Part shown: positions 1 through 40,149 of the stretch, one piece after another
Layout: every line of letters begins with the position of its first letter
How positions within the stretch are numbered: position 1 is the first letter of the stretch
DNA from: a virus
Virus record (IMG/VR): IMGVR_UViG_3300005286_000001
Location: 1 to 40,149 of that record
Length of the DNA stretch: 40,149 nucleotides
Direction: 5' to 3' (one strand)
Program-made: the position numbers and the translations under genes
The notes under the pieces: model-generated
The model's database searches: none
Seen by the model: the letters and a program-made list of their open reading frames with translations, nothing else
What the model was told of the DNA's origin: nothing

Positions 1-40
1 CGTTATGAGCGGCCGGCTCTAACCATTGAGCTACTGGCCC
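1..40 (-). tRNA. 5' half of a tRNA with anticodon CAT (Met or lysidine-type Ile2), cut by the window edge
   Basis: Reverse complement of 1-40 is GGGCCAG-TA-GCTC-AATGGTTA-GAGC-C-GGCCG-CTCATAA-CG. This gives the acceptor 5' strand, a canonical D arm with GG in the loop, the anticodon-stem 5' strand and a 7-nt loop CU-CAU-AA. The 3' half would lie left of position 1 and is not visible. Confidence 0.7.
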
Positions 41-69
41 ATCAAGGACTTAGGTCACTCGCCAAGCGC

Positions 70-91
70 CGTAGCACAGATATAGCACAGA
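70..91 (+). repeat. 22-mer CGTAGCACAGATATAGCACAGA (two tandem TAGCACAGA units); putative integrase arm-type site
   Basis: The exact 22-mer occurs three times: 70-91, 39936-39957 and 40109-40130. The first and third copies lie inside the terminal repeats. Confidence 0.5.
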
Positions 92-185
92 TACGGCGGC
101 CGGCCGGGGCCTTCATGGCACAGCCGGACGGCTCCGGCAAGAAGCGGTCGACGCACAAATGACCCGCTTTGAGCGCCGCGGCCGT

Positions 186-237
186 CTCGTCGCTATAATG
201 ATGGTGGTGTGGGTGGTGGTTGTGATCGGGATGTGGA
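186..237 (-). terminator. C-rich, G-poor tract after the last late gene; candidate rut (Rho-dependent termination) site
   Basis: In the minus-sense RNA, 237 down to 194 reads CCACATCCCGATCACAACCACCACCCACACCACCATCATTATA. By hand count these 44 nt contain about 21 C and 1 G. No hairpin followed by a T-run is present after the stop at 238. Confidence 0.3.
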
Positions 238-558
238 TCACATCTTGAACCGATCGTCCTCCCCGACGCCGCGCCGCTGATAGGCGATCAAGAACAGGAC
301 GCAACACCCGGCGTGCGCCAGATGGGAAAGGCCGGTCTCGGGATCCCGGTCCTGCCCCATGGACCACGCGAAGATGTGCCGGAGCGCGGCGCCGATGAGG
401 CGGGACCACCGCATGCCGCCGCACCAGTTGTGCTCGCCGTACTTCTGCGCCCCGAAGGCCAGAACGTCGGCAACCTCTGCCAAGGCATCGAAGGGCAGAA
501 GGTCGAGCCGCGTCTTGCCGCCGTCGAATTTGACGGCCGTGTCATTGCTATCAGTCAT
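238..558 (-). CDS. dATP/dGTP pyrophosphohydrolase-like protein (DUF5664 / all-alpha NTP-PPase type)
   Basis: ORF 238-705 trimmed to the internal ATG at 558, because the upstream 49 codons are R/H/G-rich. The product MTDSNDTAVKFDGGKTRLDL...FGAQKYGEHNW...GLSHLAHA matches the family signature as I remember it. Confidence 0.6.
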   Translation of the reverse strand: MTDSNDTAVKFDGGKTRLDLLPFDALAEVADVLAFGAQKYGEHNWCGGMRWSRLIGAALRHIFAWSMGQDRDPETGLSHLAHAGCCVLFLIAYQRRGVGEDDRFKM

Positions 559-599
559 GTCTGGAAGCCTGGTTTCGTGGCAGGGGTGCACTTGGCCTG

Positions 600-1880
600 C
601 TAGCCGGCAGCGCCGCTGACCATCTCGGGCGTGAGCGTGATACGCCCCACTTCCCCGTGCCGACTGTGGTAGGTGATGACCTTGGCAGAGCGGCCGGACA
701 GCCACCCGCCGTTCGCGGCATAGGCATCCGAGGCGGCAAGCGTCTCGTGGCGCTCCACCTTCATCAGGTTGGTGGATTTCAGCTCGTCGGAATGCAGGTG
801 CCCGAGATGGGCATAGCTGTGCTTCGTCCGGCCGTAGATGTCCCGGAAGCGGCCGGCGAAGACCGCGTCCACGTCCTTCACGCCGCGTTTGTGGCCGTGG
901 TGGTAGAACAGGGACGTGTCGCCGTGCTCATAGGCGTAGTAGGTGCCGGCGGAGCTATCGACGGTCACCCGGGGCTCGTCCTCGTAGAAGGCCGCGAACA
1001 TCTCCCGTAGCCACGCCTCGGAGGCCGGATCGTGGTTCGCATCCGCCATGATGATGTGCACATGCTCGTGCTTGGCGAGGAGCATGGACACGATGGCTCG
1101 CAGCGTCCTGATGACGACGCGGATCATCTTCTGAAGGCGACTATCGGCGTCGAGGACGTGCCCGCTCGACGGGGTGACGGCGAGATGGCTGTCGTGGTGG
1201 AGGAGGTCGCCGAGCTGCGCCAGGATCGCCGTCTTGGCCGGCGGCGACATGGCGATGGCCGCCGAGAACCAGTCGAGGAGGAGCTTTTCGGCGATGCGGA
1301 GGTCATAGTCCTCGCCGGACTCCTCGCGCCATGCCAGCATCCCGAAATGAAGGTCCGTGATGGTGTACTGGTTGAGGAGGAGATCGTTGCCCGGCGCGGG
1401 ATACGGGATGGGCTCGGCCCGCGGAACGTCCGCCTTCAACTCCTCGATGACCGCCCGCATGATAGCGGCCTGCTTCTCGGCGTCGCGGTCGGTCTTGACC
1501 CACTTGACGATTTCGCGGCCGTCCTTGTCGACAAGGGCGCTGACGCCGCGGATCCGCTGGCCCGCAGGCACCTCGAAGGGCTCGCCAGCCTCGGGCTTCT
1601 GCTGGATGAATTCCTGCGTGAGAGACCCGGATTCGTTAAAAATTGATGTTGTTTTTGTGATCCGGAAACCGGGCATGACGGGCCTGGTGCCGAGCTGACC
1701 CTTGGCCGCCATGTGCTTGATCTTGGTGATCCGGCGCCGGACGTTGCTCGGGTCGATGCCGAGTTCCTCACCCATGGCCTTGGTCCAATAGGTGCCGTCG
1801 CCACGGGCATGCCGTTCCATCGCCGCAATGGTCGCGGCGATTTCGTCGGCTGTGAGGACGTTAGAAGCGCAAGCCGTCAT
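600..1880 (-). CDS. HTH-containing calcineurin-like metallophosphoesterase
   Basis: 426 aa. An ordered metallophosphoesterase motif series is present: TDLHFG, GDLLHHD, ANHD, HHGH, GHLH. The N-terminal ~60 aa look HTH-like (YWTKAMGEELGIDPSNVRRRITKIK). Confidence 0.6.
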   Translation of the reverse strand: MTACASNVLTADEIAATIAAMERHARGDGTYWTKAMGEELGIDPSNVRRRITKIKHMAAKGQLGTRPVMPGFRITKTTSIFNESGSLTQEFIQQKPEAGEPFEVPAGQRIRGVSALVDKDGREIVKWVKTDRDAEKQAAIMRAVIEELKADVPRAEPIPYPAPGNDLLLNQYTITDLHFGMLAWREESGEDYDLRIAEKLLLDWFSAAIAMSPPAKTAILAQLGDLLHHDSHLAVTPSSGHVLDADSRLQKMIRVVIRTLRAIVSMLLAKHEHVHIIMADANHDPASEAWLREMFAAFYEDEPRVTVDSSAGTYYAYEHGDTSLFYHHGHKRGVKDVDAVFAGRFRDIYGRTKHSYAHLGHLHSDELKSTNLMKVERHETLAASDAYAANGGWLSGRSAKVITYHSRHGEVGRITLTPEMVSGAAG

Positions 1881-1883
1881 GCG

Positions 1884-2246
1884 TCAGGCATCCTGACCCG
1901 TGATGTATGCGAGGAGACGTTTCACCTCGTCAGCGGTCAGGTGCTCGACGTGGCAGAAGCCACCCTCGTCGGCGAAGTAGACCATTGCCTCGCCGTCCTT
2001 GTGGAACGCGAGGATGATGTTCGCGACATGGGCCTTGTCGGGAACGACGGCCTGCAACGCGGCCACAAGCTGCGCGGCGCCCTCGCCGGCATCGACGCTC
2101 CACTTGGCGCCGACCATGGCAGCGACGTTCGGAGCGGCTTCGAGCATGTCCTTGGGAGGGACACATTCATGCATCTTCTCAGCAAGGACGGGAGAGGAAA
2201 TGAGCGCGAGCGCGGACAGCGCCGCGAACAGGACGCGACGAGACAT
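1884..2246 (-). CDS. Secreted hypothetical protein
   Basis: 120 aa with an N-terminal signal peptide MSRRVLFAALSALALISSPVLA/EK. Only 3 nt separate it from the next gene. Confidence 0.6.
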   Translation of the reverse strand: MSRRVLFAALSALALISSPVLAEKMHECVPPKDMLEAAPNVAAMVGAKWSVDAGEGAAQLVAALQAVVPDKAHVANIILAFHKDGEAMVYFADEGGFCHVEHLTADEVKRLLAYITGQDA

Positions 2247-2292
2247 GATTGTCTCCTATGGTGAGAGCCTGATTGCCGCTCAGGCGTGCGGA

Positions 2293-2556
2293 TCAGCGGC
2301 CGAGGAAAGCCTTCAGGCCGAAGGTCAGGAGGGTGATGAGGCCGCCGACGATGGAGAGGACAATCGCCATACCAACCTTGCTGGCGACGCCATCGACGCC
2401 CTGCCGAAGCCGGCGGACAAACCGGAAGTCCTCGCGGGCTTCCTCAACGGCCTTGGGCTCGTCGGCGCGGAGACCCACGTCATGCAGGGCGTCGCGCACG
2501 GCCTCACGCACAATGGCTTGAAGCTCCTCGCGGGAGATGGTCACCGCGTCGCTCAT
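2293..2556 (-). CDS. Small protein with a C-terminal transmembrane anchor (lysis-associated by position)
   Basis: ORF 2293-2571 trimmed to the ATG at 2556, which forms an ATGA overlap with the upstream stop. The C-terminus is VGMAIVLSIVGGLITLLTFGL. Confidence 0.55.
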   Translation of the reverse strand: MSDAVTISREELQAIVREAVRDALHDVGLRADEPKAVEEAREDFRFVRRLRQGVDGVASKVGMAIVLSIVGGLITLLTFGLKAFLGR

Positions 2557-2756
2557 GGCCGCCACCCGCATGCAGCCTCACCAGCCGCGTTGTGCCCCTT
2601 GATGCCGCGAACCGTCTCCGGGGTATCCCGAGACGACCACGACAGCGGGCCGAAGATCTGGCACTCAGTCGCGCTGCCAACGGTCTGGCTGCACGCCGTC
2701 ACGATCAAACTCACGCTCAGCACGGCGGCGAGCATCATCGGCCTTGTTGCGCGCAT
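2553..2756 (-). CDS. o-spanin-like outer-membrane lipoprotein (Rz1-type), overlapping the i-spanin gene
   Basis: MRATRPMMLAAVLSVSLIVTAC has a signal peptide and the lipobox VTAC. AAGGAG lies 9 nt upstream of the ATG at 2756. The gene overlaps 2665-2756 of the i-spanin gene in another frame. Confidence 0.55.
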   Translation of the reverse strand: MRATRPMMLAAVLSVSLIVTACSQTVGSATECQIFGPLSWSSRDTPETVRGIKGHNAAGEAACGWRP

Positions 2757-2901
2757 CGGTGTTGCTCCTTTCGTACCGCGCTTCGCAGAGGGCGGCGCCA
2801 TCCGAGCGGCCCTTGATGTACGTCCCGCCGATGACGAGGGCGGCGGCGAGCGCGCCCGCCAGCCATCGCCCCGGCTTGGAGACGAGGAAAGAGAGGATCA
2901 T
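2665..2901 (-). CDS. i-spanin-like protein (Rz-type), N-terminal TM plus charged periplasmic helix
   Basis: ORF trimmed to the ATG at 2901, which forms an ATGA overlap with the endolysin stop. The product MILSFLVSKPGRWLAGALAAALVIGG is followed by an R/D/E-rich segment. Confidence 0.55.
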   Translation of the reverse strand: MILSFLVSKPGRWLAGALAAALVIGGTYIKGRSDGAALCEARYERSNTDARNKADDARRRAEREFDRDGVQPDRWQRD

Positions 2902-3653
2902 TGGTAAGCCTCGCGAATGCGCCGGATGGCGTAGTAGGCCCCGACGCCGGCCGCGATCAGCACCACGGCGGCGAGCGCCCATTGCAGCGGGCCGGAGCCG
3001 GCGAAGACCGACGAGAGGGATCCGACGCCCGTGGCGGCATAGGCCAGCGTCTCGGGCTTGTTCCAGATGGCAGGCTCTTGCGCCTCACCGCGCTCGGTGG
3101 GGGCTTCGTAGAGCGTCGGTGCCATGGCCACAGGGGCGCCAGAGGTCAGGGACAGGGCCTTGGCCCTCACCTCGGCAACGCGGCGCCCCCACCCCCTCCC
3201 GAAGGTGGGCCACCCCTTGAGGCCCTTGAGGAAGGCAAGGCGCGCATCGCACAGGGCGTTGATGAGATCGGCCGGCGAGCGCTTCGACACCGCATCGAGC
3301 GTGATCGCGCCCATAATGCCGTCCGCCGGGACGCCTACGATCTGCTGCAGCGTCTTGACGGCGCGCGCTGGGCCGGAGTTGATGGCGAAGTCGAACAGGG
3401 CATAATCCACGCCGGCCGGTAGTTCATCGCCCCGGATCGGCCGCCAGTACTGCGCCCGGTAGATCAGGGCGGCCTCAGCGCGAGAGAGATTGCGCACGTC
3501 AGCCTTCGTGACCGGCTTGCCCCGCCATGCTGCAAGGGTCTTGTGAGTGACGCCGTGATTGGTGGCGCCGCCCGGATCCTTGGGGTGGTCCACATAACCG
3601 CCCTCGTGCGCGAACACGTCGGGCATCACCCTGTCGAACGTCTCGACTGCCAT
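2898..3653 (-). CDS. Endolysin: GH108 lysozyme with a PG_binding_3-like domain and a C-terminal TM helix
   Basis: The HEGGYVDHPKDPGGATNHGVT motif of glycoside hydrolase family 108 is present. The middle region resembles PG_binding_3. The C-terminus is LQWALAAVVLIAAGVGAYYAI. Confidence 0.85.
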   Translation of the reverse strand: MAVETFDRVMPDVFAHEGGYVDHPKDPGGATNHGVTHKTLAAWRGKPVTKADVRNLSRAEAALIYRAQYWRPIRGDELPAGVDYALFDFAINSGPARAVKTLQQIVGVPADGIMGAITLDAVSKRSPADLINALCDARLAFLKGLKGWPTFGRGWGRRVAEVRAKALSLTSGAPVAMAPTLYEAPTERGEAQEPAIWNKPETLAYAATGVGSLSSVFAGSGPLQWALAAVVLIAAGVGAYYAIRRIREAYQ

Positions 3654-3661
3654 AGGTCACC

Positions 3662-3781
3662 TCAGAATTGCATCATCGTTCGCCCGAAGTGCGCCGGCCC
3701 CGACGGGTCGTCCTGAGCGGCGCGGTGCGAGCATGCGGAGAGGGCCGCGAGAAGGGCGGCGAGGAGGAGAAGACGGGTCAT
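3662..3781 (-). CDS. 39-aa lipoprotein (not in the ORF track)
   Basis: Hand translation gives MTRLLLLAALLAALSACSHRAAQDDPSGPAHFGRTMMQF, with the lipobox LSAC. It starts 6 nt after the upstream stop. No clear SD is present. Confidence 0.5.
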   Translation of the reverse strand: MTRLLLLAALLAALSACSHRAAQDDPSGPAHFGRTMMQF

Positions 3782-3787
3782 GGGAGG

Positions 3788-4279
3788 TCAGGCCAGAGAG
3801 ACGATCAGGGCGCCCCAGAGAGCGCCGACGGACAATTCAGCGATCCAGATCGGGTTAGCCGGACGGATGCGCCACGCGGCCTCGTAGGCGGCCACGGCGA
3901 CGAAGGGGAACGTCAGGGCGAGAAGTCCAAACGGCAGGAGGAACGGGACAGCCACGGCATGCCGCAGGGCGAGCGCGACGTGCACGTTTCCGCCTGCGAG
4001 CCTCAGAAGGACCCGCTCCAGATCAGACGGGGGGCGATCAGGCGCGAACCGCCCGAGGCCAATCAGATGCCCCCACGGGCCGACGCCCCATACAAGAAAG
4101 GCGGCCCCGAAGACCGCCCCGTAGATGAGTCCGCCGAACACGGCGGCCACCAACCCGACCGCTAGAGCCGTATAAAAGACCGCCCTACCGGGCCACCATG
4201 CCGGCATCCAGTCTTCCTCAGCGCCACGGGCACGATTGAGGCCGGAACAAGCGGCTATGGTAAGAAGAGCGAGCGTCAT
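3788..4279 (-). CDS. Polytopic membrane protein (holin candidate by position)
   Basis: 163 aa with at least 4 hydrophobic segments. It lies immediately upstream of the lipoprotein and endolysin genes. Confidence 0.5.
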   Translation of the reverse strand: MTLALLTIAACSGLNRARGAEEDWMPAWWPGRAVFYTALAVGLVAAVFGGLIYGAVFGAAFLVWGVGPWGHLIGLGRFAPDRPPSDLERVLLRLAGGNVHVALALRHAVAVPFLLPFGLLALTFPFVAVAAYEAAWRIRPANPIWIAELSVGALWGALIVSLA

Positions 4280-4545
4280 GCGGGCGCGAGCCCCGCAAGA
4301 ACCCGGTCACGCCGGACGGTCGTCAGAAGCTCCCGATCAATGAGCGCCTGAAAGCCGTCGATGACTCGCTGGTCGTCGAGGTCGATGTAGTTCGCGCCCT
4401 GCGCCTTGTCGTACCAGAGCTTGACCGCGGGATCGCTCATCGTCGCCGTGACGATGGCGAGCTGTTCGGCCTCGGTGAACAGTTCAATGAATTCGAGCCA
4501 CGACTTGATGCGGCCCTGCTTCTCGGGATCGCGGAGATAGACCAT
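4276..4545 (-). CDS. Hypothetical protein downstream of the tail fibre gene (possible fibre accessory)
   Basis: 89-aa ORF, tightly packed, with an ATGA overlap with the next gene. Confidence 0.55.
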   Translation of the reverse strand: MVYLRDPEKQGRIKSWLEFIELFTEAEQLAIVTATMSDPAVKLWYDKAQGANYIDLDDQRVIDGFQALIDRELLTTVRRDRVLAGLAPA

Positions 4546-4552
4546 CTTCGCC

Positions 4553-6316
4553 TCACTTCCAGTAGAGGGCCATGTCGAGGATCTCGACCATCTTGTTGTT
4601 GGCCGTGCGGATCCGCCATCTGGGGGCGACGCCGGAGGGCTGGCCGCTCACATCGACGGAATTGCTCTCGATGACCTTCACGGAACCGGGTTGGGTGAAC
4701 CGCTCGGCCAAGGTCACCTGCGTCCACGTCGTGCCGCCGTCGCGTGACACGTCCATCATCAGGTCCGTGTTGAGCGTGACGGGATCGACGGCAATGATGC
4801 GAGACGTGATCTTCTCGCTCGCGGGGGCGCTCGCGGCGGTGAAAGCTGTCGAAGCGACGGTCATATTGTTGCCCGCGCCTGTTCGGACCTCGATTTGATC
4901 GAGCATGTAGGCGGTAGTCGCCTGCGAGGTGTAGCCCGTGGGCGCCGTGGAGCCCGCTTCGGCCACGCTCGACTTGAAGTAGTCAGTGACGCTGGCGACG
5001 CCCGGATTGTAATGGATGTTGCCCGTAACGGTGCCGTCGTGGGCGACGATCAGGTTCTTCGTCTCGTCAAGGCTGAAGTTGATCCAATCGCTCCACACCG
5101 AGCCCCCGACCGGGGGGGTGACACCATTGTTCCCGCCGAACGTGAGGCGAACCTGATTGCCGTCGAAATCCCACGGATTCCCGCCCGCTGCCTGATGCCC
5201 GATAAAGGCGTTGTTGATCGGTCGAGAAGGGCCGCTGGCCGGCCCCGACAACCTCACCCGGACTTGCACACCACTCGTCGTCAGAGCCGATGCCGCAACG
5301 ATCATCCGGTGCGTCAGGTTGCCATTCGAGATTTCAGAATTCAGAGAAATGGCAAACGTCTGCGTCGAGGAAAGCGTCGGCTTCAACTCGCCCGGCGTGC
5401 TCGTGTCGAGGTTCGTCGCCCCCGCCACATCGACGTAGTCGAGGGTCGCGAAGCTGTCGAAGACACGGTTGCCGCTGTCGCCGAGGAACAGCGCCTGATT
5501 GGCGAGGTCGGCCACCTGCATCGCGAGCGTGGAATAGGCCATGTCATCGACGAAACTCGGCGTCGTCCATGCGGGGTTGCCGCCGGCCCCGAACGTCGTC
5601 AGGTATTGCCCGACGGAGCCGGGTCCGAGCGCCACCCAGTTGGACGCGCCGCGGTAGATGACGGAGCCCTGCGCCGTGCCTAGGGCGTCGAGGACCTGAG
5701 AGATCGTCAGGTCTTGCGGGGCGCCGGTACCCGCGCCAGCCGCCCTGCCCTTCACGGTCGCTTGGGCCATATTCGCAAGGGATAGCGTCCGGTTGGCGCT
5801 GAGGTCGCCCCCACCCGTCAGGCCGGTGCCGGCGCTGATGGTCCGCGTGTTCGGGGGCACGTCGAGCGCGGCCTGAGCCGTCGCCTCATCCGGCGCTGTA
5901 AAAACTGCGCTTCCGATGATGGTGCCACCCAGCAAGCCACGCGCGGCGGCATCGTCCGCGGCCGTCACCAATGCCTGCCCAAGGGTCGTTGCGTCGCTGA
6001 TCTGCGACACGGGGTGCGTATGCGGCGAGGGCGGGAACTCGGTCGGCTTGTTCTGGATGTTGGCCCAGTCGGTCTGCCCGGTCGGCAAATTGGTGAGCTT
6101 GACCCGCCAGAAGGCGCCGGTATCCGTGTCCTGCACGAGCACTTCGCGCTTCGACATGTCGGAGACGTTCGTCTCCTCGATGACATTCTGGAAATTGACG
6201 CCGAAGGTATAGGACAGGCCACTCTTGACGAGGGTGAGAACGCCCGTCACACCAACGTGGGCCGGGAACGTCGGGAGCACCTGCAGGTCGATATTGGGCA
6301 GGGAAGACGGGTACAT
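4553..6316 (-). CDS. Tail fibre protein
   Basis: ORF 4553-6571 trimmed to the ATG at 6316 (ATGA overlap with the upstream stop). The product starts MYPSSLPNIDLQVLPTF. It contains a PSPHTHP His-x-His fibre motif and long G/S/T/A-rich repeats. Confidence 0.75.
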   Translation of the reverse strand: MYPSSLPNIDLQVLPTFPAHVGVTGVLTLVKSGLSYTFGVNFQNVIEETNVSDMSKREVLVQDTDTGAFWRVKLTNLPTGQTDWANIQNKPTEFPPSPHTHPVSQISDATTLGQALVTAADDAAARGLLGGTIIGSAVFTAPDEATAQAALDVPPNTRTISAGTGLTGGGDLSANRTLSLANMAQATVKGRAAGAGTGAPQDLTISQVLDALGTAQGSVIYRGASNWVALGPGSVGQYLTTFGAGGNPAWTTPSFVDDMAYSTLAMQVADLANQALFLGDSGNRVFDSFATLDYVDVAGATNLDTSTPGELKPTLSSTQTFAISLNSEISNGNLTHRMIVAASALTTSGVQVRVRLSGPASGPSRPINNAFIGHQAAGGNPWDFDGNQVRLTFGGNNGVTPPVGGSVWSDWINFSLDETKNLIVAHDGTVTGNIHYNPGVASVTDYFKSSVAEAGSTAPTGYTSQATTAYMLDQIEVRTGAGNNMTVASTAFTAASAPASEKITSRIIAVDPVTLNTDLMMDVSRDGGTTWTQVTLAERFTQPGSVKVIESNSVDVSGQPSGVAPRWRIRTANNKMVEILDMALYWK

Positions 6317-6702
6317 CAGAAAACGCCCCCTTCGATGATCGCGACAGTACCGATGAAAAGCTGCTGGCGATTGCCGCTGGCGTCCTCCATGAGGATGCCA
6401 ACGCCATAGAGACCGGGCCGGAGCGCCGACAGTCGCGATGCCGGGAAATGCCAGGCCAGAATGCCGCCAGCGGGCGTCGTCAGCTCGCCGCTGTCCGTCG
6501 AGCCAGACAGGACAGGCGCACCATGCCCCCAATCGCCGCCATAGCCATTGCCGTATCCGTGCCCGTCGCACCGACGGACCTGCATGCGGATGGAGAGCGG
6601 GGAGAGGTCAATATCCGTGCCATCGTCCTTGGCGCGCAGGCGAGCCCAGCCCGTCCAGTCGGCGCGGTTCGACTGAGTCCCTAGGGAGCCGGTGAGAGAC
6701 AT
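6316..6702 (-). CDS. Hypothetical virion-module protein
   Basis: 128-aa ORF lying between the two fibre genes. Confidence 0.55.
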   Translation of the reverse strand: MSLTGSLGTQSNRADWTGWARLRAKDDGTDIDLSPLSIRMQVRRCDGHGYGNGYGGDWGHGAPVLSGSTDSGELTTPAGGILAWHFPASRLSALRPGLYGVGILMEDASGNRQQLFIGTVAIIEGGVF

Positions 6703-6712
6703 GGGCGGCTCC

Positions 6713-7834
6713 TCAAAGTTTCATATAGAACGTGCCGAGGCGCGTCGGCTGGAGGACAGGCATCGGCAGGCCGCCGCCGGTGTAATCGCCGACATCCACG
6801 GTGATGCCCGTTGATGCCGCTACCGTGTTAGCCACGCCTCCGATAGGAACCTGGTTCGGGCCGACGGATGAGCTGATGCCATAGGTGCTGACGATGGCGC
6901 CGTAGGGATGTTGGTGGGTCGGGTCGTTCACCGTCACCGGGTGTTTGTGCTTGCCAACTTCCTTCTCGTGCTGGGTGTGGGAACCCGCGCCGCCGAGGCC
7001 GCCGATCTCCTGGGCATCAGGGAAGTAGGAGAAGCGAGCCGCCACGCCGGTAGCTGTCGCGCTGGCATTGACCGACAACGTGACCGTTGTGCCACTGATA
7101 TCCGTCACCTGCGCCCCAGCCGGGATGCCGTTTGCGATGACGAACATTCCGATGCCGATGCCGGCCGCGGAATTGACGGTAATGTCGTCGTCCCCGTTCG
7201 TGGTGTTGATGGTCTTGGCGATCTGCAAGCGGTTTGCCGCCGTCGCGCCCATGTCGTCCAGGCCACCCGGGACGATGCTTTGCATGGTGGGGACGATGAT
7301 TGTCTTGTTGGCTGAGAAGTCAGCGGCTGCCGTCGCGCCGCGCCCCCCCGATACCGCTGAGACGCTGTTGCTCAGGTTGTTCCAGAGATAGAGGAACAGG
7401 GCCTCCGTGTCGGCGTTTGCACGCTCCGTGGCGCCCGAAGACGGGTTGCCTATCGTGCGGCCATTCATCCGCACGAAACCGGCCTTGGTGCCTCCGCGCA
7501 GGTTCCAGAGGACATCCCCCGTGTTGAGCACCATGTCTTGCGTGACGATGATGCCAGACCCGCCACCGGTCTGCGGAGGAGCCGGGTTCGGGATGCCATC
7601 GATATCCCAAAGCAACACACCTGCGCTGTCCGTCACGCGCTCGCGGTAGGTCCGATAAGGGACGAAGATGGGGGGGAAACGACCGCTGGCGTTCGCCTGA
7701 ACCGGATGTGTATGCGGCGTCGTTTCCGTCGCATCGGCATAGACCACCATCGGTGTGGTGGTGTTCGCCTCGAAGAAATAGACGAGCGCCCCCGCCGGGT
7801 ATTGCCCGGCGAAGTTCTTCCAGAGGTCCGCCAT
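6713..7834 (-). CDS. Tail fibre protein with a C-terminal phage tail-collar domain
   Basis: ORF trimmed to the ATG at 7834 (MADLWKNFAG). It contains a TPHTHP motif. Collar-domain features are FVRMNGRTIGN...LFLYLWN and the C-terminal GGGLPMPVLQPTRLGTFYMKL. Confidence 0.75.
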   Translation of the reverse strand: MADLWKNFAGQYPAGALVYFFEANTTTPMVVYADATETTPHTHPVQANASGRFPPIFVPYRTYRERVTDSAGVLLWDIDGIPNPAPPQTGGGSGIIVTQDMVLNTGDVLWNLRGGTKAGFVRMNGRTIGNPSSGATERANADTEALFLYLWNNLSNSVSAVSGGRGATAAADFSANKTIIVPTMQSIVPGGLDDMGATAANRLQIAKTINTTNGDDDITVNSAAGIGIGMFVIANGIPAGAQVTDISGTTVTLSVNASATATGVAARFSYFPDAQEIGGLGGAGSHTQHEKEVGKHKHPVTVNDPTHQHPYGAIVSTYGISSSVGPNQVPIGGVANTVAASTGITVDVGDYTGGGLPMPVLQPTRLGTFYMKL

Positions 7835-7845
7835 CGGCAGCTCCC

Positions 7846-7875
7846 AAAGAAAAAGGGCCCGCGCGAGGCGAGCCC
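7846..7875 (-). terminator. Intrinsic terminator inside the late operon, just upstream of the fibre genes
   Basis: The minus sense reads GGGCTCGCC-TCG-CGCGGGCCC followed by TTTTTCTTT. The hairpin is 4 + 3 bp around one mismatch, with a non-pairing G-G at the loop end. GGGAG and the ATG at 7834 follow. Confidence 0.5.
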
Positions 7876-7935
7876 TTGTCGTTTTGTCCAACGGAAGGTG
7901 ATGAACCGTCGGGGACGGCGTGCTATGGTGCGGAC

Positions 7936-8106
7936 ATGATGATCCGCGATGCATTTCGACGTGTTGCTTTGGCCGTTGCTGGCCTGATCCTCATCGGCAT
8001 GGCACTGTTGTTCGGCCTGGGCCGCTCAGGCGAGCAATGTGTCAGGAACGACCCGATTACAGGGCGCCCGGCGGAAGTAGGCACGTTCTGGTGTCAGGCC
8101 CGGTGA
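7936..8106 (+). CDS. Small single-pass membrane protein, antisense to the late operon
   Basis: MMIRDAFRRVALAVAGLILIGMALLFGLG..., 56 aa. It lies in an otherwise unexplained 415-bp gap in a tightly packed operon. Confidence 0.45.
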   Translation: MMIRDAFRRVALAVAGLILIGMALLFGLGRSGEQCVRNDPITGRPAEVGTFWCQAR

Positions 8107-8414
8107 TCCGCCTTTTCTGGATGGTCGCCCAGACCACCCTGATTTGCTGGTGGACCTACAGCGTCTTTCGCGCCTACCCGAACGAACCGATTACGGTGGT
8201 TGGCAACTTCTTCGTTGCCATCGTCGTTACTGCCTTCCTCACTGCGCTCTTAACGAGGGGCTGGGATCTGCTTCGGCTGGCCGCGTTCAAAGCCCTGTCG
8301 CGAGTTTCCGGCAATAATCGCAAGGCGGATCGCGAGGGCCTGCGCACGGGCGCTGCTGTTGGCCTCTTTCGCAAGCCGGGCGAACAGTCCGACAGCCCGC
8401 GAGTCCGTCAGTAG
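8103..8414 (+). CDS. Small two-TM membrane protein (start GTG 8103 or ATG 8121)
   Basis: GTGA overlap with the preceding ORF. The product is ...MVAQTTLICWWTYSVF...VVGNFFVAIVVTAFLTALL. The 3' 165 nt overlap the end of the minus-strand gene 8250-10325, so its extent is uncertain. Confidence 0.35.
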   Translation: MIRLFWMVAQTTLICWWTYSVFRAYPNEPITVVGNFFVAIVVTAFLTALLTRGWDLLRLAAFKALSRVSGNNRKADREGLRTGAAVGLFRKPGEQSDSPRVRQ

Positions 8415-10325
8415 CCGCGCCAGCTCTTCCGTGTTTCGCCCCATCCGCCATTCCTGATATCGGGAACGGATGAACTCCGGCAGCTTGAGGCCGCCCGTGG
8501 CCGCTACGTTCGCAAGCTCGCCTACCCGCCCGCCCTTGCGCAGAACGTCCTGCACTTCCTGATTGAAGGCCGTGGCCGAACCTGTCTGCAAGCGCTGCCC
8601 GGTTGCCTCCACGATATCGAGGAACCGATTGAAGCCGTCCCACCGCTGGTTCCCGCCGGGGAGCGCCTTCACGGCCGCCTCGAGACTCGCGGCCTGCTCG
8701 GGATTGCCGCGAAGGGTGGCGGCGAATTTCGCCCCGCCGAACTGATTGGCGCCGCTCTGCAGGTTCTGCGTGGCCTCCGAAAAGATCGTCTCCGCATGCT
8801 GCCGGACGAGATCTGCACCGGCTTTGGGGTCGCGCCGAACAATCTGCTTGATGGCTTCGCCCGTTACCTGAGCCATGCCGGCCTGTGGGCGGGAAGGAAA
8901 AGCCGCCCGCGTCTGTGCCGCGACATCGGCGGTCCCGGCCATGGTACCGATTGGTCCCTGTTCGAGCGGTGCCAATTGGGCCTCGCGCATCGCCGCCTGC
9001 GCCTGCCTGGCTTGAGAATAGGTCGGAGCCGCAGCGTCGGCGGCCTCAAGCACCTGCCCGCGCTGCGACCCGATGATGCTCTGCCGGAAGCCCTCCCCCG
9101 AGCGCCCGGCGGCATCGGCCATGTCGCGAATGCGCTTCTGCACGGCATCAACAACGGCGACGCTGTTGTCCGGCATGTTGGCGAACTGAGGGCCGAGGAT
9201 GGGGTCGTTGCGGATGGCGGCAAGGCCCTGCTGGAAGGCCGGGATCCCGCGGATCTGCTCGAAGGTCGCCGGATCGATCTGAACGGCCTCGGCGGCCTGA
9301 TAGAGCGGTCGCGTCGTCTGATTGATGGCCGCAGTCGTATCGTCGATTGAACCCTGCGCCGCGCGCTGAACGGCAGCGCCAGTGCGGATCGGGTCGGGGG
9401 CGCCGGGGGACAGTCCCTCAAGAGCAGCCCGTCCCGCCGCCTGCACCTGCTGCGGACGCTGGGCCATGACCGGCCCCATGACTTCGGCCCCGCCGCCCGT
9501 GTTCTCCACAACGCGCTGCAACTGGGCGAGGCGCGGAGCAGCGCCACGGCTGACCTGATTGATGGCCTCGGGCCACGTGAGGGTCACGCCCTGCCGCGCG
9601 GCGTCATCCATCAGCTGCGCCGCCTGCTGAATGGTGGCCTCGTCAACCCCCCTCAAAGCATCGCGGGCGATAGCCTGCTCAGGGCGCGAGCGGCCAACGG
9701 CGCCGGCTGCAATGCCGGTAGCCAGAGCCGCACCACCACGGGCCCACGGCTCAAGATCCGTCCCTTCTGTCGCCTGCCCGGCCGCCTCACTGGCGAGGCC
9801 CGGAGCGACGCCGTAGCGCAGCCCTGACGCCGCCCGGGCCATGAGACCACCGCCGCCGAACGCAACGGCCGCGGGGATGAACTCGCCCACGGTGCGGGCG
9901 TATTCGCCGGCCGTCGTCTGCGGCCGATACAGGTTTTCGTCCATGACACGACGAACGGCACCCTGCCCCGCCTCGATGGCACTCGTGATCGGCGACGTTC
10001 CAGCCGATAGAGCCTCCCGACGCGCGATTTCCTCCTGCGACAGGGGCTCGGCTCCGATGAGCCGTCGAATGCCGGCGTCCGCGGCGCCGTAAGCGACTTC
10101 CGCACCCTTCTGCAACAGGCCCCGTGCCATGCCCGGCAGCGTCACCGGCAACATGGCCGTCTCGACGGCCCCGCGAGCGAGACCGGAGCCGGTGCTCTTG
10201 GCGATGTCCTCGGCAACGGAGGGACCAGCGCTCGCCTCAGGGGCGGTCTGGAACTTCGTCCACGGCCCGGCGCTCTGGTTCTGGTAGCGTTCCCACGGCC
10301 CCGCCATCAGCGAACCCTTTCCCAA
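8250..10325 (-). CDS. Large internal virion / ejection protein
   Basis: 691 aa, A/G/Q-rich. It follows the transglycosylase-bearing ejection protein, as in P22-like and T7-like podophages. Confidence 0.65.
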   Translation of the reverse strand: MGKGSLMAGPWERYQNQSAGPWTKFQTAPEASAGPSVAEDIAKSTGSGLARGAVETAMLPVTLPGMARGLLQKGAEVAYGAADAGIRRLIGAEPLSQEEIARREALSAGTSPITSAIEAGQGAVRRVMDENLYRPQTTAGEYARTVGEFIPAAVAFGGGGLMARAASGLRYGVAPGLASEAAGQATEGTDLEPWARGGAALATGIAAGAVGRSRPEQAIARDALRGVDEATIQQAAQLMDDAARQGVTLTWPEAINQVSRGAAPRLAQLQRVVENTGGGAEVMGPVMAQRPQQVQAAGRAALEGLSPGAPDPIRTGAAVQRAAQGSIDDTTAAINQTTRPLYQAAEAVQIDPATFEQIRGIPAFQQGLAAIRNDPILGPQFANMPDNSVAVVDAVQKRIRDMADAAGRSGEGFRQSIIGSQRGQVLEAADAAAPTYSQARQAQAAMREAQLAPLEQGPIGTMAGTADVAAQTRAAFPSRPQAGMAQVTGEAIKQIVRRDPKAGADLVRQHAETIFSEATQNLQSGANQFGGAKFAATLRGNPEQAASLEAAVKALPGGNQRWDGFNRFLDIVEATGQRLQTGSATAFNQEVQDVLRKGGRVGELANVAATGGLKLPEFIRSRYQEWRMGRNTEELARLLTDSRAVGLFARLAKEANSSARAQALAIRLAIIAGNSRQGFERGQPKQIPAPR

Positions 10326-12073
10326 CTGTTCGGATTCGCGGGGTCGCCGCCGCGGAAGACGTAGCCGTCCATAACCGTGCCGGGCTGCGGCGGCGCTACG
10401 CTCCCCTGCTGCGCCCCTCCCGGTTGACCTTGCCCGGGGCCCGCGCCGAGGGCCTGCGCCACTGCCGCCTCATCCGCGGGCGTGAACAGCGGGTTAGCCG
10501 CCGACCATTCCGCCAGCCGGTCATAAAAGCCCTCGTCGAGTCGCTTGTTTTCGCGAATGTAGTCACGGCGGAGCTGGTCCACCTCCACCGACCGCTGCGC
10601 CATGCGCCGCATGTAGTCGATGATGATGCGGTTGGCGCCTTCCGTCCGCTCAAGGCCGGGCACGGACTGCTGCAGGAACTCTCGGTCCTTGTCGGAGAGT
10701 GCGCCCGGCATGCCGGCGCCGCCGCTCGGATTGCGCAGCTCAAGGGCGAACTGGTTGCTGATGGCGTTGATCGCCTCCGGGCCCGACAGGTCGCCGACGT
10801 CAAAGCCCATCGCCTTCGCCATGCGCTTGGCCTGCAGAACGAGGTTCGCGCCCGCGCCGGTATAGACGTTCGGATCGCCCAGAATGCCTTCCATACGCGA
10901 GAGCACCGCGACCTTGCGACGGCCGTCTGCCGCGCCGTCGATGATCTCCTTGTTGAGCTGGGCGAACTGCTTGCCCATCTCCTCGTCGTATTTTGTCTCG
11001 CCCTTCCCGACGTTGACGTTCGTGGCCCCGGCCCGGCGAAGCTCCTGCTGATAGTCCATGAACGTGCCGGCATAACCCTGCTGCCGGGCGAACAGGTAGC
11101 CGCGCATGGCATCGGTCGGCTTGCCCTGATCCAGCCGTTCCTTGAGCGCCATGTCGATGAGGTCTTGCCTCTCCTTCGGCAGGCCTCGCATGCCCCGGAG
11201 CTGCTGGAGCTGTTCCGTGGAGAGGTTCGGGAGGATCGTCGGGCCCGTCTGGACCGGTGCAGCGCCTTGCGGGATGGCGAAGCCCTGCGCCGGCGTACCG
11301 CCCGCCATCGGGATATCGGCCTGTGCGACCTGCGTGCGGGGAGCCGCCCCAGTAAACCCGCGCTGAATACGGCTCGCAGCCTCGGCAACCGTCAGGGGAC
11401 GATCCCCATCGAAGAACATGGTACGGTTGGCCGCGACAGCGCGCGGATCGACCACATCCGCCGCCAGAACGGTCGGATCCTGCTGCAGGGCGGACAGGAA
11501 ATTGCGGGCCCCACCCGCGCCGAGGAAGTGCGCCGTGTAGAGGTTGGCGTCAGACGGGGTGATACCGGCCGCCTGAAGCGCCTTGCGGTTGTCTTCCGTG
11601 AACGCCTGGATTGCCCGTTCCTGCTGAGCGGGGTCCGTGCGGCCGTCCGGCGTCAGTCCGAGCTGCGGGTATTTCCGGGCGAGATCCGCCCACGTCCCGG
11701 CGGTGAACTGATAACGCCCCGTGGCGGTCGAATTCGGGTTACGAGCCGCGTCATTGCCGCCGCTCTCACGGGAGCGGAGCGTGCTGAGGTAGCCCCCGCC
11801 AAGGTCGCCAAGCGAAAGCGGCTGCGCAGACGTTGCGCCCCCGCCCATCATGGACTGCCATGCCTGATCGGCGGCGGCCTGCGACTGCATGTTCTGGCCG
11901 AGCGACGCCAACTCCATCTGCGTCTTCTGCTTGCCCAGATCGGCAAGCTCGCGCTTCAACTGCTGGTCCTGCGCCTGATTGAAGGCGCCGAAGAACGCGT
12001 TGGGCAGGTTCGCCAGCATCTGGTCGATGCGGGGATACTGGGTCGTGAGATCGTGGATGACCAACCGCGCCAT
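10307..12073 (-). CDS. Internal virion / ejection protein with a lytic transglycosylase domain
   Basis: 588 aa. The motif RESGGNDAARNPNSTATGRYQFTAGTW resembles the lysozyme-like E-S-G...G-x-Y-Q-F...T-W signature. Confidence 0.75.
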   Translation of the reverse strand: MARLVIHDLTTQYPRIDQMLANLPNAFFGAFNQAQDQQLKRELADLGKQKTQMELASLGQNMQSQAAADQAWQSMMGGGATSAQPLSLGDLGGGYLSTLRSRESGGNDAARNPNSTATGRYQFTAGTWADLARKYPQLGLTPDGRTDPAQQERAIQAFTEDNRKALQAAGITPSDANLYTAHFLGAGGARNFLSALQQDPTVLAADVVDPRAVAANRTMFFDGDRPLTVAEAASRIQRGFTGAAPRTQVAQADIPMAGGTPAQGFAIPQGAAPVQTGPTILPNLSTEQLQQLRGMRGLPKERQDLIDMALKERLDQGKPTDAMRGYLFARQQGYAGTFMDYQQELRRAGATNVNVGKGETKYDEEMGKQFAQLNKEIIDGAADGRRKVAVLSRMEGILGDPNVYTGAGANLVLQAKRMAKAMGFDVGDLSGPEAINAISNQFALELRNPSGGAGMPGALSDKDREFLQQSVPGLERTEGANRIIIDYMRRMAQRSVEVDQLRRDYIRENKRLDEGFYDRLAEWSAANPLFTPADEAAVAQALGAGPGQGQPGGAQQGSVAPPQPGTVMDGYVFRGGDPANPNSWERVR

Positions 12074-12086
12074 CGATCAACCCCCA

Positions 12087-12743
12087 TCAACCAAGAAGTC
12101 TGGTGAAGAAACCGCCGGAGCCGAGGCCCGAGCCGAGCAGGTTCAGGCCGCCCGTGATGGCCCCCAGCATGTTCGCCTGGTTCTGCGCCTTCGCGGCATC
12201 CCCGGCCTTCAGTGCGCCCACGACAAGGCCGAGCTTGTCCTTGTCGTTCTGGTCCATGATGCCGGCGCGAGACCCGAAATAGCCCATATCGAGGTCGGCC
12301 AAAGACCCGAGCGAACCAGCCTGCCCCGAGATGCCCTGCGAATAGAGCTGCATCAGCGGCAGGGCCGCCTGACGCTCCTGATTGAGGGTCTGAGAGGCAA
12401 GGCCGCTCGCGAACTTGATCGCATCGGCATCGGCATTGCCCGAGTTGAGCATGCCGCCGGCCGCACGGCGCCGGTTGAGCGCCTGCAAACCCTGATCCAT
12501 GGCAAACTGATAGCCGGCCGTGCCCTCAAGCGCCGACTGGTCGCCTGACAGGAGGGACAGATACCGGTCAAGACCGGCCTGCCCCTGCGTCGTCATCCCG
12601 CCGAACAGGTCTTTTGCCTGCCCTAGGTAGCCCTGAGCGCCGGTGTAGCCCTTCTCCAGCTCGCCGAGGACGCGCTTTTCGCTGTCGTCGAGGGCAGTCT
12701 GCCCATACATGGCGGCATAGCGCGCGCCCTTCGCACTGGCCAT
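12087..12743 (-). CDS. Virion protein (ejection or needle-associated, function unknown)
   Basis: 218 aa. AAGGAGG lies upstream of the ATG at 12743. The C-terminus is glycine-rich. Confidence 0.6.
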   Translation of the reverse strand: MASAKGARYAAMYGQTALDDSEKRVLGELEKGYTGAQGYLGQAKDLFGGMTTQGQAGLDRYLSLLSGDQSALEGTAGYQFAMDQGLQALNRRRAAGGMLNSGNADADAIKFASGLASQTLNQERQAALPLMQLYSQGISGQAGSLGSLADLDMGYFGSRAGIMDQNDKDKLGLVVGALKAGDAAKAQNQANMLGAITGGLNLLGSGLGSGGFFTRLLG

Positions 12744-12755
12744 GTGTGCGCCTCC

Positions 12756-13025
12756 TTAGCTCAGAAGAACGGATTTCAGGGAGCCGCCGACGTTCGCGTA
12801 GAGCCGCGTTTCGGCTGTGCTCGTGTCGTGCCAGACCCGGCTTTCCCCCTCGGGGATGTCGTCCGCGGTCGGCGTGGTGTTGCTCGTGACCGTCTGTCGG
12901 GCTGCCACGTCCTCACGAAGGACGTTCTCTACGGTCTTGAACCATGCGTACCAGACCGTTGCGAAGACGCCGTTCGGCGCCGCCGGTACGTTCGCGCCGG
13001 GCGTGGGAAGCGGTTTCTTCGCCAT
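12756..13025 (-). CDS. Small virion-module protein
   Basis: 89-aa ORF, starting 3 nt after the upstream stop. Confidence 0.55.
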   Translation of the reverse strand: MAKKPLPTPGANVPAAPNGVFATVWYAWFKTVENVLREDVAARQTVTSNTTPTADDIPEGESRVWHDTSTAETRLYANVGGSLKSVLLS

Positions 13026-13028
13026 GGA

Positions 13029-14444
13029 TCAGCCCCGCACTTCCGGGGTCAGCTCGCCGCCAAACAGCGAGAACGGCACGGGGTCCGACACGTCCACGCG
13101 GATCTGCATGCCGCGGTTGCTCATCAGGCCAAGCCGATTGACCTGCACCTTGCGGCGGTATTCGCCCTGCCGCCCGATCTCTCGCAGGACGGGAAAGCCG
13201 AAGCGCACTCCGCCGTCCTTGGACCACGAGATGGAGCACCGCGGCTTCGTCTGGATAGGATCGGTGCCCGGCGCCATGCCGACACCCGCCAGAATGTCGA
13301 GATCGAGACGGGGAACAGCGGCCCTTTGCGGGAACGGACTCACCGTGGCTGAGACAACCGTCGCCGTCAGAGGGTCGTTGCCCTCCATGTGATAGTCGGG
13401 GTCGATCTCGTAGAGCGTGCCCGAGGCCACATCCCCGGCCATCCAGCGGTCAAACGCCTTCAGCGAGCCGGCGCACCGCCACGTCTGCATCAGGTGCGAC
13501 TTGCGCTCGAACCACTCGCCCGTGCTGAGGTCATAGCACCACGTCCAGTCCGGCGAGGTCATCGTCCAGATGGCGTGCCCCTCATGCATGTAGACAGAAC
13601 AGCGGATGGTGGACTTGTCCGCCAGGGCCTCGATGGCCTTCGCGACTGAGGGCGTCGAGATGGCCTGCTGCGTATAGCCCTGCAGCATGTAGACAACACC
13701 GTCGTCGCCCACGTCGATCAGAGTGTTGGACCAGCCGTCCTCGTCGCCCGCAATGGCCTGCTGTCCAGCGATGCCGCGCGGGATCGTGTCGAGATACGAG
13801 AACGGAAACCCGACCTCGTTGTTGGGATCGACACGCCACACCTCGATGGTCTGCGGGCCGCACGCGAACAGGTCGCCGCCGAGTGCGATCGGCCTCAACA
13901 GACCGTCGGGCTTGCTCTCGGCGAACGCCGTATCGAGCGTGTTGATGGCCGTCGAATTCAGGTCCGTCGTGCGCATACGGCCGTCGCCGTAGGTGAACAC
14001 GAAATACCCGCGCAGGAAGGTCACCGCATTGGGCGATCCAACGTCCGGGTCGGAATAGCTCTGAGGCGCCCCGTTCGTCGTCAGCTCGTAGGCGGTGTTC
14101 TCCGCCACGCATACGATATCGGGCGTCGGCGTCTTGTTGTTCCGGGCGAAGAAGACCGGCCCCGAGCCCGGCAGCGAGCCGAGCGGCGTCGCCGTGTAGA
14201 TGCCACCAGCATGAGTGACCGCGAACAGCCAGTCCTCAAGGGCGACGAGCCACGTTCCATTGACGTAGATGCTGCCGCGGTAGCCGGAAAAGCCATCAAT
14301 CACGACGGCCTCGCGCAGGCCCGGCACGCGGAAGCGCCGAATACGACCGTCGGGCAGCTTCTCGCTCATGGTGTTGATGAGCCTGCCCCCGCTCTCCGCG
14401 AAGAGGCCCGGTGCGGACGACGTGGGGAAGGGAATTTGGGTCAC
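13029..14444 (-). CDS. P22 gp10-like packaged-DNA stabilisation / tail hub protein
   Basis: 471 aa; P22 gp10 is about the same size. GTG start preceded by AGGAGGGG. Position and collinear patches resemble gp10 as I remember it (unverified). Confidence 0.6.
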   Translation of the reverse strand: MTQIPFPTSSAPGLFAESGGRLINTMSEKLPDGRIRRFRVPGLREAVVIDGFSGYRGSIYVNGTWLVALEDWLFAVTHAGGIYTATPLGSLPGSGPVFFARNNKTPTPDIVCVAENTAYELTTNGAPQSYSDPDVGSPNAVTFLRGYFVFTYGDGRMRTTDLNSTAINTLDTAFAESKPDGLLRPIALGGDLFACGPQTIEVWRVDPNNEVGFPFSYLDTIPRGIAGQQAIAGDEDGWSNTLIDVGDDGVVYMLQGYTQQAISTPSVAKAIEALADKSTIRCSVYMHEGHAIWTMTSPDWTWCYDLSTGEWFERKSHLMQTWRCAGSLKAFDRWMAGDVASGTLYEIDPDYHMEGNDPLTATVVSATVSPFPQRAAVPRLDLDILAGVGMAPGTDPIQTKPRCSISWSKDGGVRFGFPVLREIGRQGEYRRKVQVNRLGLMSNRGMQIRVDVSDPVPFSLFGGELTPEVRG

Positions 14445-14453
14445 GATCCCCTC

Positions 14454-14969
14454 CTAGGCCGCTCTGGCATACGGTCCATAGAGCCCCGCCATGTGCCGCA
14501 TGTAGGCTCCCGATGCTTCTTCCTTGGTGTCGTAGCGCCCCAAATTGCGGAACCTCCCGCCTGTCCACGCGAACGCGAGCCATTTCCCGCTGGTGCGGTC
14601 CCACGTCACGCCTTTCCGGCCACTGGTGTTGTGTCGCGGGGTGCGGATGTTTGCTGCGTTTTGCCCCCTCGATGCCAACCGCAGATTCGAGAACCTGTTG
14701 TCGGACGGGTCGCAATTGGCGTGGTCGATTTCGTACTCAGGCCACTCGCCCGTCATGTAGAACCATGCGAGGCGATGCGCAAAATACCTTCGATAGTTCA
14801 AACGGATGGATAGCCGACCGGCGGCCATGGTTCCTGCTTTGGCGCCAGCAAAACGGCTGTTCCACGTGGCATTCATCGCTGGATTGGGCCGCCAGCGGAA
14901 TTCCCCCGTCTCAGGGTCGTAGCTCAGGCGCTCCACTAGCTCGGCGTGGGTGAAGTCAGGCTTACGCAT
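14454..14969 (-). CDS. HNH homing endonuclease with an AP2-type DNA-binding domain
   Basis: EIDHANCDPSDNRFSNLRLASRGQNAAN is an HNH_3-type motif. GVTWDRTSGKWLAFAWTGGRFRNLGRYDTKEEA is AP2-like. The start forms an ATGA overlap with the adaptor gene stop. Confidence 0.8.
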   Translation of the reverse strand: MRKPDFTHAELVERLSYDPETGEFRWRPNPAMNATWNSRFAGAKAGTMAAGRLSIRLNYRRYFAHRLAWFYMTGEWPEYEIDHANCDPSDNRFSNLRLASRGQNAANIRTPRHNTSGRKGVTWDRTSGKWLAFAWTGGRFRNLGRYDTKEEASGAYMRHMAGLYGPYARAA

Positions 14970-15307
14970 CAGAAATACGCCACCTTGACGGGCTCGAAGG
15001 TCGTGTAGCTCGCCTGGGCGCGGCGCATGTCCAGCTCGGCCGCGAGGCGCGCGTCTTCGGACCTCGGCAACCCGAAGGACGGAGCGGCCTCGTTCGCGAG
15101 CATGCGGGCCAGCGGCAGGAAAACAGCGTCGTCGATGGCCTCGACGTTCGGCACATAGAGGATGCGCGAGCGCGCCAGCTGATTGAGAAGCGGCGCGACA
15201 ACAGCGTCGACAGCGTCGCTATCCTCGACCTCGACGGGCTGCCCCGCCTCTGCGAGGCCGAGAACGCTAAGCGCCTGCTCGATGAGTTGCGCCTTCGTCT
15301 TGGGCAT
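14969..15307 (-). CDS. Head-completion / head-tail adaptor protein (by position)
   Basis: ORF 14969-15565 trimmed to the ATG at 15307, which is preceded by AGGAGG. It encodes 112 aa directly after the capsid gene. Confidence 0.5.
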   Translation of the reverse strand: MPKTKAQLIEQALSVLGLAEAGQPVEVEDSDAVDAVVAPLLNQLARSRILYVPNVEAIDDAVFLPLARMLANEAAPSFGLPRSEDARLAAELDMRRAQASYTTFEPVKVAYF

Positions 15308-15328
15308 GCTCACCTCCTGAATGGCGAA

Positions 15329-15348
15329 GGGCGGCCCGAAGACCGCCC
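15329..15348 (-). terminator. GC-rich stem-loop after the capsid gene (attenuator or stabiliser)
   Basis: In the minus sense, GGGCGG-TCTTCGGG-CCGCCC followed by TTCGCCATT. The T-run is weak. Confidence 0.35.
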
Positions 15349-15360
15349 CTCTCCTTCTCG

Positions 15361-16506
15361 TTACGCCGTGGCAGGCGCGGCGTTGAACACGGTGACGATG
15401 CCCCACTGCACAAGGTCGCTCGTCGTAGTGTCCTTGAAGAACACCTTGCCGACGCCATAGGCCATGTCGATGCCGACGCCCTTCTTGAACTGGTAGTCGG
15501 TTTCGTCGAGCTTCGTCGGCTCGGGCATCTGGCCCCACACGAGGCCCAGCGCCGAGCGGCCGCACATGAACGACATGGATACGTCAACGCCGCTGTCGCC
15601 CGCTCCGGCCACGAGAGCGAGCTTGTCGATCTCGGGAACCTTGCGGATGATGACGTTGTCGTAGAGCAGGTCGCCCTCGCGGAAGATCGGGTTGTTCCGC
15701 CAGGACGAGCCCTCACGGGGGCGCGCATCCTTGTTGGCCTGGTAGATCTCGGGATCGGCCCAGGCATCGCGGTAGGCGCGCGAGCCCACGAACATGACGA
15801 AGCGCTCGTAGCCGTCGTCGGTGCTCAGGGGCTCGATCTTCGGGTCAGCGTCTTCCGCCTTCTCGCGGGCGAGACGGACGGTCGCGGCGCTGAAGCGGTC
15901 GTCGGTCGCCGTCAGGCTCGCAAGGGCCGTGGCATGCGTGGCGTTGTAGTTGCTGAACGCGTTGCCGTACAGAATGCGGTCCTGGTTGGCCTGGTTCCAC
16001 GTGTTGCGCTGCGTGGCGTTGGCGGCCGAGTACAGGATGCCATTCACGCGCTGGCCGTTGGGGGAGCCGAGGCCGGCCGGCGGGGATTCGCTCGGGAGCG
16101 ACGCCATCGCCAGAACCAGTTCGTCACGCTGCAGCGACTTGCCCCAGTCGGAGAGAAGCGGCTGCGCCTGCGCGAACAGGTCAAACGAGCCCTTCTTGAT
16201 CTCCGCCTTGGTGGCCGTGACAGCGTTGCGACCCCAGTCGAGCCAGAACCGGCAACCGTAGTTGTCGATGGCCTCCTCGTTGCCCGTCAGCGTCCCCGAG
16301 CCGATGGCCGTGTTGCGGAGGGCCTTGATCAGGGGAACGTTGATCTGGTCGCCGCCGAACTTGCCGGTTTCGAGGAACGTGCGGATGACGGCGGTGCCAT
16401 CGTTGCCCATGTAGGGCGAGAACATGTTGCCGCGAACGAACTCGCGGATGATGTTGTTGCGGAAAATAATCCCGCGGTTGTTGGCCTGAATGGTAGAGAC
16501 AGCCAT
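15361..16506 (-). CDS. Major capsid protein
   Basis: ORF trimmed to the ATG at 16506, preceded by GAGGA. It encodes 381 aa and follows the scaffold gene. The N-terminus MAVSTIQANNRGIIFRNN...FSPYMG resembles podophage HK97-fold capsid families (from memory). Confidence 0.8.
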   Translation of the reverse strand: MAVSTIQANNRGIIFRNNIIREFVRGNMFSPYMGNDGTAVIRTFLETGKFGGDQINVPLIKALRNTAIGSGTLTGNEEAIDNYGCRFWLDWGRNAVTATKAEIKKGSFDLFAQAQPLLSDWGKSLQRDELVLAMASLPSESPPAGLGSPNGQRVNGILYSAANATQRNTWNQANQDRILYGNAFSNYNATHATALASLTATDDRFSAATVRLAREKAEDADPKIEPLSTDDGYERFVMFVGSRAYRDAWADPEIYQANKDARPREGSSWRNNPIFREGDLLYDNVIIRKVPEIDKLALVAGAGDSGVDVSMSFMCGRSALGLVWGQMPEPTKLDETDYQFKKGVGIDMAYGVGKVFFKDTTTSDLVQWGIVTVFNAAPATA

Positions 16507-16676
16507 TGTCTTGTCCTCAAGACACGACAAAGCGCCCGCTCAGGGCTGCCCTGTCGGGTGTGATCGGTCTGCCCGGTCCTCAGCCGGGCGCTCGGGTTCG
16601 GATTGGCCGTCTCGTGGCCCTACGTGCGGTTGCGCCGTATCGTGGCGCGGACGAGAGTGTCGCGGCGGCCTTGTGA

Positions 16677-17177
16677 TCAGGCGGCGGCGACGGGGCCGAC
16701 AGCGGCGCTCGTGGCGCTCGTGCTGCCGATATCGTTGGTGGCGGTCACGGTGACGGTGATCATGGCGTTCTCGTCCGCCGGATCGAGCGTGTACGTCGAG
16801 GACGTTGCCCCGGCGATATCCGCCCCGTCACGTTTCCACTGATAGGCGTAGCCGGACGGCGAGCCGGTCCATGTGCCGGTGCTCGCGGTCAGCTGCTGCC
16901 CCACGGTCGGCGTCCCGGTGATCTCGGGAGGCGCCGTGTTGGCGGGCGGCGGCGAAGGCTGGTTCGATCCCTGCGGATAGCGAGCCCAGAACACATCGCC
17001 GGCCCGAACGGTCTTCGTGGTGAAGTACGTGCCGCCGGCATCAGCGGTCGCGACGCCATCGACGATGGCGAGCGCCTGACCCGGTACAAGGTCCTCGCCG
17101 GCCCGGACGCGCACATGTACGGCATCGCCGTCGGTGATCCGTTCCTCGTCGGTGAGCGCGTAGTTCCAGACCGGCAT
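16677..17177 (-). CDS. Capsid decoration-type protein with a C-terminal Ig-like domain
   Basis: The C-terminal half PEITGTPTVGQQLTASTGTWTGSPSGYAYQWKRDGADIAGATSSTYTL...ITVTVTATN is a typical Ig-like surface repeat. Confidence 0.65.
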   Translation of the reverse strand: MPVWNYALTDEERITDGDAVHVRVRAGEDLVPGQALAIVDGVATADAGGTYFTTKTVRAGDVFWARYPQGSNQPSPPPANTAPPEITGTPTVGQQLTASTGTWTGSPSGYAYQWKRDGADIAGATSSTYTLDPADENAMITVTVTATNDIGSTSATSAAVGPVAAA

Positions 17178-17192
17178 TGTCGTCTCCGATGG

Positions 17193-18077
17193 TTATCGGC
17201 GCCCGGCATTCAGGGCGGCGTTGAACACCTCTGCCGGGTCTTCCGGCTCATCCACTTCCGTGCCAGCTCGCGGAGTGCGGTTGAGCGACGGGAGGGACGT
17301 GACATTGCCGCCCTTCGCCGTCGTCGTGGTGGCGACGGGGGCAGCCTGTGCGCGCGCGGCCTCAAGGGCCTTGGCGAGAAAGTCCGGGTCCTTCAGAAGC
17401 GCTTCTTTCTGGCGCTCCATCCAGCCCTGCGGGTCATTCCCGACCTCGCGCTCGAATTCGTACTTGCGGTGCCACCGCACGATGTCGCCGAACGGATCGG
17501 CCGCCTCACGCAGCTGCTTGAGCACGACGTCGCGGTTGAGCCCCCCGGTCGCAATCGCCTGCTGCAGGGCCGCAAACGCCTTGTCCACGGTCTCCTGCCC
17601 GAATTCCTTGATCGCGTACTGACGCGACCAGTATTCGGCGACGGCGCGGGCTCGCTCCTCGGCCACCTGAGCGGCCTTCTGGACCGGGTCGAGCAGCTCC
17701 TGCGCCTTGTGCTTCAGGAATGCATCCGGGTCCTCGAAAATGTCAGGGGCCTGCTTCTGGGCCTCCTGCCTTTCGCGCTCGATCTGCTCCTTCCACGCGC
17801 GAAGATCGGCGGCCTCCTGCTCAAGCCGGCGCTTCTCTTCGGCTACCTCTCGCAGCCGCCACGACGGCACGAAGGCCTCATTTTCGGGCTTTTTCACACC
17901 CTCCGAAGGAGTCTCGGCATTCGGAGACGGGTGACTATGGCCCGGATCTTCGTTTCCGGGAGAGGACGCGGCGGCACTGGGTCCACCGGCGTCAACAACG
18001 GGCTCATTCACCACTCCCGGCATCTCGCCGCCGGACAGCGCTGCGTCAAAGACTTCCTGTTCGCCGCCAATCGACAT
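17193..18077 (-). CDS. Scaffolding protein
   Basis: 294 aa, charged with coiled-coil character. It lies between the portal and capsid genes. Confidence 0.65.
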   Translation of the reverse strand: MSIGGEQEVFDAALSGGEMPGVVNEPVVDAGGPSAAASSPGNEDPGHSHPSPNAETPSEGVKKPENEAFVPSWRLREVAEEKRRLEQEAADLRAWKEQIERERQEAQKQAPDIFEDPDAFLKHKAQELLDPVQKAAQVAEERARAVAEYWSRQYAIKEFGQETVDKAFAALQQAIATGGLNRDVVLKQLREAADPFGDIVRWHRKYEFEREVGNDPQGWMERQKEALLKDPDFLAKALEAARAQAAPVATTTTAKGGNVTSLPSLNRTPRAGTEVDEPEDPAEVFNAALNAGRR

Positions 18078-18159
18078 GGTTACGTCTCACTTTCGCGGAG
18101 TTGCGTGATTTCGCCCCGTATCGCCGGGCAAGCGTCCATATGCGCCGTGTCGTGGTCGC

Positions 18160-20076
18160 CTACGAACCGATTGCGGCCGCCTGGGAAGCCGCCATTTGCG
18201 CATTGGTGCGCGCCGCCTGCATGGCAATGGCGGCGTCGGCCTTCATGCGGTCGATCTCCATCTGATGGACGGCCTTCTCGCGCTCGATCTGCATGTCGTT
18301 GGCGGCCTTTTCCCGCGCCAACTGCATGTCGTTCTCGGCCTTGATGCGCGAGGCCTCGGCATTGATCGCCGCCCGCTCCCGCTCAAGCTGGATATCGGCC
18401 TGCTTGGCCTGCATATCCATCTGCAACTTGACCTGCTCGAGCTCCATCTTGGCCTGCTGTGCCAGAGCCTCCGGGTTCGGCTGCTGCTGTGCCTGTTCGA
18501 GGATCTCCTCGATCTGCTTCTTCATGCTGCCGGGGAGATTTGCCATCTTGAGGATGGCAACAGGCGGAATCGGCATGCCGGCGCCGGCCAACTGCACGAG
18601 CGTGTCGAACACGTCCTGCATCAGCGTCACCGTGTCCGGCCCCTCGTCGATGATGATATCCACGTCGAGAGAGCCGAGCGGGTTCTGCAGCGTGGGGACG
18701 CCCGTGCTCATGTCGATGCGGTTAACGGGCAGGAAGTCCGGGATTCCCTCGTTGTCCGTCACCCGGATCCAGCGCTCCGCCGTCCAGTAGCGCTGGATGT
18801 TGTTCCAGACGGCCCGATAGACGCGCATCTTCCAGTCGCGGAAGGCGATCAGGAACGGCCCGATCTTGCCAAGGGCGGCCTGCTGCAGGAGCTGGATGGC
18901 GCGGCCCGAAAGGTCCTTGGGGGCACCGCCATCGACAGCCACGGGCGGGGAGAGCCCGCGACGGTCCATCTGGCTCTTGGCCTCCTGCAACATCTCAAGG
19001 TTGCCGGCAGCCTGAGCGGCGTTGTTCTCCTCCCGGACATTCGCGCCGGGGGGCAGGAGGACAATGCCGGTCGGTCTGTTGATGCGCTGCGCCAGATCCT
19101 GTTCGTTCTCGACCGATCCCGCCTCGATATAGACGCGCTTGGCATTGAGCGCGTGCAGACCGAGCGATCGGCGGGAATTGATCTCGTCCTGGATCGGCTT
19201 CAGGTTGCGAACGAAGCCGTAACGGTCGCCTTCCCAGTCCACGTGCGCTGAGAAGACGATGTACCGCGAGATGGTGCGGCCCTTCTCGTCATAGAAAGGC
19301 GAGTTGCCTTCATCGAGAAGCAGATTCCCCGTGTAGAACGCGAATTTCCACTCGCCGCCCCGGATGTACCAGTGCTCGACGAGGCGGATCTTCCGCTCGT
19401 TCGTGATGACCCAGAGGTTCTGGCGCTGGTTGAGGTTCCATTCCTCCTGCCCGAAGCCCTGAGTGCCGAGCGCCTCGAGGGCCTCGGCATGGTCGGGGAA
19501 CATCGACTTCGCCACGTCGATATCGACCCACTTCGAGACGCCCATGTAGCGGGCATCCGAAAAGTCCTGCTCGATGGAGCGCGGGTCGTAAAAGAACGTC
19601 TCGGCATCGACGGTCTTGAGCTGGATATCCGGGTCGCCGTTATCGCCCTCGACGAAAGACATCTCCACGCCAGCGACGGCATCGATGCCCGCCGCTCGCG
19701 CAACACGAGGCGTCAGGTACTGCCACTGAACCGTGTCCATCGCGTAGCGCAGGACGCTTGTCGCAACCTCGGCGCCGTCCTCGTGAGCCGGCGTGCGTGG
19801 GTAGGCTTTCGGATCCTGCCTCAGGCGCTCGACGGTGCCGACAATGCCGTCGATCTGCGGCTGGACCTCGTTGTAGACGACCGCCGGCTGCCCACGGTCC
19901 CGCAGCACCTGCAATTGCTCTGGCGTGAGCTGGTCGCCGTCATAGTACCGGCGCGCAACCTCGGTTTCCTCACGCTCACGGGCCTTGTTCGTCCAGTAAT
20001 CCTGATGGCGGCGGATGAGGGTGCTGAGGGAGGCGAAGTTGCCGTCCCTCTCATCCGTGGTCGTGAGTTGCGCCAT
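18160..20076 (-). CDS. Portal protein
   Basis: 638 aa directly after terL; the start overlaps the terL stop (TAATG). It has a long C-terminal coiled coil like a P22-type portal barrel. Confidence 0.85.
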   Translation of the reverse strand: MAQLTTTDERDGNFASLSTLIRRHQDYWTNKAREREETEVARRYYDGDQLTPEQLQVLRDRGQPAVVYNEVQPQIDGIVGTVERLRQDPKAYPRTPAHEDGAEVATSVLRYAMDTVQWQYLTPRVARAAGIDAVAGVEMSFVEGDNGDPDIQLKTVDAETFFYDPRSIEQDFSDARYMGVSKWVDIDVAKSMFPDHAEALEALGTQGFGQEEWNLNQRQNLWVITNERKIRLVEHWYIRGGEWKFAFYTGNLLLDEGNSPFYDEKGRTISRYIVFSAHVDWEGDRYGFVRNLKPIQDEINSRRSLGLHALNAKRVYIEAGSVENEQDLAQRINRPTGIVLLPPGANVREENNAAQAAGNLEMLQEAKSQMDRRGLSPPVAVDGGAPKDLSGRAIQLLQQAALGKIGPFLIAFRDWKMRVYRAVWNNIQRYWTAERWIRVTDNEGIPDFLPVNRIDMSTGVPTLQNPLGSLDVDIIIDEGPDTVTLMQDVFDTLVQLAGAGMPIPPVAILKMANLPGSMKKQIEEILEQAQQQPNPEALAQQAKMELEQVKLQMDMQAKQADIQLERERAAINAEASRIKAENDMQLAREKAANDMQIEREKAVHQMEIDRMKADAAIAMQAARTNAQMAASQAAAIGS

Positions 20077-21527
20077 TAGATCACCGTTGCTGCGGTTGAC
20101 GGCCTACGGTTGATGCGGGAGAACCCGGTCTGCGGTTGCGGGCGGCTCGTGACCTGGCGCACCCACGGGCGCGACATGCAGGCGTACCGCCACTCATCCG
20201 CGGCGTGGTCTTCCATGTCCGTGTCAAGGTCTTCGGGCCTGTCCTGATCGTGCTGCAGCATCGGGATCGTCCGAATGCTGTCGGTGCACGTCGAGAAACA
20301 GACGATCATCGGCCTATCTTCGGCCTCACCAACGAGCCGAGAACGCATCGCATCCCAGCCGCCCATCGCGCCGCGCTGCGACACGCGCTTGTTGTCGGCC
20401 CCGCGGAAGAACAACTTTCCGCCCGAGCCCTTCGTGATCCGCTCGGCAATCGAAGGGCCGCCATCCTCGGCAAAAGCCGCCGGGTCGAGAACGCCATACG
20501 AGAGCTTCGGATCCGACGCAGCTCGCGAGGCCAACCCCTCGCCAACCGCCTCGGCGTGCAACTTCAGTCCCACGTTCGGCTTGCCGGCAACTGCGCCGTA
20601 CCACTCGCGATAGCGAACGAGACAACCCCGCGGCAGGATGATCCCGCTTTCCGTCGTGTAGTCGTCCGATACGACCGCCCACCAACCGAAGCTGAAGGGC
20701 TTGGCAGAGCCCCAGTCACCGGACAGGAACCGCATCCAGTCGCCCGGCACCTCGAATGGCCGTATGACGTGGCGCTTCTCACTCCACTCCGCGAAGAACG
20801 CTCCTTCGATGGCGCTCCAGTCGCCCTCTAGCCACGCCCTGATCAGCTCGGCTCCGCCCACCATGCGCAGGCGGCTGATGTATCCAGGGTCATTCGCCAT
20901 CAGGATCGCGTTGTCCGTGATCCGTGACGGGATGACCGCCATCTTGTGCAATGTGCCGTCGTCGAGCGTCCGCGTGACGACCTGCGGTCCCCTTGGGAAG
21001 GGATGCAGCCTGTAGCGCTCCCGCAACCATGCTTGGCCTGGGCCGCCGGGGTTGGCGGTAAGGATCATCTGGACGGGCACGCCATGGGCCGAGCGCAGCA
21101 CACCGAACAGCTTGTCGATAGCGCGGCTGTCGGGATACTGCCCCGCCTCTTCAACCCACACGTCGGTGACGTTGCGCCCCTGCCATTCGTCGGCATCCTT
21201 GGGCTTGTCGAGGTATCTAAACGAGACCCGACCGCCATTCGGCATGCGCCAGATCAGCTTGCTCTCGTTGTAGACCCCGCCGAGAGGCCCGTAGATCTCC
21301 TTGCTGCGCTCTATCGCGTCTTCCGACGACACCGTCGTGCGCCGGAACATGATCGCGTTGAAGTGTTTGCCGTAGCGCCGTTCCTTCAGCGCCCATTTGC
21401 CGAGGACGCCGTCCGTCTTTCCGCCGCCGCGAGCGCCCCCGAAAAAGATCTCCGATAGCGGGCAGTCAACGAGCGCCTTCTGTGGGCCCGGCTGAGGCGC
21501 CCACAGTATGCTCGGCTTCCCATTCAT
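20076..21527 (-). CDS. terL: Terminase large subunit
   Basis: 483 aa. Walker A is GGARGGGKT and a Walker B-like motif is DVWVEEAG. A C-terminal nuclease-like region is present. Confidence 0.9.
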   Translation of the reverse strand: MNGKPSILWAPQPGPQKALVDCPLSEIFFGGARGGGKTDGVLGKWALKERRYGKHFNAIMFRRTTVSSEDAIERSKEIYGPLGGVYNESKLIWRMPNGGRVSFRYLDKPKDADEWQGRNVTDVWVEEAGQYPDSRAIDKLFGVLRSAHGVPVQMILTANPGGPGQAWLRERYRLHPFPRGPQVVTRTLDDGTLHKMAVIPSRITDNAILMANDPGYISRLRMVGGAELIRAWLEGDWSAIEGAFFAEWSEKRHVIRPFEVPGDWMRFLSGDWGSAKPFSFGWWAVVSDDYTTESGIILPRGCLVRYREWYGAVAGKPNVGLKLHAEAVGEGLASRAASDPKLSYGVLDPAAFAEDGGPSIAERITKGSGGKLFFRGADNKRVSQRGAMGGWDAMRSRLVGEAEDRPMIVCFSTCTDSIRTIPMLQHDQDRPEDLDTDMEDHAADEWRYACMSRPWVRQVTSRPQPQTGFSRINRRPSTAATVI

Positions 21528-21816
21528 CTGCGCTCATCGGGTTGTCGCTCACGATCCAGTGCCGGTTTTCGGTCTGAGCGTTGACATCGACCGCCGCAAG
21601 CTTCGGGGCAAAGAACGGTGCCGCGGCCTTCGCCGCATCGACGCGGTCCGCGAAGCTGGGCACGTGTCCGTCGATGGTTTCGCCGCGGCTGATAGCCAGA
21701 AGCAGCTCATGCGGCAGCATGCCGACCTTGGCCGCTTCCTCTCGCGCCTTCGTTGCCATCCTGTTGACTGAGCCCTTCGGCCTACCGGCTCCGGGCCGCT
21801 TGCCGCCGCGTGCCAT
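21466..21816 (-). CDS. terS: Terminase small subunit (by position and basic N-terminus)
   Basis: 116 aa starting MARGGKRPGAGRPKG. It overlaps terL by 62 nt. Confidence 0.5.
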   Translation of the reverse strand: MARGGKRPGAGRPKGSVNRMATKAREEAAKVGMLPHELLLAISRGETIDGHVPSFADRVDAAKAAAPFFAPKLAAVDVNAQTENRHWIVSDNPMSADEWEAEHTVGASAGPTEGAR

Positions 21817-21861
21817 TGATTTCTCGATATTTATTCAAAGGGGCTCACAACCCCACCTCAT

Positions 21862-22080
21862 TCAGCGTGACGCGGCCGGAACGAGCTTGTAGCGCTGGCC
21901 GTTGATGACGATGCCGTCAGTGAACATCGCGAACTCGCGGACGCCGTCCGCCTCCATGGCGCACGGACACTTCGTGTCGCCGGGGCGCGGGCCGGTGCAG
22001 AAGCACGCCTTCCACCGCTCGGGCTCCGTCGTCATGACGTGCGGATGGTCTCCGGCGGCACTCCCCCAGATCACGTTCAT
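21862..22080 (-). CDS. Small Cys-rich hypothetical protein
   Basis: 72-aa ORF containing CFCTGPRPGDTKCPC. Confidence 0.5.
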   Translation of the reverse strand: MNVIWGSAAGDHPHVMTTEPERWKACFCTGPRPGDTKCPCAMEADGVREFAMFTDGIVINGQRYKLVPAASR

Positions 22081-22283
22081 AGCCCAACCTCGTTCAATGT
22101 GATGTTCGGCCTCTCCCCCGTGTCCGGCTTGGCCGCCTCGAACTTCGCCATGTCCTCACGGATCGCGTCGATCACGTCAGCGTCGTCAAACCACTCGGGA
22201 GCCGTGATGCCGAGAATGGCCCCGTCTCTCTCTCTCCGTAGGCGGATGCGCCAGGGATGAGAGGGACGGGGTTTGGCGGGCAT
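22077..22283 (-). CDS. Hypothetical protein
   Basis: ORF 22077-22445 trimmed to the ATG at 22283, 1 nt after the upstream stop. It forms an ATGA overlap with the next gene. Confidence 0.45.
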   Translation of the reverse strand: MPAKPRPSHPWRIRLRRERDGAILGITAPEWFDDADVIDAIREDMAKFEAAKPDTGERPNITLNEVGL

Positions 22284-22284
22284 G

Positions 22285-22554
22285 TCAGTTTGACGGCGGC
22301 AACATTTGCCCGAGCGGCGGGACGAAGCTGGCAAAACCAGCCCACCCATGGTCGCCACCGTTGGCCTCGTATACGGCGTGCGCTTCCGGCAGATACTGCT
22401 CGTACCATTCCCGGTCATCCGAGGTTCCCATACCGAAGAACGCATTCCCGTCGAGCATGGCGAGCGTTTCGGCGATAGGGCGAAGCTTGGCCTTTTCGGC
22501 GTCCGTAAAGTCGGTCTTCCAACCGCCCTTCGGCTCCGGGATGTCGTAGCTCAT
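22285..22554 (-). CDS. Hypothetical protein
   Basis: ORF trimmed to the ATG at 22554 (MSYDIPEPKGGW...), which overlaps the stop of the tiny TM ORF by 1 nt. Confidence 0.45.
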   Translation of the reverse strand: MSYDIPEPKGGWKTDFTDAEKAKLRPIAETLAMLDGNAFFGMGTSDDREWYEQYLPEAHAVYEANGGDHGWAGFASFVPPLGQMLPPSN

Positions 22555-22652
22555 CAGAACACCATCGCTCCCGTAGCCACGCCTGCGCCGAAGATCACAA
22601 CCACCGCGCCAATGAGAAGCGCGATAGCAAGACGGCGGAGGACTGCGGCCAT
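22554..22652 (-). CDS. 32-aa single-TM peptide, first ORF of the late operon
   Basis: MAAVLRRLAIALLIGAVVVIFGAGVATGAMVF. GGAG lies 5 nt upstream of the ATG. Confidence 0.35.
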   Translation of the reverse strand: MAAVLRRLAIALLIGAVVVIFGAGVATGAMVF

Positions 22653-22968
22653 GCCGTGGCTCCAAGTGAGAAGCGCCGCCCCGGAGAACCGAGACGGCGC
22701 TAAAGCGAAACCGCTTGGGGCAGCCCCGCTAGATTGACGCAGGGTGAGGCCGGAGCCCCAACGTGCTAGGTGACGCACTCCCTGCTATCACGAGAGGCCG
22801 GGCGCTACTCCGGCTGGCTGGGCACGGCTCATGCCTGAATCCGCAATCCGGACCCACGCGGCACGGCCAACGCCACAGTCGCCGTTTCCATGGTCGGCCG
22901 GTTTGCTATGCTGGCGGTTGCGACTGCCGCCTCGATAGGCCGTTTTGCGTGTCTGCTTTCCACGCCGC

Positions 22969-23370
22969 TCTCGTGAACTGTCTCAGCGCGGGCCGGGCGT
23001 CCCCGGCGTGGGCGGGCTCGATAGTTTAAGCAGCAGAGGCGCATGAAGCGCCATCCGTCGGATCCCACTGCGACAGCTCCTACACGCCGCCGCGCTGAAC
23101 TCTGAAACTGTTGTGGCAGCCGACTTTCGGCGACCGCCCCGTCTGTTACGCCACCGGCCTATAACCGGTCTTGTGAACAGCTCCTGTCAGCGCGGGGCGG
23201 CATTTGGTGGCGGCCAGGAACAGCCCCTAGCCCTCCCACCGGGAGGCCCGGCTGATGCCGCTTGGCCTCCGCCCACGGCCCTCGTGTCAGAGACCGCGCT
23301 GAACTCGTTGCCCGTCTACGGGCGCAAATCTTGCTGATACCAAATCATCGCATTTCCGGTTTAACCGGTC
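22969..23370. repeat. Two diverged tandem modules of about 200 bp with collinear conserved islands and a conserved 9-bp closing helix (candidate structured RNA or protein-binding array)
   Basis: Island pairs: TYGTGAAC at 22971 and 23171. TCAGCGCGGG at 22983 and 23187. GTGG(G)CGG at 23008 and 23207. CCCAC at 23064 and 23272. CCGCGCTGAACTC at 23090 and 23294. TAACCGGTC at 23162 and 23362. Confidence 0.6.
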
Positions 23371-23932
23371 AAGCGATTTCTTCCGCTTCTTCGTCATCGA
23401 TCCAATGAGGAAAGCCCCACAGGTCAGCTAAACGATCCGTTGCATCACGGAACATCTCCGTCGCAGCGGCAATCGCCTGCGCCTTGTTTCCCCAACCGAG
23501 GATTTTGCGTCCGGCCTCCTCAAGCGTAGCGTCTTCACAGGCGATATGCTCGATCAGCCGCGACATCCGCAAGCCGATGTGGCGCGCCGCCTGCCGATAG
23601 CGCTGGCGGTATTCGGCCTGGCGCTCGCTCTGGGCCATCAGGCGCATGCCCGTGTTGTCCGGCGCATAGATGCGGTTGGGATCCACACCATTCGGCCCCG
23701 GCTCGAGCCCCGCGTGGTACCAGTAGAGGCGGTATCGCCTGCCCGCTTCGGCTTGTCTTTCGGTGATGACGCCTCTCTTGCGGATGCGGTCGATCATCCC
23801 GTCTCGCATGGTCACGCGACCGTCTCCGCCGACGACGTAGAACTCTCCAGCCTTCGCCATCCGCTCGGGCGTCGGCTGCATCGGCTTGTCGATGGGAGTC
23901 GTAGCCCTCGTCTTCTTCTTCGGTCGCGCCAT
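23369..23932 (-). CDS. Putative DNA-binding regulator (late-gene activator candidate by position)
   Basis: 187 aa. The C-terminal segment ATLEEAGRKILGWGNKAQAIAAATEMFRDATDRL looks like a sigma-70 region-4 / LuxR-type HTH. It is the last gene before the 716-bp late leader. Confidence 0.35.
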   Translation of the reverse strand: MARPKKKTRATTPIDKPMQPTPERMAKAGEFYVVGGDGRVTMRDGMIDRIRKRGVITERQAEAGRRYRLYWYHAGLEPGPNGVDPNRIYAPDNTGMRLMAQSERQAEYRQRYRQAARHIGLRMSRLIEHIACEDATLEEAGRKILGWGNKAQAIAAATEMFRDATDRLADLWGFPHWIDDEEAEEIA

Positions 23933-23935
23933 GTG

Positions 23936-24184
23936 TCAGCCCCCGGCGATCTCAAGATCACACCCCACGCTCCTCAGCGCGGAGCGCAGGTCATTGATGT
24001 GTTCCTCTGGCAGTTTGATCGTGATTGACCGGCGCTCGTGCATGGCGAGGGCGTCCGAGGCTACGCGCAGCAATTCGCACGCCTCCGCGAACAGCTCGTG
24101 CAGGTCTTCCGCACTCTTGCCCCTTGCGGCCCGCTCCATCTCATCGGCTATGCTGCTGAGGCGGTGGGAAAGGTCGTCAGTCAT
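23936..24184 (-). CDS. Hypothetical protein
   Basis: ORF 23936-24271 trimmed to the ATG at 24184 (MTDDLSHRLSS...), which forms an ATGA overlap with the upstream tiny ORF. Confidence 0.5.
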   Translation of the reverse strand: MTDDLSHRLSSIADEMERAARGKSAEDLHELFAEACELLRVASDALAMHERRSITIKLPEEHINDLRSALRSVGCDLEIAGG

Positions 24185-24279
24185 GGCGCCGCCCCCGATC
24201 CCCAGATGATCGATACGATGCCGGCGGCGGCCATCGAGACCGCGATCACCATGAGCGTCAGGCATTCCCATTTGCTCAT
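24181..24279 (-). CDS. 32-aa single-TM peptide
   Basis: MSKWECLTLMVIAVSMAAAGIVSIIWGSGAAP. A strong GAGGAGG SD lies upstream. Confidence 0.4.
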   Translation of the reverse strand: MSKWECLTLMVIAVSMAAAGIVSIIWGSGAAP

Positions 24280-24289
24280 CGCCGCCTCC

Positions 24290-24550
24290 TCAGAACGGGA
24301 TTTCGTCGTCGAGCGGGATATCGACCTGTTGTGTCCGCTGACTCCGGGCCGCCTGCTGGCCATCCTTTGGCTGGAACGACAGCGACATAAAGGACTTGCC
24401 GTTGCGGTCCTTCTTGAGCCACCCTGACAGCCAGAATTCCTCCCCCGCAACGTTGCCGCTGCCACGATAATCCGGGTGCGTGTCGCGCTCCTTCCGGTCG
24501 TTCTTGAACAAGGCGCCTGTATTCGTCCGGTCGTACTGCTGCCCACTCAT
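24290..24550 (-). CDS. Short protein ending in an SSB-type C-terminal tip (DDEIPF)
   Basis: The C-terminal 86 aa of ORF 24290-25141, from the ATG at 24550 (ATGA overlap with the primase stop). It ends ...QQVDIPLDDEIPF and is too short for a canonical OB-fold SSB. Confidence 0.55.
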   Translation of the reverse strand: MSGQQYDRTNTGALFKNDRKERDTHPDYRGSGNVAGEEFWLSGWLKKDRNGKSFMSLSFQPKDGQQAARSQRTQQVDIPLDDEIPF

Positions 24551-25488
24551 GCGGCTTTCCTTTCGTCGATGAGAACGTTGTTCCAGTCGTGACCCAGCGT
24601 CTTCGGTATTTCGACCTCGACGCCGAAGCCTTCGTTCGTGAGTTTCTTGGCCAGGGCGTAGGCCGCCTCCTGCCCGGTGAATGACGTGTCGTTGTCCCCG
24701 AAGATCACGACCGTCTCGACCTCGCGCGGGGCGATCCAGTTCGCCAGCATCGTGGCGTTGAGGGCGGCCCACACCGGCATGTCGAACAGCTTGGACGCCG
24801 CGAATGCCGTCTCGATCCCCTCCGCAATTCCGAGGATCTTTTCGTGCCGCATCAGGCGCACCGCCGAGCCTGGGGCAATCTTGCCGGGCATGAACATGCG
24901 GGGCTTGGCGACATGCGCCTTGTGGCCGTCCTCCGTCAGGAACGTCCGATGGATCGTCACCGGGTTCCCATCGGGGTCCATGACCATGGAGACCATCGCC
25001 GGCAACTTGGCGGGCTTCGGGGCCGGATAGTGGGCACTCAGGCACGTCCTGATCGAGGGCGGCACATCCACCACGCCTACGCGGTTGACGAGGTAGCGCC
25101 ACACCGGGTCGCCTTGCTCGACCTTCCGAGAGGAGCGCCACAGGTCGTTGAGACGTCGCCTTACCTCATCCGTGCCCATCTCCTGCCGCACCGGAACGGC
25201 CGGAGCCGCCCCGATGACTTCCTCAATGCGAACCGCCGCAGTGTGGAAATCCCAGCCGTTCACCCTCATGACGAGCTCGAACCCGTCACCTGCCCCGCAC
25301 TGCGAGCAGATCCACGTGCCGCGTCCCTCCTTGTCGTCGAACCGAAACCGGTCCTTGCCGCGCTGGCACATGGGGCAGGCTGTATGCCGGCCGGTGAGGT
25401 ATTCCGGGCCAACGCCGAGCATCGGCAGGAGAGAGGGCCAGCGGCCAATTGCGCGATCCCTAAGCGGCGACATTGGCAGCCTCCGCAA
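24547..25488 (-). CDS. DNA primase (zinc-ribbon plus Toprim type)
   Basis: CPMCQRGKDRFRFDDKEGRGTWICSQCG is a primase-helicase zinc-binding motif. GIAEGIETA...VIFGDNDTSFTGQEAA is Toprim-like. Confidence 0.8.
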   Translation of the reverse strand: MRRLPMSPLRDRAIGRWPSLLPMLGVGPEYLTGRHTACPMCQRGKDRFRFDDKEGRGTWICSQCGAGDGFELVMRVNGWDFHTAAVRIEEVIGAAPAVPVRQEMGTDEVRRRLNDLWRSSRKVEQGDPVWRYLVNRVGVVDVPPSIRTCLSAHYPAPKPAKLPAMVSMVMDPDGNPVTIHRTFLTEDGHKAHVAKPRMFMPGKIAPGSAVRLMRHEKILGIAEGIETAFAASKLFDMPVWAALNATMLANWIAPREVETVVIFGDNDTSFTGQEAAYALAKKLTNEGFGVEVEIPKTLGHDWNNVLIDERKAA

Positions 25489-26938
25489 CCTTCTTCTGCC
25501 GCTTCGCCCAGCGGATCATCCCGGCCTTGACGTAGTTGCGAACCTCCTCGTCGGGCTCCATGCGCATGAAGTGCAGGCCACGCGGCCAGACCTTGAACTT
25601 GTCGCGAAACTTGTGGGCCACCCAGCCGCCGGAATAGCCGCGCTCGTCGGCGATCTTCATGAGCATCGAATACCAGCGCTGCTTGACCTCCCGGCTCGCC
25701 TCCTTGCCCTTCGGCGTCAGCTCGACAAGGTCTCCGTCCTCGCACTCGATCTGCGATTGCCGCTGGGGGGCGAAGCCACAACACGGGCATTTCGCGACCT
25801 TCGGCGGCTTGAGGAATGAGCATTGCGGGCATTCCTTCGGGAGCGGTTCCTTGCGCTCAGTTGCCGCGCTCTTGCGGGCCTTCCCGTCGTCGAGACGGTC
25901 GTGATGGATATCCGTCACGAACCCGAGCTTCAGGGTCGTGTCGCTGTGGTCGAGGATGAGGCAGTCGTCCTTGCCGTCCGCCGTCCGGAGGCCGCGCCCG
26001 ATGATCTGGACGTAGAGCATTTCCGAGCGCGTCGGCCGGGCGAGGATGATGCAGCGCACGTCCCAGTCCACGCCCGTGGTCAGGCATCCGACGTTGCAGA
26101 CGACCTTGACCTCCCCGGAATGGAACCGTTTGCGGATGGCCTCGCGCTCGCCGGTGGAGGTGTACGCATCGACATAGGCAGTGCTCACACCCTCCTCGGC
26201 GAACCGCGTCTGGATGTGCCGGGCATGGGCTCGGTCCACGGCGAAGCACAGCGTCGGCCGCCCCTCCCCCTTCGCAAGCCACGTCTCGACGACATCGGCC
26301 ACGAGCGCGGTCTTGTTCATGGCCTCGCCGAGGTCGCCCTCGTGGTAGTCTCCGGCAACGGTCCTAACGCCCGTCAGGTCGGGATGAGACGGGGCGAACA
26401 CCCGGAAGCGGGAGAGATATCCAGCCTCGATCAGGTCGCCCGTCGTCGCCGCGATCAGCAGGTCATCGAACAGCTTGCCGAGACCGCGCGTCCACGGGGT
26501 GGCCGACAGGCCGATAAACGGGACCCTTTCCCAGCCAGTGGCTGACATCCAGCGCCCGTAGAGGTCGAACACCCGATGCGCCTCGTCGATCACGACCACG
26601 TCGGCCGCCGGGATCTCGCGACGGGCGAGCGTCTGGACGCTGGCAACCTGCACCGGGCGGCTCGCATTGGTGAGTTCGTGCGCCCCCTGGATCACACCCA
26701 CGTCGTGGATGCCCTCGTTCCAGAGCGCCATCACGGTCTGATCGACGAGCGACAGGGCCGGGACGGTGAAGATCACCCGGTTGCCCTTCGCGAGGGCGCC
26801 CTCGACGATGGCGGCGCCCAGCATCGTCTTGCCGAAGCCGGTCGGGGCCTGCAGGAGGGGGCGGCGCTTGCCCGAACCGAGGGAGCGGCGCAGGAGGTCG
26901 ATGGCGCGGGTCTGGTGGGGACGAAGCTCACGCCTCAT
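25460..26938 (-). CDS. SF2 DEAD/DEAH-box DNA helicase
   Basis: Motifs APTGFGKT (Walker A), VIDEAH, SATP and QIIGRGLR. A C-terminal Cys cluster is present (CPQC...CPCC). Confidence 0.85.
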   Translation of the reverse strand: MRRELRPHQTRAIDLLRRSLGSGKRRPLLQAPTGFGKTMLGAAIVEGALAKGNRVIFTVPALSLVDQTVMALWNEGIHDVGVIQGAHELTNASRPVQVASVQTLARREIPAADVVVIDEAHRVFDLYGRWMSATGWERVPFIGLSATPWTRGLGKLFDDLLIAATTGDLIEAGYLSRFRVFAPSHPDLTGVRTVAGDYHEGDLGEAMNKTALVADVVETWLAKGEGRPTLCFAVDRAHARHIQTRFAEEGVSTAYVDAYTSTGEREAIRKRFHSGEVKVVCNVGCLTTGVDWDVRCIILARPTRSEMLYVQIIGRGLRTADGKDDCLILDHSDTTLKLGFVTDIHHDRLDDGKARKSAATERKEPLPKECPQCSFLKPPKVAKCPCCGFAPQRQSQIECEDGDLVELTPKGKEASREVKQRWYSMLMKIADERGYSGGWVAHKFRDKFKVWPRGLHFMRMEPDEEVRNYVKAGMIRWAKRQKKVAEAANVAA

Positions 26939-27791
26939 GGGGCACCTCCCCGAAGGCGCGCGTGCCCCCTACCCTCCTAGAACGACCTAGGTCCCTATCA
27001 TCCCTAGCCAGGGAGTAGACTAGACCCCCATAGGTCTCATCCTGGCTAGGATAACTCTGGCTTCTGGCTTCTGGCTTCTGGGCTTTGGTGTCGGGGTTGG
27101 TGCGGGGGGTTAGTGTCGGATCGCGGAACCGCGTTGCTGTCGGATCGACGCCGCGGCGGCTGTTGAACGGCCAATCGGTCTTGCTCCGGTCGTGGTTGCA
27201 AACTGCACAGGCGGGGACGAGGTTTTCCTCGTCGTTTGTGCCGCCGTCGCAGACCGGGACGAGGTGATCCACATGGAACCCGTCCGCAAACTCGCCCTCG
27301 TGCGCGGGGGACGCAATGAGCTTCGTATCGCACCAGAAGCAGCGGCCGCCCGTCTTATCGAAGATGCGTGCCGTCTTTCCCGGGGAGTCGGATTTTCTGT
27401 AGGGGCGGACGCGGGCTTCCTTGGGTGCCGTGCCACGTCTGACGTTGGGCGCCCCTCCCTTAAACCCATTCTCCTTATCCCGAACCTGCTTCTCGGCGTC
27501 TCGAACAACACGACGGCTGTAGATCGTGCCGTCCTCGCAACGGCTGAACACACCAGCGCCTTCCAACTCGGCGAGAAGGGTCGCAAGCTCGCGTGGCGTC
27601 GCTCCGACGAGGGAGGCCACCTGCTTATCGGAAAGGGGCGCGCCGTTGCTGATGAGGTAGCCGCGGGGCTCGGCCTCGTGCATGATGCACAGGAGTTCGA
27701 TCCAGAGCCCGCGAGCGGCCATGGAGCACAGGCGCAGCTTGGGATCCGAGCGCCAGTCAGCGGGATAGAATTTCATCCATGGGGCAGTCAT
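26928..27791 (-). CDS. DUF1376 (YdaU-like replication-associated) domain fused to an HNH nuclease domain
   Basis: ORF trimmed to the ATG at 27791 (ATGA overlap). The N-terminus is MTAPWMKFYPADWRSDPKLRLCSMAARGLWIELLC. The HNH part is CFWCDTKL...HVDHLVPVCDGGTNDEENLVPACAVCNHDRS. The low-complexity C-terminal tail is encoded by the repeat patch. Confidence 0.7.
   Translation of the reverse strand: MTAPWMKFYPADWRSDPKLRLCSMAARGLWIELLCIMHEAEPRGYLISNGAPLSDKQVASLVGATPRELATLLAELEGAGVFSRCEDGTIYSRRVVRDAEKQVRDKENGFKGGAPNVRRGTAPKEARVRPYRKSDSPGKTARIFDKTGGRCFWCDTKLIASPAHEGEFADGFHVDHLVPVCDGGTNDEENLVPACAVCNHDRSKTDWPFNSRRGVDPTATRFRDPTLTPRTNPDTKAQKPEARSQSYPSQDETYGGLVYSLARDDRDLGRSRRVGGTRAFGEVPHEA
26975..27147. 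repeat. ori-like patch: CTAG palindromes, tandem heptamers and three spaced TGTCGG iterons
   Basis: GACCTAGGTC at 26984-26993. TAGACTAGAC at 27016-27025. TAGGTC at 26988 and 27031. (CTGGCTT)x3 at 27057-27077. TGTCGG at 27089, 27114 and 27138, with TGTCGGATCG exact at the last two. Five CTAG in about 80 bp. Confidence 0.5.
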
Positions 27792-28144
27792 GAGAACGTC
27801 TCCACGTTCCAGCCTCCGCCGGCCTTCTTCGAGACCGGTGTGACGGCGATGAAGCGGAAGGGGTAAAGCTCGGCAGCGATCTTGATCTTGGCGCGAGCGT
27901 CGTCGAGCCAATGGCCCTTGACCTCGTGCAGCTCGAGCGCACCGTCGCTAAGCATCACGGCGAAGTCGGCGGTGAAGAACGTGTTGTCCGCCAGCCTGAG
28001 CTTGATGCCCTCGAATTTGTACCAGGCGACCTCACCGGCCCTGCGACGCCATTCGAGCGTGTCGGCATAGGCCTGCTCGGTCTTGTTCATGGCGCCGGTC
28101 TTGAGGCGTCCGAGGGCGAGGACGCGGCTTGGCATCCTGCTCAT
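27788..28144 (-). CDS. PD-(D/E)XK nuclease, DUF1064-like (recombination or resolvase-type endonuclease)
   Basis: Start chosen at 28144 (ATGA overlap). The motif TADFAVMLSDGALELHEVKG...KIKIAAELYP fits the D...E-x-K core. Confidence 0.55.
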   Translation of the reverse strand: MSRMPSRVLALGRLKTGAMNKTEQAYADTLEWRRRAGEVAWYKFEGIKLRLADNTFFTADFAVMLSDGALELHEVKGHWLDDARAKIKIAAELYPFRFIAVTPVSKKAGGGWNVETFS

Positions 28145-28362
28145 GCCCGTCGCCTCCACCGAAGGATGTTGACGCTCTCCAGCTCGGCAATGCGCCTGTC
28201 CACGTCTGCGATGAGACGGGGCGCGTTATCGAGGATGGAGACGCGCGGGAGGGTGACTTCGACGAAGGGCATCGACTGCCCTTCTTCCTTGTGGCGTCCA
28301 CCGAGGAACGGGGTCGCGTAGATGCGGCGGGTGACGGTGGGGATAGTCAGGACTTCGGCCAT
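28141..28362 (-). CDS. Hypothetical protein
   Basis: 73-aa ORF, tightly packed. Confidence 0.5.
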   Translation of the reverse strand: MAEVLTIPTVTRRIYATPFLGGRHKEEGQSMPFVEVTLPRVSILDNAPRLIADVDRRIAELESVNILRWRRRA

Positions 28363-28365
28363 CGC

Positions 28366-28773
28366 CTAGCCCCCGCCAGACAGCAGAGAGCGCGCCTTTT
28401 CAAGACACGCTTCAATTTCCGCCACTTCAATGCGGCGAGCGTCCCCGCCCATCGCGCGAATGACTTCCAGCTCATGGTTGAGGGCCCTGATTTCCCGCTC
28501 GATCTCAGCGACGAGCGCACGACGGACGCTTTCGCGGAGCCAAAGGTCGATCCGCTTGAGCCGGCCGTTCATGATGTTTTCGATGGTGCCCTTCGCGCAG
28601 CCGATGGTGCGCGCGAGGCGTTCACGGATAACCTGGGTCTTGGCGCCCTTTCGACGCTCCCGAGAAACGAGAGCGTTGACCCACGAGCGCACGTCGTCGA
28701 TGTGGGCCACGTAGCTCACGCGATACTCCCGATGATGATTTGTCGTTGAAGAAATGACGGTCTGACGGTCCAT
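28366..28773 (-). CDS. Hypothetical protein, first gene of the leftward replication operon (possible DNA-binding)
   Basis: 135-aa ORF. AGGAG lies upstream of the ATG at 28773. Confidence 0.55.
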   Translation of the reverse strand: MDRQTVISSTTNHHREYRVSYVAHIDDVRSWVNALVSRERRKGAKTQVIRERLARTIGCAKGTIENIMNGRLKRIDLWLRESVRRALVAEIEREIRALNHELEVIRAMGGDARRIEVAEIEACLEKARSLLSGGG

Positions 28774-29001
28774 GCCGGTGTCTCCTGCTTGGCATGGACG
28801 ACACCGGACCTTTCATGACGATTGGAGACGCCGCCGCGATGGTCTTGGCAGACATCGAGCGGGCGAGAGTTGTTGGGGAGGGACGGCGTTGCAGCGCCCC
28901 CTCCCCCGCCAAGGACGCGGGGCCCAGTGAACCGCGCCTTGGGAACGTGGTGTGCTTTGACAGCTACAGGCTGAGGCGAGCCGCTGGCCGGCGGAAAAGG
29001 A

Positions 29002-29031
29002 CGGGGACGGGGTTTTGAGCCCACGTCCCCG
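29002..29031 (-). terminator. Candidate intrinsic terminator downstream of the 68-aa HTH gene
   Basis: In the minus sense, CGGGGACG...CGTCCCCG (8 bp plus an inner 3 bp) followed by TCCTTTTCC. Confidence 0.4.
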
Positions 29032-29233
29032 CCATAGTTGAGGCAACAGACAGAGCGGCAGGGAGGAAAGGCCGCCTTGTCTATTCTCACCAGCCGGCCG
29101 GCTGGGAGCTGGGGGAAACCGGAATGCAGGACGAAGCCGAACGGCCACCTCTGCACGAGCCGATCATCACGCCGACGGATGTGGCCCGCGACATATTCGC
29201 GACGAGGCGCAAGAGGCAGCCGCCGAAGGGGAG

Positions 29234-29440
29234 TCATTGAACGCCCCTGTGTTTCCAGAAGTCGTTCGGGGTGATGGCGTTGTTGGTGCCCTCGGCGATA
29301 CGCCGCATGAGGTCGAGCGACGGCACCCTTCTGCCATGCTCGATCCGGGACAGTGTCGCGACCGAGCACCCTACACGAGCGGAGAGGTCGGACAGTGTGA
29401 CGCCGAACCTCTCACGGTATGTTCGAAGGGGATGTTTCAT
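29234..29440 (-). CDS. XRE-family HTH regulator (68 aa, Cro/CI-type)
   Basis: RERFGVTLSDLSARVGCSVATLSRIEHGRRVPS is a classic HTH_3 motif. AGGAGGGG SD is present. Confidence 0.8.
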   Translation of the reverse strand: MKHPLRTYRERFGVTLSDLSARVGCSVATLSRIEHGRRVPSLDLMRRIAEGTNNAITPNDFWKHRGVQ

Positions 29441-29452
29441 ATCCCCTCCTGT

Positions 29453-29531
29453 TTACCACTAGGGTATACACGCCGTCAATACGGCGCGAGAGACGATTAC
29501 CCCTAGGGCCGAGGAAAGTTACCTCTAGCGG
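29453..29531 (+). promoter_or_regulatory. Three direct operator-like repeats TTACC-N-CTAG-S-GG in the divergent promoter region
   Basis: TTACCACTAGGGTA at 29453-29466, TTACCCCTAGGG at 29497-29508, TTACCTCTAGCGG at 29519-29531. Confidence 0.55.
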
Positions 29532-29538
29532 CGATAAA

Positions 29539-29883
29539 ATGGGAACCATGCCAATCAGAATCGGACATGGCCCTGGCAGGCGCCGACGCATCTTCCTTCG
29601 TGAGTGGCGGGAGTACCGCAATCTCACGCAGGAGCAACTTGCCGACCGCCTGGAGACGACGGCGGCTACAATCTCCCGTATCGAGACCGGAAACCGGGAT
29701 TATACCGGTGCCTTCCTGGAGGCCGCCGCGGACGCCCTGCAGTGCGAGTTGAAGGATCTCCTCATGCGCAATCCCCTGCTTGAGGAGGAGGACCCCGCCG
29801 ACATGCTGCGCTCGTTGCCCCCGGACGACCGGCGCCAGGCCATCGACTTCCTGCACTATCTCCGGGACCGGAAGGCGGGGTGA
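29539..29883 (+). CDS. XRE-family HTH regulator (114 aa; prophage repressor candidate)
   Basis: ORF trimmed to the ATG at 29539; a second ATG lies at 29548. LREWREYRNLTQEQLADRLETTAATISRIETGNR is an HTH_3 motif. No SD is present, and TAAAAT at 29535-29540 overlaps the first ATG, so the mRNA may be leaderless. Confidence 0.75.
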   Translation: MGTMPIRIGHGPGRRRRIFLREWREYRNLTQEQLADRLETTAATISRIETGNRDYTGAFLEAAADALQCELKDLLMRNPLLEEEDPADMLRSLPPDDRRQAIDFLHYLRDRKAG

Positions 29884-29886
29884 GGG

Positions 29887-30108
29887 ATGCGCGACGAGGA
29901 AGAACACGTCACCATCAATGCAGACGACATCCGCCCTGCCGTGGACGCCAATGGCAACGTCGTCATCGAGTTTGGCTTTTTCCGCCTGCCCGTGGGGAAG
30001 GATCGTTTCCGCTTGACGCTTGCCCTTCCGGCGGACACGGCTGAGGCGTTTGCATCAAGCTTGCGAGGTAAGGCGGTAGAGGCGCGCGCAGCCAAAATTC
30101 GCCACTAG
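29887..30108 (+). CDS. Hypothetical protein co-transcribed with the 114-aa HTH gene
   Basis: 73-aa ORF, 3 nt after the upstream stop. Confidence 0.5.
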   Translation: MRDEEEHVTINADDIRPAVDANGNVVIEFGFFRLPVGKDRFRLTLALPADTAEAFASSLRGKAVEARAAKIRH

Positions 30109-30171
30109 CGTTGCCGTCGTCCCACAGGAAGCGAACCCAAAGCGGGGCATCTTTGGCTCGGGGCTCGTTCA

Positions 30172-30363
30172 CTAATCGCGCTCCCTCATATCGCCCTCAA
30201 GGCCGGCTATCTGAAGCTCCAGATCCTCGATGATCTTCATGGCTTCCTCCAACGATTGCGGACGAACCACCCCACCGTCGCCGCCATACGCGGCGACCTG
30301 GGCCAGCCACCCTGATCGCTGCCGATTGACCTCCTGCTGAAGCTCGTCTCCGGCCCCTGACAT
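30172..30363 (-). CDS. Small acidic hypothetical protein (63 aa), convergent with the repressor operon
   Basis: The ATG at 30363 is preceded by AGGAGG at 5-nt spacing. The ORF-track start at 30369 is a GTG. Confidence 0.5.
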   Translation of the reverse strand: MSGAGDELQQEVNRQRSGWLAQVAAYGGDGGVVRPQSLEEAMKIIEDLELQIAGLEGDMRERD

Positions 30364-30375
30364 CGTCACCTCCTA

Positions 30376-30399
30376 GGCCGCCGCTCTGGCGGCCTTTTT
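30376..30399 (+). terminator. Rho-independent terminator on the plus strand
   Basis: GGCCGCC-GCTCT-GGCGGCC followed by TTTTTC. Confidence 0.7.
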
Positions 30400-30441
30400 C
30401 GTTGCAACGCCAACAGGATATCACAGCTAGGGAAAATTCTG

Positions 30442-30493
30442 TACCCTAGCGGCAAGAAAACTGTTGCGCTCACGTTTGCCCTAGTGGTAATGT
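30442..30493 (+). promoter_or_regulatory. Rightward early promoter candidate with operator-like CTAG sites
   Basis: TACCCTAGCGG at 30442-30452. CCCTAGTGGTAA at 30479-30490 is the exact inverse of TTACCACTAGGG at 29453. -35 TTGCGC at 30464-30469, an 18-nt spacer, -10 TAATGT at 30488-30493. Confidence 0.4.
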
Positions 30494-30518
30494 TCTCCCA
30501 TCAACGGAGGACGCAGCC

Positions 30519-30893
30519 ATGCTGCAGCGCAGCCCCCACACCACCCGCACCGAAGCCCGTGAGCGCGCCATCGAAGCGCGGGACGCTTTCATCCTCGCGT
30601 TCAAGCAGGTCTTCGACGATGTGATGCTGATCACCGAGGAAGACGAGGCCCGGCGTGCCGAGGCGCTTGTCGACAGCCTCGACGATCTCCAGCAGAACGC
30701 AATCTTCCAGCTCTCTGTTGCCGCCGACCTCGACATCGAGGACGGCCACGGAAGCCTCGACAATCTGGCTTGGGCACTCCGTCAGGAGGCCGAACGTCTC
30801 GCGGTCGATGAGCAGTATCGCGACCCGAACGACGAGCACCGCATCGGCTGCTTCGAGGCCGGCGTCGGCCGGTACGGATCGTGGGGGCGGTGA
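30519..30893 (+). CDS. Acidic early protein (first gene of the rightward operon)
   Basis: 124 aa with a GGAGG SD. By hand count, about 27 D/E versus 14 K/R. Confidence 0.6.
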   Translation: MLQRSPHTTRTEARERAIEARDAFILAFKQVFDDVMLITEEDEARRAEALVDSLDDLQQNAIFQLSVAADLDIEDGHGSLDNLAWALRQEAERLAVDEQYRDPNDEHRIGCFEAGVGRYGSWGR

Positions 30894-31249
30894 TGAGCGC
30901 CTTCACGGCTCGCAACTACCAGCTCGGAGAGGCCCCGAAGAAGATCACCCTTCTCGGCGACAAGCAGCAGCGCCCGGAGCCGGCCCAGCACATCATCGAA
31001 TTCCCGGGTGGGGCCATCGAGGTCTCCCGGCTCGACGATGGGTCTTACTGGGCACACGTGATCATCAATCGGAGCTGGGCGCACCCCTCGATGAAGGGGA
31101 TGACGTCAGCTTACGGAGAGGTAGTCGGCAGCCGCGTCACGAGGCGGGGCATGGGTGGGGATATCTCCGACATCGCCGATTTCAGTGCCGTCGAACAAAT
31201 AGCGGTCCTCATCCGACCCACCCAACACCGCGAGAAGGAGGGCGGTTGA
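30893..31249 (+). CDS. Hypothetical early protein
   Basis: ORF 30881-31249 trimmed to the ATG at 30893, whose first base is the last base of the upstream TGA (TGATG). Confidence 0.5.
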   Translation: MSAFTARNYQLGEAPKKITLLGDKQQRPEPAQHIIEFPGGAIEVSRLDDGSYWAHVIINRSWAHPSMKGMTSAYGEVVGSRVTRRGMGGDISDIADFSAVEQIAVLIRPTQHREKEGG

Positions 31250-31329
31250 TGCCCCTCCTCGCTTTCACCGCCGCATGGATTGCCTGGCTTGAGGCCCTGA
31301 GCCTCGCCTTCTTGGGAGTTCGCAGATGA
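31249..31329 (+). CDS. 26-aa hydrophobic peptide
   Basis: MPLLAFTAAWIAWLEALSLAFLGVRR. AAGGAGG lies 8 nt upstream. It overlaps the neighbouring genes at both ends (TGATG upstream, ATGA downstream). Confidence 0.4.
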   Translation: MPLLAFTAAWIAWLEALSLAFLGVRR

Positions 31330-31799
31330 GCAAGCACGTGAAGGTGAAGCCGCTGGAGTGGGTGGCGGCTGACGAAGACGAAGAGGACTACGTCTCCGCT
31401 TTTTCTGAAATAGGCGCCTACAGCATTGAACGGCTGTCCGCTGGCAGTTGGGAGCTAACGGCAGAGCTCCCTTCTGGAGGCGAGTGCTCTTGGTACGTCA
31501 CCATCGAGGCCGCCAAAGCTGCCGCCCAAGCGGATTACGAACGCCGCATCCTCTCCGCCCTAGAGCCCTCCCCCGCCTTCGAGGCGATGGTGGAGGCGTT
31601 GGAGGACGGACGCGTTATCGCTGCGCTCATGCGGGTTCAGCAACAGCTAGATGACCACATCTTCGAACGCGAGAATGAAATCCTGCGGGATGAAGAGCCC
31701 TACCCATTCGAAGACGAGCTTACAGTAGGTATCGACGATTTGTTGCCCGTCTCGCGCGTGATCCGCGCCGCCCTCGCCCTAGCAAGGGGAGAGCGGTGA
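31326..31799 (+). CDS. Hypothetical protein with a VKPLEW-type domain
   Basis: 157 aa. It shares VKPLEWV and a downstream pattern with the product of 37026-37502. Confidence 0.6.
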   Translation: MSKHVKVKPLEWVAADEDEEDYVSAFSEIGAYSIERLSAGSWELTAELPSGGECSWYVTIEAAKAAAQADYERRILSALEPSPAFEAMVEALEDGRVIAALMRVQQQLDDHIFERENEILRDEEPYPFEDELTVGIDDLLPVSRVIRAALALARGER

Positions 31800-31800
31800 G

Positions 31801-32124
31801 ATGGCGAACTGGCAGAACGTCATTCGGCTGCAGCCCGAATGGGGGCAAGCGAAGTCCGGTGAGATTTCGGTCGCCTCCATGGCCGCCGTAATCGCCAAGA
31901 AGCTTCGCGCCCTCTCCAAAAGTGGCCGTCACCTCGACGATCACAGAGAGGAATTGGAAGACCTGATCGACGAGTTCGAAGACCTGTCGAGGGATCCGAT
32001 GGCCGTCGATGACGATCTCGATGGCCTGATGGGGCAACTCTACGACTGGGGCGACCGCCGGCTCGATAACGACTGGAACGGCAAGAAGCTGTGCTGGATC
32101 GACACGATTAGCGGGAGGCTCTGA
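31801..32124 (+). CDS. Hypothetical acidic protein
   Basis: 107-aa ORF. Confidence 0.55.
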   Translation: MANWQNVIRLQPEWGQAKSGEISVASMAAVIAKKLRALSKSGRHLDDHREELEDLIDEFEDLSRDPMAVDDDLDGLMGQLYDWGDRRLDNDWNGKKLCWIDTISGRL

Positions 32125-32597
32125 TGTGCAACCGCGACCTCGACGAAACCTGGGCGCGCAAGGACGAGTTCCCCGCCTACCGGGAAGCCCTCGAACAGCT
32201 CAACGGCTTCGCCTACGACCCGAGGATGGAGGATATGGTTAGCGCCGACATCGAGCACGACATGTCCAAGCCGGGCCCGAGTGGCGGAAAGGGCATCCTT
32301 GCCGGACTGGCTGTCATGTCCTTCTCGGCCGTTGCGGTTGTCGCCGCTATCGGCTGGCTGGCCACCCTGTTCTGGGAGGGGCTGATCAAGAGGTTCGTCG
32401 ATGCCATCGCGTTCTTCCTCCTGCTGGCTGTGTGGCTTGCCGTCTATGCGGTGCTGAACCCGGCTGAGGCTGCGACCTTCATGGGAGAGACCGACGTACC
32501 GGCCTTCTCGATCTATGTCCTCGTGGTCCTTGCGCCGATTTGCATCGCTGGCGTCCTCGCCGTCGCCATCATCGACAAGCGGAAGGTGCGGAGATGA
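32124..32597 (+). CDS. Membrane protein (3-4 TM)
   Basis: 157 aa; the C-terminal two-thirds are hydrophobic segments. Confidence 0.6.
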   Translation: MCNRDLDETWARKDEFPAYREALEQLNGFAYDPRMEDMVSADIEHDMSKPGPSGGKGILAGLAVMSFSAVAVVAAIGWLATLFWEGLIKRFVDAIAFFLLLAVWLAVYAVLNPAEAATFMGETDVPAFSIYVLVVLAPICIAGVLAVAIIDKRKVRR

Positions 32598-32836
32598 AGC
32601 CGCTGACTATCGCCCAAGCATGGATCCTCCAGAGGATCGCCACCAACAGCGACGACGGCATGATGGTCGGGAACGCAGCATTCGAACTGTACCGAGCCCC
32701 AATGCGGCGCCTGCTGAAGCGGGGGCTCATCGAAAGGCGACCGCACAAGAACCTGAAATACCGCAGCGAGATCGGACACATGTTCATCACGCCCGCTGGA
32801 CGCCGCGCCCTCGACCGCATGGAGGCCCGGAGATGA
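32594..32836 (+). CDS. Hypothetical protein (possible winged-helix)
   Basis: ATG at 32594 in an ATGA overlap; 80 aa. Confidence 0.5.
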   Translation: MKPLTIAQAWILQRIATNSDDGMMVGNAAFELYRAPMRRLLKRGLIERRPHKNLKYRSEIGHMFITPAGRRALDRMEARR

Positions 32837-33012
32837 TCGCCCTCCTCCTCCGCGAATGGCGCCTCTGGCGCGAATACCGCCGGTGGAATACCGCCCTCGC
32901 CACCATCAATCACCAGATCGCCGAGCGTCGGCGCAAGCACCTTCCGTGCCGCGACCTCATCCGACGCCGCATCGAGATCACCCACGCGCATCTCTTTCGG
33001 AGGGTGTCATGA
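32833..33012 (+). CDS. Small basic hypothetical protein
   Basis: 59 aa, with ATGA overlaps at both ends. Confidence 0.4.
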   Translation: MIALLLREWRLWREYRRWNTALATINHQIAERRRKHLPCRDLIRRRIEITHAHLFRRVS

Positions 33013-33251
33013 GCAACGAAGTCTACAACGACCGTGCACAGAGCCAGTTGCTGGCCCGAGGCATCGAGGACATGGCGCAGCGCATTTCCCGCGCCGCCCA
33101 CCTTGCCCGTGAGCGTGACGCCCGAGACGAGTTCTGCGGCATCGAGGCCTATGCCGACATGGAGCGGGCCAAGCGCGCCCTGCTTCGGGCTCTGGCCGAT
33201 ATCGAGCCGTTCGCTGCCGCCTACAACCAGATGATCGGAGAAGCAGCATGA
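33009..33251 (+). CDS. Hypothetical protein
   Basis: 80 aa, with ATGA overlaps at both ends. Confidence 0.5.
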   Translation: MSNEVYNDRAQSQLLARGIEDMAQRISRAAHLARERDARDEFCGIEAYADMERAKRALLRALADIEPFAAAYNQMIGEAA

Positions 33252-33745
33252 ACGTCATGGACGTTGCGCGCCTTTCTCGCGAGATCGAGGCGCTGATTGC
33301 CGAGTATCCCGAGCTTGCCGACGACGAGCAACTTCGCGCCGACATGCTGGAAGGTGAAACCAGCATCGACGATGTGCTGACACGGATCGTCAGGCGAGAG
33401 CGCGAAGCCCAAGCCTTTGCCGGCGGCATCAAGAGCGAGATGGATGACCTCGCCTCCCGCCTTGTCCGGTACGAGCGACGCGGACAGGCCATGCGAGACC
33501 TCGCCATGCGAGTGCTGAGCGCGGCGGACCTGTCCAAGAAGGAATTGCCCATTGCCACACTCTCTGTGCGGGCCGGGCAGCCGAAGGTGGTCGTCGTCGA
33601 TGAGGACGCGATCCCGGACAGCTATTTCCGCTTCTCTCGCACTCCGGACAAGACCCGCATCAAGGACGCCATCAAGGCCGGCGAGCCCGTTCCCGGCGCC
33701 GTCCTGTCCAATGGCGGGCCGAGCCTGTCGCTGAGGGTGAAGTGA
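33248..33745 (+). CDS. Siphovirus Gp157-like protein (recombination-module accessory)
   Basis: 165 aa with a coiled-coil N-terminus. It lies directly upstream of the Rad52-like annealase, as is usual for this family (from memory). Confidence 0.5.
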   Translation: MNVMDVARLSREIEALIAEYPELADDEQLRADMLEGETSIDDVLTRIVRREREAQAFAGGIKSEMDDLASRLVRYERRGQAMRDLAMRVLSAADLSKKELPIATLSVRAGQPKVVVVDEDAIPDSYFRFSRTPDKTRIKDAIKAGEPVPGAVLSNGGPSLSLRVK

Positions 33746-34458
33746 TGGCTGACATCTTCAGGGCCCTTGCCGCCCCATTCCCACCTGACCGCGTTTCGTG
33801 GCGTGTCGGCTCAACCACCCAAGACAAGTCGCGCGGCATGGCGCTCGCCTACATCGACGCCCGCGACGTGATGGACAGGCTCGACGAGGTTGTCGGGCCC
33901 GGCAACTGGCAGTGCCGCTACCCCCACGCCAACGGCAAGACAGTGTGCGAGATCGGCATCAACGTGGCTGGCGGCATGGCGCAAGTCGTCAACGGCCACG
34001 CATCCACGGTAGAGCGGTGGGTGTGGAAGGCCGACGGAGCGGGCGACACGGACGTTGAAGCGGAGAAGGGCGCCCTCTCGGATGCCTTCAAGCGCGCCGC
34101 TGTCCGGTGGGGCATCGGCCGCTACCTCTACGACCTCGATAGCCCGTGGGTATCCATCAAGCAGGTCGGGCGCTCGTACACCATCGCCGACAACGAACTG
34201 CCTAAGCTGAGGCGGCTGCTGGTCGGCCACGACCTCGACGCCGAGGATGATGCCGCACGCGCCACCGACGAGAAGATCGCCAGCACCATGGTCGAAGCGC
34301 TCGCGCTGGCTAAGACAGTCGGCGACCTGACCGATTGGGCAAACGACCCGAACACCAAGCGCTCCATTGCCGACCTGCCACGTGACCTTGCCGATCAGGT
34401 CCGCGGGGCATGGCAGGATCGTCGCAAGGCTCTGACCGGCGGGAGGGCCGCAGCATGA
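33742..34458 (+). CDS. Rad52/Rad22-family single-strand annealing protein
   Basis: The hallmark SDAFKRAAVRWGIGRYLY is present, and the N-terminus has FPPDRVSWRVG. Confidence 0.8.
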   Translation: MMADIFRALAAPFPPDRVSWRVGSTTQDKSRGMALAYIDARDVMDRLDEVVGPGNWQCRYPHANGKTVCEIGINVAGGMAQVVNGHASTVERWVWKADGAGDTDVEAEKGALSDAFKRAAVRWGIGRYLYDLDSPWVSIKQVGRSYTIADNELPKLRRLLVGHDLDAEDDAARATDEKIASTMVEALALAKTVGDLTDWANDPNTKRSIADLPRDLADQVRGAWQDRRKALTGGRAAA

Positions 34459-34910
34459 GAGGTTTTGCAGCAATCGGCCTCGTGCGCCCGAAGGACACAA
34501 AAAACGTCGGCGGCGTCCTGCGGGCGGCCCACGTCTATGGCGCCAAGATGGTTGCTATTCAGGGCGATAGGACGCCCGTCACCAGCGGCCAGGACACCAC
34601 CAAGGCCTATCGGCACATTCCCGTTCTGCGCGGCGACGACCTATTCGCCATGTGCCCGTATGACGCGGTGCCCATCGGTGTGGACCTCGTTCCGGACGCC
34701 GTCAGTCTGCCGGAATTCAAGCACCCGGATCGCGCCTTCTACATCTTCGGCCCCGAGGACGGAACGCTCGGCAGGCAGCACCTCGACCGGTGTCGACATC
34801 GCGTGTTCGTGCCGACCAACTTCTGCATGAACCTCGCGGCGACGGTCAATGTAGTGCTCTACGACCGGCTCGCGAAGTCGCAGGAGACGCGCCAGGGGGC
34901 TGCCGCATGA
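34455..34910 (+). CDS. SpoU/TrmH-family (SPOUT) RNA 2'-O-methyltransferase
   Basis: Start at the ATG at 34455 (ATGA overlap). Motifs NVGGVLRAAHVYG, YIFGPEDGTLG and VPTNFCMNLAATVNVVLYDR. Confidence 0.75.
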   Translation: MRGFAAIGLVRPKDTKNVGGVLRAAHVYGAKMVAIQGDRTPVTSGQDTTKAYRHIPVLRGDDLFAMCPYDAVPIGVDLVPDAVSLPEFKHPDRAFYIFGPEDGTLGRQHLDRCRHRVFVPTNFCMNLAATVNVVLYDRLAKSQETRQGAAA

Positions 34911-35362
34911 GCAAGGCCCCCGAAACCCGCTCCCGCATCTTCGTGCGCCGTGGAAACGCGCTCGTGCCGGGCGATGTGAAGGCAGCCGAAGCCCTTGCCA
35001 AGATGAAGGAGGGCACAGGCTACCTCGTCAACATCCACCGGCCGCGCAACCTCATCCATCACCGGAAGCTCTTCGCCCTGCTCAACCTCGTGCAGGAGAA
35101 CACGGACAGGTGGCCGACTGTCGAAACGCTCCTCGATGACCTGAAGGTCGCGACCGGGCTTTTCGAGACCCGCATCAATGCGGTGAGCGGTCTCCCCTAC
35201 GTGGTCGCGAAGTCCATCTCGTTCGCCAGCATGACGCAAGACGAATTCGAGGACTGGTTCGACAAGGCCGTCGATATCGTCTGCCGGCAGGTGCTCGACA
35301 TGGACCGCGGCGAGTTGATGGCCGAGATCGAGGACATCCTCATGGGCAGGAGGGCGGCATGA
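34907..35362 (+). CDS. DUF1367-like phage protein
   Basis: Start at the ATG at 34907 (ATGA overlap). HRPRNLIHHRKLFALLNLV resembles the DUF1367 core (from memory). Confidence 0.5.
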   Translation: MSKAPETRSRIFVRRGNALVPGDVKAAEALAKMKEGTGYLVNIHRPRNLIHHRKLFALLNLVQENTDRWPTVETLLDDLKVATGLFETRINAVSGLPYVVAKSISFASMTQDEFEDWFDKAVDIVCRQVLDMDRGELMAEIEDILMGRRAA

Positions 35363-35496
35363 TGTGGGTCGCAGTGATCCCCAGCTCCCTGTGCGTTGTC
35401 GCGGCCGCGTCTATCGCAATTTGCGGAAAGGGCGGCTGGGGATGGTTCTTGTTCGCGGCATTCATTCTGGCCCCGATGTTCTGGGGGCCACAATGA
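35359..35496 (+). CDS. 45-aa hydrophobic peptide (not in the ORF track)
   Basis: MMWVAVIPSSLCVVAAASIAICGKGGWGWFLFAAFILAPMFWGPQ. AGGAGGG SD is present, with ATGA overlaps at both ends. Confidence 0.45.
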   Translation: MMWVAVIPSSLCVVAAASIAICGKGGWGWFLFAAFILAPMFWGPQ

Positions 35497-35856
35497 CCCG
35501 GCGCCGCCTCTCCCGCACGACACGCCTGTCAATCTTCATGGCTGCAGACGGCATTTGCCACATGTGTGGAGGCCGGATCCAGGCCGGTCAGGCGTGGGAT
35601 GTTTCGCACGTGATCCCGCTGGCCCTTGGGGGCGCCGACGACGAGACCAATTGGCGCCCGGCTCACCGCAAATGCCATCGCGATCACACTGCGCAGACGG
35701 ACATTCCGGCGATTGCTCGTGCCAAGCGCCGCGAGGCCAAGCACCTCGGCGCCCATGCTCCCGCGCAACGCATCAAATCCCGTGGCTTCGACCGCGCAGA
35801 ACCGCAGAGACGAGCGACGAGGCCGATTGAGAAATGGGCCGCATGGAGGCCGCATA

Positions 35857-35864
<8 letters not shown>
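35493..35864 (+). CDS. HNH endonuclease
   Basis: CHMCGGRIQAGQAWDVSHVIPLALGGADDETNWRPAHRKCH. Confidence 0.8.
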
Positions 35865-36586
<722 letters not shown>

Positions 36587-36600
<14 letters not shown>

Positions 36601-37033
36601 GCACAACAACCACCTGAAGGCTTCGCAACAACACCGATGGAAGCCGGGTAGCCGTGTCGGGAGCAATGGCTACGTCAAGGTGAGGGTCGGAAAAGGACAC
36701 CCCTTGGCCGATCCGAACGGCTGGGCCTACGAGCATCTTGTGGTCTGGTGCGCTGCAGGCAGTCCGCGTCCGAAGCGCGACGAGATCCTTCATCATCGCA
36801 ATGGGGACAAGACGGACAACCGGATTGCAAATCTGGAGCTGATGAAGCGTCGCGCCCACAACGCGCATCACCTCGCCGAAGATGGCCGCCGGTGCCGAGT
36901 GACAGGGCGGTTGCTCCCCCGCCGCCTCCTCGACGGCCGCGAGCACAACGCCATGCCGGAGGCGCGGGCTGACGTCTACGGCTTCCGGCCCGTCCTCGCG
37001 AACATCGATCAGACGGATCCCACCCATGACTGA
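36587..37033 (+). CDS. HNH homing-type endonuclease
   Basis: YEHLVVW...ILHHRNGDKTDNRIANLELM is an HNH_3 type motif. Confidence 0.75.
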
Positions 37034-37502
37034 CATCGACACGAAAGAGCTGCGGCGGCTGATGGAAGCGGCACGCGAATGCGGGGCTGGCGCCACAACG
37101 CGCGAGTATGCCGACTATCTCATTGCCCTCGATGAGGCAGCCTCCGCCCTCCTCTCCGAAGCAGAGGAGGCAAAAAGACTGAGGGAGGAACTCGCCGCCC
37201 TCCGCGCCGCGCCGGCCGCTGAGCCGGTGTCCGTGAAGCCGCTGGAGTGGGTCGAGGACCACGGTGTATCTGGAATGGGCCCTTACCGCCTGTTCTATGC
37301 GGTCACGCCCTTGGGTCGGTTTGTTTATGGAACGGATGCAATGGGCGATGCCTATTGGCATCCCCCGTCCTCGGGCGTCTACACGGCGGACAGTGAGGAA
37401 TCCGCAAAACGAGCCGCCGAACGCTCCTGGGAGAAATATGCGCTTGCGGAGGCCGGCAAGTTCCTCCGCTTAGCCGCCGTACCCACGGAGGCGGGACGAT
37501 GA
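37026..37502 (+). CDS. Hypothetical protein with a VKPLEW-type domain (paralogue of 31326-31799)
   Basis: 158 aa. It shares a 20-nt exact DNA match with the paralogue (37233-37252 equals 31344-31363). Confidence 0.6.
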   Translation: MTDIDTKELRRLMEAARECGAGATTREYADYLIALDEAASALLSEAEEAKRLREELAALRAAPAAEPVSVKPLEWVEDHGVSGMGPYRLFYAVTPLGRFVYGTDAMGDAYWHPPSSGVYTADSEESAKRAAERSWEKYALAEAGKFLRLAAVPTEAGR

Positions 37503-37765
37503 CGAGGCGCAACAAGCCAGCGCCTGATTTCCGCGACCTCGCCCGCGATATCGCCACAGACAGCATCGTCACGCAGGCGCTCGCTCGGCTCATCGAACAG
37601 ATCGTCGCGGAGATCCACGCCGCCGAAATCGCGCCCATGCGCCGCAGAACAGCACAGATGGAGAACGCGCTGCGCGACGCGCAGAAGAGATTGCGCGGCG
37701 CCGGAATGTTGGGCGGTGACGACGACCCTGTAAATGCCGCCCTGAAGGAGGGACGAGATGAGTGA
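37499..37765 (+). CDS. Hypothetical protein
   Basis: 88-aa ORF with an ATGA overlap. Confidence 0.5.
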   Translation: MTRRNKPAPDFRDLARDIATDSIVTQALARLIEQIVAEIHAAEIAPMRRRTAQMENALRDAQKRLRGAGMLGGDDDPVNAALKEGRDE

Positions 37766-37979
37766 GATCCCGGAAGACGTGATGGAGATGGCGCGTGAGG
37801 TTTTCGTCGAGTTCGACGAGGACGACAGCCGTGCCAGCATCAAGCTTATAGCGAGTGCCATCATGGCCGAGAGGGAGCGGTGCGCCGCGTTTGCCTACGC
37901 CAAATGGGACTGGCCGCCGAGATGGATCGCGGCATCCCTCCGCGGCGAGAACAGCGCATACGAGGAATTCCGCCCATGA
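37758..37979 (+). CDS. Hypothetical acidic protein
   Basis: 73-aa ORF. Confidence 0.5.
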   Translation: MSEIPEDVMEMAREVFVEFDEDDSRASIKLIASAIMAERERCAAFAYAKWDWPPRWIAASLRGENSAYEEFRP

Positions 37980-38641
37980 CCATCACCACCCAGGCAGTGC
38001 GAGAGATAGTTGAGGCGTTTAGCGACCCCGTACTCAACAAGTCGGCGTCAGCAAAAGCGAGGTGGGCCGCTGCCCTTGTTTCCGACATGCTCCTCGCCCT
38101 CGTCGAGGAAAGGGACAGGCTTTATGCGCGACTCGAAATGGTAGAAGCCTACGACGGCGAAGGAAATCGCCTCTCCGTTGCCCCCTACTCCATCCCTGAC
38201 GGGATCGAGGCGCGTGACGCCACCATTCGACTGCTGGACGACCGCGTGAAGGCCCTCACCGCCCGCGCCGAAGCGGCAGAGGCCGAGAGGGATAGACTGG
38301 CGGCGCAAATCGCCTTCTACGAGCAACTGACCGAGACGAGGAACGGAGAGGTCCGGCATCTGACGGAGCGCGTTCAAGCGGCAGAAGCCGAGAGGGACAG
38401 GCTGGCGGAAGCCAACGCGAAGAAGGCCGACGACATCGTGACCCTAGGGCAGTTGGTCGGGAAGGCAGAAGCCCGCGCCGAAGCGGCAGAGGCGGCGCTG
38501 AGGGACCTTCGATCGAGCGTCAAGTTGGTGCGAGACGAGATGCGGTCCGACGCGTCCATAGACACGGAGGACTGGGAGACCGTGCTCGGTGACGCAATCA
38601 CCGACCGCGCCGCCCTCCAAGGGAGAGACGGAGATGGGTGA
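37976..38641 (+). CDS. Coiled-coil protein with three AEAAEAERDRLA-type repeats
   Basis: Start at the ATG at 37976 (ATGA overlap); 221 aa. Confidence 0.55.
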   Translation: MTITTQAVREIVEAFSDPVLNKSASAKARWAAALVSDMLLALVEERDRLYARLEMVEAYDGEGNRLSVAPYSIPDGIEARDATIRLLDDRVKALTARAEAAEAERDRLAAQIAFYEQLTETRNGEVRHLTERVQAAEAERDRLAEANAKKADDIVTLGQLVGKAEARAEAAEAALRDLRSSVKLVRDEMRSDASIDTEDWETVLGDAITDRAALQGRDGDG

Positions 38642-39041
38642 GAGGGGGGTTGACGACGATACGCCCCTGAGGCTTGCGGACGCGGTCGCCATCGCATTCC
38701 CGATGGGCGGCATGACGGTCAGCGGCTTGCGGCGAGAGCGTGACCGTGGAAGGCTTGCCGTGGAAATCATCGCTGGCAAGGAATTCACGACCTTATCGGC
38801 CATCAGGGAGATGAGACAGCAATGCCTCGCGCAGGGAAAGGCCCCCGCCTCTACCTCAGGCCGCCGCAGCGGGGGGCAGCGGGCAGTTCTCCGGTCTGGA
38901 CCATCAGAGACGGGAACCGATTCATCAGCACTGGATGCGGCCCTGATGCGCGCGAAGATGCTGAAAGGGAGCTTGCCCGATACATCTCGGAAAAGCACGA
39001 CCCCAAGCGCGGCGAACGTGGTCTCGCTCAAGTCCCGATAG
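38634..39041 (+). CDS. HTH protein upstream of int (excisionase / recombination directionality factor candidate); 3' extent uncertain
   Basis: The ATG at 38634 gives PLRLADAVAIAFPMGGMTVSGLRRERDRGRLAVEIIAGKEFTT. The reading frame stays open 220 nt into the int gene in another frame. Confidence 0.45.
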   Translation: MGERGVDDDTPLRLADAVAIAFPMGGMTVSGLRRERDRGRLAVEIIAGKEFTTLSAIREMRQQCLAQGKAPASTSGRRSGGQRAVLRSGPSETGTDSSALDAALMRAKMLKGSLPDTSRKSTTPSAANVVSLKSR

Positions 39042-39934
39042 CCGATGTGGTCAACATCTATCTGACGGATGTTGCTCCCCATAAGTCAGAACCGAGGAAA
39101 ATCGCCGCCAGGGCGATCCGGCTATTGGAGTGGTGGGGCGACAAGACATTGGCCGATGTGACCGGCTCTGCGTGCCGGGCCTATGCAGCCCATCGCGGCA
39201 ATGCTGGAGGCGCACGGCGAGACCTGCAGGACCTGTCAGCGGCCATCCGGCACCACCACAAGGAAGGCCTGCACCGCGCTTCCGTGGCCGTCTGGATGCC
39301 ACCGGCGGGCAAGCGGCGCGAGAGGTGGCTGACGAGATCGGAGATCGCTCGTCTGGTCTGGACCGCGTGGAGAATGCGCGAGCAGATGCGGCGCTCCCAT
39401 TCCGACAAGAATGCGGCTCGCCTCCCGACCCGCAAAAGGACCGGAAAGCATATCGCGCGTGCGATCCTGTTCGCCTATTATACGGGATCCCGCATTGGCA
39501 CGGTGCTGACGGCATCTTGGCACGCGGCGGCCGGGCGGTCCTACATCGACATTGACCGAGGCGTGTTCTACCGCCTGCCAGAGGGCAAGCGGGAAACAGC
39601 CAAGCGCCAGCCGCCCGTTCGCCTATCCTCGCGGATGTTGGCACATGTGCGACGCTGGAGGGACAGAAAGCTCTGCGCTTCGCATGTCGTCGAGTGGGAG
39701 GGCAAGCCAGTTCTGTCCATCAAGACAGCCTTCGGCCGGATCGTGGACGCTGCGGGGCTGGGGGACGACGTCTCGCCGCATACGTTGCGGCATTCGCGTG
39801 CTACCCACATGAAGCAGGCAGGCGTCTCCTCATGGGAGGTTGCGGGAGCCCTCGGCATGTCAGAGGCGATGGTGGAGAAGGTCTACGGGCACCACGATCC
39901 CAACCACCTGTCGCGCGCCGTGAACGCAAGGTGA
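38822..39934 (+). CDS. int: Tyrosine recombinase / phage integrase
   Basis: 370 aa. N-terminus GPRLYLRPP...WTIRDGNRFISTGCG. Catalytic region YYTGSRIG ... HTLRHSRATHMKQAG ... VYGHH. Confidence 0.9.
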   Translation: MPRAGKGPRLYLRPPQRGAAGSSPVWTIRDGNRFISTGCGPDAREDAERELARYISEKHDPKRGERGLAQVPIADVVNIYLTDVAPHKSEPRKIAARAIRLLEWWGDKTLADVTGSACRAYAAHRGNAGGARRDLQDLSAAIRHHHKEGLHRASVAVWMPPAGKRRERWLTRSEIARLVWTAWRMREQMRRSHSDKNAARLPTRKRTGKHIARAILFAYYTGSRIGTVLTASWHAAAGRSYIDIDRGVFYRLPEGKRETAKRQPPVRLSSRMLAHVRRWRDRKLCASHVVEWEGKPVLSIKTAFGRIVDAAGLGDDVSPHTLRHSRATHMKQAGVSSWEVAGALGMSEAMVEKVYGHHDPNHLSRAVNAR

Positions 39935-39935
39935 T

Positions 39936-39957
39936 CGTAGCACAGATATAGCACAGA
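39936..39957 (+). repeat. Integrase-proximal copy of the 22-mer CGTAGCACAGATATAGCACAGA
   Basis: Starts 2 nt after the integrase stop codon. This copy lies outside the 110-bp identity block, so it is phage-specific DNA. Confidence 0.5.
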
Positions 39958-40039
39958 AACGTCGTCACCGGACGTGAACAAACCGGAACATATGACAGTG
40001 CCATCGTTGATTTTAAACGGAAATCAGCTGCGATACGGG

Positions 40040-40079
40040 CGTTATGAGCGGCCGGCTCTAACCATTGAGCTACTGGCCC
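40040..40079 (-). pseudogene. Displaced duplicate of the tRNA(CAT) 5' half, with no 3' half following
   Basis: Same 40 nt as 1-40. The sequence continuing 3' of it (CCCGTATCGCAGCTGATTT, reading down from 40039) breaks the anticodon stem at its third position and has no T arm. Confidence 0.7.
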
Positions 40080-40149
40080 ATCAAGGACTTAGGTCACTCG
40101 CCAAGCGCCGTAGCACAGATATAGCACAGATACGGCGGCCGGCCGGGGC
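40040..40149. repeat. attR-type terminal direct repeat (110 bp)
   Basis: Identical to 1-110. Lies 105 bp downstream of the integrase stop codon. Confidence 0.8.

Follow-up and report, generated by a model that had tools for sequence, protein, structure and literature searches.

The attP of a probably circular temperate phage genome carries the 5′ half of a tRNA(CAT) gene beside a 16-3-like integrase

Textbook accounts, and the prophage and island finders that work from tRNA fragments, assume that an element inserting into a tRNA gene restores the 3′ end of that gene. For the class of integrases acting at the anticodon loop, which Williams is said to have set out in Nucleic Acids Res in 2002, the identity block reportedly runs from the loop to the tRNA 3′ end. 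The anticodon stem-loop is a natural dyad, with two 5-bp arms around a 7-nt loop. The attachment site described here resembles that class in that its identity block ends at the loop, flanked by the symmetric anticodon stem, but differs in that the block runs from the loop to the 5′ end of the tRNA and beyond.

The closest characterised relative of the integrase studied here is Int of rhizobiophage 16-3 (38.6% identity, 98% coverage, E = 5e-59, tblastn). The GenBank record of 16-3 places a functional attP of 260 bp directly after int, with a 23-bp core that is the anticodon stem-loop of tRNA-Pro(CGG). In phage 16-3 the tRNA segment is the 3′ half (positions 29–78) and its 3′ end lies towards int, which places int next to the regenerated gene. 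Both phages have attP directly after the int stop codon, an anticodon stem-loop core and paired repeats in both arms; unlike 16-3, the phage analysed here carries positions 1–40, has the anticodon loop nearest int, targets a tRNA(CAT) and uses another arm motif.

Elements carrying the 5′ part of their target have been recorded. Of the 3,919 islands in Islander, 159 have a 5′ tDNA fragment and the other 3,760 a 3′ one (Hudson, Lau and Williams, PMC4383910), so the configuration is rare (~4%) but already known. In Klebsiella, too, a survey found islands located at the 5′ end of an arg tDNA (10.1101/2020.11.02.365908). As proposed for our phage, the element in these Islander cases carries the 5′ part of the target tRNA and its integration displaces a 5′ fragment; the phage is a further case, within the 16-3 integrase family. 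Neither of the two sources describes an anticodon-loop boundary, a phage copy of the 5′ flank or arm repeats inside such a flank. Nor did we find, in the literature cited here, arm repeats placed inside a phage copy of a tRNA 5′ flank, or switching at the level of a clade among four geometries at one symmetric core. Elements specific for dusA, and SXT at prfC, supply their target gene with a new promoter and 5′ end (PMC8409611). They share the logic proposed here, but their targets are protein-coding and their integrases unrelated, and promoter supply has been shown experimentally for them whereas for our phage it is a proposal. The tRNA-dependent lysogeny of mycobacteriophages likewise involves a tyrosine integrase and an attB whose overlap with a tRNA gene departs from the canonical form; there the core is ~10 bp, the gene is not regenerated and the phage encodes a replacement tRNA (PMC10865867).

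We analysed a window of 40,149 nt, one strand covering positions 1–40,149 of IMG/VR record IMGVR_UViG_3300005286_000001 (Table 1). The phage is a tailed phage, with PHROGs hits for large terminase, portal, major head, head closure, tail proteins, helicase and exonuclease. The 426-aa exonuclease-like protein encoded next to attP is very widespread, with 2,925 homologues at E ≤ 1e-10 among the scored candidates (those listed are 54–94% identical), and is named inconsistently across sources (‘oxidoreductase’, ‘helix-turn-helix’). For the integrase, a precomputed Pfam hit on the exact protein identifies the Phage_integrase catalytic domain (PF00589), and 1,551 homologues reach E ≤ 1e-30. Its gene ends 105 nt before the right copy of a terminal repeat (106 bp from stop to repeat start), and the anticodon loop lies 108–114 nt past the stop codon. 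In the near-identical phage on contig L004 (2952–4252, minus strand), the integrase is called as two genes (295 and 135 aa), which suggests a frameshift or an assembly error. Just upstream of int, inside the ORF at 37880–38641, there is a 49-nt direct repeat (38255–38303 and 38360–38408) with copies that are 80% identical and 105 nt apart.

Table 1 Features of the 40,149-nt window
Feature	Position	Strand	Basis or detail
Left copy of terminal overlap	1–110		Same attP segment as 40040–40149 (core plus whole putative int-distal P′ arm)
Phage homologue of host tRNA 5′ flank	41–143 (first 70 nt also 40080–40149)	−	Global alignment
29-nt block holding P′ arm repeats	70–98 (= 40109–40137)		CGTAGCACAGATATAGCACAGATACGGCG
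Putative P′ arm, two direct TAGCACAGA repeats	72–91 (72–80, 83–91; also 40111–40119, 40122–40130)	+	
Rest of phage genome	111–38821		Early genes on + strand up to int; PHROGs and Pfam labels on identical L004 genes
dATP/dGTP pyrophosphohydrolase-like gene	238–558		
Exonuclease-like gene, 426 aa, next to attP	600–1880	−	PHROG ‘DNA repair exonuclease’
Major head	15361–16530		
Portal	18160–20076		
Large terminase	20076–21527		
Helicase	25460–26938		
Tyrosine integrase, 370 aa, 16-3 Int-like family	38822–39934	+	PF00589
Putative P arm, 29-nt block directly after int stop codon	39936–39964	+	27/29 identical to 70–98; two TAGCACAGA repeats (39938–39946, 39949–39957)
Right copy of terminal overlap	40040–40149		Natural context, adjoining int
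tRNA(CAT) positions 1–40, 5′ half	40040–40079 (also 1–40)	−	Exact match to Chelatococcus tRNA gene
Anticodon loop	40042–40048 and 3–9		
Proposed crossover/core region	40040–40079 together with 40035–40053		Annotated 16-3 attP core = anticodon stem-loop

The two terminal copies are 100% identical and form the sole long repeat within the window; chance cannot account for an exact 110-bp repeat lying exactly at both ends of a sequence. Using exact-protein look-ups with the integrase and the 426-aa protein, we retrieved two contigs, L001 (JGI 2199352012, 7,187 bp) and L004 (ENA ERZ795038 NODE_2219, 13,982 bp), in which the integrase is followed by one 110-bp copy and then by window position 111 onward, the flanks of this single copy being identical to those at window 40039 and 111. 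The same single-copy arrangement was found in three JGI metagenome contigs of a variant phage (L015, L018 and L020). Because one copy joins both ends in independent contigs, the two ‘repeats’ are a single attP, which falls at the contig ends and is consequently written twice. We read the window as a complete, circularly assembled genome of a temperate phage of ~40,039 bp, with a single attP downstream of int, and put the probability of this reading at roughly 75%. In practice, the 40-kb contig is best handled as a circular and complete genome of a phage rather than as a provirus delimited by att sites.

The reverse complement of window 1–40 is GGGCCAGTAGCTCAATGGTTAGAGCCGGCCGCTCATAACG, which equals positions 1–40 of the intact 76-nt tRNA(CAT) gene in Chelatococcus composti, C. 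caeni, C. sambhunathii and a Pseudochelatococcus MAG. This 40-nt block spans the acceptor 5′ strand, the D arm, the 5′ strand of the anticodon stem, the loop CTCATAA and 2 further nt. Phage and host diverge at tRNA position 41, 2 nt past the anticodon loop, where the phage continues with CCCGTATCGC and the host with GTCTGGTTGC. On its minus strand, the 110-bp block therefore consists of tRNA positions 1–40 and 70 bp from the upstream side of the tRNA, reaching position +1 with an exact 5′-end fragment, as in the displaced 5′ fragments of Islander. A preliminary description of this DNA, made from the window alone, had proposed both the composition of the identical ends and the point at which identity stops, and the Chelatococcus gene confirms both. 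Neither ARAGORN nor Rfam detected an intact tRNA at either window end, and Rfam gave no match at gathering score anywhere in the window. ARAGORN reported a 98-nt ‘tRNA-Cys(gca)’ at 31793–31890 (plus strand; also L004 10996–11093), which is probably a false call, as the stretch straddles the junction of two ORFs and Rfam, at gathering score, sees no tRNA in it.

We scanned one genome per species (185,579 species) with the first 38 nt of the 5′ half and obtained only four matches, namely the three Chelatococcus species and the Pseudochelatococcus MAG named above. Each of these genomes has one intact tRNA(CAT), and as the 5′ half occurs only once in each, no lysogen is among them. On the strength of this match, Chelatococcus is the probable host of the phage. 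Host-type metagenome contigs share only 51–54 bp with the phage, not 110. The JGI metagenomes searched for the phage held only attP forms and empty host sites, a search of further collections gave 0 matches in IMG/VR, and no lysogen of the window phage was found in these searches. ARAGORN labels the host tRNA (window 1–40; L009) as Met, although a CAT anticodon may also belong to an initiator or, through lysidine, an Ile2 tRNA. Its C4–G69 and C5–G68 pairs and the length of its D loop seem to resemble those of Escherichia coli ileX. Comparison with presumed E. coli ileX and metT sequences did not separate Met from Ile2. If the host tRNA is a single-copy Ile2 gene, its regeneration would be essential.

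The single-copy junctions bear directly on the preliminary description, which had taken the terminal copies for the attL and attR of an integrated prophage, separate in the host chromosome and bounded by host DNA, with the tRNA 3′ half expected left of position 1. It had itself set against this reading an overlap of a circular contig without host flanks, and the latter is what L001 and L004 display; with a circular, single-copy junction, no 3′ half is to be expected left of position 1. The variant contigs L018 and L020 also cross the junction with one copy, and the window ends at the repeats, with no host DNA outside either copy. The longest recorded contig with the exact integrase or the exact 426-aa protein is in the 20–50 kb class, so the window is most likely the whole contig and its source contig had no host flanks. 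The four species genomes, each with one 5′-half copy, and the host-type contigs sharing 51–54 bp likewise speak against two chromosomal copies of 110 bp. What favours an excised prophage is the shape of the overlap: 110 bp is no usual assembler k-mer overlap, its left edge lies exactly at the point where phage and host tRNA diverge, a contig of core, phage and core could be de Bruijn output from a lysogen, and integrated relatives have such a geometry. Moreover, in three runs the Logan contigs (k = 31) are interrupted precisely at the step from 40039 to 40040, with L002 and L003 stopping at 40069 and L006 and L007 beginning at 1. In those samples, then, the 5′ half also occurs in another context, presumably the host tRNA. 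Host or lysogen sequence probably cut the assembly graph at this point, and such sharing, if it shaped the contig, would leave the attL/attR reading some room. Identity with a particular host might set the edge at position 110, but no host sharing more than 54 bases was found. On balance we consider it unlikely that the window was cut from a prophage at attL and attR.

Contigs with a single collapsed copy would also fit a terminally redundant genome, and some phages do have exact terminal repeats of 100–300 bp. A true direct terminal repeat of linear virion DNA (T7-type packaging), in which the tRNA fragment is incidental, is nevertheless very improbable: the repeat begins at the very base where tRNA identity stops, the block immediately follows int in the layout of the annotated 16-3 attP, and nine related elements carry the same tRNA half in the same place without any terminal position. 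We thus retain the circular genome with a single attP and turn to its relatives.

To place this attP among those of related integrases, we compared the 500 nt after each int stop with intact tRNAs by blast. In 60-odd related loci, the tRNA fragments begin or end at positions 27–33 or 40–43, that is, at the anticodon stem-loop, and four geometries can be distinguished when int is drawn on the plus strand. In type A, tRNA(CAT) positions 1–40, 1–41 or 1–43 lie on the opposite strand with the anticodon loop nearest int; the members are the window, L027 (71% integrase identity), L251 (63%), L250 (62%) and, at 53–58%, L074, L021, L023/L029, L031 and L032. In type B (L026, at 59%, and many more, tRNA-Pro(CGG) users among them), positions 30–76 share a strand with int. 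In type C, int adjoins an intact tRNA that lies on the opposite strand (L046, L048, L056 and L071 for Met; L065 and L096 for Pro). Type D, the geometry of 16-3, carries positions 30–76 on the opposite strand with the 3′ end nearest int (L034, L041, L042, L047, L049, L051, L054 and L070 for Met; L092 for Pro) and is probably the free form of type C. In the 3′-half types, the loop is kept with ~2 nt of the 5′ stem strand. The 5′-half types keep it with 2–3 nt of the 3′ stem strand, except for L251, which keeps all 5 nt of that strand. In L027, a two-gene module (11142–11743) lies between int and the tRNA half, the core being ~680 nt from int; with a NikA-like first gene that also has weak TacA-antitoxin Pfam hits, it may be a toxin–antitoxin pair.

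All nine closest integrase relatives (53–71% identity) are type A. In a rough neighbour-joining tree (no bootstrap) holding the window integrase, 16-3 Int and users of tRNA-Pro and tRNA-Met, type A falls in one subclade with a single type B element, L026, nested inside, and the tRNA-Met users of types C and D form the sister group of that subclade. Two type A elements are clearly integrated. On the Methylorubrum aminovorans chromosome OZ375354.1 (L021), int is followed by the truncated 5′ half and then by host Nramp, LysR and succinate dehydrogenase genes; on an 81-kb metagenome contig (L023), int and the truncated 5′ half are followed by host genes up to rpoD. In L021, int spans about 3,658,619–3,659,764 of the chromosome and the truncated 5′ half about 3,659,837–3,659,877. 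No intact tRNA lies within 10 kb in L021 or L023. In both, the integrase thus adjoins the truncated copy, and it is in these two relatives only that we found what Islander records for such islands, a truncated 5′ fragment on the upstream side with the integrase inside the element. L250 and L031 have phage genes on both sides and represent free or attP forms. Three further points of the preliminary description hold: the phage has the 5′ half and upstream-side DNA in its attachment region in place of the 3′ half, the boundary falls at the anticodon loop, and the integrase adjoins the truncated copy in the integrated relatives. Its statement that surveys find identity blocks covering the 3′ part of the gene was too strong, given the 5′-fragment islands listed by Islander.

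The DNA upstream of the tRNA half is also related to that of the host. Next to the tRNA, the phage flank is identical to that of C. composti for 14 nt and to that of C. caeni for 11 nt; beyond this it is ~65% identical to the host flank over 130 nt. Global alignment of the window P′ side with the host flank gave z = 11 (C. composti) and z = 8 (C. caeni) against shuffles. Phage and host flanks differ about as much as the flanks of different Chelatococcus species do, and their homology continues beyond the 110-bp block as far as about window 143. A 65-nt segment (window 143–207) is absent from the variant phage (L018 and L020), the indel starting at the exact outer edge of the host-like flank. 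Independently of the window, homology also links the P′ flank of L031 with the DNA flanking the tRNA half on the host side in L021 and L074 (z = 6–11); host flanks at type C elements are unrelated to the L031 flank.

Inside this flank, and again directly after int, lie pairs of direct repeats (Table 1). The same two-plus-two layout around the core was found in nine elements (the window, L250, L031, L045, L051, L081, L034, L063 and phage 16-3), with a different motif in each, for example TGGCAAAGG in L250, GACAGAAAC in L031, TCTCCAATG in L045, ATCGTTGGCC in L051, GCCGACG in L081 and AATCATTGCC in 16-3. Variant phage L018, in which bases differ from the window at 40035, 95, 101–103 and 132, keeps both repeat pairs and the core unchanged. 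By analogy with lambda-type integrases, the TAGCACAGA repeats are probably arm-type binding sites of the integrase, in which case the 110-bp block would comprise the core and the whole int-distal arm. The preliminary description had held that the phage must supply the promoter-proximal side of the gene and that this explains the length of the identical block. The homology of the flank to that of the host supports such a supply, while promoter scans found no sigma-70 consensus promoter in either the phage or the host flank, so that for the flank as promoter or leader we can only infer a function. As an account of the long block the idea is incomplete, since the arm-type repeats lie there too; by the lambda analogy, their pairing suggests a second reason for conservation of the 70 bp.

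The same observations can be set against the view that the 5′ half is a relic or a mere recognition sequence and that integration disrupts the tRNA without regenerating it, as in tRNA-dependent lysogeny. The lack of a promoter consensus would agree with this view, as would the fact that a regenerated junction was never observed here. Yet tRNA-dependent lysogeny combines a core of ~10 bp with a phage-encoded cognate tRNA (PMC10865867), whereas this phage has 40 nt of exact tRNA identity, reaching precisely position +1, followed by 11–14 nt of identical flank and then the host 5′-flank homologue. It encodes no cognate tRNA either, the only candidates being the 98-nt ‘tRNA-Cys’ of ARAGORN and none from Rfam. 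With its long identity and no cognate tRNA, the phage does not fit that mode of lysogeny, and the precise 1–40/41 block is kept where integrases are only 53–71% identical. We give a relic very little weight and favour a 5′ half that would rebuild the gene.

We looked for the int-distal junction, where a rebuilt tRNA should have phage DNA upstream, and did not capture it for any type A relative in flanks of up to 10 kb, shorter than the prophages, at the following loci. L074 (int and 5′ half) and L113 (intact tRNA, same IMG genome) are identical in only 41 tRNA nt, and for the genes upstream of the L113 tRNA neither Pfam nor PHROGs gave a phage hit. In both L113 and L163, an intact tRNA is preceded by arm-like repeats, which are perfect in L163; the genes upstream are not recognisably phage, and those flanking L163 are uninformative. 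We also took 55 IMG/VR loci that contain an intact tRNA and looked in them for integrases and for sequence resembling the window, which identified no distal junction: the loci show essentially no similarity to the window, and their few integrase homologues all lie just downstream of the tRNA, in a 3′-side arrangement. Among 80 loci and 3 genome contigs with homologues of the 426-aa protein, none had a tRNA(CAT) nearby, and junction-specific scans for two relatives returned known contigs only.

Some host flanks upstream of this tRNA contain degenerate or perfect tandem repeats like the arm repeats of the phages. They occur in the Chelatococcus flanks L009, L011 and L012, on the host sides of L021 and L074, and in L113 and L163 (for example TCTGTGCGATAGCTGTGCCA in C. 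caeni and, twice, GTTTCTGTCGCC in L163), and are absent from 12 of the 19 distinct flanks of the same tRNA. They may be footprints of earlier 5′-side integrations. On the other side of the gene, the DNA downstream of the host tRNA differs among near-identical C. composti-type contigs (L009/L017 versus L013, L014, L016 and L019), and in L113 (1–5380) the 3′ side of the tRNA is occupied by an element that encodes a type IV coupling protein and an integrase of DUF6538 type. The variable downstream DNA and the L113 element suggest that this tRNA gene is used from both sides by different elements.

Taken in order, attP comprises the int stop, two putative P-arm repeats, a spacer of ~85 nt and the anticodon stem-loop as proposed core, followed by tRNA positions 40 to 1 on the opposite strand and ~100 nt of host-flank homologue with two putative P′-arm repeats. 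We propose that strand exchange by the 16-3-like tyrosine integrase takes place inside the anticodon loop (7 nt) of the Chelatococcus tRNA gene. Integration would then yield a functional gene that takes its upstream flank and 5′ half from the phage and its 3′ half from the host. This rebuilt tRNA would lie at the int-distal end of the prophage, and the host’s own upstream flank and 5′ half would be left truncated next to int, as seen in L021 and L023. Which tRNA half an element carries would be decided by which side of the core is joined to the surviving part of the host gene.

These findings suggest that, at one tRNA(CAT) gene, the 16-3-like integrases of an entire alphaproteobacterial clade do the opposite of restoring a 3′ end, and the phage then has to bring the 5′ half together with whatever drives expression of the tRNA. 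With the same target, related integrases and four att geometries, these elements form a natural series that can be used to ask how orientation and the choice of half evolve at a symmetric core. It is possible, if doubtful, that the int-distal attP arm, with its arm-binding repeats, doubles as the promoter or leader of the regenerated tRNA, and that Chelatococcus and Methylorubrum-type hosts keep footprints of such insertions, in the form of arm repeats that are degenerate or come from foreign lineages. If so, the symmetric anticodon-loop core would allow members of the clade to change the half they supply from 5′ to 3′ and back, as the position of L026 among the 5′-half users would illustrate. 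Repeated integration from the 5′ side, with the prophage then lost by homologous and not by site-specific recombination, would step by step replace the DNA upstream of the host tRNA with phage DNA. The locus thereby raises the question of whether phages rewrite the upstream regions of host tRNA genes.

Follow-up and report, generated by a model that had tools for sequence, protein, structure and literature searches.

A modular late-operon leader beside a DUF6456-family gene in a P22-like prophage, a possible phage counterpart of terGTA

To our knowledge, GafZ is known only from gene transfer agents. It corresponds in Caulobacter to the C-terminal part of GafA, and it acts as a processive antiterminator, recruited by an inverted repeat that lies between the -35 and -10 elements of its single target promoter (PMC11150451). 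Homologues of GafA are annotated as DUF6456 proteins (PMC9638019; PMC9765227). The terminator that GafZ bypasses is terGTA, which consists of three 150-bp GC-rich repeats with inverted repeats (PMC11150451). Expression was abolished when terGTA was placed after an unrelated strong promoter. After the GafZ-dependent promoter there was partial read-through, only with GafZ (PMC11150451).

The window analysed here is a stretch of 40,149 nucleotides of viral DNA (IMG/VR record IMGVR_UViG_3300005286_000001). It is a prophage with 64% GC, and the genes around the leader under study are on the minus strand. The prophage appears to be a P22-like temperate phage of an alphaproteobacterium. The following features set the frame of the locus.

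29419-29883, plus strand: CI-like helix-turn-helix repressor gene, divergent from the early operon, marking the prophage immunity region
Upstream of the leader, minus strand: early genes, including those for an HNH protein, a helicase, and an SSB-like protein
23369-23932, minus strand: 187-aa gene of the DUF6456 (GafA/GafZ) family, assigned by Pfam and synteny
23344-23372, minus strand: putative late promoter, with -35 TTGACC (23372-23367), a 17-nt spacer, and extended -10 TGcGATGAT (23349-23344)
23310-23330, minus strand: early-transcribed conserved element GAUUUGCGC, overlapping the hairpin GCCCGUAGACGGGC
22662-22701, minus strand: terminator-type hairpin with a 13-bp stem (arms 22701-22689 and 22684-22672) and the tail UUCUCACUU
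22663-22660, minus strand: ribosome-binding site GGAG, just 3' of the leader hairpin
22652-22554, minus strand: first late ORF, a 32-aa hydrophobic peptide by translation (MAAVLRRLAIALLIGAVVVIFGAGVATGAMVF)
After the 716-bp gap, minus strand: genes for the 32-aa membrane peptide, a small terminase-like protein, the large terminase, and a P22-type portal
7853-7877, minus strand: predicted strong intrinsic terminator in the late operon, given for context

Related loci are referred to by L numbers. Genome matches were found in Bradyrhizobium, Afipia, and Xanthobacteraceae. A terminator in L001 weakly matches BjrC68, a Bradyrhizobiaceae small RNA (24 bits, E = 0.018). Together, these matches give a hint of the host group. 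ARAGORN called a 98-nt tRNA-Cys at 31793-31890 of the window (plus strand, anticodon at position 38), against an Rfam scan that found no tRNA in the window. What was called is likely a degenerate or spurious tRNA.

A gap of 716 bp separates the stop of the 187-aa gene (23369) from the ATG at 22652. An earlier sequence-only reading had measured it so, and had described the region as a non-coding leader of the late operon in which paired arms are kept and interiors diverge. This description is borne out. ORFs across the modules were considered as possible coding sequence and rejected, since replacement of the modules in relatives leaves these ORFs unconserved. Transcription is from the minus strand, and the untranslated leader is about 690 nt long with 66% GC. 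The same 32-aa ORF follows the leader in L003, L005, L022, L028, and L037.

The 187-aa protein is predicted to be a Q-like antiterminator of the DUF6456 family. The window protein matches the Pfam DUF6456 profile with E = 3e-4 and 21.2 bits, which is under the cut-off of 26.3. DUF6456 (PF20057) is present in eight of nine close family members, with a best E of 1.7e-9, and in many of 150 profile matches. The gene is found at the Q position, being the last early gene before the late promoter. The order of replication genes, DUF6456 gene, terminase, and P22-type portal is also seen in L022, L076, L079, and L082. Two phage contigs, L076 and L080, encode a separate DnaA-C-like protein, which suggests that DUF6456 is the GafZ half of GafA and not the GafY half. 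A GafY-like partner was not found in the window. Foldseek returned no solved structure like the protein model, and neither a Q21-like nor a sigma region-4-like fold was seen. The link to antiterminators is therefore made through the Pfam family alone. For GafZ, too, no similar solved structure was reported by Tran and Le (PMC11150451). A sequence profile search of solved structures gave no relevant match for the 187-aa protein, and no NCBIfam family matched. GenBank phage records matched neither the leader at the DNA level nor the 187-aa protein in tblastn. The GafZ family also sits in apparently bona fide temperate phages, and the deposited phage genomes include none of these phages.

The putative late promoter overlaps the end of the gene, with the TGA stop of the DUF6456 gene inside the -35 hexamer. 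It is the only sigma-70-type match in the 20 kb from 3500 to 23400, and it is conserved in this position behind the gene in 13 related loci. A palindrome, CCGGTTTAACCGG (23356-23368), lies between and overlaps the -35 and -10 elements. GGTTWAACC is kept in L025, L026, and L076, whose proteins are only 43-47% identical. By analogy with the ZBE and QBE, the palindrome is a likely candidate for the loading element of the DUF6456 protein.

Thirteen promoters located 3' of DUF6456 genes in phage-like contigs and prophages were compared. The motif GAWTTGCGCC is found about 45-50 nt after the -35 element in 12 of them. It always stands just before a hairpin (the window, L025, L026, L058, L072, L074, L076, L079, and L082). 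This motif may serve the antiterminator family as a pause or loading element, in the manner of the -10-like element in Q systems. A scan with the early-transcribed motif gave one extra match, which was due to chance. Where modules are missing (L026, L058, L072, L076, and L082), the hairpin that comes after the motif is clearly an intrinsic terminator. Its counterpart in the module-bearing lineage has lost the U tract, and AACGAG and the modules come after it.

The leader of the window is made up of four closed domains, 88-189 nt in length and 59-73% GC. They are given here in the order of transcription, with the unit names of the sequence-only reading.

23187-23302 (23304 with the GUUCA part), minus strand: module alpha (earlier unit B), 116 nt, 73% GC, with a multi-hairpin interior
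23099-23186, minus strand: spacer domain sigma, 88 nt, closed by GAGCUGUU/AACAGUUUC as taken from the fold
22983-23098 (23100 with the GUUCA part), minus strand: module beta (earlier unit A), 116 nt, 70% GC
22788-22976 (22978 with the GUUCA part), minus strand: module zeta, 189 nt, with GUUCA and then the arms UCACGAGAG/CUCUCGUGA

GUUCA precedes every 5' arm on the minus strand. In alpha, it is followed by the 5' arm UCAGCGCGG (23302-23294), which pairs with the 3' arm CCGCGCUGA (23195-23187). Beta has arms identical to those of alpha and an unrelated interior. On the plus strand, the 9-nt arms read TCAGCGCGG at 22983 and 23187 and CCGCGCTGA at 23090 and 23294, exactly as had been claimed; in each pair the arms are 98 nt apart, and the two pairs are offset by 204. 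The claim of two units holds for these exact arms but overlooked a third module, zeta, and the closed 88-nt spacer. The zeta arms (TCACGAGAG/CTCTCGTGA) are at 22968-22976 and 22788-22796, and a hairpin with the loop AGUAGCG adjoins the 3' arm. The whole window was scanned on both strands for the architecture 'TTCA + 6 nt ... complement + TG'. Four sites were found, three of them head to tail in the leader, and shuffled sequences gave a mean of 0.7 and a maximum of 3.

Alpha is also found in L022, where it has a U.G closing pair, and L005 has a module nearly identical to zeta. The sigma spacer is found 3' of the gamma module in L003 and L004. Sigma also holds a degenerate copy of the promoter palindrome, CCGGCCTATAACCGG (23154-23168), with AAGACC before it. 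This copy could be what remains of a duplicated promoter, or else an additional binding site.

The inner hairpins that had been named are present, GCCGGGCGTCCCCGGC at 22992, GGCGCATGAAGCGCC at 23038, and CCTCCCACCGGGAGG at 23232, and so is the inner pairing GGCGGCAT/ATGCCGCT of unit B (23196/23255). An inner GTGGG/CCCAC pairing had been assigned to both units. It is present in unit A, but unit B has no GTGGG on the plus strand. Six islands had been said to recur at offsets of 199-208. Only four exact islands of at least 6 nt were found, at offsets of 200-204 (GTGAAC, TCAGCGCGGG, CCGCGCTGAACTC, and TAACCGGTC), and shuffles gave a mean of 1.2 and a maximum of 6. The proposed diverged tandem duplication of paralogous units applies to the boundaries, which do repeat, but not to the interiors of the two units, which have no detectable similarity. 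In a global alignment, the alpha and beta interiors gave z = -1.3 against shuffles. Beta is instead akin to zeta (z = 3.8) and to modules of other phages (z = 3.8-4.6). Since alpha and beta are unlike inside, simple decay of a duplication does not account for them. What repeats is the boundaries and not the whole units.

The modules fold with modest z-scores, -2 to -3.7, that are similar on both strands. Fold energies do not tell the strands apart, as both fold about equally well. Neighbouring modules share arms, so alternative pairings are possible, in which the 3' arm of a module pairs with the 5' arm of the next or the first arm pairs with the last. These alternative pairings may matter for folding during transcription. 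A U tract is absent 3' of every module closing helix (examples of the 8 nt that come next are CAGGAGCU, GACAGUUC, and UAGCAGGG). Thus, none of the modules is a canonical intrinsic terminator. The leader transcript is G-rich and not C-rich; it is therefore a poor Rho substrate, and Rho loading is not favoured.

Relatives were found through the 187-aa protein in viral, metagenome, and Logan contigs, with proteins 69-98% identical, and further relatives were found with a 23-nt anchor from the leader start. Eight distinct leaders were obtained: the window, L001, L003, L004/L028 (the same contig), L005, L022, L035, and L037. All of them have the promoter, after which come the hairpin GCCCGUAGACGGGC, AACGAG, and two to five modules with GUUCA. 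With L042 included, which has a single minimal module of 45 nt, the number of modules ranges from one to five. Each module has GUUCA and then a closing helix of 9-10 bp. This helix occurs in four versions, UCAGCGCGG/CCGCGCUGA, UCAGCACUG/CAGUGCUGA, UCAACGCAGC/GCUGCGUUGG, and UCACGAGAG/CUCUCGUGA. Among the interiors there are eight main types and two variants, and each phage combines them in its own way. The number and identity of the modules vary freely among close relatives, and the interiors are interchangeable. Deletions and hybrids have broken at the arms; L003 is cut short at GTTCAGCGC, and L001 carries a hybrid pair of arms.

The ends of 15 distinct modules from the eight leaders were aligned to examine covariation, the check that the sequence-only reading had proposed for related leaders. 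Pairing is kept in 97% of the closing-helix cells of this alignment, and five of the nine closing-helix pairs have changed on both sides, in 26 cells. None of 500 shuffles matched this covariation, and slid controls were only 28-48% paired. The closing helices are under selection for pairing. Wobbles (U.G or G.U) occupy five cells on the sense strand of the late genes, as against one A.C cell, so an RNA of the late-gene strand is modestly favoured. GUUCA precedes all of the modules, and the closing 5'-UCA...UG(A/G)-3' is kept in 14 of the 15. Inside the modules, the only motif shared across types is a short hairpin adjoining the 3' arm. The interior helices have no double changes and no covariation support, because there are too few variants.

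Several of these leaders have features of their own. The L028 leader is about 1170 nt long, and its last module holds an insert of about 400 nt, about 500-900 nt into the leader. The insert contains a string like the 3' end of a tRNA (GTTCGACTCGCTGGCCTGCAACCA), and ARAGORN found no tRNA there. In L035, positions 20-35 of the assembled metagenome contig have N exactly where the first 5' arm differs between two of the helix versions (GTTCANCNCNGCAGNTGACC). Since the Ns are at the positions that distinguish the versions, this suggests that both coexist in the L035 population. In L022, a phage with a 98% identical antiterminator, about 210 additional nt (3598-3815) separate the promoter from the conserved hairpin. 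The stretch ends in a U-rich tract (GCCCCTTTTTCG), and no gene is called there.

All module-bearing leaders with a recovered 3' part end in one or two terminator-type hairpins. In the window, the U-rich tail of this hairpin (UUCUCACUU) is weak and lies just before the ribosome-binding site. Homologous leaders carry strong U tracts, and the corresponding tails are UUUUCUUUU in L037 and UUUCUAUU in L022. The strong terminator GGCCCGGGCUCCUACCCCCGGGCCGUUUUCUUU is present after the modules in L001 (4159-4203) and has equivalents in L037 and L042. Internal terminators had also been placed within the late operon, and they are found at 7877-7853 and 4120-4098 on the minus strand. With the first of these, a predicted strong terminator, processive antitermination would be needed.

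The leader was also compared with known RNAs and with other kinds of repeats. As the sequence-only reading had supposed, no known RNA family fits. At the Rfam gathering threshold there was no match in the window or in five related loci, and in a permissive Rfam scan the best sub-threshold matches in the leader had E of 0.14 or worse. The leaders contain no tRNA or tmRNA. The arm pattern GTTCAGCGCGG-N85-115-CCGCGCTGA gave 16 matches in viral contigs, all by chance in coding DNA, and the junction pattern TGRAACAGTTCACGAGAG gave two extra matches, both by chance. The GTTCA sites do not fit the alphaproteobacterial LexA box (GTTC-N7-GTTC). Integron attC sites were rejected on their GTTRRRY core, on the reversed order of the ends, and on the absence of an integrase. 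Hammerhead and twister ribozymes were rejected as well, with their cores absent and Rfam negative. The units are too long for the repeats of type III toxin-antitoxin systems, and they are not identical.

The modules can tentatively be taken as a transcription barrier, a phage counterpart of terGTA that would be overridden by the DUF6456 antiterminator. This reading is preferred here as a real possibility that falls short of being probable. Transcription would start at the sigma-70-type promoter that overlaps the stop of the DUF6456 gene. The antiterminator would load onto RNA polymerase at the palindrome and the early-transcribed motif. The GC-rich module array, together with the terminator hairpin at the end of the leader, would form the barrier, with termination or attenuation by the modules assumed from terGTA. 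An unmodified polymerase would stop or stall at the array, so the late genes would stay off. A polymerase that carries the antiterminator would read through the array and also through the terminators, both the one in the leader and those within the operon.

It is the terGTA look of the array and its regulatory neighbourhood that lead to this comparison. Both systems have tandem GC-rich units of about 100-200 nt with inverted repeats, 3' of a promoter served by a DUF6456-family protein. In both, the whole array is flanked by complementary arms; terGTA was compared through its description and four primer sites, by which its array runs from ACTCTCCTC to GAGGAGAGT. Viral contigs scanned for one terGTA primer site gave no match. 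The two also differ. terGTA comes after the first gene (gtaT), whereas the modules are in the 5' leader, before the first gene. The terGTA units are direct repeats over their full length, whereas the modules repeat their boundaries only and have unrelated interiors. Terminator activity has been demonstrated for terGTA and is presumed for the modules. Taken as a barrier, the phage leader is a variant of a kind known so far from a single example, terGTA.

The locus also resembles the late units of Q-type antiterminators. Those compared were lambda Q (PR', qut, and tR'), Pseudomonas AlpA, Caulobacter GafZ (ZBE), and Bartonella BrrG, which has an 864-bp leader. They have in common an antiterminator gene directly 5' of a strong late promoter and a binding element between -35 and -10, for which the palindrome is the candidate in the window. 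They also have a conserved early-transcribed element, a leader terminator (in the window, a terminator-type hairpin), and a long late operon with further terminators. In contrast, the protein of this locus is of the DUF6456 type and not of the lambda, 21, or 82 type of Q, the leader is about 690 nt long and modular, as against 194 nt for lambda 6S, and the window yielded no GafY-like partner.

Other explanations of the modules must be weighed against a barrier. Canonical terminators are already present in the leaders, and the modules may therefore be dispensable for a barrier. The rapid exchange of interiors would fit an accessory cargo RNA too, which speaks against a barrier. Such a cargo is unlikely, yet it deserves serious consideration. 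The late promoter would be constitutive in lysogens and would give a stable, multi-domain leader RNA, and the modules, acting in trans, would have the host, rival phages, or defence systems as their targets. There are precedents for this. Lambda PR' fires constitutively in lysogens, the lambda 6S RNA is 194 nt in length, tRNA genes occur after Q, and the StxS small RNA of Shiga-toxin phages is a late-leader RNA. The promoter, with its near-consensus -35 and extended -10, suits this explanation, and the strong terminator after the module array in L001, L042, and L037 means that the product would be a discrete RNA. Between nearly identical flanks, modules are exchanged like cassettes, as is typical of fast-evolving accessory functions. 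L080, a DUF6456 phage, has tRNA-Gln and tRNA-Pro genes in the same region (3922-3996 and 4476-4551), downstream of its DUF6456 gene; by their place after a Q-like gene, the region would be a cargo site for structured RNA genes. The cargo of lambdoid late leaders (tRNA genes, and StxS and 6S from PR') likewise lies between a Q-like gene and the first late gene, but no module is a tRNA or matches an Rfam family. In addition, the short hairpin adjoining the 3' arm is the one interior motif common to the module types, the interior helices are without covariation support, and the modules are found nowhere outside these leaders. It is improbable that the modules form a new class of modular RNA, marked by GUUCA, a covarying closing helix, and exchangeable interiors, that is transcribed constitutively from the late promoter in the lysogen, acts in trans (for example as decoys or regulators in phage-host or phage-phage conflicts), and is shuffled by recombination at the arms. 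There is a similarly small chance that the structure has no sequence-specific function. The leader would then be kept locally folded for nuclease resistance, against misfolding at the ribosome-binding site, or for the pacing of polymerase, and the shared arms would promote unequal recombination that shuffles the cassettes. This agrees with conservation that is limited to the closing helices around unrelated interiors, with folding z-scores that are modest and alike on both strands, and with the L003 and L001 breakpoints at the arms. It does not agree with the nine compensatory double changes that leave pairing intact, the GUUCA that never varies, and the closing UCA...UG(A/G) of 14 of the 15 modules, and relatives manage with leaders of about 60 nt.

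The put RNA of phage HK022 has two stem-loops and is roughly 70 nt. A cis-acting RNA of this kind, which itself makes RNA polymerase resistant to termination, had been the lead hypothesis of the sequence-only reading, and it is now very unlikely. Like the modules, the put RNA and the nut sites of lambda are structured RNAs close to where a phage operon starts, and all of them are linked to terminator read-through. This operon has internal terminators, and its two or more stem-closed domains are superficially like the two stem-loops of put. However, the modules are unlike put and nut in size (98-230 nt versus roughly 70 nt for put), number (one to five), and conservation, which does not extend to the interiors. 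The conserved pair of stem-loops that acts in cis with no protein factor, by which the put type is defined, was not found. A dedicated gene for a protein antiterminator of the DUF6456/GafZ family is directly upstream, and the modules are dispensable in relatives, some of which share the protein family and promoter and have only the promoter, the motif, and an intrinsic terminator. Moreover, terGTA, the studied analogue, is a terminator that is overcome by an antiterminator (PMC11150451). The element does belong to an antitermination circuit; the circuit was named rightly, but the role of the RNA was probably inverted. An element at the DNA level has the slightest probability of all. It could be a protein-binding array, for the regulator or as a terminase pac site, or a replication origin, with the arms as half-sites or cruciforms. 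The arms are indeed exact 9-mers in four copies, the region lies between the replication and packaging modules, and the fold energies of the two strands are similar. The binding array for the adjacent regulator that had been suggested is unlikely, as the promoter palindrome is the likely element and the arms occur in four sequences within one leader family. They differ in sequence yet stay complementary, and no single DNA-binding protein would tolerate such variation. The wobble pairs favour a sense-strand RNA, copy number and order differ among close relatives, and the region, with 66% GC, has no iterons and no AT-rich tract.

The locus puts the GafZ protein family in what look like genuine P22-like temperate phages. 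This provides a plausible phage ancestry for a regulator of gene transfer agents. The leaders, with zero or one to five modules, are a natural series in which repeat-type terminators can be tested, and the covariation indicates that the conserved property is RNA pairing and not the sequence of the repeat. If the modules act in trans, they would represent a new family of phage RNA.
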